Of a DNA stretch of 64,000 nucleotides, positions 1-64,000 are shown in pieces. The translations under genes were made by a program, and so were the position numbers. How positions within the stretch are numbered: position 1 is the first letter of the stretch; each line of letters opens with the position of its first letter. The stretch lies in the NCBI GenBank assembly GCA_025782395.1, contig JALGZD010000154.1, positions 163 to 64,162 on the forward strand. Direction: 5' to 3'. Source of the DNA: a bacterium. Its GTDB lineage: Bacteria > Joyebacterota > Joyebacteria > Joyebacterales > Joyebacteraceae. The notes beneath the pieces are model-generated. The model was not told the DNA's origin. It searched no databases and was given only the letters and a program-made list of their open reading frames with translations.

Positions 1-1
1 C

Positions 2-1591
2 CCGGCGGTCGGCGCCAGGTTCTTCATCTACTTCTGCGGGCTCCCGCCCGAGCTTGTGATTCTCGGGTCGGCCGTGCCGATCTACCCGGTCGTGATGCTG
101 GTTCTTCTGGGAATCGCCCTCTTCTTTGTCTTCTCGGGCGGACAGGTAGCGGTCATCATTACCGATTTCGCGCAGGGTATCTTCGTCAACACTATTTTCA
201 TCGTCATCGTGCTCTACCTCTACGCGCACGTCGACTGGATCCAGGTGATAGAAGCCCTGTCGATGGCGCCGGAACAAGCGTCGCTCATCAATCCGTTCAA
301 GACGAGCCACATCGAGGACTTCAATCTCTGGTACTTCCTGATAGGCGTCGTCGGTGTCATCTACGGAGTCCTGTCCTGGCAGGGGACCCAGGCCTACAAC
401 AGCTCGGCGAAGAGCGCGCACGAGGCCAAGATGGCCGGCGTTCTCAGCAACTGGAAGGTCTTTCCGCAGGGCCTCTTCATTCTGTTCGTGCCCATCATTA
501 TATACACGGTGATGCACCACCCGGACTTCTCAGCGATCGCGACGAGCGTCGAGGGAATCATCGCCGGAGCCGGAACCGAGGCGGTACAGAGTCAGCTCAG
601 AGGCCCCATCGTGCTGACGATGCTCCTGCCCGTCGGGCTCATGGGTGCGTTCGCGGCCGTCATGCTCGCGGCCTTCATAAGCACTCACGACACGTATCTC
701 CATTCCTGGGGAAGCATCTTCATCCAGGACGTGGTCCTACCGTTCCGCAAGAAGCCGTTCACGCCTTCCCAGCACATCCTCGCGCTGAGGCTTTCCATTC
801 TGGGTGTCGCCGTCTTCATCTTCTTCTTCAGTCTGCTCTTCCAGCAGAGCGAGTACATCTTCCTCTTCTTTGCGATCACTGGGGCGATCTTCGCGGGTGG
901 ATCGGGCGCCGTAATCATAGGAGGCCTCTACTGGCGTCGCGGAACGGCGCCGGCCGCGTGGAGTGCGCTCATCACGGGTTCGGGGATCGCAGTGGGGGGG
1001 ATTCTCATTCATCGCCTCCCGGCCGAGCTCTTCGAGAGCGCGCCCGAGCTCACTTCGCGGATCGGCGAGATGTGGTGGACGCTCGGCCATTGGTTCTACA
1101 ACATCAACGGCCAGCAGTACTGGGCCGTTGCGATGGGCGCATCGGCGCTCATCTACGTACTCGTGTCGCTGCTGGGCCGGACCCCGCCGCGCGATCTCGA
1201 CCGCGCCCTTCATCGCGGGAAGTACGCTGTCGTGGGGGAGATGGAGATCGTGGACGCTCTGCCGTCCAGGGGATGGAAGATGCTGGGGATGGGGAAGGAG
1301 TTCACGCGCGGTGACAAGATAATCTACGTCGCGACCTACGCTCACACGGCGATCTGGATAACGATCTTCATTGTCGGCACGGTCTACAATCTGCATCACG
1401 ATGTCTCAGACGAGCGCTGGGCGAGTTTCTGGAAGGTCTACTTCTACATACAGGTGGCCATCTCGATCTTCGTGATGATCTGGTTCTCGATCGGGGGCTT
1501 CCGCGATATCGGCGCGATGCTCAGGCGGCTGCGCGTCATGAAGAGGGACGCGATGGACGATGGCACGGTGTTCGAGGAGGATGGGGAATAG
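2..1591 (+). CDS. Sodium:solute symporter (SSF) family transporter, N-terminus cut by window edge
   Basis: The frame is open from nt 2, with no stop upstream of the listed start at 56, so the gene enters from the left. Many hydrophobic spans. SSF-like segment AAFISTHDTYLHSWGSIFIQD. Acidic cytoplasmic tail. Confidence 0.75.
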   Translation, partial: PAVGARFFIYFCGLPPELVILGSAVPIYPVVMLVLLGIALFFVFSGGQVAVIITDFAQGIFVNTIFIVIVLYLYAHVDWIQVIEALSMAPEQASLINPFKTSHIEDFNLWYFLIGVVGVIYGVLSWQGTQAYNSSAKSAHEAKMAGVLSNWKVFPQGLFILFVPIIIYTVMHHPDFSAIATSVEGIIAGAGTEAVQSQLRGPIVLTMLLPVGLMGAFAAVMLAAFISTHDTYLHSWGSIFIQDVVLPFRKKPFTPSQHILALRLSILGVAVFIFFFSLLFQQSEYIFLFFAITGAIFAGGSGAVIIGGLYWRRGTAPAAWSALITGSGIAVGGILIHRLPAELFESAPELTSRIGEMWWTLGHWFYNINGQQYWAVAMGASALIYVLVSLLGRTPPRDLDRALHRGKYAVVGEMEIVDALPSRGWKMLGMGKEFTRGDKIIYVATYAHTAIWITIFIVGTVYNLHHDVSDERWASFWKVYFYIQVAISIFVMIWFSIGGFRDIGAMLRRLRVMKRDAMDDGTVFEEDGE

Positions 1592-1712
1592 AAGGGAAGT
1601 CGCTCCGGAGTAACGGCGCGGGCGATTCAGGCCGACAATGCGAAAGAGCTCGCGGGATAGGAGGCACCGGGAAGACTCGCCTTCCGCCCGCGGCGGTCAC
1701 CGGTGGAAGGCG

Positions 1713-2420
1713 ATGTCCGAGATTCTCACACAGCGATCGATAGGCACACTCAACGAGAGACCGCTCCACGCGTCTCTCAAGGAGTGGTACTCGGAGCCCG
1801 GTGATGTTCTCGAGGCGCCCGTCGACGGCTATCAGATCGATATCGTGCGCGGTGATCTCCTCATCGAGATTCAGACGGGAGGATTCACTCCACTCAAGCG
1901 GAAGCTCTGGAAGCTCACCGAGAGCCACGATGTCAGGCTCGTATGCCCGGTAGCGGTCGACAAGTGGATCGTGAAGCTCCCGAAGAAGCGTCGTGGGACT
2001 GAGACGCGTCGGAAGTCCCCGAAGCATGGTGGGCTCGAGGACATATTCGTCGAACTTGTGAGCTTCCCGAAGCTTCTCTCTTCCCCGCGCTTCTCGCTTG
2101 AGGTTCTTCTGATTCGCGAGGAGGAGGTCAGGCGCTTCGACGGGAAGAAGGGCTGGCGCAAGCGCGGATGGGTGACGGAGGAGCGCAGGCTCATAGATGT
2201 CGTTGAGAGCCGGGTGTTCGACAGCCCCGCCGCGATGCGCGAACTGATTCCCGCTGATCTCAAGGAGCCCTTTCCAACGTCAGATCTTGCGGAGGCTATC
2301 GGTCACCCGCGACGGGTCGCCCAGAAGATGGCTTATTGCCTAAGAGAGATGGGTGCCATCGCACCGGTGGGGAAGGACGGCAATTCGATCCTCTATGTGA
2401 GGTCACGCGAGACCGACTGA
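1713..2420 (+). CDS. Hypothetical protein; PD-(D/E)xK nuclease-like N-terminal half, basic linker, winged-helix-like C-terminus
   Basis: ATG 1713 preceded by GGAAGG (1705-1710) is a better start than ORF-track 1638. GYQIDIVRGDLLIEIQTGGF resembles a D...(D/E)x(K/Q) core. Basic stretch KLPKKRRGTETRRKSPKHGG. C-terminal LAEAIGHPRRVAQKMAYCLREMG looks HTH-like. Confidence 0.55.
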   Translation: MSEILTQRSIGTLNERPLHASLKEWYSEPGDVLEAPVDGYQIDIVRGDLLIEIQTGGFTPLKRKLWKLTESHDVRLVCPVAVDKWIVKLPKKRRGTETRRKSPKHGGLEDIFVELVSFPKLLSSPRFSLEVLLIREEEVRRFDGKKGWRKRGWVTEERRLIDVVESRVFDSPAAMRELIPADLKEPFPTSDLAEAIGHPRRVAQKMAYCLREMGAIAPVGKDGNSILYVRSRETD

Positions 2421-2492
2421 ACCGGCATGCGAGACGGGCCGAATCGGCCTCAGCCTGGCGGCGTGGGGTTGAGACGAGAGCAGAGCAGAAAC

Positions 2493-2537
2493 GGAGAGGG
2501 CGGGACCCGTGGGGCTCTGCCCTCTCCGCTTCATTGT
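2493..2537. terminator. Stem-loop between convergent genes (likely bidirectional terminator)
   Basis: GGAGAGGGC (2493-2501) pairs with GCCCTCTCC (2519-2527), followed by GCTTCATTGTT. It lies between the + gene ending at 2420 and the - gene ending at 2550. Confidence 0.55.
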
Positions 2538-2549
2538 TGATGCAGATTG

Positions 2550-4067
2550 CTAGTCCTGCTCTGCGGTCTCGCCGCTGCTGCCGCCGGTGGAGTCCTTGCT
2601 CCCATCAAGTGTGAACCTCAGAGGGACCGAGATGGTTGCCTCTACTGGCTCGCCGTCCTTGAGGGCCGGCCGGAACAGCCACTGGCTGGCCGCAGCGATG
2701 GCAGCCTCGGCGAGTTCCGGACAACCGGGCACATCCTGTTCGATGTGGATATCCCCGACGGTTCCGTCCGTGCCTATGGCGATACTGAGAATCACGAGCC
2801 CATCGATCTTGTTTGCGCGTGCTACCTCCGGGTACTCCGGGGTCACCTGCTTCACGAGGATCGGCATTGTCGTCGGCTCAGTGTCCTCGGCGGGGGCACT
2901 TGGGTCGGCGCCGCCGGCTGGAGGCATCGTTGTCGGCTCAGCGTCTTCGGCAGCGGGACTCGGATCGGCATTGCTGGCTGGAGGACTGCTGTTCTCCGTG
3001 TCCGGAACGGCGCTCGAGGAGAGAGGGAAGACCGACGTTGCGACTACAGCCAGGACGGCCACCGCAAGAGCGATTCTGTGTCTTGCCATTGATTTGAACC
3101 TCCATGGTTGGCCAAGCCGCTCGAATCTCCGTCGTATCAGCGATGAGCTGCTCAGACGGATAGCCGCGGGTGTTCGAGTAGGCTCGAGTTCTAGTTGCAG
3201 GAGGTGCGTGAGCGCGGAAGCAAACATCCTCGGTTTCACTCCTCCGTTCAGCACGGCCTCATCACACGTCATCTCGCTCGTTTCTCCAAGCGTTCTGAGG
3301 AGCAGCCAGAGAGGTGGATAGAAGAAGAAGAGAGCGATCGCCGCGCGCTTCGCAACGGCTCGCAGCGGGTCGAACCTTCTCCTGTGAGCATCTTCGTGCA
3401 ACAGGACGGCTCTGAGTTCATCGACACTCAGATTCGCGAGGACTTCCTCGGACAACACTATCCGGGGGCGCACCATACCCGTCACAGCAGGAGCTGTCGC
3501 TCCCTTGCTGACCACGATTGCAGATGCCCTGATACCCGCGTATTTCATTGCCTGGCTAAGACGCCGGGAGCAATGCGCATCGATGCATGCGGCGGGGACA
3601 ATCCGTTTCGGCGCCCTTACGATCCAGGTCAGAATCAGGGCAACTGCAGTCACGGTCCACAGGATGGTAATGAGAAGCAGATGGCCATCGGATACGTCTG
3701 CAATGACGTTCGCTGCGGGTTCGGTCACCGGTTCCAGCACGCCGAAGGCCCGGACCAGGAGCGACGGCAGTGCTGCCACCCCGGTCTCCGTCCCGCCCCG
3801 GTCCGTCAGTGCGAGCGGAATCACGCGGCTGACCGGTTCGCTGAGCAAGGGCAGGGGCAGGAAGAGTTTCAGCAGAGCCGTCCACCAGAGCGCGTTCAGA
3901 AATCGCGCAGGAGCAGTTCGGCGCGTCATCAACCCAATGACGGCGACGAAGGCGATGACGAGTGTGCTCTGCCACAGATGAGTGGCCATGCCGAACCAGA
4001 ACTGATGAAGCGTGGCACTGATCGCAGGCATTGGTTTACCCGCCTTCCCGATCGTCCCGGTCGTCAT
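2550..4067 (-). CDS. BlaR1-type M56 metallopeptidase sensor fused to a TonB C-terminal domain
   Basis: Zinc motif HEDAH in LLHEDAHRRRFDPL within a multi-TM N-terminal part. Pro/Ala/Glu-rich linker. C-terminus VTPEYPEVARANKIDGLVILSIAIGTDGTVGDIHIEQ...RPALKDGEPVEATISVPLRF is TonB_C-like. Start 4067 overlaps blaI by 32 nt; the alternative ATG is at 4031. Confidence 0.8.
   Translation of the reverse strand: MTTGTIGKAGKPMPAISATLHQFWFGMATHLWQSTLVIAFVAVIGLMTRRTAPARFLNALWWTALLKLFLPLPLLSEPVSRVIPLALTDRGGTETGVAALPSLLVRAFGVLEPVTEPAANVIADVSDGHLLLITILWTVTAVALILTWIVRAPKRIVPAACIDAHCSRRLSQAMKYAGIRASAIVVSKGATAPAVTGMVRPRIVLSEEVLANLSVDELRAVLLHEDAHRRRFDPLRAVAKRAAIALFFFYPPLWLLLRTLGETSEMTCDEAVLNGGVKPRMFASALTHLLQLELEPTRTPAAIRLSSSSLIRRRFERLGQPWRFKSMARHRIALAVAVLAVVATSVFPLSSSAVPDTENSSPPASNADPSPAAEDAEPTTMPPAGGADPSAPAEDTEPTTMPILVKQVTPEYPEVARANKIDGLVILSIAIGTDGTVGDIHIEQDVPGCPELAEAAIAAASQWLFRPALKDGEPVEATISVPLRFTLDGSKDSTGGSSGETAEQD
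2863..2982. repeat. 2 x 60-nt imperfect tandem repeat inside the BlaR1-TonB linker
   Basis: Unit ggcatYgtYgtcggctcagYgtcYtcggc...ctggctggag starts at 2863 and again at 2923. On the minus strand it encodes the duplicated Pro-rich segment ...AEDAEPTTMPPAGGADPS / ...AEDTEPTTMP. Confidence 0.8.
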
Positions 4068-4446
4068 CCCCCGGTGGCCGAGATCCCTGCTCGATCTGTC
4101 TCTCGAGTTCCCTGATATCCTCGAGTGACACTTCCTTCATGTCTGCCAGATGTGCCACCAGCGGGGCGGCCGCGCCGTCGAACGCGATGTCGAGGAACCG
4201 TCGGATCTCTTTGTGGAGCATTGCCGCGGAGTGGACCACGGAACAATAGACCCAGGCCCTGCCGTCCTTACGCACGCGCTTGACGGCTCCCTTTTCCTCG
4301 AGGCGCTCGATGATCTTGCGTACCGTCGAGTAGCTCGGAGGATCGTCCAGATCCTGGTGTATGTCGCGCACGGTCGCCTCGCGGCGGCTCCATAGCTTGC
4401 GCAGGCACTGCAGTTCGAAGCGCGAGAGATCGGGCAGATGTCCCAT
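4036..4446 (-). CDS. blaI: BlaI/MecI/CopY family winged-helix transcriptional repressor
   Basis: N-terminus LSRFELQCLRKLWSRREATVRDIHQDL...YSTVRKIIERLEEKGAVKR is typical of the family. AAGGAG sits 7 nt before ATG 4446. Lies immediately upstream of, and co-oriented with, the M56 sensor gene. Confidence 0.85.
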   Translation of the reverse strand: MGHLPDLSRFELQCLRKLWSRREATVRDIHQDLDDPPSYSTVRKIIERLEEKGAVKRVRKDGRAWVYCSVVHSAAMLHKEIRRFLDIAFDGAAAPLVAHLADMKEVSLEDIRELERQIEQGSRPPGDDDRDDREGG

Positions 4447-4465
4447 TCTGCATCTCCTTGTTATC

Positions 4466-4504
4466 TGCGACAGCTGTCACAGATAATATGCGACGAATGT
4501 CGCA
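4466..4504 (-). promoter_or_regulatory. Two BlaI-type operator palindromes, TGCGAC-N4-GTCRCA
   Basis: TGCGACAGCTGTCACA (4466-4481) is embedded in the larger near-perfect palindrome TTATCTGCGACAGCTGTCACAGATAA (4461-4486). The second copy is TGCGACGAATGTCGCA (4489-4504). Both lie 20-58 nt upstream of the blaI ATG. Confidence 0.6.
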
Positions 4505-4513
4505 GATTGTCAA
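4485..4513 (-). promoter_or_regulatory. Sigma-70-like promoter of blaI-blaR1 (TTGACA-17-CATATT)
   Basis: On the minus strand, -35 TTGACA is at 4513-4508 and -10 CATATT at 4490-4485, with a 17-nt spacer. The second operator fills the spacer and the first covers the predicted start region. Confidence 0.45.
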
Positions 4514-4564
4514 CTGCTTTCTTGGGGGCAATAGGGTGAATGGGGGGAAAGGAACCGTGTGACC

Positions 4565-4643
4565 GGTCAGGTCATCTGTCCCCCGCCGCTCAGACAAGGC
4601 TGATACGCGGCCAAAGCCGCGGCGGGGGGACAGATGACTGACC
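4565..4643 (-). terminator. Long imperfect hairpin downstream of the protease gene
   Basis: GGTCAGGTCATCTGTCCCCCGCCGC (4565-4589) pairs with GCGGCGGGGGGACAGATGACTGACC (4619-4643), with one bulge and a loop of about 29 nt. It begins 9 nt after the stop of the minus-strand gene ending at 4652. No clean U-tract. Confidence 0.45.
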
Positions 4644-4651
4644 TGACAAAT

Positions 4652-7144
4652 CTACTTCACCATTACCATCTTCCGCACGGCCACCGTGTCTCCAGTGATG
4701 AGCCGCACGAAGTAGACGCCGGAGCTCAACCGTCTTCCATCGGCGTCAGTTCCGTGCCACACGATCGCGTGCGCGCCAGCGTCGCGCCGGCCGTGCTCGA
4801 GCACCGTCACCAGGCGTCCGGTCAGATCGTAGACGGCTATCTCGACCTCGCCCGACTCCGGGAGCGCGAATGAGATGGTGGCAGTTGGGTTGAACGGGTT
4901 CGGTCTGACGGGGTCAAGCCGGGCCTCACGGATGAGGCCGGCGTCATCCTCAACTCCTGAACCGATTGTGGAAATGGCCCAAATCTCGATATCATCGATG
5001 TTCCATCCGCAGTACATCCACCCGCCATCCGTAGTTCCCATTGTCCATCGGACGTAGACGGTCTCCGCATCATCGGCGATGGACGAGATATCGACATCCA
5101 TCTGCGTCCACTCGGTGTCGGCGATCTCTGCTGCGTTCTCCCAGACCGTCACCCAGTCGACGCCATTGTTGCTCACGCCGATGGAGGCGTGGTCGTAGTC
5201 GGGCTGCTCGACGCCGAGCCATCTCCAGAAGATGAGATGGACATTGTAGAGATCCTGACAATCGATCGGTCCCGACGTCAGATGCATCTGTGATAGATTA
5301 TTCGGATAGTCCCCGCTCAGGTTGTAGCCGCAGACGTTGGGACCTGTGTGCCCGGCCGTCGGGTCGGGCCCACCGTACTGGCCACCGCCGCCGGTCGGCT
5401 GCCCGTATGCCCACTGGCCGTCAGTCGACCAGCCCGGGTCGGTGTCGAGCGTCCATTCGTGCTGCTTCTCGCTCGTGCCGACGGCGAGGACGACCTCGCG
5501 CATCGTGTCACCCAGCCCGTTGGAGAGATTCCTGAAGGAGATGTCCGCAAGGTAGGCGCCGTCAGGAAGGAGGTCCGCGCTGCTGTTGATCGCTACCGTC
5601 ACAGCGGCCGCACTCTCTGGGGTGAGAACGCCGCCGGTGTCACCTGAGAGTGTGATCCATGTGGCCGAAGGATCGACTACCGTAACCTCGTAGTTGATCG
5701 ACGTGTCACCCCTGTACTCCATTTCATACTCGATGCTTGTCGGTGAGAACGGTCCGCCGGTCGGTCCCTCGGACTTGAGGTCGCCCGTTGGCGTCACACT
5801 GAGCCCGGCGTCGATCGTGAGTGCCTTCATGCAGAAGTTGCCGGTCTGGCTCCACGACCCGTCATCGTAGTCGTAGAGATCGAGCCAGTCGCCGCCGCTC
5901 CTGTAGTAGCTCTCACCCGCGGATGCGCTCGACTCAACGATGACCCGGTAGTTGGCGCCGAGGAGAACGGGTACATCCGACGTGCGATCGTAGGGATGAC
6001 CTCCCTGCGAGAGGCTGACGTACGTGTAGAAGTCGCCGTCGGCCTCGAGGGTCACAGGTGCGGCCAGATCGACCGTGTGGAAACCGGTGCGCTCGTATGA
6101 ACCGGACTGCGTCGCTAGGAGATTTTGGAGTTCTCCTCCGACGAAGTCGTCGTAGATGCTCACCACGTAGTCGACGTTGTCGACCGCTGTGAAGAAGCTC
6201 ACGGCCTGCAGGAGCTCGTCACCGTCCGCCGTAAAGGCGTTGAACGCTTCGGATGCAGTTGTCAGTGTGTCGCGCCAGGCGTGGTAGTCGTGGTAGTAGG
6301 TGTTCTCGTATGCGAACGGCTCGACGTTCTGGAATGAGATGGCGCCCATCTCCGGGTTCTGACAGCAGTGCTTGTCATAGTAGGAGATCCAGAAGTAGCC
6401 GTCGTAGCCCCAGCCGGTGCCCCAGCTGTTCTTAACGAGCCACGCGCCGGGACCCTCGGGCGCCTGCGTGCTCTTACCGTCGTCCCATCCGATGATCGAT
6501 ACGCCGTGGTTCGGCTCGATGATGCTGGATGGTGGCTGGTAGTGGATGTAGTTCGTGATGAACTGGCTGTCGTAGCACAGGGCGGTTGCGATAACGCCGT
6601 GATCCATGATGACCTGCTTGATGACGTCGATGTTCTCCAGATTCTCGCCCGCCACGTACCACTCCACGTCTCTGGGGTAGTAGTAGTGGTAGGTCTCGGA
6701 CGCCCGCAGTGGGGGAACGCTGTACGACTGCCCGTCCTCATCACGGACCGCACCCTCTGCTCTTGCGAGGTAGGCCGTTGTCACGCGGTAGTCGCCGCCC
6801 TGATGAACCTCGAGACCGCCCGCCATGGGGTAGATATCCTGGTTGTAGTGCTGGTTGAAGCCGTTCCACCAGTCGAGGTGGTACTCTGCCAGGTTCGGCT
6901 CTCCCGTCTCGCCTGCGGCGGTCCACGCGCCCGTTATCATGAGGTTTCCCTCGATGGCCGACATCGATCCGAACGTCCAGCACGTACCTCCGCTCTGGCT
7001 CTTGACGGGCGTGACGTAGTTCACGCCCCCGACATCGCGGAGATCGTATTCGGCAGGTATCTGAGCCTGCGACGTGAGCGGGACCGCCATGACACAGCTC
7101 AGTCCTATCAAGACCAGGCGACGGATCAGATGCGTTCTGTTCAT
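4652..7144 (-). CDS. Secreted papain-family (C1) cysteine protease with MAM-like module and T9SS-type/FlgD-Ig-like C-terminal domain
   Basis: Start ATG 7144 (GGGAG upstream) gives signal peptide MNRTHLIRRLVLIGLSCVMAVPLTSQAQ; the ORF-track start 7315 adds 57 unlikely residues. Catalytic Cys context QSGGTCWTFGSMSAIEG, and later NHGVSIIGWDD...WLVKNSWG. MAM-like WTLDTDPGW...GYNLSGDYPNN...WNIDDIEIW. The C-terminal ~80 aa, RPNPFNPTATISFALPESGEVEIAVYDLTGRLV...SGVYFVRL, form the sorting domain. Confidence 0.8.
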   Translation of the reverse strand: MNRTHLIRRLVLIGLSCVMAVPLTSQAQIPAEYDLRDVGGVNYVTPVKSQSGGTCWTFGSMSAIEGNLMITGAWTAAGETGEPNLAEYHLDWWNGFNQHYNQDIYPMAGGLEVHQGGDYRVTTAYLARAEGAVRDEDGQSYSVPPLRASETYHYYYPRDVEWYVAGENLENIDVIKQVIMDHGVIATALCYDSQFITNYIHYQPPSSIIEPNHGVSIIGWDDGKSTQAPEGPGAWLVKNSWGTGWGYDGYFWISYYDKHCCQNPEMGAISFQNVEPFAYENTYYHDYHAWRDTLTTASEAFNAFTADGDELLQAVSFFTAVDNVDYVVSIYDDFVGGELQNLLATQSGSYERTGFHTVDLAAPVTLEADGDFYTYVSLSQGGHPYDRTSDVPVLLGANYRVIVESSASAGESYYRSGGDWLDLYDYDDGSWSQTGNFCMKALTIDAGLSVTPTGDLKSEGPTGGPFSPTSIEYEMEYRGDTSINYEVTVVDPSATWITLSGDTGGVLTPESAAAVTVAINSSADLLPDGAYLADISFRNLSNGLGDTMREVVLAVGTSEKQHEWTLDTDPGWSTDGQWAYGQPTGGGGQYGGPDPTAGHTGPNVCGYNLSGDYPNNLSQMHLTSGPIDCQDLYNVHLIFWRWLGVEQPDYDHASIGVSNNGVDWVTVWENAAEIADTEWTQMDVDISSIADDAETVYVRWTMGTTDGGWMYCGWNIDDIEIWAISTIGSGVEDDAGLIREARLDPVRPNPFNPTATISFALPESGEVEIAVYDLTGRLVTVLEHGRRDAGAHAIVWHGTDADGRRLSSGVYFVRLITGDTVAVRKMVMVK

Positions 7145-7259
7145 TCCAGCGCTCCCTTCGTTGCGCGGATTTGTGATACGACTCGTGAATGGCCGTGACG
7201 CAATCAGACGGAACACCGTTCCGGGGCAGAACTGAATCCGGTGGAACAGGTTCTCATCT

Positions 7260-7288
7260 ACTATACCACAGTGCGCGCCAAACATCAA
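7260..7288 (-). promoter_or_regulatory. Sigma-70-like promoter for the protease gene (TTGATG-17-TATAGT)
   Basis: On the minus strand, -35 TTGATG is at 7288-7283, the spacer is 17 nt, and -10 TATAGT is at 7265-7260 preceded by TGG (extended -10-like). It sits about 115 nt upstream of ATG 7144. Confidence 0.45.
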
Positions 7289-7522
7289 GAAATCGAACGC
7301 GTCAGCCCACTTCACTGCGGCAGTGAGCTCGCGTAGTCTTCAGATTGGCAGGAATCGCTTGCGGCTCGCAGCTCGCCGTGGGATTCTCATCCCACTACTG
7401 AGAAAAGGAGACGGGACCGGAATCCTGCGGGCGAGACGCGCAGGGAATAGGGGAGAGCGGGAGATCCGGCACTTTTCTTGCTTTGTTACTCCGTGCTTTC
7501 TGTCTCGTACGGAGGTGCTTAC

Positions 7523-8299
7523 ATGACGGGCTATGAGGCGATAAACAAGCGATGCTACGGGGCCAAGCGGACGGCTGCGATGTATGTCCACAGTTTCCTC
7601 CAGATGCCGGAGGTAATGATATATGTCAAGTACCGTGACGAGATCTCGGGGCGCCGCGTGCTGGACATCGGCTGTGGTGCAGGTAGGACAGCGGTCTTTC
7701 TGAGCAAGTGGGCAGGCGAGTACGTGGCGATCGACTACTCCCACGAGATGGTCAGGCAGTGCCTGGAGTTCTGTGGTGACATCGATTGCACGTTCGGCGA
7801 CGTCAGGGACATCAGTCGCCATGAAAATGGGTACTTCGACTTCGCGAACTTCGCGAACAACGGACTGGACTCTCTGTCTCACGAGGACCGGCTCCTGGGC
7901 CTTCGGGAGGTGCACCGGGTGCTGAAGGACGGCGGATTGTTCTCTTTCTCGACGCACAACAGGGACTATGTCGGCGCGGTCAAGGAACCGGACTTCCAGT
8001 TCACCATCGATCCATTTGCGCTGGTGCGCAGAATCGTCAGATACCATCGCCGCACCAGGAACCGTCGCCGCAACCGCCCGTTCGAGCGCCGCGAGGAGAC
8101 GTATGAGATAATCAACGACGCCGCGCACAACTTCGGTCTCATCACGTACTACATCACGCACCGGCACCTGGCCGCGCAGCTCGAAGAGATAGGTTTCGAA
8201 CTAATGGAGACGTACGATCTGAAGGGCGACGTCATCGATATCGAGAAGCCATGCACCGACAGCAGCTGGTTGTACTGTGTGGCGAGGAAGCGCACCTGA
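7523..8299 (+). CDS. Class I SAM-dependent methyltransferase
   Basis: ATG 7523 lies 7 nt after GGAGG (7511-7515). Motif I is VLDIGCGAGRTAVFL, followed by an acidic post-I residue (VAIDYS). Confidence 0.75.
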   Translation: MTGYEAINKRCYGAKRTAAMYVHSFLQMPEVMIYVKYRDEISGRRVLDIGCGAGRTAVFLSKWAGEYVAIDYSHEMVRQCLEFCGDIDCTFGDVRDISRHENGYFDFANFANNGLDSLSHEDRLLGLREVHRVLKDGGLFSFSTHNRDYVGAVKEPDFQFTIDPFALVRRIVRYHRRTRNRRRNRPFERREETYEIINDAAHNFGLITYYITHRHLAAQLEEIGFELMETYDLKGDVIDIEKPCTDSSWLYCVARKRT

Positions 8300-8321
8300 G
8301 TCGTTTCGGCAGGAGATGCTT

Positions 8322-10230
8322 GTGGCCGGTATATGTGGAGTCGTGGACTTTGAGGGCAGGCTAGGCCTGAACGAGAAGCGAACGGCTCTTCGGGACATGT
8401 CGGCCGCAATCGTACATCGCGGCGCCACGGAGCGCCGCTTCTTCGTGGGTGCCGAGGCTGCCCTCGCTGTCCGTCTTCCGGCCGGCCCTGATTCCCCTCA
8501 TGCGGATTCGACCGAGACGGAAGCACCGGACACCGCCGTGGCCTGCGTTCTGGGAGGTGTCCTCTTCGAAGCACCCGAGATGGATGGCGTCGCTCCAGAT
8601 GGCCCGGGGATGACGTCCGCCGAGGGTCTGATCACCGAGATCTATCGAAACTCAGGCGATGGCTTCGCTGGTCTCCTGAATGGTGAATTCGCCGTGGCCC
8701 TGTGGGACGGTGAGAAGCGACGACTCATTCTCGCGAGAGACCGGATGGGAGTACAGCCGCTCTACTATGTGGTCTCCGGTGGCCTCTGTCTGTTCGCATC
8801 GGAGATCAAAGCTCTCCTGGCCGGCGGGCTCGTTAAGACCGAAGTAAATGTTCCGGCCATCAACGACCTCCTGTCGTTCGGCTACGTCCCGCATCCCGAG
8901 ACCATGTTCAAGGACATCCTGCAGGTAGATGCGGGCAGCCTGCTCGACGTCCGGTGCGAGAGCGCAAAGTCGAGGCACTACTGGCGTTTCGGTTTCGACG
9001 ACTCGGCGTTTCGGGCTCTCTGAGGGGGATCGCGTTTCCAGATTTCGCGGCCTGTTGACGGACGCCGTCAAGAAGTGCGCCGGCGGTCTCGAAGCGCCGG
9101 GAGCGTATCTGAGTGGGGGAGTCGACTCGGCCGGCGTCTGTGCGGTTCTGAGTTCGGTCCTCGGCATCAAGCCCAAGGCCTTCACTGTCGGCTTCGACGA
9201 CGAACGGTTCAGCGAGATACCGGCAGCCGAGGTGATCGCGCGCCGTCTCAACCTGGACTGGAGTTCCTCGATCCTGAAGGCGTCTGATTTTGTGCCCCTC
9301 ATGAGTCGCCTTGTGAACGTGTTCGATTCACCCTTTGAGGACTCGTCTGCTTTCCCCTGCTACCACGGAGCGGAGATTGCGGCGAGCCGCGTGGGTGTCG
9401 TGCTCACGGGCGACGGTCCGGACCAGCTCCTCGGGGGGAGCAACCGTCACGCCGCTCTTCTGCGGAGCGTCCAGGCGCCCGGGTGGCGAAGACGAGCGCT
9501 TCGCAGGAGTGGTTTCAAGCACCTGTGCAGGATGCTTCCGATTACGACCGCGAATGAGAGCGCGAGATCGAGGATTGTGCGGAAGCTGTACCGGGATTCA
9601 CTTGAGCCCGGCGAGGTCAGCTACGAGCCGCGGATCGCACCCATGATGGTACAGCGCTCACTCTACTCACCCGGGTTCCTCAAGCTCACCAGATCCATGC
9701 CCTCATCCCGCAATGTGCTGCCAGTGATGGAGCAAGCACGCGGGCGACATCCGCTTGAGCAGTACCTGCACTTCGACGTGCATTTCTATCTTCACGACTG
9801 TCTATTGCCTAAGGTGGAGCGGACGTGCTCCGCCCATTCCCTTGAGTGCAGGATGCCCTATCTTGAAAGGGACCTGGTTGATTTCGTCCGCGGTCTGCCG
9901 CTGGTCGATCGGATCCACGGTCCGCTTCAGAAAGCCATTCTCCGTCGCTCACTCGCCGGTTTTCTTCCGCACGAGACACTTGCACCAGGCAAGAGCGGCT
10001 TTGCGATCCCCCGAGATCGCTGGTTCGCCGGGGAATTGGGAGACACAATTACAGACGTCCTGACGGACAGGCGCTGCATCGAGCGAGGCTACTTCTCAAG
10101 AGATGGGTTGTCGGGGATCCTGAGCGGTTTCTTCTCGGGAGGCGTGAGATACTACTCGAGTTCGAGCGGAGTACTGATGGCGCTCCTGACGCTTGAGCTC
10201 TGGCACAGGGACTACATAGATCAGCCGTAG
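8322..10230 (+). pseudogene. Asparagine synthase (glutamine-hydrolysing, AsnB-like) interrupted by a +1 frameshift near 8990-9025
   Basis: The N-terminal GATase-II domain (…GICGVVDFEGRL…, RDRMGVQPLYY) reads in the frame ending at TGA 9021-9023. The synthetase domain (GAYLSGGVDSAGV PP-loop) continues in the +1 frame (ORF 8929-10230). The join is around ...YWRFGFDDSAF / GLSEGDRVSRFRGLLTDAV. This could be a true pseudogene or an assembly indel. Confidence 0.7.
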
Positions 10231-10277
10231 ATTGTGTGCCGGCACTTCCGAATTCACGGCATCGGAGGTCGCCGCGT

Positions 10278-11726
10278 CTACGTCTGCGGTATCCAGGGCC
10301 GGACCATGACGACCTTTTCCCGTGAGATCACCGCCAACCCGGGCTTGGCGCCTCGCGGTTTTCTTACGTGCCGCTTCTCCGTGTAGCTTACTGCCACCTT
10401 CGATGATCGCCCCGCCTTGCTGTGGAACGCAGCAATGGCCGCCGCCTCAAGGATGGCTCTGCGATCAGGGCGAGCCTTGCCGCTCGGGATTCTCAGGATG
10501 ACGTGCGAGCCTGCGGCCTGATGCGCGTGAAACCAGAGGTCGTTCTGGTTCGCTATCCGGTAGGTGAGAACATCGTTGTCCTTGTTTGACCGGCCCACAA
10601 GGATTTTCCAGCCACCACTGACCTCGTACGTGCGGAAGTGCGCGCGGGGTGGAGTCGTCTTCCCTCGCGGCTTCGCGGATCCTCCAGCTGAGAAACGCTT
10701 CCCAAGCGCCGCGAGCTGTTCAGCGGAGGCATCGGCGATCGAGGCGCCGAGATCCTCCAGCTTCTCAACCTCCGCTTCCAGCTCTCCGAGTCGTGCCGGG
10801 GCTCTTGCACTACGTCTCCCGGCCTTCTTCGCGCGCTTGAAGTAGTTCTCGGCGTTCTGCGTGGGTGGTAGAGACGGGTCGATTTCTACCTCGATGGTCG
10901 AGCTGCCGTCGAAGTCCTTGAGGTGAACGGTGCGGGCGCCCCGCGGGATGTCGCCCTTCCTGGCCAGGATCAGCTGTCCCTTCATACGGTACTCTTCTGC
11001 CTTGCGCGCGTCTGCTATCTCCCCTTCGACCTTCGCGATCGCGCGCCGCTTCCGCGCGAGGCGTCTGGAGACCAGGCGGGAGACGGCTGTACGTCTGTGG
11101 TCCATGCCGATAGCATCGAAGAATGCGCCAAAGGCGTACGCTGCGGCCTCGTTGACCGAGGCGAACGTCCTCGTGTCGCCGGCGTGGGCGTCATCGGTCC
11201 GCCGGTCGGATAGCCTGACATGCGTGCGTTTCGAGCTGTCGGACCAGGATGTAACATGGACGGGATCAGCGCTGTCCAACGCGGTCCCCTGTGGGGATGT
11301 GCCGGATCCCTCCGCCGCACTCAGGCGTCGTCGGCCGGTCGGACGTACGACAACGCCGGGTCTGGCGCCGAGTTCCACGACAAGCGTTCGCTCGGTCTCA
11401 AGACCGGTGGCGTGGGTGCGTACGAGAGAGAACTCGGCGGCGGTGCGATCCTGGGCCGCTGCTACGGATTGAATCGTTGCCCCCCGCAGCTCGCGCTCGA
11501 GGTCCGATGACCGGTCGCTCTTCGTTCCACTCGGAGAAGGGCACGCATCGGCAAGGAAAATAAGGGGGAGGGCCCGGGAGAACGAGATAACAAGGAAGCT
11601 CGGGTGCTCAGACGTGAGTTCCAGCACCAGAGCCTCATCCGTCGACAGGGAGACGCGACGGATGCGTTCGTCGGCCATCTGCGGGGAGATCTCATCAATC
11701 AGTCGAGACAACAGGGCTCGATTCAC
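10278..11726 (-). CDS. NFACT-family protein (RqcH/FbpA-like, ribosome quality control)
   Basis: NFACT-R/DUF814 signature GGWKILVGRSNKDNDVLTYRIANQNDLWFHAHQAAGSHVILR. Coiled-coil region with NAENYFKRAKKAGRR. Proposed start is GTG 11726, 5 nt after GGAGAG; the ORF-track start 11834 would read through the tandem repeat. Confidence 0.7.
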   Translation of the reverse strand: MNRALLSRLIDEISPQMADERIRRVSLSTDEALVLELTSEHPSFLVISFSRALPLIFLADACPSPSGTKSDRSSDLERELRGATIQSVAAAQDRTAAEFSLVRTHATGLETERTLVVELGARPGVVVRPTGRRRLSAAEGSGTSPQGTALDSADPVHVTSWSDSSKRTHVRLSDRRTDDAHAGDTRTFASVNEAAAYAFGAFFDAIGMDHRRTAVSRLVSRRLARKRRAIAKVEGEIADARKAEEYRMKGQLILARKGDIPRGARTVHLKDFDGSSTIEVEIDPSLPPTQNAENYFKRAKKAGRRSARAPARLGELEAEVEKLEDLGASIADASAEQLAALGKRFSAGGSAKPRGKTTPPRAHFRTYEVSGGWKILVGRSNKDNDVLTYRIANQNDLWFHAHQAAGSHVILRIPSGKARPDRRAILEAAAIAAFHSKAGRSSKVAVSYTEKRHVRKPRGAKPGLAVISREKVVMVRPWIPQT

Positions 11727-11756
11727 GGCTGCTCTCCACGGGGGATGCCGATCTAC

Positions 11757-11840
11757 CTCAGGTCTTCTGGTGGTTGCCACCCTGAGATTCAGCATCTCAG
11801 GTCTTCTGGTGGTTGCCACCCTGAGATTCAGCATCTCAGG
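11757..11840. repeat. Perfect 39-nt tandem duplication (2 full copies + 6 nt)
   Basis: ctcaggtcttctggtggttgccaccctgagattcagcat occurs at 11757-11795 and again at 11796-11834, then ctcagg. Each unit contains the hairpin GGTGG-TTG-CCACC. Confidence 0.95.
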
Positions 11841-11970
11841 CCTTTCAGGCCGGCAAGCCGCAGTATAGCCGCCGCGGAGCCGGTGTGCAACATCGTCGGA
11901 GGACGCGTTGACTCCTGGGCCGGCAGGCAGTATAGTATCAGTTCACACGAAACTCAGGAGGGGTGTGCCT

Positions 11971-12849
11971 GTGCTCAGAAGCATGACTGGCTATGGAGGC
12001 GCCGAGTCCGCTACCGGCGGGCGGCGCATCAGAATCGAGGTGCGCTCGGTCAACCAGCGTTTTCTTGACCTTCAGGTGAGAGCTCCGCGGCTTCTGCTCT
12101 GTGTGGAGGACAGAATCCGCCGACATGTCGAATCGGTCCTCGAGAGAGGCCGTGTGACCGTGTACATCGAATGGCATGATGAGGCGGCTGCAGGGGCGCC
12201 TTCCATAAACGCTACGGTTGCCGGCGAGCTTGTCAGGGAACTGCGCGAGATATCAAAGGAACTCGGACTTGTGGGCGACATCGATATCGCGACGCTGGCG
12301 CGCTTTCCCCAGATCTTCGACCAGCAGGAGGAGAATGCCGAAGCCAACGAACTGTGGGGCACCGTGAAGCCGGTGCTGGCCGAAGCTACGGATCAGCTCG
12401 TCTCGATGCGGGAAGCTGAAGGAGAGACGCTGCTTCGCGATCTTTCCAGCCGTGTGGACACGATCGAGGCGATCGTTCATCAGGTTGAGGCGGCGGCTCC
12501 ACGAGCATCTGAGGCCATGAAGGAACGAATGATGGAGCGGATACGATCATTCATGACCGGCGGCGTGGAGGTCGACGAGGGGCGTCTCGCACAGGAAGTG
12601 GCGTCGGCGGCGGAGAAGGCCGATTTCACTGAGGAGATAGTGCGGCTCCTGGCTCACGTGGAGCACGCTCGTCAGACATTCGCCGCAAGCGGGCCGGTCG
12701 GAAAGAGACTTAACTTCCTCGTTCAGGAAATGCACCGGGAGGCGAACACGATCGGCTCCAAGAACGCGGACGTTGACATGGCGTCGGTCGGGCTCTCGCT
12801 CAAGGAAGAGATCGAGAAGCTCAGGGAACAGGTGCAGAACGTCGAGTAG
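11971..12849 (+). CDS. yicC: YicC family stress-induced protein
   Basis: N-terminus (V)LRSMTGYGG... with GTG 11971, 9 nt after GGAGG. C-terminal DUF1732-like motif LVQEMHREANTIGSK. Confidence 0.8.
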   Translation: MLRSMTGYGGAESATGGRRIRIEVRSVNQRFLDLQVRAPRLLLCVEDRIRRHVESVLERGRVTVYIEWHDEAAAGAPSINATVAGELVRELREISKELGLVGDIDIATLARFPQIFDQQEENAEANELWGTVKPVLAEATDQLVSMREAEGETLLRDLSSRVDTIEAIVHQVEAAAPRASEAMKERMMERIRSFMTGGVEVDEGRLAQEVASAAEKADFTEEIVRLLAHVEHARQTFAASGPVGKRLNFLVQEMHREANTIGSKNADVDMASVGLSLKEEIEKLREQVQNVE

Positions 12850-12891
12850 TCTGTAGATGGCCGGTGTGTCGGCGGCACGGAGGCGCTTCAC

Positions 12892-13152
12892 ATGAGTGCG
12901 GTACTTCTCAACATCGGTTTCGGAAACGTCGTGGCTCGACGCCGCATCGTGGCCGTGGTTGCACCCGGTTCCGCTCCCGTGAAACGCCTGAAGGATCACG
13001 CTCGTGAGATCGGCAAGCTCGTAGACGCTACAGAGGGGCGTAGAACGCGTACCGTCATCGTGACCGACAGCGATCACATTATCCTGTCCGCCGTTGCTCC
13101 CGAGACCATCACACAGAGGATTGAGGGCGGGGACGACCGTCCGGACTCATAG
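12892..13152 (+). CDS. remA: RemA/DUF370 family regulator
   Basis: [64 protein letters not shown] matches the RemA family pattern. Conserved position between yicC and gmk. Confidence 0.8.
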
Positions 13153-13191
13153 CGGGCCGTGTAGCGACGGCGCGCTCTTCGGGAGATAATC

Positions 13192-13806
13192 TTGCGGAAG
13201 GGTTTTCCGGTAGTCGTATCCGGCCCATCCGGAGTCGGCAAGTCCACAGTCTGTCGGATGCTTCTGGTCGACGACGGAGTCCTTTCCTACTCCGTCTCGG
13301 TCACGACTCGACCGCCACGCCGGGGTGAGACAGACGGCGTGCACTACGAGTTCGTGGGAGACGAGGAGTTCGATCGGCTGGTTGAGAGTGGAGTTCTGGC
13401 CGAGTGGGCGGTCGTGCACGGTTTCAGATACGGAACGCGGAAGAGCAGCATCAGAGATCTGACATCGGCCGGGCAAGACGTTGTCATGGACGTCGACGTG
13501 CAGGGAGGCATGTCGATCAGGGAGGCGTTCCCGGAGGCCCTGCTCATATTTGTTGTGCCTCCTTCGTCCAAGGAACTCGAACTGCGTCTTCGCGCGAGAG
13601 CGACGGACGCCACTGATGTCATCGAAACGCGTCTCGAGAACGCGAGGGAGGAACTCAAGTGGTCAGGCCGCTACGATCACGTGGTCGTCAACGATGATCT
13701 TGAGCGCGCCGCGGCGGAGGTCAGAGACATAATCGTCAGAGAGAGAGAAGGTCGTGCGCGGACGCCCGACCAAGAGAATCAGGCCAAGAAACCGGGACTG
13801 GAGTGA
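13192..13806 (+). CDS. gmk: Guanylate kinase
   Basis: P-loop SGPSGVGKST. Also SVTTRPPRRGETDGVHYEFV and AEWAVVHGFRYGT. TTG start 6 nt after GGGAG. Confidence 0.9.
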   Translation: MRKGFPVVVSGPSGVGKSTVCRMLLVDDGVLSYSVSVTTRPPRRGETDGVHYEFVGDEEFDRLVESGVLAEWAVVHGFRYGTRKSSIRDLTSAGQDVVMDVDVQGGMSIREAFPEALLIFVVPPSSKELELRLRARATDATDVIETRLENAREELKWSGRYDHVVVNDDLERAAAEVRDIIVREREGRARTPDQENQAKKPGLE

Positions 13807-13810
13807 ATTT

Positions 13811-14104
13811 ATGGATCCTCTGAGGAAGCGGGAGTTCCTGAAGCATGTGAGAAACGAGTACCTTGGCGCCGTGCTCGCCGCGAAAGTCGCACGCCGACTC
13901 CACGCCATCTCGGCGAGCGAAGGGGAAGATCCAACGGTCAAGGTAACCTCCCGGGCCATCTCCCTCATTACCGATGGGAAGGTGGAGTTCGAGGCTATTG
14001 AGTCGTCCGAGGATGCTGAAGCGCCGGAGACGAAAGTGGACAAAGCAGCGGAGTCGGACGAGAAGGTCGAGAAAGTAGAGAAGGCGAAGAAGGCGAAGAA
14101 GTAA
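13811..14104 (+). CDS. rpoZ: DNA-directed RNA polymerase subunit omega
   Basis: ATG 13811 lies 5 nt after the gmk stop. NEYLGAVLAAKVARRL resembles the RpoZ N-terminal helix. Acidic/Lys-rich tail. Canonical gmk-rpoZ-coaBC position. Confidence 0.7.
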   Translation: MDPLRKREFLKHVRNEYLGAVLAAKVARRLHAISASEGEDPTVKVTSRAISLITDGKVEFEAIESSEDAEAPETKVDKAAESDEKVEKVEKAKKAKK

Positions 14105-14124
14105 ATCACCCCGGAGTTCGAATC

Positions 14125-15384
14125 TTGATGTCCGGACCTCTCAGCGGCAAGACCATAGTCGTCGGCGTGACCGGCAGTATCGCGGCCTTCAAGGCACCGC
14201 AGATCGTGACGAGGCTGGTTGGACAGGGTGCGAACGTGGTTGTCATCATGACCGAGAACGCAACGCGGTTTGTGACGCCACTCACGTTTGAAACGCTGTC
14301 GGGCAACGCGGTCGTTGTAGACATGTTCCCCGACCGGAACACGGGCGTGACTTCCCTTGAGGATGCAGCGTCCAGACCCGAGCGTCTGCGACACGTTCAC
14401 TTGGCCGAAGCTACCGACCTGGCCATCGTCGCTCCGGCAACGGCGAACATCATCGGGAAGATGGCCAACGGTGTGGCGGATGACTTCCTCTCAACGGAGC
14501 TCCTCGCGATGACGTGTCCGACTATCATGGCGCCGGCAATGAATGTGCGCATGATGGAATCGGATGTGGTACGGGAGAACGTGGAGAAGCTCAAGGCGCG
14601 CGGAGTCATCTTCGCCGAGGCGGAGGTCGGCAGGCTCGCGAGCGGGGTTGTGGGGAAGGGCAGGCTTGCCGATCCGGAGAGCATCGCTGGAATCGCGCTC
14701 GAGCTTCTCCTTCCGAAGCAGGATCTGGTGGGCCGTCGGGTGGTTGTCTCTGCCGGGCCGACGCGGGAGCCCGTGGATCCGGTGCGATTCATCGGTAATC
14801 GATCAAGCGGGAAGATGGGATACGCACTGGCGGAGCGAGCGCTCAGGCGCGGGGGGGATGTCGTTCTCGTATCGGGACCGTCGTCTCTCGAGCCGCCTCA
14901 CGGTGTTGAGTACATCCGTGTGGAGACGGCTGTGGAGATGCTGGGCGCCGTGATGAAGAGCTTCGCGGAGGCGGATCTCCTCATCATGGCGGCGGCGCCG
15001 GCGGACTACCGTCCTGCCGAACCTTCGGATGTCAAGATCAAGAAGACGACCGACAGACTGACGCTCGAACTCGTGCGAACGGATGACATTCTCTCTGAAG
15101 CTGCCGGCGCGCGACGGGAGGGACAAGGCATTGTGGGCTTTGCGCTCGAGACGAATGCCGAGCTCGAGGAAGGCAGACGCAAGCTTGCCGAGAAGGACCT
15201 GGACATTATTGTTGTGAACAACCCGCTGGTAGATGACGCCGGCTTCGACACCGACACAAATGTGGCCGCCATCCTGACGCGGTCCGGCCGCGAACTAGAG
15301 CTCGCGAAGATGCCGAAGAAGGACCTTGCCGACGTGATTCTCACCGAGGCTATCAATGAACTGGGATGGGGTCAGCGCCGATGA
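14125..15384 (+). CDS. coaBC: Bifunctional phosphopantothenoylcysteine decarboxylase / phosphopantothenate-cysteine ligase
   Basis: Flavoprotein N-terminal domain GVTGSIAAFKAPQIV...PAMN. CoaB domain GPTREPVDPVRFIGNRSSGKMGYALAE. Confidence 0.9.
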   Translation: MMSGPLSGKTIVVGVTGSIAAFKAPQIVTRLVGQGANVVVIMTENATRFVTPLTFETLSGNAVVVDMFPDRNTGVTSLEDAASRPERLRHVHLAEATDLAIVAPATANIIGKMANGVADDFLSTELLAMTCPTIMAPAMNVRMMESDVVRENVEKLKARGVIFAEAEVGRLASGVVGKGRLADPESIAGIALELLLPKQDLVGRRVVVSAGPTREPVDPVRFIGNRSSGKMGYALAERALRRGGDVVLVSGPSSLEPPHGVEYIRVETAVEMLGAVMKSFAEADLLIMAAAPADYRPAEPSDVKIKKTTDRLTLELVRTDDILSEAAGARREGQGIVGFALETNAELEEGRRKLAEKDLDIIVVNNPLVDDAGFDTDTNVAAILTRSGRELELAKMPKKDLADVILTEAINELGWGQRR

Positions 15385-16385
15385 GCGGAGTGAGACATGA
15401 TGACCCGCGGGCGCTCCTGGCGAGCTATCTGACACAGCTCGCCGAAGCCGGTGAGAAGGATATATGCCTCTCGGCCGAGACGGTGGCTCTCGTCAGGGGA
15501 GCTGCTCCGTCTCAGGGCGGTGAGTCCGGAGCTGCGCAGACACTTGGGAAGCCGCACGCTTCGCAGGAGCAGAGCGTTTCGCGGGGGTCGGGCGTTCCAC
15601 GCGATCCGGTGGCGGAGAAACTGCGTGATTCGGGTGGTCCGGTGGCGGAGAAACCGCGGCGTCCGGCTGGGCCGGTGGGGGAGAAGCCGCGTGAGACGGA
15701 GTCGTCTCAGAGGCTGAGCGTGCGTGAGAAGGCAGCCTTGCTTCCCGAACTTGAGCCGATTGCAGTCAGACTCGCGCTCGGTCCCGGGACGGCAGCCCCG
15801 GACATGTTCGTCGAGGCGTCTCATCTTGAGAGCTGTATGTGTCTCGACGAGGTCGAGCGCATCTCACTCGCGTGTGAAAAGTGCGAGCTCGCCGGGACGC
15901 GGATCAACGTTGTCTTCGGCGCGGGCGATGAGAACGCAGATCTGATGTTCGTCGGCGAGGCGCCGGGGGCGAATGAGGACAGGGAGGGTATCCCGTTTAT
16001 CGGTCGAGCCGGCGCGCTTCTCGACAAGATCATCGAGGCGGCCGGGTTCCGCCGCGAGGATGTCTACATCAGCAACATCCTGAAGTGTCGCCCTCCCAAC
16101 AACAGGACACCTCTTTCAAGTGAGATCGATGCCTGTGTTCCGTTCCTGGCCAAGCAGATAGAGATCATTGCTCCGCGCATCATATGCACGCTCGGACTCC
16201 CGGCGACCCATACCCTGCTCGGCGTCAGGGGGTCTATGGGAAGCCTGCGGGGTAAGATCTACGCGCAGGACAATCTGAAAGTGATACCCACCTACCACCC
16301 GGCTGCTGCCCTGAGGGATCCGAAGTACAAGCGGCCGATGTGGGAGGATTTCCTTCGTATCAGAAAAGAGTACGACAAGCTCTAG
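15381..16385 (+). CDS. Family 4 uracil-DNA glycosylase with ~140-aa N-terminal extension
   Basis: ATGA overlap with the coaBC stop. Motif [21 protein letters not shown] and motif B YHPAAALR. Cys residues consistent with a 4Fe-4S cluster (CEKCEL..., LKCRPP). Confidence 0.8.
15606..15704 (+). repeat. 3 x 33-nt in-frame tandem repeat in the UDG N-terminal extension
   Basis: Units start at 15606, 15639 and 15672 (ccggtggcggagaaa...). They encode [11 protein letters not shown] / [11 protein letters not shown] / [11 protein letters not shown]. Confidence 0.85.
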
Positions 16386-16428
16386 CAGCGGGTGCGGGGC
16401 ACCATCACCCGCACGCGGCGGAGGCGCT

Positions 16429-17820
16429 ATGGCCACATTGAGAGAGACAACCAAGCCCACCGGCCTCGTGAGAGCCGCAGACCGGATCCCGCCTCAGGCG
16501 CATGAAGCCGAAGTAGCCGTTCTCGGAGCCATGATGCTGGACGAGGAGGCCATCGGAGCGGGGGCGGAACTTCTGACGTCCGATTCGTTCTACACGGATG
16601 CGCACCGCACGATATTCGCCGCCATGATGGATCTCTTCTCGAGAAGCGAAGCTATTGATCTGGTGACACTTACGCAGGAGTTGAAGCGACGCAAGCAGCT
16701 CGACAGCGTCGGTGGCGCCGCCTACCTGTCGATGCTTCTCGGCAGCGTCGCGACGGCGGCGAATGTTCGCTACCACGCGAAGATCGTTCTCGAGAAGGCC
16801 GTCCTCAGACGCCTGATACGTGTCTCGACCGAGGTCGTTCAGGAAGCCTACGATGCCGGTGGCGACGCGGCCGAGATCCTCGATCGCGCCGAGAACATGA
16901 TCTTCGACATCGCTCAATCCCGTGTGCGCCGCGGCTTCATGCCGATGCGCGAGATCCTGAAGCACAGCTTCGAGGTCATTCAGGAGCTCTACGACAAGAA
17001 GGAACACGTGACGGGCGTGGGATCGGGATTCGATGATCTGGACAAACTGACATCGGGCTTCCAGAAATCAGATCTCGTTGTGATCGCAGGGCGCCCGTCG
17101 ATGGGGAAGACGGCGCTCGCGCTCAACATAACGGCGAACGCCGCCATCCATCACAAGATCCCTGTTGCGCTCTTCAGTCTGGAGATGGCCAAGGAGCAGC
17201 TCGTCCAGCGTATGCTCTGTAGCGAAGCGCGGGTAGACGCTCACAAGTTGAGGACGGGCTATCTCGCCGACCGTCACTGGTCGAGTTTGACCACCGCGGC
17301 CGGCCTGCTCTCAGAGGCTGAGATCTACATCGACGACAGCCCGGCCATGACGGTTCTCGAAATGCGTTCAAAGGCGCGTCGGCTCAAGGCCGAGTCGGAC
17401 GTGGGTCTCGTGATCATCGACTACATGCAGCTCATGCGGGGCACGGGACGCGTCGAAAACAGACAACAGGAGATCTCTGAGATCTCTCGTTCGCTCAAGG
17501 CTCTTGCCAAGGAGCTGACCGTGCCTGTCCTGGCGCTTTCTCAGCTTTCGCGAGCCGTAGAGCAGCGTGGAGGTGACAGACGCCCGATACTGTCCGACCT
17601 TCGCGAATCGGGCGCCATCGAGCAGGACGCGGACGTCGTCATGTTCGTCTACCGTGGCGAACAGTATGAGCGTACGCCGGAGAATCAGGGTATCGCTGAG
17701 ATCATCGTCGGCAAGCAGAGGAACGGCCCGACCGGGATCGTCAAGCTCGCGTTTATGTCGGAGTGCACCAGATTTGAGAACCTGACGATGAGGCCGGACG
17801 AGGCCTTCGACGAGCTCTAG
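16429..17820 (+). CDS. dnaB: Replicative DNA helicase DnaB
   Basis: N-terminus IPPQAHEAEVAVLGAMM. Walker A GRPSMGKTALALN. Also IDYMQLM and ISRSLKALAKELTVPVLALSQLSR. Confidence 0.92.
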   Translation: MATLRETTKPTGLVRAADRIPPQAHEAEVAVLGAMMLDEEAIGAGAELLTSDSFYTDAHRTIFAAMMDLFSRSEAIDLVTLTQELKRRKQLDSVGGAAYLSMLLGSVATAANVRYHAKIVLEKAVLRRLIRVSTEVVQEAYDAGGDAAEILDRAENMIFDIAQSRVRRGFMPMREILKHSFEVIQELYDKKEHVTGVGSGFDDLDKLTSGFQKSDLVVIAGRPSMGKTALALNITANAAIHHKIPVALFSLEMAKEQLVQRMLCSEARVDAHKLRTGYLADRHWSSLTTAAGLLSEAEIYIDDSPAMTVLEMRSKARRLKAESDVGLVIIDYMQLMRGTGRVENRQQEISEISRSLKALAKELTVPVLALSQLSRAVEQRGGDRRPILSDLRESGAIEQDADVVMFVYRGEQYERTPENQGIAEIIVGKQRNGPTGIVKLAFMSECTRFENLTMRPDEAFDEL

Positions 17821-17885
17821 CAGATCACTGCAGACGGACTGGTCGCGCGGCACGAGAGCGCCGGAATCCGGGACGTGGAGTCGCC

Positions 17886-18668
17886 ATGGACTTCTTTGCC
17901 AAGATCGGCCAGTCAGCGATAAACATGTTCGCCGTAGTCGGCGCCGCCGGGGTCGTGTTCTGGCGCGCGCTGACCTCGCTTCGTCACCTGCCGAGATCCA
18001 TGGGGCTGGTGCTGGAGCAGATGCAGCGCATCGGCGTCGAATCGCTCCCGCTTGTCATGGTGACTTCCATTTTCACAGGTGCTGTGGCGTCCGTTCAGGT
18101 CTCCTATCAGCTCAAGGAGTATCTCCCCAAGGCCTATCTGGGGACGGCCATCTTCAAGTCCGTAGTGATCGAACTCGGTCCGGTTCTCACGGCTCTGGTC
18201 ATCGGTGGCCGCGTGGGTGCTTCGATCGCCGCCGAGCTCGGCACAATGCGGGTCACCGAGCAGATCGATGCGATGGAGGCGATGGCCATAGACCCCCATC
18301 GCTATCTGGTCATGCCCCGGATGCTTGGGGCTCTCATCATGCTCCCGGCACTCACGGTCATTGCCGACACGCTTGGGATAGGAGGCGGGTTCGTTGTTTC
18401 GAACGTGGCGCTCGATGTTTCAGGAAGGGTGTTTGTAGATGGAATGCGAACGCTCTTCTATGCCGGAGACGTGCTTGGAGGTCTCATCAAGGCATGCGTC
18501 TTCGGTCTCATCATAGCTCTCATGGGATGCACAGCAGGGCTTGCGACGAGAGGGGGCGCAGTCGGCGTAGGGAGAGCAGCCACACGGGCTGTTGTGGCAA
18601 GCTGTGTCCTCATTCTCATCAGCGACTACGTTCTGACTACGCTCATCTATGGAATCATCTTTTCCTAG
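17886..18668 (+). CDS. mlaE: MlaE-type ABC transporter permease
   Basis: 260 aa and polytopic. Sequence typical of MlaE/Ttg2B (ELGPVLTALVIGGRVGASIAAELGTMRVTEQIDAMEAM). Confidence 0.85.
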   Translation: MDFFAKIGQSAINMFAVVGAAGVVFWRALTSLRHLPRSMGLVLEQMQRIGVESLPLVMVTSIFTGAVASVQVSYQLKEYLPKAYLGTAIFKSVVIELGPVLTALVIGGRVGASIAAELGTMRVTEQIDAMEAMAIDPHRYLVMPRMLGALIMLPALTVIADTLGIGGGFVVSNVALDVSGRVFVDGMRTLFYAGDVLGGLIKACVFGLIIALMGCTAGLATRGGAVGVGRAATRAVVASCVLILISDYVLTTLIYGIIFS

Positions 18669-18676
18669 GAGGGGTA

Positions 18677-19459
18677 GTGTCTGGTCGGATCCTCATTGAT
18701 GTGCGGGATCTCTGGAAGTCGTTTGGGGAGAACCACGTGCTCCGCGGGCTCAGTCTGGAGCTGTTCGAGGGAGAGACGCTGGTCGTTCTGGGACCGTCGG
18801 GCTGCGGCAAAAGCGTTCTCCTCAAGCACATCATCGGTCTTCTTACACCTGATCGCGGTGAGGTGCTGTTTCGCGGCAGAAACGTATTCGACATGAGCGT
18901 GAGAGAGCTCAACAAGGCCAGACAGCATTTTGGAATGGTCTTCCAGGGAGCAGCGCTGTTCGACTCGATGACCGTGGGAGAGAACATCGGGCTGCCGGCT
19001 GTCGAGCACCGGGGGATGCGTGGAGAGGAACTGGAGGCGCTCGTTGAGGAGAAGCTCAGGCTCGTCGGTCTGGAGGGCATGTCCGGGCTCCGTCCAGCGG
19101 AGATATCAGGCGGGATGAAGAAGCGCGTCGCGCTCGCGAGAGCGATAGCGCTCAATCCGGACATCGTTCTCTACGATGAGCCCACGACAGGGCTGGATCC
19201 GATCATGGCGGAGCAGATAAACGAACTGATTTGCGACACCCAGAACAAGATCAGTGCCACCTCGATCGTCGTGACACACGATCTGCACAGCGCGTGCTTC
19301 ATCGGAGACAGGGTCGCGCTCGTCGAAAACGGAACGATAGAATTCGTCGGTTCGACCGACGAACTCATGGAAACCGAAGATGAAGGAGTGCGCAACTTCA
19401 TCGCGCGCGGTCGCGCAAATCGCGGACCGCATGAGAACAGAGGGGCCGGTCTCCACTAG
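18677..19459 (+). CDS. mlaF: MlaF-type ABC transporter ATP-binding protein
   Basis: GTG 18677 after AGGAGGGG. Walker A GPSGCGKS, signature ISGGMKKRVALARA, Walker B IVLYDEPT. The ORF-track start 18494 overlaps mlaE and is unlikely. Confidence 0.88.
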   Translation: MSGRILIDVRDLWKSFGENHVLRGLSLELFEGETLVVLGPSGCGKSVLLKHIIGLLTPDRGEVLFRGRNVFDMSVRELNKARQHFGMVFQGAALFDSMTVGENIGLPAVEHRGMRGEELEALVEEKLRLVGLEGMSGLRPAEISGGMKKRVALARAIALNPDIVLYDEPTTGLDPIMAEQINELICDTQNKISATSIVVTHDLHSACFIGDRVALVENGTIEFVGSTDELMETEDEGVRNFIARGRANRGPHENRGAGLH

Positions 19460-19540
19460 ACCAGGGCCGGACCGGGGCCGACGGCCCGGAGGCAGACAAA
19501 GCGTCCGGCGCGTCGGATGTCTCACATCCGGAGGCGACGT

Positions 19541-20407
19541 ATGACAGGACATGCGAACGAGGTGCGGGTAGGAATGGCACTCATGGTGGCCCTCGTGCTG
19601 CTGGTCGTCGGCATCCTCTGGCTGAGCGGTGCCAGCTTTGGGGATGCGACCTACTCATTCGGCATTCTCTTCAATGAGGTCGGCGGTCTCGGACTGACGG
19701 ACAAGGTAACGGTGGCGGGACTGGAGGCAGGCCAGGTGTCCGGGCTGACACTATCGAATCGAGGTAGTGTTCTGGCGGATGTTCGCATCAAGGCGAGCAT
19801 CGACATCCCGGTCGATTCGCGCATCACCGTTGGGAGCTACGGTTTTCTCGGGGCGAAGCATGTAAACGTCCGTCCCGGAACCAGCACCGTCTACATCCAG
19901 CCCGGCGCAACGGTCACAGGTACTGAGGAAAAAGGTGTGAACGACGTCCTGAACGAGATGGGTGACGCTCTGGTCGAGATACGGCAGGTTCTCAGGAGCG
20001 CGGACGAGATACTGAGCGATGCCGAGGGCAAGGAGCAGATCAAGAGGACCCTGAACAAGGCCGAAGACGCCGCGGGGACCCTCAACCTGGTCATCTCGGA
20101 TCTCAGGGTTGTTGCTTCCGATCTCAAGGGGTTCATCGAGGTGAAGCGCGACCCCGCGTCCGAGGCAATCGACTCGATAGCCGAGGCGTCCGAGATGTTC
20201 GCCGAGGCGGGGGTGAAGCTCGATACGATAGCGGCCTCACTCGATTCCATTCTGATTCGCGTCGCGAGCGGTGAGGGTACTCTAGGAAAACTGATCAACG
20301 ACGAGCAGGCTCACGACGAGTTCATAGCCGCTATCAAAGAAGTCAGGGATCTCGTGGCGGATATCCGGGAGAATCCCAAGAGCTTCGTGAGGTTCTCCAT
20401 CTTCTAG
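19541..20407 (+). CDS. mlaD: MlaD/MCE-domain protein
   Basis: ATG 19541 lies 6 nt after GGAGG. Single N-terminal TM, then an MCE domain (GGLGLTDKVTVAGLEAGQVSGLTL), then a coiled-coil tail. Confidence 0.8.
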   Translation: MTGHANEVRVGMALMVALVLLVVGILWLSGASFGDATYSFGILFNEVGGLGLTDKVTVAGLEAGQVSGLTLSNRGSVLADVRIKASIDIPVDSRITVGSYGFLGAKHVNVRPGTSTVYIQPGATVTGTEEKGVNDVLNEMGDALVEIRQVLRSADEILSDAEGKEQIKRTLNKAEDAAGTLNLVISDLRVVASDLKGFIEVKRDPASEAIDSIAEASEMFAEAGVKLDTIAASLDSILIRVASGEGTLGKLINDEQAHDEFIAAIKEVRDLVADIRENPKSFVRFSIF

Positions 20408-20450
20408 CAGGACCGGAGCCGGCGATTATGCACCTGCGCGGAGCGCATAC

Positions 20451-21893
20451 GTGAAAAAGAAGACGGTCTTCTTCTGCAAGGAATGCGGCACCGAGTCACC
20501 CAAGTGGCTCGGGAAGTGTCCGGGGTGCGGCGAGTGGAACACACTCGTCGAGCAGGAGGTGGGACCCGGCGATGGCGGGAAGCGCGAAGCGCATCTGAGG
20601 GCTCCCGCAGAAGCGCCGGTTCCGCTCAACCGCGTCGGAGACGACAAGCGGGAACGGCTTCCCACAGGCATCGGCGAGTTCGACAGAACGCTTGGGGGAG
20701 GAATTGTGCCCGGGTCTGTGATCCTTGTGGGCGGCGATCCCGGCATCGGCAAGTCTACGATCCTCCTGCAGGTGAGCGAAGCAGTCGCACGACAGGGTGA
20801 GATCGTACTCTACGTGAGCGGGGAAGAGTCCGCTTCTCAGATCAGGATGCGCGCTCGGAGGTTGGGAATCGACTCTGAGACGATCATCCTCTACACCGAA
20901 ACGGATGTCGTGCGCGTAATTGAAGAGGCCACGGGGGTGTCACCCGGCGTTCTCGTCCTCGACTCGATCCAGACCGCCAGCCATCCCGGGATCTCCGGTT
21001 CGCCGGGGAGTGTGTCGCAGGTGCGCGAGTCGGCGGCCGCGCTCGTCCGCTTTGCGAAGGATCGGGCGGTTCCCGTCTTTCTCGTCGGGCACGTGACGAA
21101 GCAAGGCTCAATTGCCGGGCCGCGCATCCTCGAGCACATGGTTGACACCGTTCTCTACTTCGAGGGCGACAAGCGGCTCCCGTACAGAATCCTGAGAGCG
21201 GTCAAGAACCGATTCGGCTCGACCGACGAGATAGGCGTCTTCGAGATGACAACCGGAGGGCTCAAGGAAGTAGCCGACCCGTCGGGGCTTTTCGTCTCGC
21301 GGGACCGCGAACTGATATCCGGAACGACGGTAATAGCGAGCGTCGAAGGTACCCGGGCACTCCTCGTGGAGATCCAGTCGCTCACGGGGCTTTCGAACTA
21401 CGCGACGCCGCAACGATCGAGCACCGGTATCGACCGGAAGCGGCTTCCCCTCATGCTGGCGGTGCTCGAACGGCGTGGAGGACTGAGCTTGGGGAGTCGC
21501 GACGTCTTCGTGAGTATCGCCGGTGGTGTCAGAGTAGAGGAGCCGGCCGCGGATCTGGGAATAGCACTGGCTATTGCCTCGAGCTACTGGGATGTGCCAC
21601 TCGACGGAGGGACGGCCGTGTTCGGCGAGATCGGCCTCGGCGGTGAGATCCGACGGGTGACCCACGCCGGCAAGCGCGCACAGGAGGCGGCCCGGTTGGG
21701 TTACTCGAGGCTCGTGCTGCCGAGCGGCTCTCTGTCCCGGGCGGAGCGTCCGGATGGAGTGGAGATCCTGGAGGTCAAGCGGATCGGTGACGCGATCGAT
21801 CTTCTGATGGATGGGCAGCGACAATGCCCGCCGGGTGGGCGTTCGGGCGTGAGAGCCGGAGACGACGGACACAATGATGGGAGCCTGCCGTGA
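20451..21893 (+). CDS. radA: DNA repair protein RadA
   Basis: Zinc ribbon CKECGTESPKWLGKCPGCGEWNT. Walker A GGDPGIGKST. KNRFG motif (AVKNRFGSTDE). Lon-like C-terminal domain. Confidence 0.92.
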   Translation: MKKKTVFFCKECGTESPKWLGKCPGCGEWNTLVEQEVGPGDGGKREAHLRAPAEAPVPLNRVGDDKRERLPTGIGEFDRTLGGGIVPGSVILVGGDPGIGKSTILLQVSEAVARQGEIVLYVSGEESASQIRMRARRLGIDSETIILYTETDVVRVIEEATGVSPGVLVLDSIQTASHPGISGSPGSVSQVRESAAALVRFAKDRAVPVFLVGHVTKQGSIAGPRILEHMVDTVLYFEGDKRLPYRILRAVKNRFGSTDEIGVFEMTTGGLKEVADPSGLFVSRDRELISGTTVIASVEGTRALLVEIQSLTGLSNYATPQRSSTGIDRKRLPLMLAVLERRGGLSLGSRDVFVSIAGGVRVEEPAADLGIALAIASSYWDVPLDGGTAVFGEIGLGGEIRRVTHAGKRAQEAARLGYSRLVLPSGSLSRAERPDGVEILEVKRIGDAIDLLMDGQRQCPPGGRSGVRAGDDGHNDGSLP

Positions 21894-23065
21894 GTCGCGT
21901 CGGTGTTGTGCTCGTGGCGGCCGGTTCATCGACGCGAATCGGCCGCGAGACGCCCAAACAGTTCCAGATGCTGGGACTGAAACCGATGTTCATCGCATCA
22001 CTTGAGCCCCTTCTTCCCTTTGCCGACGAGGTGATAATCGTCGTTCCCGCGGGACGCGAAGATCATGCAGAGACCGCACTCACTGCTGCAGGTCTCTCCG
22101 TCACAGCTGTGGTTGCGGGAGGAGACAGACGCAGAGACTCAGTGGAGAGTGGCCTGGCGGCGCTGAGCGAGAACGTGGAACTCGTGCTCATCCACGATGC
22201 AGCGCGTCCCTTTGTGACTGCGGGTCTGATCAGGCGTGTGCTCGACGCGGCGTCGGTCTCGGGGGCGGCTATTCCCGCGGCGCCTGTTCCGGATACCGTC
22301 AAACGAGTAGAGGATGGCACAGTCGTAGCGACCCTTGATCGTTCCGTCCTGAGACTCGCGCAGACCCCCCAGGCTTTCCGGCGCGATGTGATAGTGAACG
22401 CATATTCTGCGCTCAGAGATGATGACGTGACTGATGAAGCGGCGGTGGTGGAACTTGCCGGCATCGCGGTAAGCGTCGTTCTCGGGGAGCCGGGCAACAC
22501 TAAGATCACGGAGCCCGAAGATCTCGAACTCGCGCGGTTGAGGGCCGAGGTTGCGGTCGGACTCAGCGCCGGTGTCAGGGTGGGAATCGGGATCGACTGC
22601 CACAAGTTGGTTGAAGGACGGCCGCTTGTTCTCGGAGGAATCAGCATCCCGTTCGACAAGGGACTCGACGGTCACTCGGACGCCGACGTCCTGACCCACG
22701 CCATCTGCGACGCCCTTCTGGGCGCAGTCGCCGCTGGAGACATAGGCCATCACTTCCCTCCAGGTGCCCCTGAGTTCAAGAACATCTCGAGTATTGTTCT
22801 CCTTGAGCGCGTTGTCGGCATCGTGGCGGAGAGCGGCTACGAGCCGGCGAGCATCGATGCAACGGTGGTGGCCGAGCGGCCGAAGCTCGCGGCGCACATC
22901 CCGGCGATGAGCAAAAGGCTCGCGGAAGCCATGGCAGTATCACCGAGTGCCGTTTCCATCAAGGCGACTACCACGGAAGGGACAGGACCAGAGGGCAAGG
23001 GGATCGCCATTACCGCGCATGCTGTGACCGTGGTTCGAAGGCGCGCTCAGGCCCGGATCGAGTAG
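21890..23065 (+). CDS. ispDF: Bifunctional IspD/IspF (MEP cytidylyltransferase / MEcPP synthase)
   Basis: GTGA overlap with radA. IspD N-terminus VLVAAGSSTRIG. IspF C-terminus GIGIDCHKL...GHSDADVLTHA. Confidence 0.9.
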   Translation: MSRVGVVLVAAGSSTRIGRETPKQFQMLGLKPMFIASLEPLLPFADEVIIVVPAGREDHAETALTAAGLSVTAVVAGGDRRRDSVESGLAALSENVELVLIHDAARPFVTAGLIRRVLDAASVSGAAIPAAPVPDTVKRVEDGTVVATLDRSVLRLAQTPQAFRRDVIVNAYSALRDDDVTDEAAVVELAGIAVSVVLGEPGNTKITEPEDLELARLRAEVAVGLSAGVRVGIGIDCHKLVEGRPLVLGGISIPFDKGLDGHSDADVLTHAICDALLGAVAAGDIGHHFPPGAPEFKNISSIVLLERVVGIVAESGYEPASIDATVVAERPKLAAHIPAMSKRLAEAMAVSPSAVSIKATTTEGTGPEGKGIAITAHAVTVVRRRAQARIE

Positions 23066-23117
23066 AATACCAGGAGCCGACGGCGAGGCCGCAGGTAGAA
23101 CGAGACGTGAGGAATCG

Positions 23118-24566
23118 ATGACAGGACCCGTTCGAGTCAGATTCGCTCCCAGCCCGACTGGGCATCTTCATCTCGGAAATGCAAGGACCGCTCTCTTTAA
23201 CTGGCTCTTCGCGAGGCACGAGGAGGGCACGTTCATCTTGCGTGTCGAGGACACGGATACCGTTCGCTCCACGGATGAGTCGGAACGCATGATCCTCGAT
23301 GATCTCAGGTGGCTCGGTCTTGACTGGGACGAAGGGCCGGGAGTCGGAGGGGAGTTCGGGCCGTACCGCCAGTCGGAACGAGGCGGCATCTACCGGGAAC
23401 ATGCGGAGCGACTACTCGCCGAGGGAAAAGCCTTCACATGCTACTGCAGCGACGAGAGGCTTGAGAAGAATCGGAAGAGGGCTCGTGATGAGGGAACGGT
23501 TCCCCAGTACGATGGCACCTGCCGACACCTGTCCGAGAGCGAGCGACGCGCCTACGAGCGAGACGGAATCAGGCCGACGATCCGCCTGCGAGCCCCGGAA
23601 GCGAACATCATCGTCGAGGACATGATTCGGGGCCGGGTCGAGTTCGGGAAGGAGATGCTGGGCGATTTCATCATCCTGAGGAGCGACGGAAGGCCGACTT
23701 ACAACTTCGCAGTTGTTGTGGACGATGCGCTCATGAAGATCACGCACGTCATCCGCGCTGAGGATCATCTTCCGAACACAATGCGCCAGCAGTTTCTCTA
23801 CAGCCGGCTGGGATACGAGCTACCGCTCTTCGCCCACGTATCGCTCATTGTGGCGCAGGACCGGAGCAAGCTTTCGAAACGGCGGGCGGCTACCTCCGTA
23901 CACGAGCTGCGCCGGGCGGGGTTTCTCCCCAGCGCAGTCACCAACTACTTAGCACTCCTCGGCTGGTCGCATCCCGAGGCCAAAGAGATCCTCTCGCGGG
24001 AGGAGCTCGTGGGTGCGTTCAATCTCAAGAGGGTAAGCGCAAGCGCAGCGGCGTTCGATGACGACAAACTTGAGTGGGTAAACGGACACCACCTCCGCGA
24101 GTCGCCGCTCTCGGTCGTGGTGGCTGCCGCGAAGCCGTTCGCCGGATCAGCCGGGTTCGATCCGGACGATGCACGCTTTCCTGCCATCGTGGATCTAGTT
24201 CGCGACGGGCTCGACCGACTGTCCAATCTGCCCGAAGAGATAGCTCCGTTCTACGATCGGGAGTTCGATCTTGAGCCCGAGGCAGAAGAGTGGGTTTCGC
24301 AGCATGAGAGCCGCGAATTGCTCGGGGCGCTGGCGGATTCTCTTGCCGCAGCCCGGGGGAAACTGGACGCGGCGGAGTTCAAAGCTGCGCTCAAGAGCCA
24401 AGGCAGTGGTCTCGGTCTGAAGGGTAAGGGTCTTTTCATGCCGACACGCGCGGCTCTTACCGGGCGTACACACGGTCCCGCCCTCGGCAGCACCGCCGAG
24501 TTGTTGGGCCGGAAACGTGTCATCTCGCGGTGCCGGGCCGCGGCAGGGAACGTCGAGAAGCAGTGA
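23118..24566 (+). CDS. gltX: Glutamate--tRNA ligase
   Basis: HIGH region RFAPSPTGHLHLGNAR and KMSKS-like KLSKR. 482 aa. Confidence 0.92.
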   Translation: MTGPVRVRFAPSPTGHLHLGNARTALFNWLFARHEEGTFILRVEDTDTVRSTDESERMILDDLRWLGLDWDEGPGVGGEFGPYRQSERGGIYREHAERLLAEGKAFTCYCSDERLEKNRKRARDEGTVPQYDGTCRHLSESERRAYERDGIRPTIRLRAPEANIIVEDMIRGRVEFGKEMLGDFIILRSDGRPTYNFAVVVDDALMKITHVIRAEDHLPNTMRQQFLYSRLGYELPLFAHVSLIVAQDRSKLSKRRAATSVHELRRAGFLPSAVTNYLALLGWSHPEAKEILSREELVGAFNLKRVSASAAAFDDDKLEWVNGHHLRESPLSVVVAAAKPFAGSAGFDPDDARFPAIVDLVRDGLDRLSNLPEEIAPFYDREFDLEPEAEEWVSQHESRELLGALADSLAAARGKLDAAEFKAALKSQGSGLGLKGKGLFMPTRAALTGRTHGPALGSTAELLGRKRVISRCRAAAGNVEKQ

Positions 24567-24655
24567 CTTGAGTGGAGCAGAAGGACGCTCGACTGTGTGC
24601 TGCGAAGCAGAAGGGCACTCGGCCGTGTGCTGCGAAGCAGAAGAACGCTCTGTCC
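24566..24655. repeat. ~3 copies of a ~30-nt tandem repeat beginning at the gltX stop codon
   Basis: GTGTGCTGCGAAGCAGAAGGGCACTCGGCC (24595-24624) and GTGTGCTGCGAAGCAGAAGAACGCTCTGTCC (24625-24655), preceded by a degenerate copy ttgagtggagcagaaggacgctcgact. The last gltX codons (gagaagcagtga) resemble the repeat core. Confidence 0.85.
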
Positions 24656-24715
24656 GTCAGATGTTTGGAGGCGCCATTCGATGCGAGTGAACCGTGAGAC
24701 CCAAGGAGGACCAGC

Positions 24716-25783
24716 TTGAAGATCGCTGTGCTCTATGGAGGCACCTCCACAGAGCGTGATATTTCGCTCGTGACCGGCAGAGCGATCGGGCTGGCGCTCG
24801 CAGGGCGGGGCCACGAGGTTCTGCTCGTCGATACCGCACGTGGTGACGTGCCGGTGGGACCTGAGCAGGCTGCTGCTGCGGCCGGAATAGGCGCAAAACC
24901 GCCCCGTCTCGGGCACGAAAAGGGAAACGCCCTGAATGCTGTCGCAGGCCGCGCCGTCTCCGACGCCGACGTCGTGTTCGTCGCGTTGCATGGAGGCACG
25001 GGGGAGGACGGAACGATCCAGGGACTTCTGGAACTCGCGGGAAAGCGATACACTGGTTCCGGCGTCCTGGCCAGTGGCCTTGCCATGGACAAGCGCGCGG
25101 CGAAAGTACTGTTTCGTGAGGTCGGTGTTCCTACCCCACGTTGGACCATCGTCAGATACGATGGCCCCGCCGGCGGGGGAGGAGCACCCGCGTTTCCGGA
25201 TGACGTCCGAGTGTCGCAGGTTTCCGGTGGAAAGGCATCCGGGGAGATGGTATTCGGGGAAGCGAGCGAACTCGGTGGCTATCCGCTGATAGTCAAGCCG
25301 AACGACCAAGGTTCGACGGTCGGACTCACTCTCGTCAGGGAGGAGTCCCTTCTTGCGCCTGCGATCGAGTTGGCTGCCGAGTATTCGCGCCGGGTGCTCA
25401 TGGAGGCCTACATCCCGGGACGGGAGATGACGGTTGCGATCCTGGGAGAGACGGCGCTACCAGTGGTCGAGATCACGCCGGAGCGCGGACTCTACGACTA
25501 CGAAAGCAAGTACACCAAGGGGCAAAGCAGCTACGTGTGTCCCGCAGAGATCCCGGACTCCCTGTCGAGCGAGCTTGAGCGGTTTGCCCTCCTGGCATAC
25601 AGTGCCCTAGGGTGCGTCGGGTATGCGAGGGTCGATTTCCGCGTCACCGATGAACTCGAGCCATTCTGTCTCGAGGTCAACACGGTCCCTGGGATGACGG
25701 CAGTAAGCCTCGTTCCAATGGCTGCTGAGGCCGCCGGGATAAGCTTCCCGGATCTGGTCGAGAAGATCGTAGAACTCGCCTGA
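24716..25783 (+). CDS. ddl: D-alanine--D-alanine ligase
   Basis: TTG start 6 nt after AAGGAGGA. KIAVLYGGTSTERDISL, ALHGGTGEDGTIQGLLE, and ATP-grasp C-terminus LEVNTVPGMT. Confidence 0.9.
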   Translation: MKIAVLYGGTSTERDISLVTGRAIGLALAGRGHEVLLVDTARGDVPVGPEQAAAAAGIGAKPPRLGHEKGNALNAVAGRAVSDADVVFVALHGGTGEDGTIQGLLELAGKRYTGSGVLASGLAMDKRAAKVLFREVGVPTPRWTIVRYDGPAGGGGAPAFPDDVRVSQVSGGKASGEMVFGEASELGGYPLIVKPNDQGSTVGLTLVREESLLAPAIELAAEYSRRVLMEAYIPGREMTVAILGETALPVVEITPERGLYDYESKYTKGQSSYVCPAEIPDSLSSELERFALLAYSALGCVGYARVDFRVTDELEPFCLEVNTVPGMTAVSLVPMAAEAAGISFPDLVEKIVELA

Positions 25784-25796
25784 AATCAGCACATTC

Positions 25797-25812
25797 TGGC
25801 ACATCGGATGCA
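25797..25812 (+). promoter_or_regulatory. Candidate sigma-54 promoter (TGGCAC-N5-ATGCA)
   Basis: TGGCACATCGGATGCA has GG and GC at the canonical -24/-12 spacing (GG at positions 2-3, GC at 14-15). It sits 14 nt after the ddl stop and 344 nt upstream of the first EPS gene. Confidence 0.3.
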
Positions 25813-26155
25813 CCAATGCCCATGTCGTCGATGCGATGAGCGCACGATTCGGCAGGGCATGTAAACTGCCTCGACAGTCGGAGCAGCCGGCGGAGTGTCG
25901 GTATCTTGCTATATGGTCACAGGTTAGCCGTATTGGTAAGGATACTGCCTACTGAACAGTGTCGACAAACTTTACACTTCTGAGCGATCATCGTTGACTG
26001 GCACTCGGTGCGCTGCTAGCGTTGTGCCAATCTTCGTTGCAGTTGCGTTCCAGAGGAGCGCTGCACGAAGCCTCTGTTGCGGAAGTGTAACAGGTGACGG
26101 CAGATAGAAGACGAACCGTGTCGCTCGGCGCAGGTGACCCAAGGGGGATCGGTCC

Positions 26156-27136
26156 ATGTGTAGACACATTCTTTTTGACGCTTTTTTTCCTGTGCTCATC
26201 GCTGTGGCGGTTCTTGCGCCTGCGGCGACGGCACAGGAGACGGAATACATGATCGGCGCAGGCGACATTCTCGCCGTCTCGGTCTGGCGCCACGCGGATC
26301 TGGACAGAAACGTCGTCGTGCGGACGAACGGGCTCATCACATTCCCGCCGGTCGGGGAGCTGATGGCGCAGGGGATGACGCCCACGGCGCTCGGCCGCGA
26401 GCTCACGCAGCGGCTCCGGGACTACACGCGAGAGACGAATCAGGTAACAGTGGCAATGGTCCAGTTCAACAGCCGGGCCATTTTCCTGACCGGCCAGATA
26501 GCAATGCCCGGACGCTACAGCTTCGAACAGGTTCCGGACATACTTCAGGTGATGAGCGAGGCTGGGGGGCCTCTTCCGACGGCAGACCTGTCGTCGGTCT
26601 CCGTTATCCGTCCGACGACTGCCGGGCCGGAGGTGATCCGGATCGATCTCGGTGCGTACATGCGGGGTGAGAAAGCCGTCGCGCTGCCGGAGCTCAGACC
26701 TGGTGACACAGTCGAGTTCCCGGCCACCTACGGTGGTGGGGTGACGGGTCCGGGGATCGTTTACGTGCTTGGCGAGGTCAATCGCCCGGGTGCCTACCCG
26801 CTGACCGAAGGCATGGATCTCCTGCAGGTTCTCGCTCTGGCGGGAGGAACGACCAGAGAGGCTAAGCTGGCAGACGTTGTCGTCGTGATGAACGCGGGCG
26901 AGAGTCAGGTTGCGGCGAACGTCGATCTCACTCGCATAACGCGCGACGGAACGGGCCGTCCGTTCCACCTCTCGGCAGGCGACAGAATCGTTGTGCCGAT
27001 GGCGGGCTCAAGCATCGGCGAGGTTCTTCTGACCGGCGCCGGCTCGCTGCTGAGCGCGTCGACGGACGTTCTACAGGGCTACCTCCTGTATCTCACAGTC
27101 GATCGAACACTAAAGGACACGAAACTCCGGCAGTAG
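26156..27136 (+). CDS. Polysaccharide export protein (Wza/EpsE-like, Poly_export + SLBB)
   Basis: Signal peptide ...AVLAPAATAQE. Poly_export motif YMIGAGDILAVSVWRHADLDRNVVVRTNGLITFPPVGEL. SLBB-like VYVLGEVNRPGAYPL. Confidence 0.85.
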   Translation: MCRHILFDAFFPVLIAVAVLAPAATAQETEYMIGAGDILAVSVWRHADLDRNVVVRTNGLITFPPVGELMAQGMTPTALGRELTQRLRDYTRETNQVTVAMVQFNSRAIFLTGQIAMPGRYSFEQVPDILQVMSEAGGPLPTADLSSVSVIRPTTAGPEVIRIDLGAYMRGEKAVALPELRPGDTVEFPATYGGGVTGPGIVYVLGEVNRPGAYPLTEGMDLLQVLALAGGTTREAKLADVVVVMNAGESQVAANVDLTRITRDGTGRPFHLSAGDRIVVPMAGSSIGEVLLTGAGSLLSASTDVLQGYLLYLTVDRTLKDTKLRQ

Positions 27137-27180
27137 TTGAGCAGCCAGACCCAACCCTGGGCACTACACGTGGGGGACAC

Positions 27181-29418
27181 ATGCGCGAGCAGGAATCGGC
27201 ACCAATCGATGTGAGGAGCTACGTGCGGGCCGTCTGGAGGCGGAAATGGCTCGTCCTGGTTCCCGTGATCGTGGGTGGGATAGCGGGGTACATCATCGGT
27301 GCCTCGTTGAGTCCGGTGTACGAGGCGACCAGCACGGTTGCGATGCGGGCTCAGGAACAGCTGTCCGAACCGCTCGCCAGACTGGTTGGGCGTTCTCAAG
27401 CCGAGGATCAGCTGTCCCGGCTGCAGGAGAAGGTGAAGAGCGCGACGTTCCTCGTCGAGCTCGTGCGCGCGCTCGACATGACGGACGATCCTGGAGTAAG
27501 GGCCTGGGCGGAGAAGATGCATGAGAAGGATCCGTCTCTCAGCATTGAAGACTACGCTGAGGCGCGGATGGTGCAATTCCTCGAGGCCCGTGTCGCGGTG
27601 ATAAGAACCGCGGCCAACGTCTTCAGAGTGGTCGTGCGGGATCTCGATCCCGACCGAGCGGTCTTGTTGGCGCAGCACATCACAAATGCTTTTGTCGGAT
27701 CTTCGAATCGCGAGCGGCTCGAGAAGATCCGCTCGATCCACGACTTCAGTGTCGAGCAGCTGGTCATCTACAAGCAGAAACTCGAAGATGCTGAGGAACG
27801 CTTGCAGACCTATCAGGAAGGACGGATAAGCGAGGCGGCCGTCGTGAATCCCGTCAACTTGCAGAACGTGGGGCGTGTCGACGTGCTCATCAGCCAGGCA
27901 ATGGTGGAGGGAAGCGACGCAGAGCTCAGGCTCAACGAGAGGCGGAATGCGTTCCGGGATTTCGGGGATGCCGCATACCGCGCCCTGGCTGATGTGACCT
28001 TCGAGGAGTTGGAGAGCCTCAAGAGTCAGCTGGTCTCTCTGGAGTACGAAGTGGCTCCCGCTCTTGTCAGAAGCTCCGGCAACGGTTCTGAGATTCACTC
28101 GCTCTACGCGAGCATCGCGGAGAAGAAGGACCTTCTCAGAAACAGATCCAAGACGCTCGCCGCCCGGGAGGTGCCGGACGCGAGCATCGCCGTTGTCGAT
28201 GCCTTCGCTGAACTGAAGATCGCCGAGGCTGAGGTGGACATGATCGCGCAGCGCAAACGCACGCTCTCGCGATTCATGTGGACCTACACCCAAGGAATGG
28301 CGAACGCCCCGGAGGAGGAACTCGAACTCACGCGTCTCAGGCAGGAAGTCGAGAGCAACAGGGCTCTCTACGCGGCGTTCCTGGAGCAGTCCGCGGCAGG
28401 GCAGATTACGGAAGCGCTGGAAGCAGCAAGAGCCGGAGGACGTTTCGAGATAATAGAGCCACCGACGCGACCGATCGGCCCGGTCGCGCCGGACAGGATC
28501 ATGATCCTGGTGCTCTCAATACTCGGTGGCCTGGTCGTCGGGCTCGGTCTGGTCCTGGCCACGGAGCAGAGCGACACGTCGTTCAAGAGCGTGGATGACG
28601 TGCAGGCCACGCTCGGCCTCCCGGCGTTGGCGACCGTTCCCAACGCGGAGATCTTCCAGAAGATCACTCAGAGAGAGAAGAAACACAGACGCAACAACTC
28701 CAGACCCACTGGCGGTGATCCACAGATCCTGAAGCACATGTTGAGGGAGACGCCGGTCTCATTCGAATTCCGAAGGCTGACGCGCAAGCTCGCGAAGAGC
28801 GGAAGAGGCGTTCCCAGATCGATTCTGGTCACAAGCTCCAACCGCGGCGAGGGCAAGACAACGACGGCGGCGAGCCTGGCCATCACGCTGGCTCGACACC
28901 ACGCAGGCCGGACCATACTCGTGGACTGCGATCTCAGAAAGCCCCGCATACACCGCGTGATGGAGGTAGACAACAGCACGGGTCTCTCCGACGCGATCGA
29001 TCGAGGAAAGCTCGCCGGCGGGGATATCAAGTCGACCAAGCTCCTCAACCTCGACGTCCTCCCGGCCGGGGGTATTCGCGAAGAGGTGACGAGAATCATT
29101 GAGTCGTTCCCCGAGTCACGCGTGATGTCCGAGCTCCTCTCCGAATACGAGCACGTGGTGATCGATACCGCTCCAAACGTGGCTGTGCCCGATGCGCTGT
29201 TCATCGGCGGCCGTGTCGATGCCGTGATCATGGTTCTCAAGGCGGGTATCACTCCGCGCGAGGTTGTCCTGCGCGGGCTCGATCTGCAGCGCGAGGAGAA
29301 GGACAACGTCGTCGGGATCGTCGTGAACAACTTCGAGCACGTGCTGCCGTACTACTACGATTACAAGTACTACGGGTACGGCGCGACGAGTTCGGAGGAG
29401 GACCGAGGAAAGAGCTAG
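27181..29418 (+). CDS. Fused chain-length determinant (Wzz/GumC-like) and BY-type protein tyrosine kinase
   Basis: N-terminal Wzz segment IDVRSYVRAVWRRKWLVLVPVIVGG. Long coiled-coil periplasmic region and a second TM. Walker A SSNRGEGKTTT, A' ILVDCDLRKP, B VVIDTAP. C-terminal Tyr cluster PYYYDYKYYGYG. Confidence 0.88.
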   Translation: MREQESAPIDVRSYVRAVWRRKWLVLVPVIVGGIAGYIIGASLSPVYEATSTVAMRAQEQLSEPLARLVGRSQAEDQLSRLQEKVKSATFLVELVRALDMTDDPGVRAWAEKMHEKDPSLSIEDYAEARMVQFLEARVAVIRTAANVFRVVVRDLDPDRAVLLAQHITNAFVGSSNRERLEKIRSIHDFSVEQLVIYKQKLEDAEERLQTYQEGRISEAAVVNPVNLQNVGRVDVLISQAMVEGSDAELRLNERRNAFRDFGDAAYRALADVTFEELESLKSQLVSLEYEVAPALVRSSGNGSEIHSLYASIAEKKDLLRNRSKTLAAREVPDASIAVVDAFAELKIAEAEVDMIAQRKRTLSRFMWTYTQGMANAPEEELELTRLRQEVESNRALYAAFLEQSAAGQITEALEAARAGGRFEIIEPPTRPIGPVAPDRIMILVLSILGGLVVGLGLVLATEQSDTSFKSVDDVQATLGLPALATVPNAEIFQKITQREKKHRRNNSRPTGGDPQILKHMLRETPVSFEFRRLTRKLAKSGRGVPRSILVTSSNRGEGKTTTAASLAITLARHHAGRTILVDCDLRKPRIHRVMEVDNSTGLSDAIDRGKLAGGDIKSTKLLNLDVLPAGGIREEVTRIIESFPESRVMSELLSEYEHVVIDTAPNVAVPDALFIGGRVDAVIMVLKAGITPREVVLRGLDLQREEKDNVVGIVVNNFEHVLPYYYDYKYYGYGATSSEEDRGKS

Positions 29419-29461
29419 CGGGAGTTGCCGAGCGGGAGTCGGAGTCGTGTCAGGAGGAAGC

Positions 29462-30649
29462 GTGCCCAGAGTCCTTGCCATATTCGGCACTCGGCCTGAG
29501 GCCATCAAGATGGCGCCGGTGATCTCCGAACTCAGGCGCCACAAAGACGCGTTGGAATCGATGGTCTGCATCACCGCGCAGCACCGGGAGATGCTGGACC
29601 AGGTGCTTGATTTCTTCGGCATCGTTCCGGACGCGGATCTGAACATCATGCGCAAGAGCCAGGCGCTCTGGCAGATAACGGCAGACGTCCTCGAGGGGCT
29701 CGAGACCATACTCGCGGATCTCGCCCCGGATCTCGTGCTTGTTCACGGCGATACGACGACGACCATGGCCGCGGCCCTCGCGAGCTTCCACCATAAGATC
29801 CCAGTCGGCCACGTCGAGGCGGGCTTGAGAACTCACAACAGGTACTATCCTTTTCCTGAGGAGATGAACCGTGTTCTCGCCGATTCGCTCTCGTCGTATC
29901 ACTTCGCGCCGACGTCGGAGTCGAAACGGAATCTCCTCAAGTCCGGAGTGTCCAGGGAGTCGATATTCGTCACAGGGAACACGGTGATAGACGCCCTTCT
30001 GTCGGTTTCTGACGACCCCCGTCTGCCTGACCTGCCGGTTTCAGGTGGGGGTCGGATGGTTCTCGTCACCGCGCACCGTCGTGAGAACTTCGGCGCTCCG
30101 CTCGAGGGGGTGTGCAGGGCTCTTCGGGCGGCCGCAGACCGCTTCCCCGATTTGAGCGTAGTTTACCCGGTGCATCTGAATCCGAACGTACAGCGGCCGG
30201 CGCGATCGATCCTGGGCGGTCACGATCGAATCCACCTTCTCGATCCCGTCGCATACCCGGTTCTCGTCAGGCTCCTGAAGGAGGCGCACATCGTCGTCAC
30301 CGACTCGGGAGGCCTTCAGGAGGAGGCGCCCGCTCTCGGCAAGCCGGTTCTCGTTCTCAGAAACGAGACCGAGCGGCCGGAAGCGGTCACCGCGGGAACC
30401 GTGCGATTGATCGGGACGGATGAAGGCGTGGTGTTCAGCGAGATCTCAAACCTGCTCACCGACGATGCGCGCTACCGACGCATGGCCACTGCCGTCAATC
30501 CGTACGGTGACGGTCGCGCGAGCGAGAGAATCGCGTCAGCGATAGCAGGTGTGTTCGGGCTCAACGGATTTGAGCCGTTCGACGCGTTCAGTCCTGGTCT
30601 CTACGGCGGTGCCGCCGACACAGGCAGTGTGCCGAGACCCATTCCCTAG
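29462..30649 (+). CDS. wecB: UDP-N-acetylglucosamine 2-epimerase (non-hydrolysing)
   Basis: (V)PRVLAIFGTRPEAIKMAPV N-terminus with GTG 29462 after AGGAGGA. HGDTTT and HVEAGLRT motifs. NPYGDGRASERI at the C-terminus. Confidence 0.88.
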   Translation: MPRVLAIFGTRPEAIKMAPVISELRRHKDALESMVCITAQHREMLDQVLDFFGIVPDADLNIMRKSQALWQITADVLEGLETILADLAPDLVLVHGDTTTTMAAALASFHHKIPVGHVEAGLRTHNRYYPFPEEMNRVLADSLSSYHFAPTSESKRNLLKSGVSRESIFVTGNTVIDALLSVSDDPRLPDLPVSGGGRMVLVTAHRRENFGAPLEGVCRALRAAADRFPDLSVVYPVHLNPNVQRPARSILGGHDRIHLLDPVAYPVLVRLLKEAHIVVTDSGGLQEEAPALGKPVLVLRNETERPEAVTAGTVRLIGTDEGVVFSEISNLLTDDARYRRMATAVNPYGDGRASERIASAIAGVFGLNGFEPFDAFSPGLYGGAADTGSVPRPIP

Positions 30650-30660
30650 GAGGAGTGGCG

Positions 30661-31428
30661 ATGGTCGTGGTCATGCTTCCGGCCTACAACGAGTCGGATT
30701 CCATCGGTCCGCTCCTTGAGCGGATCGCGCCGGTTCTGAGTGGTCTCGACGATCGAGGATCGGTGCTTCTGGTGGATGACGGCAGCTCCGACTCAACGGC
30801 AGAGCTGGGGCGGGAGAGAGCCGAAGCCCTCGCGGTTGATCTTCATGTTGTGATCCACGACGTCAACAAGGGGTTGGGCGAGGCGCTCAAGACCGGTTTC
30901 TCGTGGGCACGGGACCATCTGGCCGGGGGCGACGTTCTCGTGGTCATGGACACCGACAATACTCACGACCCGGAAGTCATCCCATCGATGCTGGCGAAGA
31001 TCTCCAAGGGGTATGACGTGGTCATCGCCTCACGCTACGCGCCCGGCGGGGAGGAGATCGGACTCTCGGGGCTGCGGGCTCTCCTGAGCAGGGGAGCAAG
31101 CCTCATGCTGCGGATATTTCTTCCGGTCAAGGGCGCGCGCGACTACTCGTGCGGATACAGAGCGTACAGAAGCTCCGTCATAACGCGGGCTTTCGAGACA
31201 TACGGCGACGAATTCATCACGGAAAAGGGATTCGTCTCATCGGCTGAGATACTGATCAAATGCGCCTACCTTCCGGCAAGGGTGGGAGAGGTGCCGCTCG
31301 TGCTTCGATACGACCTCAAGGGCGGGGCGAGCAAGATGAACATTGGTGACACAATTGGACGCTATCTCAGGATGATCGCCGCCGGGAGACGGGCCATCCG
31401 AAGACAGCAGAGGGGGGCAACCGCATGA
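30661..31428 (+). CDS. GT2 polyprenyl-phosphate glycosyltransferase (DPM1/ArnC-like)
   Basis: VVMLPAYNESDSIGPLL, LLVDDGSSDST and VVMDTDNTHDP (DXD-like). ATG 30661 lies 7 nt after GGAGG. Confidence 0.8.
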   Translation: MVVVMLPAYNESDSIGPLLERIAPVLSGLDDRGSVLLVDDGSSDSTAELGRERAEALAVDLHVVIHDVNKGLGEALKTGFSWARDHLAGGDVLVVMDTDNTHDPEVIPSMLAKISKGYDVVIASRYAPGGEEIGLSGLRALLSRGASLMLRIFLPVKGARDYSCGYRAYRSSVITRAFETYGDEFITEKGFVSSAEILIKCAYLPARVGEVPLVLRYDLKGGASKMNIGDTIGRYLRMIAAGRRAIRRQQRGATA

Positions 31429-31784
31429 AGGGAATTCCACTGATCCTTCTGGCTGTGATGCTCGGCGCAACCGGTCAGATCATCATGAAGAAAGGGATGA
31501 TGATCTACGGCGAGGTCTCGGCAGGATCTGTCTGGAGCCAGCTCGTTCCGATACTCAAAGTGCCCCAGGTCTTCATCGGGTTTCTCTGCTACGGCATCAG
31601 TGCTGTGCTCTGGATCGCGGTCGTCTCGAACGTCGATCTGAGCCTGGCGTATCCAATGGTGAGTCTGGCGTACGTCATCGTCTTTGTTGCTTCGTGGCTT
31701 CTGCTCGGTGAGCAGATATCCGCGCTGCGTGTGGCGGGACTTGTGATCATCATCGCAGGAGTGCTCGTCATCTCAAGGAGCTAG
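31425..31784 (+). CDS. Small 4-TM DMT/EamA-like membrane protein (ArnE/ArnF-like putative lipid-sugar flippase subunit)
   Basis: 119 aa with four hydrophobic helices. LLAVMLGATGQIIMKKGM and SLAYPMVSLAYVIVFVASWLLLGEQIS resemble half-size EamA transporters. ATGA-type overlap with the GT2 gene. Confidence 0.65.
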   Translation: MKGIPLILLAVMLGATGQIIMKKGMMIYGEVSAGSVWSQLVPILKVPQVFIGFLCYGISAVLWIAVVSNVDLSLAYPMVSLAYVIVFVASWLLLGEQISALRVAGLVIIIAGVLVISRS

Positions 31785-33623
31785 GTGTTGAACAGGCGTG
31801 CCGAAATCGCGACGCTCATCGCAATTCTTGTGGGGGCCTCCGTGATCCGCTTCTGGGGGATTACGTGGGGCCTCCCGCACGCCTATCATCCGGACGAGGG
31901 CTCGATCCTCTTCCACGCGCTCGGCTTCGGCACCGGCGACCTGAACCCACACTGGTTCCGCTGGCCGTCCCTGACCATGTACGTGATGTTCGGGATCTAC
32001 GGCTGTTACTACGTCGTCGGGAAGATCATGGGGACGTTCTCGATCCCGCCTGACCTTGTGAAAGCCTATCTCACCGATCTCTCGCCCTTCTGGCTGATGG
32101 GTCGCATCGTGTCGGCGGCATCCGGGGTAGTAACGGTCTGGATCACGTGGCTCTTCGGTCACAAGTCGTTCGGAAGCTACGTGGGGCTGACCGCGGCCGC
32201 GATTCTCGCTCTTCTTCTTCTCCATGTTCGTGATTCACATTACGCGACCCCCGATGTGATAACGGCCATGATAGCCGCCGGCTCACTCCTGGCCGCGCTC
32301 TACGCGTGCCGCTCTACGCGGCCGTGGTTCCTTCTTCTGTCAGGACTCCTGGCGGGGCTCTCGGCATCGGCCAAGTACCCCGGAGTGCTGGTGTCGGTCG
32401 GAACGCTGGTCGCCCTGGTCGTGGTTGTCAAACGGAGGCGGGGGGGTCTCTGGCTTCTGCCTGCGTCCGGGATCGCCGTCATCACCGGTTTTCTCATAGG
32501 GACTCCGTACGCGCTCTTCTCCGGCAGCGAGTTCGCGAGAGACGTTGTGCGTCAGTTCACAATGGTCTCTGAGGCTGGAGTTGCCCAGGAAGCCTCATCA
32601 TACCTTGTCGGCCTGCGCGAGATTTTCGTGGAGAGCCTGGGCCGAGGCATCGGGTGGGTAGTGATGCTGATGGCTGCTGCGGGCGCGCTCCTGCCGATCG
32701 GGCTCTGGCGCGCAAGGCTCAACTACGCTCAGCGCAGGCGGTGGCGGCCGGACGCGCTGAGGGGGGAGCCGACGATCGCGGATGCGGCTTCGGCCAGAGC
32801 GATCGCCGTCTCCTTCTCGATCACGGTTCTTCTGGTCATGAGCCTTCTGACGGTCAAGCGAGCGACGTATCTCACGCTGGCGCTGCCCGCGGTGGCTTTC
32901 CTGGCAGCCGTTGGGTTGGAGGGGCTCTTCGCCCGCCTCGCAGCGCAGCGCTACCGTGCATTCGCGGCGGCGCTCGTGGTCATCGTGGCGACGGGGGTCC
33001 CGTCGGTCAGATACTCGCGTGCGCTGGCGCTTCCCGACACGCGCACGAGGGCGAAGGAGTGGGTGGAGGCGCACGTGGAGCCGGGCACCGGAATCGCGCT
33101 TGAAGACTACGGGCCGGTGCTGAATCCGACTGTCCATCAGCTCGAAGCGGAAATGATGGCAGGTAGCACGGCCATCGAGTCCTGGCGGGGACCGAAGCGG
33201 GCGCTGAACGAGATGAGACTGGATTTGGGGAGGTCGCGGGAGCCAAGGTACGAGCTCTACGGAATCGATTGGGGCAGGGAACCGTTCCGCTTGCCGGGCG
33301 CTGCAAGTGATCCGGCTGGGCTTGCCGCTGCCATCGACAGCCTCGGTGTGCGCTACGTGATCCTCAGCAGCAAGGCAGCTCCGTGGAGAGCAATGACCGG
33401 GGCCGAGGCGCCGGCCAGACCGGCGGGGCAGGAGTTTTCTCTCTGGCTTCTCGATAACGCTGTTCCCATCGCCGTCTTCGGCGACGAAACCTCGATGCCG
33501 GTGATCGATCGCGGGCGAGGCAGGTCGTTCCACAATCCGATGATAGAGATCCATGAGATCAAGAGGCCGGCAGATAAGCGGCCGGCAGAGAAGATACCAG
33601 CAGAGGAAGAGACAAGTGGCTGA
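31785..33623 (+). CDS. GT39/GT83-like (PMT/ArnT-type) polytopic glycosyltransferase with large C-terminal soluble domain
   Basis: First-loop acidic motif GLPHAYHPDEGSILFHALG. At least 10 TM helices. A hydrophilic C-terminal domain of ~200 aa ending in KRPADKRPAEKIPAEEE. Confidence 0.7.
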   Translation: MLNRRAEIATLIAILVGASVIRFWGITWGLPHAYHPDEGSILFHALGFGTGDLNPHWFRWPSLTMYVMFGIYGCYYVVGKIMGTFSIPPDLVKAYLTDLSPFWLMGRIVSAASGVVTVWITWLFGHKSFGSYVGLTAAAILALLLLHVRDSHYATPDVITAMIAAGSLLAALYACRSTRPWFLLLSGLLAGLSASAKYPGVLVSVGTLVALVVVVKRRRGGLWLLPASGIAVITGFLIGTPYALFSGSEFARDVVRQFTMVSEAGVAQEASSYLVGLREIFVESLGRGIGWVVMLMAAAGALLPIGLWRARLNYAQRRRWRPDALRGEPTIADAASARAIAVSFSITVLLVMSLLTVKRATYLTLALPAVAFLAAVGLEGLFARLAAQRYRAFAAALVVIVATGVPSVRYSRALALPDTRTRAKEWVEAHVEPGTGIALEDYGPVLNPTVHQLEAEMMAGSTAIESWRGPKRALNEMRLDLGRSREPRYELYGIDWGREPFRLPGAASDPAGLAAAIDSLGVRYVILSSKAAPWRAMTGAEAPARPAGQEFSLWLLDNAVPIAVFGDETSMPVIDRGRGRSFHNPMIEIHEIKRPADKRPAEKIPAEEETSG

Positions 33624-33657
33624 GCCCGGACGAGGGACGAGACCAGCGATCAGCGGC

Positions 33658-35106
33658 ATGGCACCGCCGCAGATGCGACCGCCGAGTCAGGTACCGCAGT
33701 ATAGCTACGGATGGCTGATGCCGGTGCTCGGCGCGTTGCTCGCGCTCGTGCTCGCGTTCGTTATGTTCAAGCTTCACTACACCTACGGGCAGGCGCCGCA
33801 CCGGATAGTCAAAATGATGATCGGGATGGTGCTCGTTCTGTTCGCGTTCTTCAAACCGAAATTCGCTGTCCACGCGTGGCTCCTGGCCATACCCATTGGG
33901 GAATGGCTCCCGTCGTCCGGGATACCCGGTTTGAACGGCCCGAACCTGCTCTTCATCGTCCTGCTCCTGAGCTGGGTCGTGCCGAGGATCATGACGGGTG
34001 AGCGGATCATGGTCCGGACCAGGATAGCGGGACCACTCGCGCTCTTCGCGGGGCTCCTTTTTCTGTCAGCAGTGCATGGGATACTGTTCCCACCTGGGAG
34101 CGGTTACCAACTCGTCGCCATGATGAAGGCCGCGTGGCAGAGCGTCCTGGGGTTTTCCATCTACTTCATCGTTGCGAATACTGTGAAGGATGAGAAAGAG
34201 ATCAGAAGCCTCCTCATGACTCTTGCCGTCGGTGCGATTCTTGGAGGGGTGATCGCTGTCAGGCAATACCTGGCGTCGGGTGATGCAACCAGAATAGCCG
34301 GGGCGTTGGGAGACGTGAATGATCTCGCAGCGTATTTCGCGATGGTGGCGGTGTTCCTTATTCCTGTGGCGACGGTGCCGGGGACCCTCTCGTTCATCCG
34401 CCGCGTCGTTCTGCTTGGAGCGGCCGGGCTCGCGACTCTGACGACATTCATGCCCAAATCGCGCGGCGCATACATAGGACTGGGTCTGGCAGTGCTCTAC
34501 CTCGCAAATCGGATCAGCAAAAGGGCGCTTGTTGTTGTTCTGGTTGTCATCGCGTTGAGTCCACTGTGGGCGCCGGACTCAGTGAAGGACAGGGTTGCGG
34601 AGACGCGCGCGGATGACTTCGAGATGCATCTCGTAGGAGACGCGACCGATCGGCTTGATCCTTCCTCCGCCGTCAGGCTCGAGATATGGGGCGTTGTCAT
34701 GAGGGAGTTCGTCAGAAGCCCCATCATCGGGCACGGCTACGCCTCGATTCCGTACCTGACCTCCAAGGAGATGGACAAGCCGTGGTCCGCACACAGCCTG
34801 TACGTAGAGACGGCAGGAGAAATGGGATTGGTGGGCTTGCTTGCGCTCACATGGCTCTTTCTTTCGTGTGCCAAGAGCGGACGCGAGCTCATGCGGGTGG
34901 CGAGCAGTGTGCTTAACAAGAGATTGGCCATTGGTTTTCTGGCCGCGACCGTGGCTCTGCTCATTACGAACGTGTTTGGCCAGAGACTGACTCACATTTC
35001 AATCGGTGGAACCTATTTCTTCGTCGCAGGACTCGTCGACAGATGCATCTACTTCGAGCGTGAGAGACGCGCCACGGAGGATGCGAAAGGGGTGTTGGCA
35101 GCATGA
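33658..35106 (+). CDS. O-antigen ligase/polymerase-like (Wzy_C) membrane protein
   Basis: Polytopic. Wzy_C-like segment MPKSRGAYIGLGLAVLYL ... GHGYASIPY ... SAHSLYVETAGEMGLVGL. Start ATG 33658 (alternative GTG 33616). Confidence 0.75.
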   Translation: MAPPQMRPPSQVPQYSYGWLMPVLGALLALVLAFVMFKLHYTYGQAPHRIVKMMIGMVLVLFAFFKPKFAVHAWLLAIPIGEWLPSSGIPGLNGPNLLFIVLLLSWVVPRIMTGERIMVRTRIAGPLALFAGLLFLSAVHGILFPPGSGYQLVAMMKAAWQSVLGFSIYFIVANTVKDEKEIRSLLMTLAVGAILGGVIAVRQYLASGDATRIAGALGDVNDLAAYFAMVAVFLIPVATVPGTLSFIRRVVLLGAAGLATLTTFMPKSRGAYIGLGLAVLYLANRISKRALVVVLVVIALSPLWAPDSVKDRVAETRADDFEMHLVGDATDRLDPSSAVRLEIWGVVMREFVRSPIIGHGYASIPYLTSKEMDKPWSAHSLYVETAGEMGLVGLLALTWLFLSCAKSGRELMRVASSVLNKRLAIGFLAATVALLITNVFGQRLTHISIGGTYFFVAGLVDRCIYFERERRATEDAKGVLAA

Positions 35107-37121
35107 GACGCACCATCACGTTCACTCTTGTGTTTCTGGTAGCAATGGCCCTGGCCGTTCCGTCTCTTTCCTACACCGTGACGACCAGCCGCCCACGGAT
35201 GTTCTTCCTGTCGCAGGATGTGCCCGAGCTCCGAGCGAAATGCGGCGGGAGCTTGGCCGCTGACTACGGTGCGCTGAAGAGCTGGTGTGACAGCGAGATG
35301 AGCGCATCGCTACCACTCTCGCTGTACCACTTGGACAAGCACCTGGCCGCCTTCAGCTTCGTCTGGGTGATTGAGCAGAACCCCATCTACGCGGAGCGCG
35401 CCAAGGCGATAGCCGAGGCCGCCGTGAATAGCGGGCAAGCGGACGAACTCGAGTTCCTCAGGTCGGGTTCACTGTTCTTCGACTGGTGCTACGGGTATCT
35501 GACGGCGTCCGAACGGAACACCTTCGGCACGGCGCTGGCCGAGGGAGGACTGGCGCGGATTGGTGCCGAGAGCTGGGATCAGATGAACAACTACCACTCC
35601 AAGGTGTCAAGGTTGAGGGAGTTCGCATACACGGGGCTCGCGCTGTACAGGGCCGGCGTCGCCGACGACGCGGCTGAGACGCTCTGCGACATGTTCCACG
35701 AACACGCATACGGAAGCTCCCACACGCTCTGCTGCATCAATGAGATCGCGAGTGACGGCAGCTATTTCCAGGGCGGGTACAATGAGAGCGGGCTCGTGTC
35801 GAAATTCCGGGAGGCGTGCGACGTCTGGGCGACGGCCACCGACCAGAACCCGTTCGAGGACAGCACGAACCTACAGAACCTAGCCTCCTATCTCCTCTAC
35901 GAAACCGGCGCGCGGTCCGGACCGGGGGGCAGCGCACGTCTGCGGGGGTCGCGGCAGGGCGACACCCACGAACACGCGTCCTCAGAGGCTGTTCATAGAC
36001 TGGCGCTCTACGATCTGGCCAGTCGCTATCAGGACCGCAGAGCTCAGTGGATGGCCGACGCGATTGACGCCCAAGGACTTGGGTATTTGAGCAGCTACGA
36101 TCGCTGGAAGATCATCGTCTATAAGGACACGAGTCTCAGTCCTCTTCCTCCCACGGACCTGCCAACGGCTCGGTTCTTCAGTGGAATCGGGACCGTCTAC
36201 ATGCGAACGGGCTGGGATCTGTCCGAAGCCAGCAACGACATCTACGCCGTATTCCGATGCGAGAAGTACCCTGCGGGTCACACACACGCCCATCAGAATC
36301 ACTTCCTGATAGCTCGAGGGGGAGATCTGCTTGCAATCGACTCCGGCGTCTACGACAGCACCATCTCGAATCATCACTTCAACTACTTCGAGCGAACGAT
36401 AGCCCACAACTGCATGACGATCTACGACCCCGGCGAATCTACGTTCGGCTCTCGCTCAAATGACGGAGGGCAAATTCCTCCGTCGCTCTATGATCACGGC
36501 ACCTTCTGCGGTGATGCATCGCAGCCCGGCTACGATCGCGGCAGCATTGTTGCTTTCCAGGACTACGATGCTTTCACCGTGATCAAGGGCGACGCCACTG
36601 CCGCGTATGCTTCGGGGAAGGTCGATCTGGTGGTCAGAGAGTTCGTCCACCTGAAGCCGGACGTCTTCGTCATTCTCGATCGTGTGAATGCTACGGCGGC
36701 TGGTTTCCAGAAGAAGTGGCTCATTCACTCGATCAACGAGCCATCCGTGGCCGGCGGTCTCGTGACCATACAGGAAGGTGATTCGAAGCTCTTCGTGAGG
36801 ACACTGCTTCCGGAGAGCCACGCCGTCACGAAGGTGGGCGGTTCCGGGCACGAGTTCGAGGTCAACGGAGTCAACTACGCGCCGTCCGGGACTGCTTCCG
36901 AAGACGCCGGTTCCTGGCGCGTCGAGGTGTCCCCGACGCAGGCCTCCGAGGAGGACCTGTTCCTTCACATTCTGTATGTCGGCGACGCGTCCGAGCAATC
37001 GATGCCTGAGGTTACCCTCGTCCAGACCGGGAACGCTATTGGCGCCCAGGTGAGGGAAGACCTCGTCCTGTTCAGTCTTACCGGGGCCGCCGTCAACTCG
37101 GTCACGTATGAATACCAGTAG
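35103..37121 (+). CDS. Secreted heparinase II/III-like polysaccharide lyase
   Basis: Signal peptide MRRTITFTLVFLVAMALAVPSLS. The N-terminal half appears helical. Heparinase II/III-like motif region KYPAGHTHAHQNHFLIARGGDLLAIDSGVYD. Confidence 0.55.
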   Translation: MRRTITFTLVFLVAMALAVPSLSYTVTTSRPRMFFLSQDVPELRAKCGGSLAADYGALKSWCDSEMSASLPLSLYHLDKHLAAFSFVWVIEQNPIYAERAKAIAEAAVNSGQADELEFLRSGSLFFDWCYGYLTASERNTFGTALAEGGLARIGAESWDQMNNYHSKVSRLREFAYTGLALYRAGVADDAAETLCDMFHEHAYGSSHTLCCINEIASDGSYFQGGYNESGLVSKFREACDVWATATDQNPFEDSTNLQNLASYLLYETGARSGPGGSARLRGSRQGDTHEHASSEAVHRLALYDLASRYQDRRAQWMADAIDAQGLGYLSSYDRWKIIVYKDTSLSPLPPTDLPTARFFSGIGTVYMRTGWDLSEASNDIYAVFRCEKYPAGHTHAHQNHFLIARGGDLLAIDSGVYDSTISNHHFNYFERTIAHNCMTIYDPGESTFGSRSNDGGQIPPSLYDHGTFCGDASQPGYDRGSIVAFQDYDAFTVIKGDATAAYASGKVDLVVREFVHLKPDVFVILDRVNATAAGFQKKWLIHSINEPSVAGGLVTIQEGDSKLFVRTLLPESHAVTKVGGSGHEFEVNGVNYAPSGTASEDAGSWRVEVSPTQASEEDLFLHILYVGDASEQSMPEVTLVQTGNAIGAQVREDLVLFSLTGAAVNSVTYEYQ

Positions 37122-37205
37122 CGACCTGTCGTGCAGTTCGAGAGAGCGTGTGAAGGTGCGTAGGAGCAACTCCGAGTAGGACCGACGAGTGCTAAAGGGG
37201 AGAAC

Positions 37206-38285
37206 ATGAGACTTTGCTTCCTGGCCGATGCCGGCTCCGCGAACACCCAAGTCTGGGTCGACTACTTCGCGGAATCGCTAGGCCATGACGTCCATATTGC
37301 GTCACTCAGCCGCGGTCGAGGTCTCAGTCCAGCTGTAACGCTCCACCAGCTTGGGCAGACGCGGGATACCCGGTCCTTGCGTTCGAAGCTGGGTTATCTC
37401 GCACAGGCAGGCAGGATTCGCGAGCTGGTGCGCGAGATATCGCCCGACATCGTTGTGGGATATCGCGTCGCGAGCTACGGATACGTCGGCGCCCGCACGG
37501 GTTTTCACCCACTGGCGGTCGCGGCGCAGGGGCAGAGGATCGTCTACCCTGTGCGTTCGCTGCCCAAGAGGCGGTCCGCCAAGATCGCCCTCAAGACCGC
37601 GGACATCATCAACTCGTGGGCCCCACACATGACGGATCGTCTGGTGGAACTGGGAGCCGACCCTGAGAAGATCCTGACGTGCCCGCGAGGGATCGATCTA
37701 ACGAAGTTCCGCCGACGCAACGGGAGCGCGTTGGCGGAATTCACGGTCGTCTCGACCCGAGGACTGAACAGGCATTACGGAGCGGACATTGTCCTTCGCG
37801 CGTCACGCCTTGCATCGGAGAGACTGGGCAATGTTCCCACCGCCATCGCGGGAGGTGGGGAAGCGGAATCGGAACTGAAAGAGCTGGTCAGGGACTTGGG
37901 AACCGCGACAGACGTGTGGTTCGCGGGGGAGATCCCCAACGATGAGCTGCCCAACCTGCTTGCTCGGAGCGATGTGTACGTGTCGGCGGTTCGCACCGAC
38001 GGCGTTTCGGCCTCTCTTCTCGAAGCCATGGCCTGCGGCTGCTTTCCCATCGTGACCGACAACGCAGCGAACCGGCTCTGGGTGGACGACGGGGTCAACG
38101 GGTTCCTGATTGCTGCCCCCGATCCCGGAGCGTTCGCAGCGGCCATAGTGCGGGCGATGGACGATCCGCCCCTCAGGCTCCGCGCTGCAGAGGTGAACCG
38201 CGCGATCGTTGAGAAACGGGCAGACATGAGTGTGAACATGCGCACGATATCCGACGCGTATCGCAAGCTGGTTGTCTCAGACTGA
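37206..38285 (+). CDS. GT4-family glycosyltransferase
   Basis: C-terminal GT-B signature DGVSASLLEAMACGCFPIVTDNAANRLWVDDGVNGFL. RBS GGGGAG before the ATG. Confidence 0.8.
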   Translation: MRLCFLADAGSANTQVWVDYFAESLGHDVHIASLSRGRGLSPAVTLHQLGQTRDTRSLRSKLGYLAQAGRIRELVREISPDIVVGYRVASYGYVGARTGFHPLAVAAQGQRIVYPVRSLPKRRSAKIALKTADIINSWAPHMTDRLVELGADPEKILTCPRGIDLTKFRRRNGSALAEFTVVSTRGLNRHYGADIVLRASRLASERLGNVPTAIAGGGEAESELKELVRDLGTATDVWFAGEIPNDELPNLLARSDVYVSAVRTDGVSASLLEAMACGCFPIVTDNAANRLWVDDGVNGFLIAAPDPGAFAAAIVRAMDDPPLRLRAAEVNRAIVEKRADMSVNMRTISDAYRKLVVSD

Positions 38286-38296
38286 CGGAGAGAACG

Positions 38297-39730
38297 ATGT
38301 CCGGTTGGAGGGAGAAGATATACGACCGCGTTCCGATTCCGGTCCAGAACCGGATTCTCTCTTGGCATGGCCGGCGAATGCTCCGGGAGCGCTTCGGGCC
38401 GGAGTACGACAAGTTAATGTCCTTCTTCGAGGAGTCCCAGTGGTACAGCCGAGAGGAGCTAAAGGCCTATCAGGCCGAAGGCCTTCAACGTCTGATTCGT
38501 CACGCGTACGAGACGGTTCCGTACTATCACGACATGATGTCGGACCGTGGTCTCACGCCCGCCGACATCAGGACAGAGGATGATCTGGTGAAGCTCTCCG
38601 TGCTGACGAAGCACGACGTGCGGGAGAACCGGTCCCGACTGCTGTCGACCTCGTGCGACCGCCTGAGTCTCAGGGAGGCGTATACTTCCGGCAGCACAGG
38701 GCCGCCGATTGGAGTCTTCTGGGACAGCAGCGTCACGGTTGTGAACAATGCCTGTCTGTGGAGATGCCGTCGGTGGGGCGGATTCGAGTTTGGTCGACCC
38801 TACGCCGGTCTTCTGGTTCATCCCATTGTCCCGGAACCTCAGAGCCGTCCGCCATACTGGCGCTGGAACGAGAGCTGGAACCAGCTTCTCCTGTCGTCTC
38901 TTCACTTGAGGGAAGACACCGTCGCGGAATACGTGGCCGAGATGCGCAGGGTGGGAGTCGAGGCGCTGGAGACCTACCCGTCGTCGGCATACGTGTTCGC
39001 GAAGTACATGGAGGCTGTTGGGGAACGCTTGCCACTCACGTGCGTCTTCACGACGTCGGAGCCGCTGCTCGACATCCAGCGTGAGATCGTCGAGGATCGC
39101 TTCTGCTGTCCAGTCTTCGATGCGTACAGTCAGGCCGAGAGGGTCATGTTCTCTGGTGAGTGTGACAGACATGTGGGGCACCACGTTCATGAGGAGTATG
39201 GAATCACAGAGCTTCTGGATGAGCACGATCAGCCGGTTGCTTCAGGGACGATGGGCAGGGTTGTGGCTACCGGCCTCCACAACTTCGCGATGCCGCTGAT
39301 TCGCTATGAGGTGGGGGACGCGGCGGCTTTCAGAGTGTCGCCGTGTGAGTGCGGGCGCGGACTGAGGCTCTTGGAGGGTGTGAGCACGAAGGCCGACGAT
39401 ATCCTGGTGCTGCCCGACGGGCGCCTCTTGCCTCCACCCGCGTTCATGCGGGCATTCAAGGGCTTCCGCGGCATTGAGCAGATCCAGGTTGTCCAGTACG
39501 AGCCGCAAAGCGTAACGGTGCGGATGGCCTGCACCGATGAGTTCGCGAGCGGCAGCGAGCAGGGGATAAGAGACAATCTCAGGATGAGGTTCGGAAACGA
39601 AGTGAAGATCATCTTCGAGTACGTGGATATGATCCCTCGCTCGTCGAGAGGGAAGTTCCGCACAGTGATTTCCACTGTGCCATTGTCGTGGGGGAATGTG
39701 TCCACCTCCAATCTGTATCAATCCGATTGA
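38297..39730 (+). CDS. Phenylacetate-CoA ligase/CapK/F390-synthetase-like adenylate-forming enzyme
   Basis: YTSGSTGPPIGVFW (adenylation P-loop-like), EEYGITE, and C-terminal PRSSRGKFRTV (catalytic Lys context). Confidence 0.7.
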   Translation: MSGWREKIYDRVPIPVQNRILSWHGRRMLRERFGPEYDKLMSFFEESQWYSREELKAYQAEGLQRLIRHAYETVPYYHDMMSDRGLTPADIRTEDDLVKLSVLTKHDVRENRSRLLSTSCDRLSLREAYTSGSTGPPIGVFWDSSVTVVNNACLWRCRRWGGFEFGRPYAGLLVHPIVPEPQSRPPYWRWNESWNQLLLSSLHLREDTVAEYVAEMRRVGVEALETYPSSAYVFAKYMEAVGERLPLTCVFTTSEPLLDIQREIVEDRFCCPVFDAYSQAERVMFSGECDRHVGHHVHEEYGITELLDEHDQPVASGTMGRVVATGLHNFAMPLIRYEVGDAAAFRVSPCECGRGLRLLEGVSTKADDILVLPDGRLLPPPAFMRAFKGFRGIEQIQVVQYEPQSVTVRMACTDEFASGSEQGIRDNLRMRFGNEVKIIFEYVDMIPRSSRGKFRTVISTVPLSWGNVSTSNLYQSD

Positions 39731-39804
39731 GCAGGTGGCTCCCACGCGTCGCACATGCCCGAGAAGTAGCTTGAGGGCAATCAGAACGAAGCACTGACCG
39801 GGGT

Positions 39805-42156
39805 TTGGGGGTCGATCTGGTGGCGAAACGCGTGCTGCATGTAATCCGCTCCCTGGAAGCTGGGGGAGCAGAGCGCGTCGTCGTAGAGTACGCACTTCAT
39901 CACGATGTGTCTCGGTACTCTCCGGAGGTCTGCTGTCTCGACACGGACGGTAGACTTGCGGAAACGCTTCGCGACGCCGGTATTCCGGTGCACACGCTCC
40001 GCCGGAAGAGACGATTCGACCTCGGTGTTCTCTTCCAGCTGGTGAAGCTCATCTCCGAACGCAGATTCGACGTGGTGCACAGCCACGGCTCAGGGGCCAT
40101 GGCTTTCGCTGTGCCCGCGGGCGTGATCGCGGGAACACCGGTGATCGTGAGAACAGAGCATAATGTCGTCTATAACGGGTCCAGGCGGCGGCGGGTTCTG
40201 CGACGTCTCGCGGCTCTGAGGGAGGATGCACAGATTGCCGTGTCAGAAGCTGTGCGGCTGTCGCACATACGTGACGGAGGGGTACCGGCTGAGCGCTTCG
40301 TGACGATCCGAAACGGCATCGCGGCTGAGCGCCTGGCCGTACAGTCCGGTCGAGACGACGCGAGTCGCTCACTCGGCGTTTCGAACAGCGCCGTCGTGGC
40401 GCTGGCTGTGGGGAGTCTCACCGAGCAGAAGGACTACGTGAATCTGCTCAAGGCAGCGGCAGTAGTCGTGGCGCGCTTTCCGGACATTGTGTTCCTCATC
40501 GCCGGCGGTGGGGTTCTCGAAGGCGATCTCGCAAGCGCCGCCTCCACTCTGGGCGTGGGCGACAAGGTTCGGTTCCTCGGAGAGCGCGACGACGTGCCCC
40601 TGCTGCTCAGCCGCGCGGATATCATGGTGAACTCGTCGGCGTGGGAAGGCCTTCCGATAACGATTCTCGAGGCGATGGCGGCTGGGGTTCCAATAGTCGC
40701 GACGGATGTGGGTGGCACCGCGAAAGTTATCTCCGGAGACGACTGCGGACTCGTCGTGCCCTCCAAGGACCCCGAGTCTCTCGCGGCAGCGATTCTGAAA
40801 CTGGCGGAGACCCCTGAGCTTCGAGAACAACTGTCCTCTCGGGCTCGACAGATCTACCGGCGCAGGTATACGGCAGAGCAGATGACTCGAGAGACCGAAG
40901 CTCTCTACGATGTCTGCCGGCAGCGTTCTGCGCACCTTCTCGCATCCGGGCGGGTCAGGATTCTCTACATGATTGGGTGTCTGGCGAGAGGAGGAGCGGA
41001 ACGCCAACTAGCTGAACTGGTCACGCGAGTGGACCTTGAGCGTTTCGAGCCGGTTGTCTGCTCGCTTGCGCCGCTAGGTGCGCTTGCGGAGCCGATTGAA
41101 CGGGCGGGGGTCCGGGTCATGTCGCTCGAGAAGCGTCCCGGAGTCGGCTTTCTGGCACTGTGGCGCATTGTCCGTCTCATCCACGAGTTGCGGCCCGCGG
41201 TGCTTCACTCGTACCTCCCCCCCGCGAACTGGAGAGGACTCGTCGCAGGACGCGCTACCGCCGTACCGCTCATCGTGTCCTCCGTCAGGAATGTCGATTT
41301 TCACCTCGGCCTCGTGTCATCGATGCGCGACAGGGTGCTAGCCGTGCTGATTGACGTGATGGTGGCGAATGCAGAAGCCGTTCGTGACTATGTCATAGGC
41401 TCTCACTGGGTTTCCCGCGCCCGGACGCGCGTCATCTACAACGGCATATGCATTGGCAGACTGAACGGGAGTGAATCCAATCTCCGGAGCCGTTCCGGCA
41501 GTGCACATAGCGGCGGGACGGTTGTCGTTGTCGCCAGCCTGACTCCGAAGAAGGACCACGAGACCTTCCTGGCCTCAGCCCGTCTGGTGGCGGACGTGCT
41601 GCCGGACACTCGCTTTGTCATCGTCGGCGACGGGGAACTGAGAAACCATCTTGTCAATCGCACGGCTGAGCTGGGACTCGAGGACTGTGTGGTCTTCACT
41701 GGAGAGACGCCCGCTGTCGGGTTGCACCTGTCCGAGGCCGACGTGTCGGTGCTGACGTCGCTCAGAGAGGGGTGCTCTAATGTGGTCTTGGAGTCGATGG
41801 TGCTCGAGCGGCCCGTGGTCGCGACGGACGTCGGCGGAAACCGTGAACTCATCGAGGACGGTGTCACGGGCTTCCTCGTGAAGGCGGGAGATGTCGAAGG
41901 TATAGCCCGCAAGGTGATAGATCTCCTCGCCGACGAGCCACTCAGACAAAGGATGGGGAAGGCGGGTCGCGAGCGCGTTATCGAGAGGTTCGTGGCCGAG
42001 CGGATGATATCAGACACGATCGCGCTCTACGAGGAGATGCTCGACGCGCGCGTGCCTGGGCTGATGGACTGGACGCGCACTCGGAAGGCTCGGTACGGCT
42101 CCGAGCCGATCGCAACGCTCAAGCGCGGATCGGACTTGGTGGGGGAGCGGACATGA
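39805..42156 (+). CDS. Tandem GT4-GT4 fusion glycosyltransferase
   Basis: Two complete GT-B modules. Module 1: VLHVIRSLEAGGAERVV ... WEGLPITILEAMAAGVPIVATDVGG. Module 2: RILYMIGCLARGGAERQL ... REGCSNVVLESMVLERPVVATDVGGNRELIEDGVTGFLV. Start TTG 39805 or GTG 39820. Confidence 0.8.
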   Translation: MGVDLVAKRVLHVIRSLEAGGAERVVVEYALHHDVSRYSPEVCCLDTDGRLAETLRDAGIPVHTLRRKRRFDLGVLFQLVKLISERRFDVVHSHGSGAMAFAVPAGVIAGTPVIVRTEHNVVYNGSRRRRVLRRLAALREDAQIAVSEAVRLSHIRDGGVPAERFVTIRNGIAAERLAVQSGRDDASRSLGVSNSAVVALAVGSLTEQKDYVNLLKAAAVVVARFPDIVFLIAGGGVLEGDLASAASTLGVGDKVRFLGERDDVPLLLSRADIMVNSSAWEGLPITILEAMAAGVPIVATDVGGTAKVISGDDCGLVVPSKDPESLAAAILKLAETPELREQLSSRARQIYRRRYTAEQMTRETEALYDVCRQRSAHLLASGRVRILYMIGCLARGGAERQLAELVTRVDLERFEPVVCSLAPLGALAEPIERAGVRVMSLEKRPGVGFLALWRIVRLIHELRPAVLHSYLPPANWRGLVAGRATAVPLIVSSVRNVDFHLGLVSSMRDRVLAVLIDVMVANAEAVRDYVIGSHWVSRARTRVIYNGICIGRLNGSESNLRSRSGSAHSGGTVVVVASLTPKKDHETFLASARLVADVLPDTRFVIVGDGELRNHLVNRTAELGLEDCVVFTGETPAVGLHLSEADVSVLTSLREGCSNVVLESMVLERPVVATDVGGNRELIEDGVTGFLVKAGDVEGIARKVIDLLADEPLRQRMGKAGRERVIERFVAERMISDTIALYEEMLDARVPGLMDWTRTRKARYGSEPIATLKRGSDLVGERT

Positions 42157-43283
42157 CAGTGCGGAACACAGAAACGCGGGCGTTGTCCCGAGTGTGCCGA
42201 GACGTGGCGCGAGCAGTTCGCAACTCGCCGACGGTCGTTCGCTTGCTGAGTGCCGTGCCGGCCCGTGGGTGCGCGATTCTGCGCTACCATTCCGTCAACG
42301 ACGACCCTGCTTGGGTGAACGGCTACCTGCCCCCGAGTATCGTTGTAACGCCGAAAGCGTTCGAGGAGCATGTGCGGTATCTACGCAGGCACTTTGAGAT
42401 CGTGCCTATAGGACGGATCATCGAACTCGTCGCGAACGGACGAACGCCCGATCACAGATGGGTGGCGCTGACGTTCGACGACGGATACGAGGACAACTAC
42501 CGGGTCGCGTTTCCGATTCTGCGGGAGCATGGTGCCACAGCCGCTTTCTACATCACGACGGCGTGCGTCAGCGACGAGACGATCCTCTGGGGCGTGCGGC
42601 TTAGGCATGCGATCTGGAACACCGAGCGGACGGACCTCATCTGTCCATCGCTTGGGCACCGTCCCATCGACCTCTCCACAGAGGAATCTCGACATCGAAC
42701 TACGCGTTGGATCACCGGACTTGTGAAGTCCCGTGGGAAGACTGAGGCCGACGAGCTTCTTGACGAAGTCTTCGAAGAATGCGGCGTGCCGGTCGGGCAG
42801 ATCAGTCGCAGGATCATGATGAGCTGGGATGAGATTCGGGAGATGAGGGCCGCCGGAATGACGATAGGCGCGCACACGGCGAACCACTACAACCTCACGT
42901 GCCTTGACGATAGTGATGTCACCGCTGAAGTCGAGATCTCGAAGGAGACGATCGAAGCGGCACTCGGTGATCGGGTGGATCACTTCGCCTATCCAAACGG
43001 GAGAACCGACAAGCACTGTGACGCGCGGGTGGCGGGAATCGTGGCGAAGGCCGGCTATGAATCGGCAGTGACATCGGTGAATGGGCCGGCGGGGGGCAGG
43101 TTTTCGCCGTACGGTGTTCCTCGCGTCGGCATTGCAACTCGTCGCACCGGGATTGCGAAGTTCGCCGCCGATCTGCAGTACACGAGACTGTCGAGAGTAG
43201 TATCGCCCTCGATCGCCGAGATCAGTGCCGCAAGGAACGGCGCGGGCCGGGCCGCAAGGCGTAGCCGTGCGGAGCGTGAATAG
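42153..43283 (+). CDS. Polysaccharide deacetylase (CE4/NodB family)
   Basis: NodB motifs VALTFDDGYEDNY, GAHTANHYNL and FAYPNGR. ATGA overlap with the preceding gene. Confidence 0.85.
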   Translation: MTVRNTETRALSRVCRDVARAVRNSPTVVRLLSAVPARGCAILRYHSVNDDPAWVNGYLPPSIVVTPKAFEEHVRYLRRHFEIVPIGRIIELVANGRTPDHRWVALTFDDGYEDNYRVAFPILREHGATAAFYITTACVSDETILWGVRLRHAIWNTERTDLICPSLGHRPIDLSTEESRHRTTRWITGLVKSRGKTEADELLDEVFEECGVPVGQISRRIMMSWDEIREMRAAGMTIGAHTANHYNLTCLDDSDVTAEVEISKETIEAALGDRVDHFAYPNGRTDKHCDARVAGIVAKAGYESAVTSVNGPAGGRFSPYGVPRVGIATRRTGIAKFAADLQYTRLSRVVSPSIAEISAARNGAGRAARRSRAERE

Positions 43284-43284
43284 A

Positions 43285-44523
43285 GTGACGCAGGCGAAGA
43301 CACAGAGTGCGACGCGAGCGGCGGGGCAACTGCCGGTGAAGGTAGCCTTCTGGGCCGGGTCGTTTGAACGCGCCGGTACGCAGCAGTTCCTTCTGGAGCT
43401 CCTGCGCAGAATCGATCGCGAGCGTTTCGATCCCGTCGTGATGTCGACCGTCAAGACAGGAGAGCTCCTCTCCGATATCGAGTCGCTGGACATCGAGGTC
43501 CACGAGTTCGGCACGGGCAGGGCGCTTCTGAGTCCGGCCACGATCCGTGGTCTTCTCCGGGCCGCACGGTTTCTCAGGCGCGAGCGAGTGGCGGTGCTTA
43601 ATTGCATGCTGGGGTTGACCACGCTCGTGGGGCCGTTCGTCGGGCGTGTCGCGGGGGTCCCCGTTGTGCTGAACAATCAGCGCAATCTCAGCTACTGGAT
43701 TCACGGGAGATTCCGTGAGGGGGTCTACGGTTTCGTCAACAGAAGGCTTGTGGATGCTGTGCTTGTGAACTCCGCGGCTGCTGCGGCTGAGCTCGTGAAG
43801 CGATTCAGGGTCCCGCCAGAGAAAGTCGTCTCGGTAGGCACCGGTATCGATCTCAGACGTATCGCCGAAGCCCGCGCAGGAGATGAACTCGCGAGTGAGC
43901 TTGGGCTCGCAGGACGGACCGTCGTTGGGACCGTGGCCAAGCTCAGCCCTGTGAAGGGGCACCAGCACTTCATTGCGGCGGCCGCCGAAATCGCCAAGGC
44001 AAGACCCGACGTAGTCTTTCTTATCGTAGGTGATGGAATCAGGAAGAAGGAACTCGAGGATATGGCGACGGAGCTGGGAATCGCGGACAGAGTCACATTC
44101 GCAGGTGTGCGAGACGACGTACCGTCGCTTCTTGAACTGATGGATGTGTTCGTTCTGGGTTCGCTCTCAGAGGGTTCACCGAACGCCGTTCTCGAAGCGA
44201 TGGCGGCAGGTCTGCCGGTGGTCGCCACTGATGTCGGCGGTCTCCCTGAAATGGTCATCGACGGCGAGAGCGGGATCCTCGTGCCGCCCGGTGATTCTGA
44301 TGCGCTGGCGGAGGCCATCGGCGAGCTTCTGGATGATCCGTCGCGCGCCGAAACGATGGGACGCGCGGGTCTGGCGCTGGCAATGGACAGGCATGACATC
44401 GAGAAGGTCGTTCGGGAGGTGGAAGGCGTCATGGATCGTCTGCTCGATGCGTCCCGCGATCGGGTGTCCGGGGCACGCGGGCGATCCGTTTCCGAAAGCG
44501 TCAAGTTGGAGCAGCAGGAATGA
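43285..44523 (+). CDS. GT4-family glycosyltransferase
   Basis: SLSEGSPNAVLEAMAAGLPVVATDVGGLPEMVIDGESGILV. Proposed start is GTG 43285 just after the upstream stop; the ORF-track start 43225 overlaps by 59 nt. Confidence 0.8.
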   Translation: MTQAKTQSATRAAGQLPVKVAFWAGSFERAGTQQFLLELLRRIDRERFDPVVMSTVKTGELLSDIESLDIEVHEFGTGRALLSPATIRGLLRAARFLRRERVAVLNCMLGLTTLVGPFVGRVAGVPVVLNNQRNLSYWIHGRFREGVYGFVNRRLVDAVLVNSAAAAAELVKRFRVPPEKVVSVGTGIDLRRIAEARAGDELASELGLAGRTVVGTVAKLSPVKGHQHFIAAAAEIAKARPDVVFLIVGDGIRKKELEDMATELGIADRVTFAGVRDDVPSLLELMDVFVLGSLSEGSPNAVLEAMAAGLPVVATDVGGLPEMVIDGESGILVPPGDSDALAEAIGELLDDPSRAETMGRAGLALAMDRHDIEKVVREVEGVMDRLLDASRDRVSGARGRSVSESVKLEQQE

Positions 44524-46325
44524 GGGTGCTTTTCATCACACAGTACTACCCTCCGGAGACGGGGGCGGCGCCGGCTCGTGCCTATCACTTCGCAAGGGGA
44601 CTCGCGAGGAGAGGACATGACGTCACCGTCGTTACGGGTATGCCCAATCACCCAAGCGGCGTCAAGCATGCGGCCTACCGATGGCGCATGGCGGCCAGGG
44701 AGGAGCACGACGACATCAAGGTGCGTCGCTGTTCCCTCTACGCCAGCCCAAAGAAGACGTTCGCGAGGCGTCTTCTCAACCAGTTCTCGTTCATGCTCAC
44801 GTCTTTCTTCGGCAGCCTGACAGTGCGTCGCTCGGACATCGTTCTTGTCACTTCACCGCCCCTTTTCCTCGGGATCACCGCGTGGCTCATAGCGATCCTG
44901 AAAGGCGTTCCGTTCGTGCTCGATGTGCGTGACTACTGGCCACACGCCGCAGTGGCGCTGGGGCAGCTCAGCGACAGACGCATCATCAGATGCGCGGAGC
45001 GACTGGAGATGTTGCTCTACCGGCACGCAGCCATGGTCGTCGCCGTTACGCCCGGGATGGTTCGCCTGATCAAGGAGCGCGGCATCTCGGAACAACGTGT
45101 TGTGCTCATCACGAACGGTTCCGACACAGAGACATTCACTCCCGGGGAGCGCAGTGTCGACATCGACGAGGAGTGCATGACGGTTCTCTACAGCGGCACT
45201 CACGGGCTGGTTCATGGCATGGATGTGATCATCGAGACCGCCGACATTCTGAGGGACGATAAGAGCCTACGCTTCCTCCTGATCGGCGATGGGGTCGCGA
45301 AGGACAGGCTCGTGTCTACGGCTCTCAGGAAGGGACTCACGAATATTGAGTTCCGTAGCAGTCTCAGGCCGGTGGAGCTCGCCACTGCCATCCATTGTGC
45401 TGGAGTATGCATCGCGACCACCGACGGTTCCGAGTTCAGCCGCGGGACCATACCGGTCAAGCTCTTCGACTACATGGCGTGTGGTCGCCCGGTTGTTGCG
45501 GCGCTTGAGGGCGACGGCGCCGAGTGTGTCAATCGGTCGGGCGGCGGTATCGTTGTGACTCCAGGCGACGCCGGGGCGTTGGCTGAAGCGCTCAAGCGCC
45601 TCGCCGATGACGGGGAGTGTCGAGAGAGACTCGGGAAGGCGGGGAGTGAGTTCGTGGCGAGGGAGTACTCGCGCGGGATCCTGGCTGAGAAGATGGAAGA
45701 GCTCCTCGACAAGATCGTCGCTGCTGAGCGATCGCTCAAAGGAAAACACCTTGCGTTCAGGCGCTATCTTGCCATCAAGTACACGCTCGACTTCGTAGGC
45801 GCTCTCCTCCTGATCGTTCTTGGCGCACCCATCTTCCTGGCGGCGGCGATCGTCGTCAGGCTGGACTCTCGGGGGAGAACCGTATTCAGGCAGCGCAGGA
45901 TCGGGATCCATTCGCACGAATTCACGATACTCAAGTTCCGGACGATGAAGGAAGAAACACCCGATCTTGCCACGGATCTCATAGTGCACGAAGACGTGGA
46001 CTATACAACGCGTGTCGGTCGTATTCTGAGGAAGACGGGCGCAGACGAGCTCCCGAATCTGATCAATATCCTGAGGGGAGAGATGAGCATCGTCGGGCCG
46101 CGCCCCGCGCTCTACAACCAGTACGAACTGATAGATCTCAGGTGTCGGACACTTGGAGATCTGGTCAGACCCGGTCTGACCGGTTGGGCGCAGATAAACG
46201 GAAGGGACGCGATCTCACTCGATGAGAAGGTGAGACTCGACGCGTTCTATGTGAAGAACTGTTCGTTCCTCCTGGATCTCAAGATCTGCATGAGAACGGT
46301 CTTCGTTCTGTGCAACACGGAGTAG
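44520..46325 (+). CDS. Fusion of WcaI/WbuB-like GT4 glycosyltransferase (aa 1-~400) with a monotopic phosphoglycosyl transferase (Bac_transf, aa ~405-601)
   Basis: N-terminus MRVLFITQYYPPETGAAPARAYHFARGLARRGHDVTVVTGMPNHPSG. C-terminus has a re-entrant helix (FVGALLLIVLGAPIFLAAAIVV), then FRQRRIG...FTILKFRTMK and DELPNLINILRGEMSIVGPRP. Confidence 0.85.
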   Translation: MRVLFITQYYPPETGAAPARAYHFARGLARRGHDVTVVTGMPNHPSGVKHAAYRWRMAAREEHDDIKVRRCSLYASPKKTFARRLLNQFSFMLTSFFGSLTVRRSDIVLVTSPPLFLGITAWLIAILKGVPFVLDVRDYWPHAAVALGQLSDRRIIRCAERLEMLLYRHAAMVVAVTPGMVRLIKERGISEQRVVLITNGSDTETFTPGERSVDIDEECMTVLYSGTHGLVHGMDVIIETADILRDDKSLRFLLIGDGVAKDRLVSTALRKGLTNIEFRSSLRPVELATAIHCAGVCIATTDGSEFSRGTIPVKLFDYMACGRPVVAALEGDGAECVNRSGGGIVVTPGDAGALAEALKRLADDGECRERLGKAGSEFVAREYSRGILAEKMEELLDKIVAAERSLKGKHLAFRRYLAIKYTLDFVGALLLIVLGAPIFLAAAIVVRLDSRGRTVFRQRRIGIHSHEFTILKFRTMKEETPDLATDLIVHEDVDYTTRVGRILRKTGADELPNLINILRGEMSIVGPRPALYNQYELIDLRCRTLGDLVRPGLTGWAQINGRDAISLDEKVRLDAFYVKNCSFLLDLKICMRTVFVLCNTE

Positions 46326-47273
46326 ATGGGGCGGGGAACAGGCATTCGAAGGAGAGAGCGCGACGTGGAGCGAAAAGCAGAATCGGCGAAGAGCCCGACC
46401 TGGATAGTGGAAGTCGGCACGGCCGCGGCCGTGCTGCTTCTGACAGTTCTCGTCTATCGCGGTACGTTCGCGACGCTCTGGAGAACGTGGGCGACGAATC
46501 CGAACTACTCACACGGCTATCTTATTCCGCCCGTTGTCGCGTTTCTCCTTTGGAGAGACCGCGGTCGTTTCCTGGACAGGCGATCATCCGGTTCGGGCTG
46601 GGGCGTGTTCCTCGTGGCCGTTGCTCTCCTGGGTCATGTGGTGTCGCTGAGGGCCGGCGTCTTTATGACGCAGGGCTATTCGTTTGTCCTTCTGCTCTTT
46701 GGGCTTTCGCTCATCTTCTTCGGAGGCAGGGCGACGCGGACTGTGTGGTTCCCGCTCGCGTATCTGGTCTTCATGCTCCCCATGCCACCCTATCTGATGA
46801 ACGTCGCCAGTTTCAGGTTGAAGCTCGTGGCGGCTCATGTCGGGAGCGCGATCGCGATCAAGATGGGCATACCGCTCGCCCGCTCGGGGATGACCATTCA
46901 CATTCCAGCCGGATCCCTTCGGATAGCCGACCCATGCAGCGGTTTGAGGTCGCTCATAGCCCTTGTCGCTCTGGGGGCGCTGTTCGCCTGGTTCACGAGT
47001 GGCCGCGGGTGGAAGAGAGGCGTGCTCTTTCTGTCGGCGATTCCGCTTGCCGTCCTTGGCAACACGATACGGATCGCCATCCTCTGTGCAGTGGCCAACG
47101 TATGGGGGATCGACGTGGCGCTTGGGTTCTTTCACGATTTCTCAGGCTTTCTGCTGTTCGCGATTGCATTGTGTGGTTTCTTCATCGTGCGGAGACTCCT
47201 CCGATGTGAGGGGGACGGCGCCGGTGACGCCGAAGAGGAAGGTTGTCCTGCCGGACAGGGGGTGGCGAGATGA
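46326..47273 (+). CDS. xrtA: Exosortase (XrtA-like by neighbourhood)
   Basis: NPNYSHGYLIPPV. Catalytic Cys in ADPCSGLRSL (TGC 46935-46937), Arg in LGNTIRIA, His in FFHDFSGFLLF. About 8 TM helices. Subtype inferred only from the adjacent epsI/prsK/prsR. Confidence 0.85.
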   Translation: MGRGTGIRRRERDVERKAESAKSPTWIVEVGTAAAVLLLTVLVYRGTFATLWRTWATNPNYSHGYLIPPVVAFLLWRDRGRFLDRRSSGSGWGVFLVAVALLGHVVSLRAGVFMTQGYSFVLLLFGLSLIFFGGRATRTVWFPLAYLVFMLPMPPYLMNVASFRLKLVAAHVGSAIAIKMGIPLARSGMTIHIPAGSLRIADPCSGLRSLIALVALGALFAWFTSGRGWKRGVLFLSAIPLAVLGNTIRIAILCAVANVWGIDVALGFFHDFSGFLLFAIALCGFFIVRRLLRCEGDGAGDAEEEGCPAGQGVAR

Positions 47274-47917
47274 GGAGACAGACGGCAGCGGTTGTCGTGA
47301 TCGCTATGCTCGCTGCTACGGCCGTCTACGTGTTCATGAATCCCCCGGCGAAGCTCGCTCTCGGTGCTGATACGCTTTCGATATTCCCGCGGGGATTCGG
47401 CGAGTGGACCAGTACGGATCTGGAGTTCTCGGAGGTTGTCTACGATGAACTCGCAGCCGACGGCACCCTGGTCCGTGAGTACAGGAGGGGGGAAGAGAGC
47501 CCCGTATGGTTCATCATAATCTACCACGAGAACAGAAGGTACGGTGCGCACGATCCCATGGTCTGTTACCGGGCTCAAGGCTGGGATGTCGAGGATGAGG
47601 GGACGATTGCGCTGACGCGCCGATCGGGAAGCTTCGACGCGAACTGGGCTCTCGTCTCTGAGGACGGCCGCGACCGGCTGGCCCTCTACTGGTGGTACAC
47701 GGCGGGAGATCTCGCAACGGGCGACAGAGACAGTTTTATGGCCAGGATGGCGGCATCAGGCATCCGGTCGAACATCACGTTCGGGGCGTTCATGCGCGCT
47801 TCCACAGACGTTCACGACGGAGATGTCGAGTCAGCGCGAGCGAGGCTGCGGGAGTTCTCGGAGGACGCACTTCCACACGTGGCGGCCATCTTCGCCTCCG
47901 AAGACGGGGAGCGATAG
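47270..47917 (+). CDS. epsI: EpsI family exosortase-associated protein
   Basis: ATGA overlap with the exosortase stop. N-terminal TM. Family motif GAHDPMVCYRAQGW. Also LALYWWY. Confidence 0.8.
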   Translation: MRRQTAAVVVIAMLAATAVYVFMNPPAKLALGADTLSIFPRGFGEWTSTDLEFSEVVYDELAADGTLVREYRRGEESPVWFIIIYHENRRYGAHDPMVCYRAQGWDVEDEGTIALTRRSGSFDANWALVSEDGRDRLALYWWYTAGDLATGDRDSFMARMAASGIRSNITFGAFMRASTDVHDGDVESARARLREFSEDALPHVAAIFASEDGER

Positions 47918-47968
47918 ATTCCGGTCCCAGGAAGGGGATGCTCGATATCCCCTTCATCGAAGGGAGTC

Positions 47969-48838
47969 TTGATGGACATCGTTCAGCAGTTCAATGCGCT
48001 TATCTGGAGTTGGGCGGAGACGCTGAGAGCGCTCAGGCGTCGCGTCGGTGTTCATCCACTCCTTGTCTACGCAGCGGTGCAGCTGGTCGTGCTCGTGATG
48101 CTGGCGTTGTTCGCCTACCCGCCGTTCGTGTCGTTCGTCATGCCGCTGATCCGCTGGCGACTCGGTGAGGGCGCGCTGCACTATCCGACGAGTTTTCTCG
48201 CCTTGAGAGCGATCTTCGGGCAGGCGGACATGGTGCTGACCGTTCTCCTTGGTGGGTTCGTTACCGGAGCGGCCGTCTGGCTGTTCTCCGTTTACTACGG
48301 GGGTGGGGAGGATCCGCGGACCACTGGGTTCCGGGTGGCGGCCAAACGCTACATCCCGCTTCTCGTGATCGCTCTGGTCGGACTCGCGATTGCGCAGATC
48401 GTAACCCGCGTGCCGATGGGGTTCTGGGGACATCTCGCCGACGAGCGACCGATGCGATTCCGCATCTTAAGGATGATGACGATCGCGGTGGTGATGGGAG
48501 TGCAGGCGCTCCTTGTCTATGCGATTCCGTACGTCATTCTGGGCGGCAGGAGAGTCTGGTCCGCACTTGGTTCGAGCGTGTCGCTCGCTGTTCGCAATCC
48601 GGTCACTACCTACTTGATAGTAGCAGTGCCGGCCGCTCTCGAACTTCTGCCGGCGCTGTTGGTGCGCAACAGCTCTGTCATCGCGTACCGCTTTGCTCCT
48701 GAAGGCCTGGCGGTAGTGCTTGGCCTCTGGGTTGTCGTGATCTTCTTCGTTACCTATCTGATGGTCGGCGCGGCTACGCGCTTCTATCTCTACGCGACAC
48801 AAGACGACGCCGAGGCCGGCGGCGCGGCGGAGGTGTGA
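47969..48838 (+). CDS. Uncharacterised ~6-TM membrane protein
   Basis: 289 aa with six long hydrophobic segments and no motif I recognise. Sits between epsI and the TPR lipoprotein gene (3-nt gap to the latter). Confidence 0.6.
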   Translation: MMDIVQQFNALIWSWAETLRALRRRVGVHPLLVYAAVQLVVLVMLALFAYPPFVSFVMPLIRWRLGEGALHYPTSFLALRAIFGQADMVLTVLLGGFVTGAAVWLFSVYYGGGEDPRTTGFRVAAKRYIPLLVIALVGLAIAQIVTRVPMGFWGHLADERPMRFRILRMMTIAVVMGVQALLVYAIPYVILGGRRVWSALGSSVSLAVRNPVTTYLIVAVPAALELLPALLVRNSSVIAYRFAPEGLAVVLGLWVVVIFFVTYLMVGAATRFYLYATQDDAEAGGAAEV

Positions 48839-48841
48839 CAG

Positions 48842-50374
48842 ATGGTCATTCTTTCAAGAGGATCCGGGCTTTGCGGCGCTCTGCTCTGCGGGCTTCTTCT
48901 GCTCCTTGTCCTGACGATGACGGGCTGTGGAGAAGAGGAGTTCACCGCGAGATACCGCGCTGAGAAAATGCTCTGGAATGCAAGCAAACTCGAGCGGGCG
49001 GCCGGCGAGAACCCCGAACTCGCTACCGACGAGGTAAGAGCCCTGATCGCGGAGAAGTACGAGCTGATAGTCGCCGGGTTCCCTCCACCGGAGAAGACCG
49101 AGGAATCGGAGCTGTCGGCGGACGTTCTCGTAACCGCGTCTATCTCGGGTCGCAGCAGGATCATTCTGGCCGGGCTTCTGGCGGCAGAGGACAGGCGCGA
49201 CGAATCGGCAGAGCTCCTCGCTTCAGTGCGAGATGGATACACGGCTCTGAAGCCCCTGGCCGTCGAAGCAGCGCTTTCACTGGCGTCGCTCTACGAGGCT
49301 TCGGGCGACTGGGAGGCGGCCGTGGCCGAGCTCGATCTGCTTGTGAAACGCTGGCCGCCCGCGCACGGGGAAGGCTCTGCGCCCGACACACGCATCTTGA
49401 GGGCTCCAATGCGGAAGGCAAGTGGCTACATGCTCAGGGGCAAGGAGTTGCCGGCGGCGGGCGCCTTCGACGAGGCTCGTTCGTATTGGCGCCACTGGGA
49501 GGAGGAGTGGCCGGGGAGCAGCACAGCGCTGACGGCTGCGAGCCTTGTGGCGGAGAGCTTCTCGGTCGAACAGAGATGGGCAGAGGCGATAGACTCATAC
49601 GACAGATTCGACAGGGTCTATGGTAGCGAGAACAACAGGGCGGCGCTGTGGCTGACGGTGGCGGACATATACAGGGAAAGGCTTGGAAAGACGGCGGACG
49701 CGCGGATCTACTACGAGAAGGTGTTGGAGGCCTACAGCGATGGGATCGCCGGTGCGTCAGCCAATGTGGCACTTGCGGAGGATGACATCAGAAGCGCGCG
49801 CTACTCGCAGGCGAGGGATCGACTCGAGGCTGTTATCGCCGGATTCGACGACGAAGCGGCGGTGGCCGCAACGGTAACCTATCACATCGCCAGGAGCTTC
49901 GAACTGGAGGGGCACTGGGATGAGGCGATGCCGCACTACCGCACTCTCTCGTCGCGCTACCCGACAAGCATGTACGGTCTGGCCGCTCCGCTGCACGTCG
50001 CGGATCACTTCTCGACGACGGGAGAGGCTGCAGCTGCGGCAACGGCGCTCTCCGTCGCCGCGGACGCATACGAGCGCGTCATACGGGACTTCGCGGGGAC
50101 TCCGGCCGAGCTGATGGCTCGAAACAACCTCGTCGAGACAAGGCTGCGCCAGAAACTCTGGAGGCAGGCCGCGGAGATCCTCGTGGAGAGCGCGGAGCGC
50201 TTCAGCGCGTCGAGGGCTTCGGCAGGGATGCTGCTCCAGGCTGCGGGTCTCTATTCGGGCAAGCTTGGTGATGATGATGCCGCGAGGCGTCTGCTGGAAT
50301 CCGTCATCCGTCTCTATCCTGGAGAAGGAGGCGGCGATATCGCCGAGCAGAAACTTGCTGAGATAGGTGGCTGA
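48842..50374 (+). CDS. TPR-repeat lipoprotein (PrsT-like by position)
   Basis: Lipobox-like LVLTMTGC. Helical, Ala/Leu/Glu-rich repeats along the whole length. Immediately upstream of prsK. Confidence 0.65.
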   Translation: MVILSRGSGLCGALLCGLLLLLVLTMTGCGEEEFTARYRAEKMLWNASKLERAAGENPELATDEVRALIAEKYELIVAGFPPPEKTEESELSADVLVTASISGRSRIILAGLLAAEDRRDESAELLASVRDGYTALKPLAVEAALSLASLYEASGDWEAAVAELDLLVKRWPPAHGEGSAPDTRILRAPMRKASGYMLRGKELPAAGAFDEARSYWRHWEEEWPGSSTALTAASLVAESFSVEQRWAEAIDSYDRFDRVYGSENNRAALWLTVADIYRERLGKTADARIYYEKVLEAYSDGIAGASANVALAEDDIRSARYSQARDRLEAVIAGFDDEAAVAATVTYHIARSFELEGHWDEAMPHYRTLSSRYPTSMYGLAAPLHVADHFSTTGEAAAAATALSVAADAYERVIRDFAGTPAELMARNNLVETRLRQKLWRQAAEILVESAERFSASRASAGMLLQAAGLYSGKLGDDDAARRLLESVIRLYPGEGGGDIAEQKLAEIGG

Positions 50375-50379
50375 TCGAG

Positions 50380-52485
50380 ATGAGCGCAAGCGCCGCATTG
50401 ATGATGACAGCAACGGTATTCGCCCTCGCGTTCGGAGTGACGGCCTTGCTCCGTGCGAGACGCAGGGTGGACAGGCTGTCGTTCGGCGCAGGTGCCGTGG
50501 TCCTGGCGTTCTGGCTCTTTGCTGTCGGCTCGATCGCCGTCAGCCGTGACCCGGGCGTCGTGGGTGCTCGCGTAGCTGTCGCGGCGGCGCTGAGTGCCAT
50601 TCTGCCGATTCCGTGGACGTTCGTGACGATCGTTTTCGCCCGCGAGAGCCGCCCTGCGATGCTGCGCCGGTGGCGGTTCTATCTGATAGGGCTTTCTCTT
50701 GCGGGGTTGTACTTCGCCGCGCGTTCCCTTTTTGGGGGAGTGGTCCCCGTCATCGGTCAGAAGGCCGGTGACTACGTTCTGTTCCTGGATGGCACGGGGC
50801 GGGCGATGGGCGTGTATCTGGTGGCCTCTATAGTAGTGATGCTGTTCAATCTCGAGACAACGGCGCGGTGCGCACGCGGGGCGGAGCTGGCAAAAGCCAA
50901 GTTTGCGCTGATAGGTCTGGCTGCCGTGATGGTCTATCACCTCTTCGTTCTGTCACTCGCCACCGTCTACTCCACAGTCAGCGTCCAGCATCTGGTGGCG
51001 GGATCGGTGCCGATACTCGCTGCGGGAGTGCTGATTGCGTACTCGGTTGCGCGGCGCAGGCTTGCGGATGCTCACGTGCGTGTCGGCCGTCCCGTCTTCT
51101 ACGGTTCGGTCACCACGTTCATTGCCGGCACGTACCTCATGACACTGGGCGCCGTGGCCCTGGTCGCGCGGAGCCGCGGGTGGGGGGTCTCGTCGCTTGG
51201 CGTTACATCGCTCGTCTTTCTGGCGCTGCTTCTCCTGGCCATGTTCTTCGCATCGTCGCGTGTAAGGAGAGGAATCAGGAGGTTCATAGACAGCAATTTC
51301 TACGTAAGCAGGTACGACTACCGGAGAGAGTGGGAGACAACTTCAGAGGCACTCTCCGGCGCGACGAGTGAGCGTGAAGTGCTTGCGGCAGTGGTCAAGG
51401 TTGTCAGAGATTCGCTCGATGCGTCGACCGTGGTCGTGGCCGGCGTGGACAGGTCGACCTGCCCGGCAGCAGTTCGCGTCGTGGGTGATGCGCGGACGGA
51501 ACACGCTGCGGCGATCGGCGATCCCGCTCTCCTCGCGCTGCTCTCCGAGCGCGGAGAGGCCGTAAGGATTGGAATGGTGGATTCGGATCCGGCACTGGAC
51601 GGATGGGTCGCCCGTCATCCAGCCCCTTTGTCAGGGCCTTCGCCTGATCTGGTCGTGCCGCTCATTGCGGCGCGTGAAGTGGTTGGAGTCGCGCTCGTTT
51701 CATTGGGCTCCGCCCGCCGCACGTACGAGGATCTTGAAATCCTCTCTACGCTCGGACGTCAAGCAGGGAGCGCCCTTCTGGCGGCGAGGCTCTCGGATCG
51801 GCTTGCGGAGACACGAGGACTGGAGTCGGTTCACAGGGTCTCCTCGTTCGTAATCCACGATCTCAAGAACTGCGTTTCCGGTCTGTCACTGACTCTCGCG
51901 AATGCGAGGAATGGACTGGACGATCCATCGTTCCGACCGCACCTCATGACTGCGATGGAGGAATCGGTGTCGGCGATGGAGCGAGTGATCGAGAGAGTGG
52001 CCGGTGTGTCCGGAGAAGCGGAGCCTTCGCTCGAATCCGTCGAACTCGGCGATCTCATCGAGCGTGCGCTGGCGCGCGCCGGCGTGACTCAGCCCGGTTC
52101 ACAGACAGAGTCCGCGATCAACCTCGACGGAGCCGCAGAGGTTCGGGTGGATCCCGAGCAGCTTCTCACGGTTCTGGAGAATCTCATCACGAACTCCCTC
52201 GAAGCCATGAACGGAATGGGACGAATAGAAGTGACCGGTCGGAGCGGGGGAAACGGGTCAGTGCTGCTGCGCATCAGTGACTCAGGACCGGGTATCGAGC
52301 CTGAGATGGCTATGGACGATGTGCTTTTCTCAGCTTTCAGGACCACGAAGCCGGGCGGTCTCGGCATCGGGCTCTACCAGAGCAGGCGGATCATGGAGGC
52401 CATGGGAGGCAGCATCACGCTTGTGGACGGGAGAGACGGAGCGGCGTTCGAACTGTGGATACCGACGGCAGCTCCGCGTTTCTAG
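50380..52485 (+). CDS. prsK: PEP-CTERM-system-type sensor histidine kinase (PrsK-like)
   Basis: The N-terminal ~300 aa are polytopic, followed by a GAF-like region. H-box SSFVIHDLKNCVSGLS, N-box ENLITNSLEAM, G-boxes SDSGPGI and GGLGIGLYQSR. Confidence 0.8.
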   Translation: MSASAALMMTATVFALAFGVTALLRARRRVDRLSFGAGAVVLAFWLFAVGSIAVSRDPGVVGARVAVAAALSAILPIPWTFVTIVFARESRPAMLRRWRFYLIGLSLAGLYFAARSLFGGVVPVIGQKAGDYVLFLDGTGRAMGVYLVASIVVMLFNLETTARCARGAELAKAKFALIGLAAVMVYHLFVLSLATVYSTVSVQHLVAGSVPILAAGVLIAYSVARRRLADAHVRVGRPVFYGSVTTFIAGTYLMTLGAVALVARSRGWGVSSLGVTSLVFLALLLLAMFFASSRVRRGIRRFIDSNFYVSRYDYRREWETTSEALSGATSEREVLAAVVKVVRDSLDASTVVVAGVDRSTCPAAVRVVGDARTEHAAAIGDPALLALLSERGEAVRIGMVDSDPALDGWVARHPAPLSGPSPDLVVPLIAAREVVGVALVSLGSARRTYEDLEILSTLGRQAGSALLAARLSDRLAETRGLESVHRVSSFVIHDLKNCVSGLSLTLANARNGLDDPSFRPHLMTAMEESVSAMERVIERVAGVSGEAEPSLESVELGDLIERALARAGVTQPGSQTESAINLDGAAEVRVDPEQLLTVLENLITNSLEAMNGMGRIEVTGRSGGNGSVLLRISDSGPGIEPEMAMDDVLFSAFRTTKPGGLGIGLYQSRRIMEAMGGSITLVDGRDGAAFELWIPTAAPRF

Positions 52486-52517
52486 AGGGAGTACGGGCGA
52501 AAGGTCTGGTGGGCAGC

Positions 52518-53897
52518 GTGCCGGAGACCAAGCGAATCCTCATTGTGGACGACGATCGCGTAATCTGCGAGCAGCTCGTGTGGGCCCTCTCCGACGACTA
52601 TGAGGTTCACGCGGAAGCAACGGTCGATCGCGCGCTCGGCGTTGCCCGCAGCATTCGCCCGCATCTGGTGATGCTGGATCTCTCACTGACAGGGAGTCCG
52701 GGCGAAACGGAGGAGGGGTTTGAGCTCCTGAAACGTCTGATCCAGCGCGATCCCTCCGTAAAGGTCGTCATGGTTACTGCAAGCGACGACCGCGAACGGG
52801 CAGTCAGAGCCATCGAACTGGGCGCCTTCGACTACTACGTGAAGCCCGTGGACCTTGATGAACTGCGCGTGCTCATCAGGCGCGCTCTCTACGTTCAGGA
52901 GCTTGAGAGAACCTCTCGTGGCATTTCGGAGGATATGGGCGAACCGGCCCGGCTGGCTGGGCTCATCGGATCCGGTGATGCGATGAGAGGCGCGCTCGAA
53001 CTCGCGAAGGCCGCTGCTTTATCTGCCGCCCCGGTCGTCATTGTCGGGGAGAGTGGCACCGGCAGGCGCAGATTCGCGGAGACCATACATGGGATGAGCG
53101 ATCGCGCGTCACTGCCGTTTGTCACAGCTGCCGGCGGAGCTCTGTCAGGAGAGGCTGTAGAGCGCGAGATCTTCGGCAGGGTTCAGCACAGGACCATCGA
53201 ACCGGGGTGGCTCGAGCGGGCAGCCGGAGGAACGCTCTTTCTGAGAGATCTTGACAGATGCGCTGAGTCCATCGTGGAACGGCTGCGTGGCTACGTGGCC
53301 ACAGGTGTCTTCAGTCGAATCGGGGGTGGCGAACCCGTGCGACCGGACGTGCGCTTCATGGCCTCAATGGAATCCCCTGTGGCTGCCGGTCCTACTGCGT
53401 CCCGGCACGGATTTCTGGGCGCGCACATCATCGAGATTCCTCCTTTGAGAGAGCGGGGAGAAGACGTCCTGCTGCTCGCCCGCGAGTTCCTGGATCGTCT
53501 CTCCGGGTTGCGCGGGCGTCCCTCGCGGGGTTTCGGAAAGGCAGCCGTGCGGGCGTTGCTCAGTCACGGCTGGCCCGGCAACGTGACTGAGCTCGAGAAT
53601 CGAGTTCGGAGTGCCGTACTGTCCAATCGCCGCGGCGCTATTGCGGCATCCGATCTTGGGTTGGCGAGTGAAGATGAGGGAGGGAAGCAAACCCTGAGTG
53701 ACGCCAGACACGAACTCGAACGCGGCATGGTGGCCGCGGCACTCAGGAGAAGCGCGGGGAACGTGAGTCGGGCTGCCAGGTCGATCGGGGTCAGCCGTCC
53801 GACGATGTACGATCTCATAAGAAGGCACGGTCTCAAACCGGTGGACTACAAGTGTCGCAACGGCGGGACGGGCCGAGGAGGATCGGGGGCTGCATAG
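52518..53897 (+). CDS. prsR: PrsR-like response regulator (receiver + degenerate sigma-54-interaction AAA+ + Fis-type HTH)
   Basis: Receiver ILIVDDD...VMLDLSL...YVKP. AAA+ module VIVGESGTGRRRFAETIH ... GGTLFLRDLD ... PPLRERGEDV ... WPGNVTELEN. HTH NVSRAARSIGVSRPTMYDLIRRHGL. Start GTG 52518 (alternative 52509). Confidence 0.8.
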   Translation: MPETKRILIVDDDRVICEQLVWALSDDYEVHAEATVDRALGVARSIRPHLVMLDLSLTGSPGETEEGFELLKRLIQRDPSVKVVMVTASDDRERAVRAIELGAFDYYVKPVDLDELRVLIRRALYVQELERTSRGISEDMGEPARLAGLIGSGDAMRGALELAKAAALSAAPVVIVGESGTGRRRFAETIHGMSDRASLPFVTAAGGALSGEAVEREIFGRVQHRTIEPGWLERAAGGTLFLRDLDRCAESIVERLRGYVATGVFSRIGGGEPVRPDVRFMASMESPVAAGPTASRHGFLGAHIIEIPPLRERGEDVLLLAREFLDRLSGLRGRPSRGFGKAAVRALLSHGWPGNVTELENRVRSAVLSNRRGAIAASDLGLASEDEGGKQTLSDARHELERGMVAAALRRSAGNVSRAARSIGVSRPTMYDLIRRHGLKPVDYKCRNGGTGRGGSGAA

Positions 53898-53943
53898 GCG
53901 CGGCCCATTAGGCTGTGGCCGCATGGGCGCGGCCGTGATGAGA

Positions 53944-53972
53944 TTGACAGGCGATGGCCGCAGTCATAGAAT
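53944..53972 (+). promoter_or_regulatory. Sigma-70-like promoter (TTGACA-17-TAGAAT)
   Basis: TTGACA at 53944-53949, a 17-nt spacer, and TAGAAT at 53967-53972. It lies 68 nt upstream of ATG 54040. Confidence 0.55.
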
Positions 53973-54039
53973 CACGCCGTCCGGCCTGTGCCCAGTGAAC
54001 GGACTGAGGCAACGCTCGACATTCTGCGAGGAGCTGATC

Positions 54040-54786
54040 ATGAAGGGTAGAGCGACAGTCATTTTGTCCCTGGTGCTGCTAGCGCTCGTTCCTGTTGAAG
54101 GAACCGCGTGGGCGCAGACCGGGACAGGCGTTGTGATCACGTCAGAGCCTCCAGGGGCGATCGTGGAGCTGAGAGGCGACCACGTGCTGCGAGGCGTGAC
54201 ACCCTGGCGACTCGACAGAGGGCTCGAGGGAATCTACGAGATCAACGCATTCAAGTTCGGCTACGCTGACTGGCATGGGCGTACTGTGCTGTCGGCGACA
54301 CGTTGCGATTCGATCTTCGTGAGGCTCACGCGCAAGACGCCGGAGGGGGCGGCGCTCCGGTCGGCAATAGCGCCCGGCTGGGGGCAGTTCTACACGAAAC
54401 AGAACAAGAAGGGGATAGCATTTGCAGCTGTGGAGGCGTTGGCTCTCGGCGCCGTTCTGTGGGCGGATGCCGAGAGCAATCGCGAGGAGTCGGACTACCT
54501 CAGTGCCAAGGCCGCCTACGAGGATGCCACTGAGGTCGGTGAGATAGAGCGCACATACGAGGTGATGCTCAGGGAATTCGATGAATACGAGGACAAGCAT
54601 CTCCTGAGGAGGCGCCTGATATATGCGGCCGCAGCTGTCTGGGTGGCGAATATCGCCGACGCGTTCTTCCTGTGCCCGGAGCCGAGGGGCGGCGCCTACG
54701 CAGAGGCGCCGGGTCTGTCGAGGCCCGGGCTCTACGCCACGCTTGAGCCGGACGGGGCCATATTCGGCTTGGCAGTTCACTTCTAA
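54040..54786 (+). CDS. PEGA-domain protein with DUF5683-like membrane segment
   Basis: ATG 54040 after GAGGAG. Signal peptide MKGRATVILSLVLLALVPVEGTAWA. PEGA motif VVITSEPPGAIVELRGDHVLRGVTPW. Also APGWGQFYTKQNKKGIAFAAVEALALGAVLW. Confidence 0.7.
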   Translation: MKGRATVILSLVLLALVPVEGTAWAQTGTGVVITSEPPGAIVELRGDHVLRGVTPWRLDRGLEGIYEINAFKFGYADWHGRTVLSATRCDSIFVRLTRKTPEGAALRSAIAPGWGQFYTKQNKKGIAFAAVEALALGAVLWADAESNREESDYLSAKAAYEDATEVGEIERTYEVMLREFDEYEDKHLLRRRLIYAAAAVWVANIADAFFLCPEPRGGAYAEAPGLSRPGLYATLEPDGAIFGLAVHF

Positions 54787-54813
54787 TCGCGCGCTGCTTG
54801 AGGGAGGTATGCA

Positions 54814-56424
54814 ATGAAACGATTCTCAGTGCTTCTCCTGGTTCTCTTGGGCGCTGCCGCGGTTTTTCTCTACGGCTGCCTCTCGGACCTGGCATCGCCG
54901 GGGCACTTGAACCCCCTGGATCCGGATCATCCGACCTCCGGGTCGGTGGAGCCATCTCGACCGTCCGGGTTGGGGGCTGTTGTAGCCGACAGACTGGTTG
55001 TGCTCTCATGGTCCGTCAGTGACACAACGGGCATCGAGAACTTCAAGATCTACCGGTGGCAGGTTGTTGAGGGCGAGAGTGAGGACCACGAAGTGATCGG
55101 GTCCTCTGATGAGATGGAATACGAGGACGATCAGGTCCGCAACGGCCAGGAGTATTCGTACAAGATCTCGGCCGTCAACCGCAACGGCTTGGAGGGTGTA
55201 ACCTCGTACGCGATGAGTGCAACGCCCCGGATCTTCAGCATCTCCATTGAGAGCGGGCGGAAGAAGACGGGGTCTCGTACAGTGGCTATCACATCTTCGG
55301 CGTCGACCATTGTTCAACTCATGATGATCTCCGACAACGCCGACATGTCCGGAGGACAGTGGCAACCCTACCAGGGAACCATCTCCTGGCAGTTGCCCGT
55401 GGGTGACGGTACGAAGACGGTCTACGCCTGCTTCCGCGACTCGGAGGACAACGAATCGCAGATTGTCAATGACGACATTGAGCTCGACACCGCAGCATTC
55501 ATCGAGCTGGTCTCGGAGGACACCGGTGGAGGTCCAATGAGCGTCGGCGAGACCATCCATTTCCTGCTTGACGCCGGCGAGCCTGACGGTCAGGCAGCGG
55601 TTGACATTGGAAGCGTGGCGATGGCCATAGGCCTCTTCGATGATGGGACCGGGGGGGACCCTGTGGCGGACGATGGTGTCTACGAGCGCGACTTCGTGGT
55701 GGAGGCAGGGACCGAGGTTATCTCGGCCGTTGTCATCGGCAGGTTCACTGATGAAGTGGGCAATGAAGCTGAGCCGCTTCAGGCCATCGGGATGGTGACC
55801 ATCCTGGAACCACCGGAGCCCGTCGAACTCGAGCCGCCGGTCGCGCTCTCCAAGCGGCGTCTCGCGCTCTCATGGTCGAGGAACAACGACTACGACTTTG
55901 ACAGGTACAAGGTATATCGTTCCTACGTGCCGGGCGTGGAGATCTCCACCGAGATCGAACTCCTCACCGAGATCACTACACAGGGCGAGACGAACTACAA
56001 TGATGGCGGCCTGGAGCCCGACTCTACCTACTACTACGCAGTCTATGTGGTGGACGACATCGGCCAGTCGGTCATCAGCAACGAGGTCGCCGGTACGACT
56101 CTCATCAACGAGGTTCCCGATCCGGTCGTTATCTACGAGCCCTGGGCAGCGGATTCGACGTCGCTTGAGCTGTCGTGGTCGCAGAGCGAGGAAGATGACT
56201 TCATGGCGTATGAGGTGATCGGCTGGGAGGAGGTCCCACCGGATCCGCCCAATTGGGGAGGCAAGCGCCTGATCGCCAGGATCACCACGATAGGGGAGAC
56301 CTTCTACACGCACGAGTCGCTGGTCGATTCGATCATCTACTGGTATCAGGTTGCGATCGTTGACTCGTTCGGGGCGAGCGCGGTCTCCGACAGCGTCTTT
56401 GGATCGCCAAGACCGATGCCCTGA
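54814..56424 (+). CDS. Lipoprotein with fibronectin type III-like domains
   Basis: Lipobox-like AVFLYGC. FN3-like modules (LVVLSWSVSDTTGIENFKIYR...YSYKISAVNRNGLEG; LALSWSRNNDYDFDRYKVYR...YYYAVYVVD; LELSWSQSEEDDFMAYEV...YWYQVAIVD). Confidence 0.7.
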   Translation: MKRFSVLLLVLLGAAAVFLYGCLSDLASPGHLNPLDPDHPTSGSVEPSRPSGLGAVVADRLVVLSWSVSDTTGIENFKIYRWQVVEGESEDHEVIGSSDEMEYEDDQVRNGQEYSYKISAVNRNGLEGVTSYAMSATPRIFSISIESGRKKTGSRTVAITSSASTIVQLMMISDNADMSGGQWQPYQGTISWQLPVGDGTKTVYACFRDSEDNESQIVNDDIELDTAAFIELVSEDTGGGPMSVGETIHFLLDAGEPDGQAAVDIGSVAMAIGLFDDGTGGDPVADDGVYERDFVVEAGTEVISAVVIGRFTDEVGNEAEPLQAIGMVTILEPPEPVELEPPVALSKRRLALSWSRNNDYDFDRYKVYRSYVPGVEISTEIELLTEITTQGETNYNDGGLEPDSTYYYAVYVVDDIGQSVISNEVAGTTLINEVPDPVVIYEPWAADSTSLELSWSQSEEDDFMAYEVIGWEEVPPDPPNWGGKRLIARITTIGETFYTHESLVDSIIYWYQVAIVDSFGASAVSDSVFGSPRPMP

Positions 56425-56489
56425 CTCACAGGGAGCTTTCAGAGACTCCTGTCAGCACGTCGCACCGCAGTACATGAGCACACCTTCAT

Positions 56490-56530
56490 GAGGCCCACCC
56501 GTATGTTGCACGGGTGGGCCTCACTTCTTT
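56490..56530 (+). terminator. Rho-independent terminator
   Basis: GAGGCCCACCCG (56490-56501), a 9-nt loop, and CGGGTGGGCCTC (56511-56522), followed by ACTTCTTT. Confidence 0.75.
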
Positions 56531-56683
56531 GTCGGCCCCCCGGCTCCTCGCCCCAGCGTGAGATGGAATACCAGCCTAACTGATGTCCCTATGGTGAGTT
56601 AACGTCCCCACTCAGGAAAACGGCCGGGTGTGTCGTGCCCTCCGGTCGCTTTGGGATATCAGAAGCATCTGTTACTTACCAGT

Positions 56684-56699
56684 TGGCACAACTTGTGCA
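56684..56699 (+). promoter_or_regulatory. Candidate sigma-54 promoter (TGGCAC-N5-GTGCA)
   Basis: TGGCACAACTTGTGCA has GG/GC at the exact -24/-12 spacing. It lies in a 517-nt intergenic region, 243 nt upstream of the 853-aa FN3 protein gene. Confidence 0.5.
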
Positions 56700-56941
56700 A
56701 CTTGGGTAGGTGTGGGGAAGCTTCTGTTCCGTTTTGCTTAGAGGAAGAGAATACATAACCGGGATCCGCCGGGGCTGCGCAGGCACTCGATAAGCCTCGG
56801 TCGCAAGGTTGGCCTGATGACCCCCACAAGGGCCGACCGCAGTACCTCACCGTACTGGCTACCCCCTATGCACCCGCCTCCGGTCTCGCGGGTCCCGGTT
56901 ACCTCTATCTCAAAAGAGGCGTCTGCCCGGGGTGGTATTTC

Positions 56942-59503
56942 TTGAACAGATTGTGTCGACTGAGCGCGGCGATGATCGCCGGGTTTCTGATGATGGGTCT
57001 CGCGGCTCCCGCTTGGGCGGGTTCGCTGGGGGGACGCGAGCTCAGCTCGCACATCATCATCGGTGTAGATGCCGGTAGTGCGTTCGACGTAACCGTCGAG
57101 GGTGAAGCGCTTCCCGAGAGCCCCATCACTTCAAGCAGTGACGGAATTGTGACATTCCAGATTGATGATGCCGGGCTCCCGCCGGGTTCGCACACCGTCT
57201 TTGTGAGCGCAACCGGAGATCTGATCATCGGAGGCGTGTACGCGGACGGCATCACGACCAACACGGCGATCATACACTGGAGCACCAACTTGCCGGCGGA
57301 CTCCAGCGTTGAGTATGGCCCCACCGATTCCTACGGAATGACGACCCCTGCCGACCCGGAACTGACTACCGACCACGCCGTGACGCTGACAGAACTGTCA
57401 GCGGGCGTGACCTACCACTTCAGAGTTCTCTCGGACGCCGGAGGTGGGCAGTCGGCCGCGTCGGGGGATCACGAGTTCGCGACGACGTCTGACCCGCTCG
57501 TTGTCTCAGGTGTGACGATCGACGCGGTCTCTGCGACGTGGGTGACCATCACATGGCAGACCAACAGAGCGGCCGATTCGCAGATCGCCTACGGAGAGAC
57601 GATCCCGTACAGCTTCGAGACAGGCATCGATCCCTCCATGGTCACGGATCACAGTGTGACGATAACGGGGCTGGACCCCGACACCTGGTACCACTTCAGC
57701 GTGCGCAGTGAGGACGAATTCGGGGAGGTCGTATACTCGGAGGATCATGTCTTCGAGACTGCTCTTGCGCCACTCGCGGTGACCGATGTCATTGCGACAG
57801 TTACCGGGACTTCGGCTGACGTGACCTGGGTGACCAACCAGCTGGCTGACTCGCAGGTGGAGTACGGTTTGGACGCCTCGTACGGAGCGGTCTCACCGCT
57901 TGACCCGGCGATGGTCCTCGGCCATTCGATCACGGTCGCCGGACTTGAGCCCGGCGCGACCTATCACTACCGAGTACGGAGTGAAGATGAATTCGGCGAG
58001 ATCGTGTTCTCGGATGACCACACGTTCGATGCAGGTTTCGATCCACTCGAGATGAGCGGTCTCGTGGTGACGGGTGTCGGCATCAACTGGGCGATCATCG
58101 AGTGGACGACTGATAGACCGGCCGATGCGTGCGTCCATTTTGGTCTCACATCCGACTACGGGGATAGCGTGAAGGCCGAGGGGTTTGTCGAGGCCCACGC
58201 GTGCACACTGACCGGGCTCGCAGAAGCCACTGTCTATCACTTTCGGGCGGTTTCGCTCGATGAGCACGGGGTCCTCGCGGCCTCAGCGGATTCCCTTTTT
58301 GAGACTATGGAGGGAGTGCCGATGATGCCGCCTGAGATGAGCGGACTCACCCTGCGCGCAACGAGCGTCATGAGTGTTGTCGTCTCGTGGACGACGGACG
58401 TGCCGGCCACATCAGAGGTCATGTACGGAGCGGACGGTGGCCTTACCGAGACCACGGGTACGGACAGCACGCTGGTACTCGAGCACGAGGTGCACGTTTT
58501 CCCACTGATCCCGAACGTGGAGTTCACGTTCTGCGCCGTGAGCGGGTCTCCGGGCGGCACGTGTTCGAGCGATCCGTGTACGTTCTGTGCCGGACCCCCG
58601 ACGGGTATGCAGTCGAACGACAAGCCGGCCGTCGTCATCCGACCCGGAGTCTGGGCGGCCGTGGAGACCGAGGTCCGGATTCGCTGGTCTACTGACCGCC
58701 CGTGCTCGACGTGGGTGGGGTACGGGGCCGATTCGAGCTACGGCAGTATCGGGATGGCGAGTGGACTCAGCACGTGCAGTTACGAAGTCGTTCTCTCCGC
58801 TCTCGAGCCCGCCAGCGAGTACCATTACTGTGTCTACGCCTGGGACGAATGTGGGGGAGTAGCCGTGGGAGAGGATCTGACCTTCCGCACGGCGACTCCG
58901 CCGGATCTGGAGCCCCCGGCCGCGCCTGGGGGAGTCTGCTGCAGGGCATGGGCCGGCATCATCGAGGTTACGTGGCTTCCGAACTCCGAAGAAGATCTTG
59001 CGGGCTATTTCATCTACCGTATCAGGTACGATCCAGCCACGGGTGATGACTTCGGACGAACCGAGAAGCTCAACGAGGATCCTTTGATGGAAACGGTGTT
59101 CTACGATTCCCACGTGGAGCCCGCGAACAGCTATGCCTACTACACCACAGCAGTGGATACCGCCGGCAACGAGAGCGACGCTTCCGACGGGGCTTCGATC
59201 ACGCTGGCTCCGGAGCCGCCAGCCTCCATTCTGTTTACTCGTTATCCTAACCCGACGTTCGGTTCAGCGACACTCTCCTTTGATATCCCCGGCCCCGAAC
59301 CCTCGGATGTGATCCTCCGGATTCTTTCCATCGATGGGCGCGTCGTGCGTGAGCTGGCGCACGCGAGCTACGATCCGGGAAGCTATTCCATCGTCTGGGA
59401 GGGAGAGGACAGGAGGGGGGATTTCGCATCGAGCGGCATCTACCTCTGTGAGCTGACCGTAAACGATAGAATCCTCAGACATAAGCTCACGCTCATCCGC
59501 TAG
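56942..59503 (+). CDS. Large secreted multi-FN3 (purple-acid-phosphatase-N-like) repeat protein with T9SS-type/FlgD-Ig-like C-terminal domain
   Basis: Signal peptide MNRLCRLSAAMIAGFLMMGLAAPAWA (TTG 56942; alternative ATG 56972). Six ~95-aa modules with the pattern W(x)T(x3)AD(S)xVEYG...H(x)VT(L)xGL(x)PxTxYH(F/Y)RV. One classical FN3 domain. CTD YPNPTFGSATLSFDIPGPEPSDVILRILSIDGRVV...SGIYLCEL. Confidence 0.8.
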   Translation: MNRLCRLSAAMIAGFLMMGLAAPAWAGSLGGRELSSHIIIGVDAGSAFDVTVEGEALPESPITSSSDGIVTFQIDDAGLPPGSHTVFVSATGDLIIGGVYADGITTNTAIIHWSTNLPADSSVEYGPTDSYGMTTPADPELTTDHAVTLTELSAGVTYHFRVLSDAGGGQSAASGDHEFATTSDPLVVSGVTIDAVSATWVTITWQTNRAADSQIAYGETIPYSFETGIDPSMVTDHSVTITGLDPDTWYHFSVRSEDEFGEVVYSEDHVFETALAPLAVTDVIATVTGTSADVTWVTNQLADSQVEYGLDASYGAVSPLDPAMVLGHSITVAGLEPGATYHYRVRSEDEFGEIVFSDDHTFDAGFDPLEMSGLVVTGVGINWAIIEWTTDRPADACVHFGLTSDYGDSVKAEGFVEAHACTLTGLAEATVYHFRAVSLDEHGVLAASADSLFETMEGVPMMPPEMSGLTLRATSVMSVVVSWTTDVPATSEVMYGADGGLTETTGTDSTLVLEHEVHVFPLIPNVEFTFCAVSGSPGGTCSSDPCTFCAGPPTGMQSNDKPAVVIRPGVWAAVETEVRIRWSTDRPCSTWVGYGADSSYGSIGMASGLSTCSYEVVLSALEPASEYHYCVYAWDECGGVAVGEDLTFRTATPPDLEPPAAPGGVCCRAWAGIIEVTWLPNSEEDLAGYFIYRIRYDPATGDDFGRTEKLNEDPLMETVFYDSHVEPANSYAYYTTAVDTAGNESDASDGASITLAPEPPASILFTRYPNPTFGSATLSFDIPGPEPSDVILRILSIDGRVVRELAHASYDPGSYSIVWEGEDRRGDFASSGIYLCELTVNDRILRHKLTLIR

Positions 59504-59680
59504 TCGCCTCAGACAAAAGCCTGGGGTCATCCTCATCCGCCAGTTCCGTCAGACAGAATCCCCCGCTCATCCGCTGGTCGCCTCAGACAGAAGCCTGGGC
59601 TCATCCGCTGGTCCGCTCAAGCAGAAGCTCCCGCTGATGCCTGGTCTCCGCGATTCGCTCAGACCCGATTCCGGCAGACC
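59491..59680. repeat. ~5 degenerate copies of a ~35-nt tandem repeat starting inside the last codons of the FN3 gene
   Basis: Copy 1: gctcatccgctagtcgcctcagacaaaagcctgggg (59491-59526; contains stop TAG 59501-59503). Copy 3: gctcatccgctggtcgcctcagacagaagcctggg (59565-59599). Copies 2, 4 and 5 are more diverged. Confidence 0.8.
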
Positions 59681-59689
59681 TGATTGCTG

Positions 59690-59718
59690 TTGACAGGCCG
59701 GATTCGTTCTGCTAAATG
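59690..59718 (+). promoter_or_regulatory. Sigma-70-like promoter (TTGACA-17-TAAATG)
   Basis: -35 TTGACA at 59690-59695, a 17-nt spacer, and -10 TAAATG at 59713-59718 (weak last position). It lies ~100 nt upstream of ATG 59820. Confidence 0.35.
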
Positions 59719-59819
59719 CTGTGTGGCGCATGCAGTTGCCTACTCATGACAGCATATGACATCTATGGTACGAGTATCCTCTCGAAGACCGCGCGCAGCA
59801 GGTGCGCAAGGAGGATCGT

Positions 59820-60629
59820 ATGAAATCGCTGGGAATCGCCTTCGCGGCGCTCGCGATGTTGGGTCTGATAGCGTCCGTGGCAGGCGCCGTGTATGTCTCC
59901 GAACTCCTCTTCCTTGGTGCCGGGACGTACGACCACGATGTGAATCCGAACGACCCGTTCGGCTACGGTAACTACGGCTTCCTGGCCGGCGAGTACAATC
60001 TGGACGTCCACGTTACGGATGAGATCTGCAACTGGTACCTCGATCCGTCTCTGAGTGTCGATTTCGTGGGGAGCAAGTCCGCGGGGCGGGCTACTCACCA
60101 CATCGGCATGGGTGAGAATGGCATCGAGCTTGACGATGATCTCATTTCATGGGCCGCCATGGGGCACAGTTGGGAGGAAGGAAAGGGGATCTATCTTGGG
60201 TTTGGGGATGCGTCGGCACTGGTAGGGTTCGACCCGGATGTGCTGGTGGGCGAGTACGCCTGGGACGTCGATGGTGGTGGCGATGACCTCGCGCTGCGTA
60301 CGGAGCCTTCGTCCGATGTGATGCTGGCGTATTCAACGCGGATGAGAATGTACAGATCGTTCACCTGGTTGTCCGACCAGCCCGTGGCCGAGTGGATGGG
60401 CGCTTGGATGCTACCGTTCGTCGGGGGCGTTGCGATGGATGGTCTGGAGCACGGCCTCAGAAAGATCGCGACGCGGCTGGGCGAGTGGGACACGGAGGAT
60501 TACTCTGTCAGCTACGGTGGGCGGATGCGGGTCACTGGTTGCACTGAAGCGCCTGTGCCGGAGCCTATAACGCTCCTTCTGTTCGGTGGTGGTCTGGTAG
60601 GGGCCGCACTTCTGCGAAGACGGAGATAG
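59820..60629 (+). CDS. PEP-CTERM sorting-domain protein (exosortase substrate)
   Basis: ATG 59820 after AAGGAGGA. Signal peptide MKSLGIAFAALAMLGLIASVAGA. C-terminus PVPEPITLLLFGGGLVGAALLRRRR (VPEP at 60555-60566, then a TM helix, then an Arg cluster). Confidence 0.85.
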   Translation: MKSLGIAFAALAMLGLIASVAGAVYVSELLFLGAGTYDHDVNPNDPFGYGNYGFLAGEYNLDVHVTDEICNWYLDPSLSVDFVGSKSAGRATHHIGMGENGIELDDDLISWAAMGHSWEEGKGIYLGFGDASALVGFDPDVLVGEYAWDVDGGGDDLALRTEPSSDVMLAYSTRMRMYRSFTWLSDQPVAEWMGAWMLPFVGGVAMDGLEHGLRKIATRLGEWDTEDYSVSYGGRMRVTGCTEAPVPEPITLLLFGGGLVGAALLRRRR

Positions 60630-60654
60630 CAAATCAGAGGCAATAAGGTATACT

Positions 60655-60690
60655 GGAGGGGCAGAGGCTTGTTGCTGCCCCTCCATTTAT
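60655..60690 (+). terminator. Rho-independent terminator
   Basis: GGAGGGGCAG (60655-60664), a 10-nt loop, and CTGCCCCTCC (60675-60684), followed by ATTTAT. Confidence 0.75.
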
Positions 60691-60704
60691 GTACGAATTA
60701 ACTC

Positions 60705-60733
60705 TTGCCGAGTTATGGAACCTGTGGTAGTAT
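60705..60733 (+). promoter_or_regulatory. Sigma-70-like promoter (TTGCCG-17-TAGTAT)
   Basis: -35 at 60705-60710, a 17-nt spacer, and -10 TAGTAT at 60728-60733. It lies 65 nt upstream of ATG 60799. Confidence 0.4.
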
Positions 60734-60798
60734 TGGTATTAGTGGATTGAAAAGCAGGTCGCTGACAGCTAATGCCGTTCTTGACAGGAGGTAGCGCC

Positions 60799-61572
60799 AT
60801 GAGACCGCTCGCACTTGTGATGATGATTGCTCTGTTGTTCTTGACGGTCGGTTCTGCCGATGCAAGTCTTCTCAGTGACTGGTTCGGGATCGAGCTCGCC
60901 GTCGATGAGACGGGGACGTTCAATCACGACTGGACACCAACGACGGCAACAGCCGACTATTTCATCGATGACAACTGGAGCGCACACTTCGGCAGACCTG
61001 CTCACGGTGGAGAGCAGTTCGACATCGAGGCCATGTATTTCGACAACGATGCTACGAATGCCTACATCGCGGTCGTGACATCATTCAACGTCCCGGGCGG
61101 AGTGAGCTTCCTGGGTGAAGATATCGTGGCCGGCGACCTCGCGCTTGATCTCGGACTCGGGATGTACGAGATGGGTATCGACATTGATGGAGGCACAGGC
61201 ACCGTCGCAGCTACGAGTGTGGATGACTGGTACCAGGGGAATGACGTCTACATCGCTGAGTACGGTCTCACGAACTTCAGCGGCGGCATGACGCTCGGCA
61301 CCGCCTCAGTCGACTACTTCACGTACGACCTGGTCGAGCGCGGCTACGGAACCTACGTTTTCGAGATCACGGTAGATCGCAGTCTCCTCACCGGCGCGCC
61401 GATCTTCGACAATTCGATCGGCATGGAGTGGACGATCGGCTGCCGCAACGACGTTATCCATCTTGACGGTGACTTCGACGACGAGCCCGTGGTCCCGGAG
61501 CCCAGCACGATTCTGCTGCTCGGGACGGGCCTTCTCGGCATGGCCGGTGTCGTACGGAGACGCAGGAAGTAA
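60799..61572 (+). CDS. PEP-CTERM sorting-domain protein (exosortase substrate)
   Basis: ATG 60799 lies 7 nt after AGGAGG. Signal peptide MRPLALVMMIALLFLTVGSADA. C-terminus VVPEPSTILLLGTGLLGMAGVVRRRRK (PEP at 61495-61503). Confidence 0.85.
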   Translation: MRPLALVMMIALLFLTVGSADASLLSDWFGIELAVDETGTFNHDWTPTTATADYFIDDNWSAHFGRPAHGGEQFDIEAMYFDNDATNAYIAVVTSFNVPGGVSFLGEDIVAGDLALDLGLGMYEMGIDIDGGTGTVAATSVDDWYQGNDVYIAEYGLTNFSGGMTLGTASVDYFTYDLVERGYGTYVFEITVDRSLLTGAPIFDNSIGMEWTIGCRNDVIHLDGDFDDEPVVPEPSTILLLGTGLLGMAGVVRRRRK

Positions 61573-61606
61573 ACCGCAGGAGTCATCAAGCCCACGGCTC
61601 ATTGGA

Positions 61607-61635
61607 AAGGGGCAGGGAGTTTATCCCTGCCCCTT
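61607..61635. terminator. Bidirectional stem-loop terminator between convergent genes
   Basis: AAGGGGCAGGGA (61607-61618), a 5-nt loop, and TCCCTGCCCCTT (61624-61635). A/T-containing flanks on both sides. Confidence 0.7.
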
Positions 61636-61675
61636 CTCTATTGTGCGGCGCTCGCTGCAGGCGCGCGGTTGAGGA

Positions 61676-62431
61676 CTAGTCGTCCCAACCCTGGTTCTCG
61701 AGAAGTTGATCCTCGGGCACGTCCCGGATGGGTCGGGCTGGAGTTCCCATAACGATCTTGCCTGCGGGGGCATCTTTCGTCAGAACCGAACCGGCCGCCA
61801 CGAGCGCGTCGGCGCCGACGGTCTTGCCCGGCAGTATCACAACTCCGGCACCAATCCTGCCGCCTTTCTCAACGATCACGCCCTTGAAGTGCTTGAATCG
61901 TTCCTCGGAGCGCCCGACGAAATTGTCGTTCGACGTCGACACGCCGGGGGCGACGAAGACCCTGTCTCCGAGTTTGGAATAGGCAGTGATATAACACTCG
62001 CTTTCCAGCTTGCAGCGGCGGCCTATGCGGCAGTGGTTTTCCACCGTCACGCCTCTGCCGACGATTGTGTACTCGCCGATGACTACGTTCTCCCTGATCG
62101 ATGCCAGGTCGGCGACCAGAACCCGCGTACCGAGTTCACAGCCCGCATACACGACAACGCAGGCGCCGATGAGGCACTCGTCGGCGATGATCGCGGGGGG
62201 AACATCGTCTCCTTCGGTCGTTGCGCTCAAGGCAGCCTTCATCGGGAGCTTGCCGATGACGGTGTTGTCGTCGATCCGGACGTGGTCTCCGATCACCGTT
62301 CCTGGGTGTATGACAACATTGCTTCCGATCTCACATCCCGCACCGATCTTCACATCTCGCTCGACGACTGTGAAGTAGCCCAACGCTGTGCCCGCGCCCA
62401 CGGTTGCTGAGGGATCTACGTACCTGTCCAT
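61676..62431 (-). CDS. Left-handed beta-helix (hexapeptide-repeat) sugar N-acyl/acetyltransferase
   Basis: Repeated [LIV]-G-x4 hexapeptides throughout (VGAGTALG, IGAGCEIGSNVVIHPGTVIGDHVRIDDNTVIG, IGAGVVILPGKTVGADALVAAGSVL). Confidence 0.75.
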   Translation of the reverse strand: MDRYVDPSATVGAGTALGYFTVVERDVKIGAGCEIGSNVVIHPGTVIGDHVRIDDNTVIGKLPMKAALSATTEGDDVPPAIIADECLIGACVVVYAGCELGTRVLVADLASIRENVVIGEYTIVGRGVTVENHCRIGRRCKLESECYITAYSKLGDRVFVAPGVSTSNDNFVGRSEERFKHFKGVIVEKGGRIGAGVVILPGKTVGADALVAAGSVLTKDAPAGKIVMGTPARPIRDVPEDQLLENQGWDD

Positions 62432-62528
62432 CGAGCCAGTCCTTTCGTGTGTTGCGCCGTTCAGCTTCGATCCTCATGAGCGAGGTCGCGGTCCGGACAA
62501 GTCCGACCTGCAATCAGTGCTGAGCGGG

Positions 62529-63545
62529 TCAGTAGAGTTTCACTGGAGCACCGCCGCTCTTGAGAGAACGCTGTGCCGCGTCGAGAACGCGTACGACACG
62601 GAGCCCGTCGCGTCCGTCGGAGCGAGGCTGCGTGTGGTTTTCAACGCACTCTATGAAGTGGGCGCACTCGACCTTGAGCGGCTCGGCGTGCTTGAGGGCT
62701 GGTATGGTCACCTCTCCGAAGCGCAGCGAAAGCGACTCGGCGTACCCTACGAACTTCCCGTCCTTCCCTGATCCATCCACGCCCTTGTCGTAGATCCTGA
62801 TCTTCTCCGCCGACATCATGTCGTCGAAAACGACCATCTTCCTGCTGCCGACGAGCGTGGTGCGGCGTACCTTGTGCGGGTCGAGCCACGAGACATGGAC
62901 CTGCGCGAGCTTGTCATTGCTGAATCGCATCCACAGGAAGACGACATCCTCGATGTCAGGCTGGATATAGGCAGCGCCGGTGGCGGCTACCTCCACCGGC
63001 TCCTCATCGAGAAGGTGGAGGATTACGGAAATATCGTGCGGCGCGAAGCTCCAGAGCGCGTTCTCATCCTGTCGTATCTTCCCAAGATTGACCCGCTCCG
63101 AGTAAATGTAGTACGGGTCGCCGAGTTCGCCGCTGTCCAGGAGTTCCTTCATCTTAAGGACAGCAGGGTGGTACTCAAGAAGATGTCCGACCATCAGTAT
63201 CCTGTCATTGGTTTCGGCGAGTTTGACGAGTTCGACGGCATCGTCAAGACGCAGCGTCATAGGCTTCTCGACGTAGACGTCCTTGCCGCTTTCGAGTGCC
63301 CTTCTTGCGAGCGCGAAATGGGTAGGAGCCGGCGTCGCGATCGCTACGGCGTCGATCGCAGGATTCGCGAAGATGTCCTCTGGGTCCGTGGTCCGGCTGA
63401 CGCCCCGAGCACCATTCAGTGCGGTCGCACAGCGCTCGGTGTCGGAATCGCAGCAGACGCTGAGCTCGGCGCCCTTCATATGGAGGAGATTCCTGAGGAG
63501 ATTGCGTCCCCAGGCTCCCGTGCCTATCAGTGCCAGCTTGAGCAC
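62529..63545 (-). CDS. Gfo/Idh/MocA-family sugar-nucleotide oxidoreductase (WbpB-like)
   Basis: Proposed GTG 63545, 4 nt after GGAGGA, gives (V)LKLALIGTGAWGRNLLRNL (Rossmann fold). Also EKPMTL. The ORF-track start 63749 adds 68 implausible residues. Confidence 0.8.
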   Translation of the reverse strand: MLKLALIGTGAWGRNLLRNLLHMKGAELSVCCDSDTERCATALNGARGVSRTTDPEDIFANPAIDAVAIATPAPTHFALARRALESGKDVYVEKPMTLRLDDAVELVKLAETNDRILMVGHLLEYHPAVLKMKELLDSGELGDPYYIYSERVNLGKIRQDENALWSFAPHDISVILHLLDEEPVEVAATGAAYIQPDIEDVVFLWMRFSNDKLAQVHVSWLDPHKVRRTTLVGSRKMVVFDDMMSAEKIRIYDKGVDGSGKDGKFVGYAESLSLRFGEVTIPALKHAEPLKVECAHFIECVENHTQPRSDGRDGLRVVRVLDAAQRSLKSGGAPVKLY

Positions 63546-63691
63546 CTGATCCTCCAGTTCGAACCCGCTTTGGCACTGCGGGCGGATGTGCGCAAAGGTG
63601 CAGCCGTCCAGCCTCACGGGCGGCCACAGATCCCGTCTGCCACAGCGACTATAGCCAGTCGTCTCACACATGGCAACATCTACCACAGCAC

Positions 63692-63707
63692 TGCAATATG
63701 TGTACCA
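63692..63707 (-). promoter_or_regulatory. Candidate sigma-54 promoter (TGGTAC-N5-TTGCA)
   Basis: The minus strand reads TGGTACACATATTGCA. GG/GC are at canonical spacing with a perfect TTGCA -12 box. It lies ~147 nt upstream of GTG 63545. Confidence 0.5.
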
Positions 63708-63869
63708 GTGTTGCTGGGTGGACGACGGCCCCTTGACGAGGCCCGACACATGCGGCTAGACTCGACGGAAATGACTTGTCGATGGCATCCGGCCATCGCT
63801 TTTCCGGAGCGCGTTCGGTGGAACACCGCTCAAGAGAGCCAGCCGGGCGTGGGGTGCAGGGGAGGGAAC

Positions 63870-64000
63870 GTGGACAAGACCGAACTGATGTTCAAGGAGC
63901 TTACTGAGGCCAACGGTATCTCCGGGTTTGAGGACGAGGTAGCCGACCTCATGGCGTCGTACGTTGAGGACGTCGCGACTGTCAGCTTCGACAAGCTGGG
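63870..64000 (+). CDS. M42-family aminopeptidase/endoglucanase-like protein, C-terminus cut by window edge
   Basis: GTG 63870 after GGAGGG. (V)DKTELMFKELTEANGISGFEDEVADLM matches the usual M42 N-terminus (L..L.ea.G.SG.E..v). Only 43 codons are visible. Confidence 0.55.
   Translation, partial: MDKTELMFKELTEANGISGFEDEVADLMASYVEDVATVSFDKL

Follow-up and report, generated by a model that had tools for sequence, protein, structure and literature searches.

The closest described relatives of the regulator studied here are PrsR and a set of atypical enhancer-binding proteins (EBPs). PrsR (TIGR02915; Haft et al. 2006, PMC1569441) is composed of a receiver domain (REC), an AAA+ domain and a Fis-type helix-turn-helix (HTH), and in Proteobacteria the PEP-CTERM genes carry a PrsR box (motif 1) and a sigma-54 promoter (motif 2) (PMC1569441). 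Atypical EBPs are by definition homologous to EBPs and keep a DNA-binding domain, but their GAFTGA loop is deleted or defective (PMC6158489, PMC3162934). GAFTGA-less EBPs acting at sigma-70 promoters include TyrR, HupR, PhhR, HsfA, NtrX, VpsR and the NtrC proteins of Rhodobacter capsulatus and Caulobacter (PMC6158489; PMC3162934; bioRxiv 2023.06.06.543975). NtrX of Brucella abortus (PDB 5m7n/5m7o/5m7p) has a REC-AAA+-HTH organization with a shortened L1 loop lacking GAFTGA (bioRxiv 2023.06.06.543975), and NtrX has been reported to be a repressor rather than a sigma-54 activator (PMC6158489); since it was crystallised with ATP and ADP, it still binds nucleotide. VpsR of Vibrio cholerae (PDB 7v2b) controls exopolysaccharide and biofilm genes, has a non-catalytic Walker B (ND) and activates sigma-70 RNA polymerase as a class II-type activator (PMC6158489). 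In the NtrC proteins of R. capsulatus and Caulobacter receiver phosphorylation is still required (PMC6158489; PMC3162934; bioRxiv 2023.06.06.543975); the former needs ATP binding, and the latter is predicted to need both ATP binding and hydrolysis (bioRxiv 2023.06.06.543975).

The window (the whole 64-kb stretch of DNA that was analysed) contains a gene for a PrsR-derived response regulator (52455..53897, plus strand), recognized by its open reading frame and by Pfam: REC, a degenerate AAA+ domain, a lid and a Fis-type HTH. Its start codon is ambiguous (GTG at 52455, which gives the 480-aa gene call, 52509 or 52518), and a database look-up of the protein itself returned no record. PF00072, PF00158, PF25601 and PF02954 all scored above their Pfam cutoffs, giving a PrsR-like architecture. 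Receiver residues (VDDD, LVMLDLSL, VMVTAS and YVKP) and the HTH (GNVSRAARSIGVSRPTMYDL) were intact; the receiver aspartate in LVMLDLSL is residue 54 if numbering starts at the GTG at 52518. TIGR02915 was the best family model with 323.5 bits over the full length, below the 502.6 bits from which a full-length score denotes equivalog membership; canonical PrsR proteins reach 583–609 bits. Sigma54_activat (PF00158) covered profile positions 1–144 of 168 with 74.5 bits, versus 232–238 bits in canonical PrsR.

The initial annotation had described a sigma-54/AAA+ module that was apparently dead, and all the coordinates and motifs that it quoted (Walker A, the stretch 53178–53225, Walker B, GFLGAHII, receiver and HTH) were found to be exact. 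Six hallmarks have been lost: the Walker A lysine, GAFTGA, the Walker B DE pair, sensor I, the R-finger and the sensor II arginine. Walker A reads GESGTGR, in which a single transition (arginine codon AGG at 53064–53066) replaces lysine by arginine. The stretch that should hold the GAFTGA loop reads RVQHRTIEPGWLERAA (53178–53225), and its HMMER alignment to NtrC1 left a five-residue gap exactly over GAFTGA. Walker B reads FLRDLD (53238–53255), with RD in place of DE (TLFLRD; AGA GAT at 53244–53249), and the R-finger stretch FRxDLYYRL has been replaced by SRHGFLGAHII (GFLGAHII at 53409–53432). Alignment to NtrC1 added two losses to those listed in the initial annotation: AATN of sensor I has become ASME (N to E) and NVRELxN of sensor II has become NVTELEN (R to T). 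No GAFTGA loop and no catalytic residues in shifted positions appeared in the HMM alignments, and the dead module was thus upheld. Because the P-loop glycines are kept, some nucleotide binding may persist, but the loss of the Walker A lysine, Walker B and sensor II argues against it. Judged by these residues, the regulator would have neither ATPase activity nor contact with sigma-54, and its central domain is best explained as a pseudo-ATPase descended from a sigma-54 activator.

Such a concentration of catalytic losses, together with a K to R change that could be a single sequencing error, might be expected of a decaying pseudogene or of an assembly artefact, an explanation to which we give almost no credence. 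The open reading frame is intact in the window and in four other group-A loci, from Candidatus Eisenbacteria assemblies at 77–84% identity, which show the same degenerate state and identical substitutions; resequencing would therefore not restore K or DE. Purifying selection acts on the dead AAA+ domain, with dN/dS values of 0.16 in the AAA core and, between Walker A and Walker B, of 0.11 at a dS of about 0.8, and values across all domains of the regulator range from 0.085 to 0.30. The lowest value, 0.085, is that of the HTH, which is almost invariant throughout the clade described below. The AlphaFold (AF2) model of the regulator has a mean pLDDT of 90.1 and an intact AAA+ fold, whose core matched the NtrC1 AAA+ domain in Foldseek with a TM score of 0.85 and an rmsd of 2.7 Å.

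Forty-one of 42 GAFTGA-less proteins formed one pure clade, spanning Eisenbacteria and related lineages, with TIGR02915 as the best-scoring family model for every member (266–415 bits) and with the gene at the same locus position across the clade. In every locus examined the regulator holds the same slot of a conserved exosortase cassette. Degeneracy is universal only inside this clade; canonical PrsR proteins retain all the motifs, and no description of the clade was found in the literature searched. Losses within the clade form a series: GAFTGA and Walker B have gone in all members, the Walker A lysine has been lost several times and the R-finger in two groups, and in other lineages the kinase and then the phospho-acceptor have been lost (PrsK is missing in groups C and D, and the receiver aspartate in loci L013 and L017). 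The clade is thus a natural series of stepwise loss in which the DNA-binding helix and the AAA+ fold have been selected throughout, and this makes it useful for determining what role an AAA+ domain plays after its ATPase has been lost. Precomputed Pfam annotation lists PF00158 for every clade member. Annotation by domain content would label these proteins as sigma-54 activators, and PEP-CTERM/exosortase regulation would be mispredicted in a whole candidate phylum.

The regulator shows the sequence features that define the atypical EBPs and also retains the AAA+ alpha/beta core and lid fold; most likely it is a new and extreme example of this known class. The top full-length structural match of the AF2 model was B. 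abortus NtrX (Foldseek E value of 1e-33). The two proteins share domain organization, but the regulator has also lost the Walker A lysine, Walker B DE, sensor I, R-finger and sensor II, and it differs from NtrX in family (217.5 bits with NF051870 versus a cutoff of 600), in kinase (PrsK instead of NtrY) and in regulon. VpsR is structurally similar as well, and both are EBP homologues without GAFTGA; however, VpsR uses c-di-GMP and needs no phosphorylation by a cognate kinase, whereas the regulator adjoins an apparently intact PrsK, and its degeneracy is more complete than that of VpsR. With the NtrC proteins of R. capsulatus and Caulobacter crescentus, TyrR, PhhR, HupR, DhaR and HsfA, it has in common a deleted or defective L1 loop; these EBP-superfamily members, DhaR included, regulate sigma-70 promoters. 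ATP binding is generally needed in that group, and most of the atypical EBPs characterised so far retain nucleotide binding, while the P-loop glycines are the sole recognizable nucleotide-handling residues of the regulator.

As in PrsR loci, the regulator gene adjoins a prsK gene, follows a gene for a TPR protein and lies in an exosortase/EpsI/PEP-CTERM/exopolysaccharide (EPS) locus. Upstream of it, Pfam matches and conserved synteny delimited a co-directional EPS/exosortase operon (26156..52485, plus strand) coding, in this order, for a Wza-like exporter, a Wzz/BY-kinase, an epimerase, glycosyltransferases, Wzy, a deacetylase, a priming glycosyltransferase, the exosortase (46326 to 47273, plus strand; PF09721, 223.9 bits), EpsI (47243–47917, plus strand; PF11984, 120 bits), a protein of unknown function (47969–48838, plus strand), a TPR protein (48842–50374, plus strand) and PrsK (50380..52485, plus strand). 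Synteny was conserved in L001, L003–L006, L013 and L083–L087. The TPR protein is not PrsT, since it scored 21.6 bits with TIGR02917 versus a cutoff of 312.2 bits, and in this too the locus differs from those of PrsR. PrsK matched TIGR02916 over its full length with 324.2 bits (cutoff 300) and contains GAF and HATPase_c domains. Its translation shows the H-box FVIHDLKN, the N-box NLITNSLEAM, G1 SDSGPGI and G2 GGLGIGL; judging from these motifs it is apparently intact and is presumably the cognate kinase of the regulator. Two PEP-CTERM proteins are encoded in the window (genes 59820–60629 and 60796–61572); both have a PEP-CTERM tail, which in the product of 59820–60629 takes the form VPEP-TM-RRRR.

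The initial annotation had also placed three sigma-54-type promoters at the locus. This was borne out by the strict pattern TGGYAC-N6-TGCA, which gave three matches in the window (25797+, 56684+ and 63707−) versus 0.14 expected, a number reached in none of 100 shuffles; all three are intergenic, oriented to the downstream gene and conserved in orthologous loci. A looser pattern allowing up to two mismatches showed no enrichment (41 matches versus 48.9 expected), and the strict one was used. The first element, P1, lies at the operon head (25797..25812, plus strand; TGGCACATCGGATGCA), and its TGGCACA-N3-GATGCA is invariant in six loci of different groups. The second is part of a conserved block, TGTTAC-N8-TGGCACAACTTGTGCA (56670..56699, plus strand), upstream of a large fn3/FlgD_ig gene (56942–59503), where the -24/-12 element is overlaid by the dyad GCACA-N3-TGTGC; when six loci are compared, this block is the one conserved stretch within about 275 nt. 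The third (TGGTACACATATTGCA; 63692..63707, minus strand) precedes a unit coding for an oxidoreductase (62529–63547) and an acyltransferase (61676–62431); five loci belonging to three groups share TGG(T/A)AC-N5-TTGCA, the spacer of L006 being different. A further candidate site at 59673 was rejected: its GG-GC spacing was wrong and it overlapped a conserved sigma-70 -35 box.

Neither an RpoN box nor GAFTGA nor an EBP-type Walker A was found in the 64-kb window, and the first two were likewise absent from 236 kb of clade loci. One alternative takes the -24/-12-like elements to be binding sites of the regulator rather than sigma-54 promoters, built as quasi-direct repeats (TKGCA-N6-TKGCA); the organism might then lack sigma-54, and rpoN was indeed found in neither set. 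The oxidoreductase element would suit such a role: its centre lies about 59 nt before a conserved sigma-70 start, much as an activator site would. We regard this explanation as highly improbable. The absence of rpoN says little, because the DNA searched is a small part of any genome, and sigma-54 is almost universal in LPS-bearing diderms (PMC3162934). Moreover, in all three elements both boxes agree with the sigma-54 consensus and are exactly spaced, while the spacer sequence is free; the operon-head element is about 220 nt from the sigma-70-type promoter P2 described below, and no sigma-70 promoter was found downstream of the fn3-gene element. As read from these elements, the three sigma-54-type promoters are best taken to be served by a GAFTGA-bearing EBP encoded elsewhere. 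The reliance on a second EBP suggested by the initial annotation therefore stays alive for these promoters, which are conserved and have no intact EBP within the 64 kb; three conserved sigma-54 promoters without a local activator constitute a concrete and testable gap.

Five units, both PEP-CTERM genes among them, are preceded by conserved promoters whose sequences are of sigma-70 type. At the head of the operon comprising the EPS, exosortase, prsK and regulator genes, P2 (25994..26022, plus strand; TTGACT-N17-TAGCGT) has conserved boxes and a free spacer in six loci. The promoter of the unit coding for a DUF5683/PEGA protein (54040–54786) and an fn3 protein (54814–56424) lies at 53944..53972 (plus strand; TTGACA-N17-TAGAAT, 11 of 12 consensus positions), and TTGACA-N16-CATAGAAT is conserved in groups A–D. 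Those of the PEP-CTERM genes were located at 59690..59718 (plus strand; TTGACA-N17-TAAATG; conserved in the window, L001, L004 and L005) for 59820–60629, and at 60705..60733 (plus strand; TTGCCG-N17-TAGTAT; conserved in the same loci and in L006) for 60796–61572. The oxidoreductase unit has its own at 63648..63676 (minus strand; TTGCCA-N17-TATAGT, 10 of 12 consensus positions), directly downstream of the sigma-54-type element, and TTGCCn-N17-TAnAGT is conserved in five loci. Searches with the strict pattern and with a dyad-box PWM found neither a -24/-12 element nor a dyad box at the two PEP-CTERM genes, which here have sigma-70-type promoters instead of the PrsR box and sigma-54 promoter. Relative to Proteobacteria, a sigma-54 regulon would thus have been rewired to sigma-70. 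Neither the sigma-70 promoters of the PEP-CTERM genes nor that of the DUF5683 unit showed a conserved operator, and direct control of the PEP-CTERM genes by the regulator is therefore unsupported.

Two 17-bp dyad boxes of the form TGT-N11-ACA, conserved in four to six loci including group D, were identified at the operon head. Box 1 (25960..25976; TGTCGACAAACTTTACA) ends 17 nt upstream of the P2 -35 box, is centred near -61 of P2 and is conserved in six loci. Box 2 (25860..25876; TGTAAACTGCCTCGACA) is centred near -161; four loci keep it, 100–101 nt upstream of box 1, and a fifth keeps part of it. Within the cassette the PWM matched at the operon head only, and outside the clade it gave five matches with a score of at least 16 in 1.13 Mb. 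On the strength of its sequence and position, box 1 would be the best candidate operator for the regulator, although the boxes may belong to another transcription factor. What they share with the proteobacterial PrsR box is solely the 17-nt length and a 3' TTTACA; a PrsR box could not be derived from canonical loci, which offered too few sigma-54 promoters, and in those loci the dyad-box PWM gave background matches only. Two copies of TGGCAC (25999+ and 26029−) were discarded as operator half-sites because they fall inside the unconserved P2 spacer.

Purifying selection, the conserved sigma-70 promoters and the dyads at -61 and -161 favour a sigma-70-type regulator. The initial annotation had proposed a non-ATPase DNA-binding regulator (a repressor, an anti-activator or a sigma-70-type activator) or a need for a second EBP; its interpretation is supported here, and selection, promoters and dyads narrow the options. 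With moderate confidence, we propose that the protein is an ATP-independent atypical EBP regulating sigma-70 transcription, the sigma-54 promoters being served in trans. As the gene has been kept intact despite the losses, its product has most likely been retained as a DNA-binding switch under the control of phosphorylation. PrsK would phosphorylate the intact receiver domain; relayed by the long linker helix and by the conserved but catalytically dead AAA+ domain, for which we infer a scaffold role, phosphorylation would alter how the protein dimerizes or oligomerizes. The Fis-type HTH would then bind the 17-bp dyad boxes near -61 and -161 of P2, so that the regulator would control, positively or negatively, and autoregulate sigma-70-dependent transcription without ATP. 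The three sigma-54-type promoters would be opened by a GAFTGA-bearing EBP from elsewhere in the genome.

The same boxes can also be read as repressor sites. In that case the regulator would be an ATP-independent repressor or anti-activator at sigma-54 promoters that an intact EBP encoded elsewhere activates: its binding to GCACA-N3-TGTGC would block the -24/-12 element of the fn3 gene, and on boxes 1 and 2, placed at about +45 and +145 relative to the P1 start as predicted, it might form a roadblock downstream of P1. At 56684–56699 the invariant deviations from the sigma-54 consensus (A at -20, T at -16 and G at -15) complete the dyad, and a conserved extra TGTTAC abuts the -24 box; in addition, NtrX, the closest full-length structural match, is a reported repressor, and an intact EBP is absent from the window. 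Against this, the half-sites of the 13-bp dyad have centres separated by only about 8 bp, an unusual distance for dimers with a Fis-type HTH, the dyad occurs once per locus and the oxidoreductase sigma-54 promoter has none. Besides, the TGT-N11-ACA boxes match the typical sites of the family better and occupy a class-I activator position of a sigma-70 promoter. We consider repression of this kind possible but doubtful. The related palindrome GCACAA-N-TTGTGC had been tried as a general operator, and was dismissed because it occurs only once per locus.

A dead EBP could also act on a living one. The regulator might be a partner in mixed oligomers with an intact GAFTGA-bearing EBP, either tethering it to the locus through the HTH or poisoning the ring to tune sigma-54 output. 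This would account for purifying selection on a dead AAA+ core in which the fold and lid required for ring contacts persist, and for conserved sigma-54 promoters that require some EBP. Obligate EBP pairs are known, HrpR/HrpS being an example (PMC3105312). However, in the known pairs neither partner has lost GAFTGA or the ATPase motifs, and a subunit whose R-finger is missing would leave its neighbours inactive, since the R-finger acts in trans. No candidate partner was present in the window or among 236 kb from related loci, and we judge such mixed oligomers improbable. A bolder proposal, which we think unlikely, makes the regulator a factor that naturally inhibits sigma-54 transcription, in a dominant-negative way or by occlusion: it would bind the fn3-element dyad and might, as a dead subunit, join rings formed by an intact EBP. 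If true, PrsK signalling would gate sigma-54 promoters without ATP, an "anti-enhancer-binding protein" class would have arisen from an activator, and the clade would record its stepwise evolution.

An Rfam search gave no match at gathering level, and for the leader RNA (56758–56906) it gave only a chance match. A metagenome scan with the Wza-like protein returned one distant match.

The gene for the PrsR-derived response regulator (52455/52518-53897, plus strand) is a genuine ORF, and all the motifs and coordinates quoted in the initial annotation, which had described a PrsR-like enhancer-binding protein (EBP) with an apparently dead sigma-54/AAA+ module, proved exact. The protein retains an intact Fis-type HTH as well as intact receiver residues (VDDD, LVMLDLSL with its Asp, VMVTAS, and YVKP). 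In the central domain, Walker A reads GESGTGR, with the Arg codon AGG at 53064-53066; a short segment of 16 residues (RVQHRTIEPGWLERAA) spans 53178-53225; the Walker B motif is FLRDLD, in which RD is encoded by AGA GAT (53244-53249); and the FRxDLYYRL position is occupied by GFLGAHII. Formal alignment to solved NtrC1 structures using HMMER placed a 5-residue gap over GAFTGA and showed two changes absent from the earlier list, in sensor I (AATN to ASME) and in sensor II (NVRELxN to NVTELEN). The Pfam domains identified were Response_reg, Sigma54_activat, AAA_lid_14, and HTH_8, the Sigma54_activat match scoring 74.5 bits and ending at profile position 144 of 168 (232-238 bits for canonical PrsR proteins). 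The top NCBIfam model was TIGR02915 (PrsR) with 323.5 bits, which did not reach the cutoff of 502.6, versus 583-609 bits for canonical PrsR proteins. This Pfam and HMMER motif evidence indicated that none of the six signatures for hydrolysing ATP and contacting sigma-54 survives; judging from its sequence, the regulator cannot act as a canonical sigma-54 activator.

The nearest relatives of the regulator come from four other assemblies (77-84% identity), three of them Candidatus Eisenbacteria MAGs found in the genome collection, and all four have identical substitutions and the short loop. Values of dN/dS were computed by region on five orthologues, with a mean dS per region of about 0.45-0.9, and were 0.16 for the AAA core, 0.11 for the Walker A-B stretch, 0.19 for the lid, 0.14 for REC, and 0.085 for the HTH. 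An AlphaFold2 model obtained from a 65-sequence alignment (mean pLDDT 90.1) contained a complete REC, a long linker helix, an AAA+ alpha/beta core, a lid, and an HTH. Its top full-length match in Foldseek was Brucella NtrX, an atypical EBP, and its AAA+ core superimposed on NtrC1 with a TM score of 0.85 at 2.7 A. That the gene is a pseudogene or an artefact is highly improbable, given the recurrence of the same substitutions in four other assemblies, these dN/dS values, and the confidence of the model. The central domain appears to be a conserved pseudo-ATPase, and the regulator is neither an artefact nor a decaying gene.

GAFTGA is missing in 42 of the 120 best homologues of the regulator, and 41 of these 42 proteins form one pure clade, apart from 78 canonical PrsR-like proteins, in a tree computed from REC, lid, and HTH columns only. 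All 41 clade members lack the Walker B DE and the sensor II Arg, and the Walker A Lys was changed to Arg on several occasions within the clade. The R-finger stretch is lost in group A, the subgroup of the window, and in group B, where the whole L1 segment is deleted too. Across the clade there is next to no variation in the HTH recognition region (GNVSRAARxIGVSRPTMYDL). The regulator slot is constant in all loci examined, within a cassette ordered as priming GT, exosortase, EpsI, unknown protein, TPR protein, [PrsK], regulator, DUF5683/PEGA, fn3, large fn3 protein, and PEP-CTERM proteins. The gene for PrsK, the presumed cognate kinase, is missing in groups C and D. In sister lineages of the cassette that have no PrsK gene (loci L013, 5138-6778; L017, 1340-2815; L006, 9983-11479; L007; and L011), the TPR gene adjoins the regulator directly. 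The receiver Asp is replaced in L013 and L017 (VVVVNAEL and VVVVAAEL), and the Response_reg model no longer matches the group D protein P0077. The regulators of the PrsK-less lineages appear to be orphaned and phospho-independent. Separately, a group of EBP homologues unrelated to the clade, from Gammaproteobacteria/Proteobacteria MAGs (L027, 10001-11326, and L029, 10001-11332), has a Walker A Lys to Arg change (GELGSGRE and GEAGSGRE), no DE, and a short L1 segment strikingly like that of the window (RIEPGALDRAAGGTLY versus TIEPGWLERAAGGTLF), a likeness that may reflect convergent degeneration.

The claim that three sigma-54-type promoters lie in the locus was borne out by both enrichment and conservation. 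A scan of the window for the strict pattern TGGYAC-N6-TGCA gave three matches versus 0.14 expected (at least three in 0 of 100 shuffles): at 25797 (plus strand) at the operon head, at 56684 (plus) upstream of the large fn3/FlgD_ig gene, and at 63707 (minus) upstream of a unit for a GFO_IDH oxidoreductase and a hexapeptide acyltransferase. Orthologous loci from different groups retain each of them, the boxes being unchanged and the spacers variable. Repression or anti-activation by the regulator at these promoters is a minority possibility. Two further explanations are the formation of mixed rings with an intact EBP, which is unlikely, and an organism without sigma-54 in which the -24/-12-like elements are operators, which is marginally less likely again. 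The window contains neither an RpoN box nor GAFTGA nor an EBP-type Walker A, and 236 kb of clade loci contain neither of the first two, amounts of DNA far too small to speak for the genomes. The element of the large fn3 gene sits inside a block TGTTAC-N8-TGGCACA-nnT-TGTGCA, in which the invariant positions off the sigma-54 consensus complete a dyad GCACA-N3-TGTGC that may be a second operator type. A short island (GCGATGAGCGC, 25833-25843), about 20 nt downstream of the operon-head element, is kept in groups A and B, and a sigma-54-like match with one mismatch (CGGCACTTTTCTTGC, 7467-7481, plus) lies beyond the EPS locus, close to the boundary of an ORF.

Cross-group alignments also revealed conserved sigma-70-type promoters, in which the hexamers are invariant while the spacers are unconstrained: TTGACT-N17-TAGCGT at the operon head (25994-26022), TTGACA-N17-TAGAAT upstream of the DUF5683 unit (53944-53972), TTGACA-N17-TAAATG and TTGCCG-N17-TAGTAT each upstream of one of the two PEP-CTERM genes (59690-59718 and 60705-60733), and TTGCCA-N17-TATAGT immediately downstream of the oxidoreductase sigma-54-type element. 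In Proteobacteria, PEP-CTERM genes have a sigma-54 promoter and, about 63 nt upstream of it, a PrsR box of 17 nt with TTTACA at its end (PMC1569441), and RpoN dependence has been demonstrated for pepA (PMC9850573). Unlike these, the PEP-CTERM genes in the window have switched to sigma-70-type promoters.

The operon extends for about 28 kb from a Wza-like exporter (26156) through Wzz/BY-kinase, epimerase, glycosyltransferases, Wzy, deacetylase, priming GT, exosortase, EpsI, TPR protein, and PrsK to the regulator. PrsK (50380-52485) is above the TIGR02916 cutoff (324.2 versus 300 bits) and has H, N, G1, and G2 boxes. The TPR protein (48842-50374) occupies the PrsT position and is not PrsT (TIGR02917, 21.6 bits versus a cutoff of 312.2); its top match is YbgF-like, slightly below that model's cutoff (87.2 versus 90.1). 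Two 17-bp dyads with the structure TGT-N11-ACA lie in the intergenic region at the operon head: box 1 (TGTCGACAAACTTTACA, 25960-25976), kept in six loci including group D, and its inverted counterpart box 2 (TGTAAACTGCCTCGACA, 25860-25876), at a distance of 100-101 nt in all four loci having both. The distance from the end of box 1 to the -35 box is 17 nt, which places the centres of the two boxes near -61 and -161 relative to the sigma-70 start. Their PWM found no match elsewhere in the cassette and only five, weaker, in 1.13 Mb of unrelated loci. Box 1 resembles the proteobacterial PrsR box solely in its length and 3' end (TTTACA).

We lean, with modest confidence, towards a regulator that is a PrsK-controlled DNA-binding protein, independent of ATP, which would use boxes 1 and 2 to act on the sigma-70 promoter of the EPS/exosortase operon to which its gene belongs. 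An EBP with its gene elsewhere would serve the three sigma-54 promoters. The selection on the AAA+ domain and the 100-bp box spacing suggest that the dead domain would be retained as an oligomerisation scaffold. Functionally, we group the regulator with the atypical EBPs (TyrR, HupR, PhhR, HsfA, NtrX, VpsR, DhaR, and R. capsulatus and Caulobacter NtrC), and we rank it as more degenerate than any of them because most of those characterised retain ATP binding (PMC6158489, PMC3162934, bioRxiv 2023.06.06.543975). GAFTGA-less EBPs were already known, about 110 defective homologues having been listed in 2011 (PMC3162934). What is new is an entire PrsR-derived clade in Candidatus Eisenbacteria and related uncultured lineages, the complete loss of ATPase signatures under purifying selection, the stepwise loss of kinase and phospho-acceptor in sister lineages, and the rewiring of PEP-CTERM genes from sigma-54 to sigma-70 alongside the degeneration of the regulator; our literature search found no account of any of these four.

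Within the 5' leader of the large fn3/FlgD_ig gene, after the sigma-54-type promoter, lies a conserved structured RNA (about 145 nt; 56758-56906, plus), with counterparts in L001 (about 14280-14430), L004, L005, L006, L013, and L015 (about 3335-3480). RNAalifold, applied to an alignment of only six sequences, three of them close, gave a fold of -62 kcal/mol with 44 pairs in 6 helices, 94.7% of cells paired, and compensatory changes in 12 pairs versus 3.9 +/- 1.5 in shuffles (0 of 500) and 1-3 in slid controls. Seven loci each contain a single copy of the invariant core. Among the single-stranded stretches of the RNA that are invariant are ACCCCCAC and GGCUACCCCCUAUGCACCCGCC. It matches no Rfam family (sole match chrB-b, 13 bits, E = 2.2) and is a candidate new riboswitch or attenuator.

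The large fn3/purple-acid-phosphatase-N protein itself (56942-59503) ends in a FlgD_ig domain (PF13860) instead of a PEP-CTERM tail, so it may be sorted by another route than its two PEP-CTERM neighbours. Its gene is followed by a tandem array (59473-59628; period 34, 4.4 copies, 70% matches), missing in L001 and L004, whose units echo the final codons of the gene (GCTCATCCGCTAG-like). Between the regulator stop codon and the DUF5683 sigma-70 promoter lies a hairpin unit (GATTAGACAGTGGCCGCATGGGTGCGGCC, 53900-53940), present in one copy in the window, about 2-3 in L004 (about 11420-11500), and four in L001 (about 11385-11500). This unit, whose copy number varies, may be terminator-like or REP-like.
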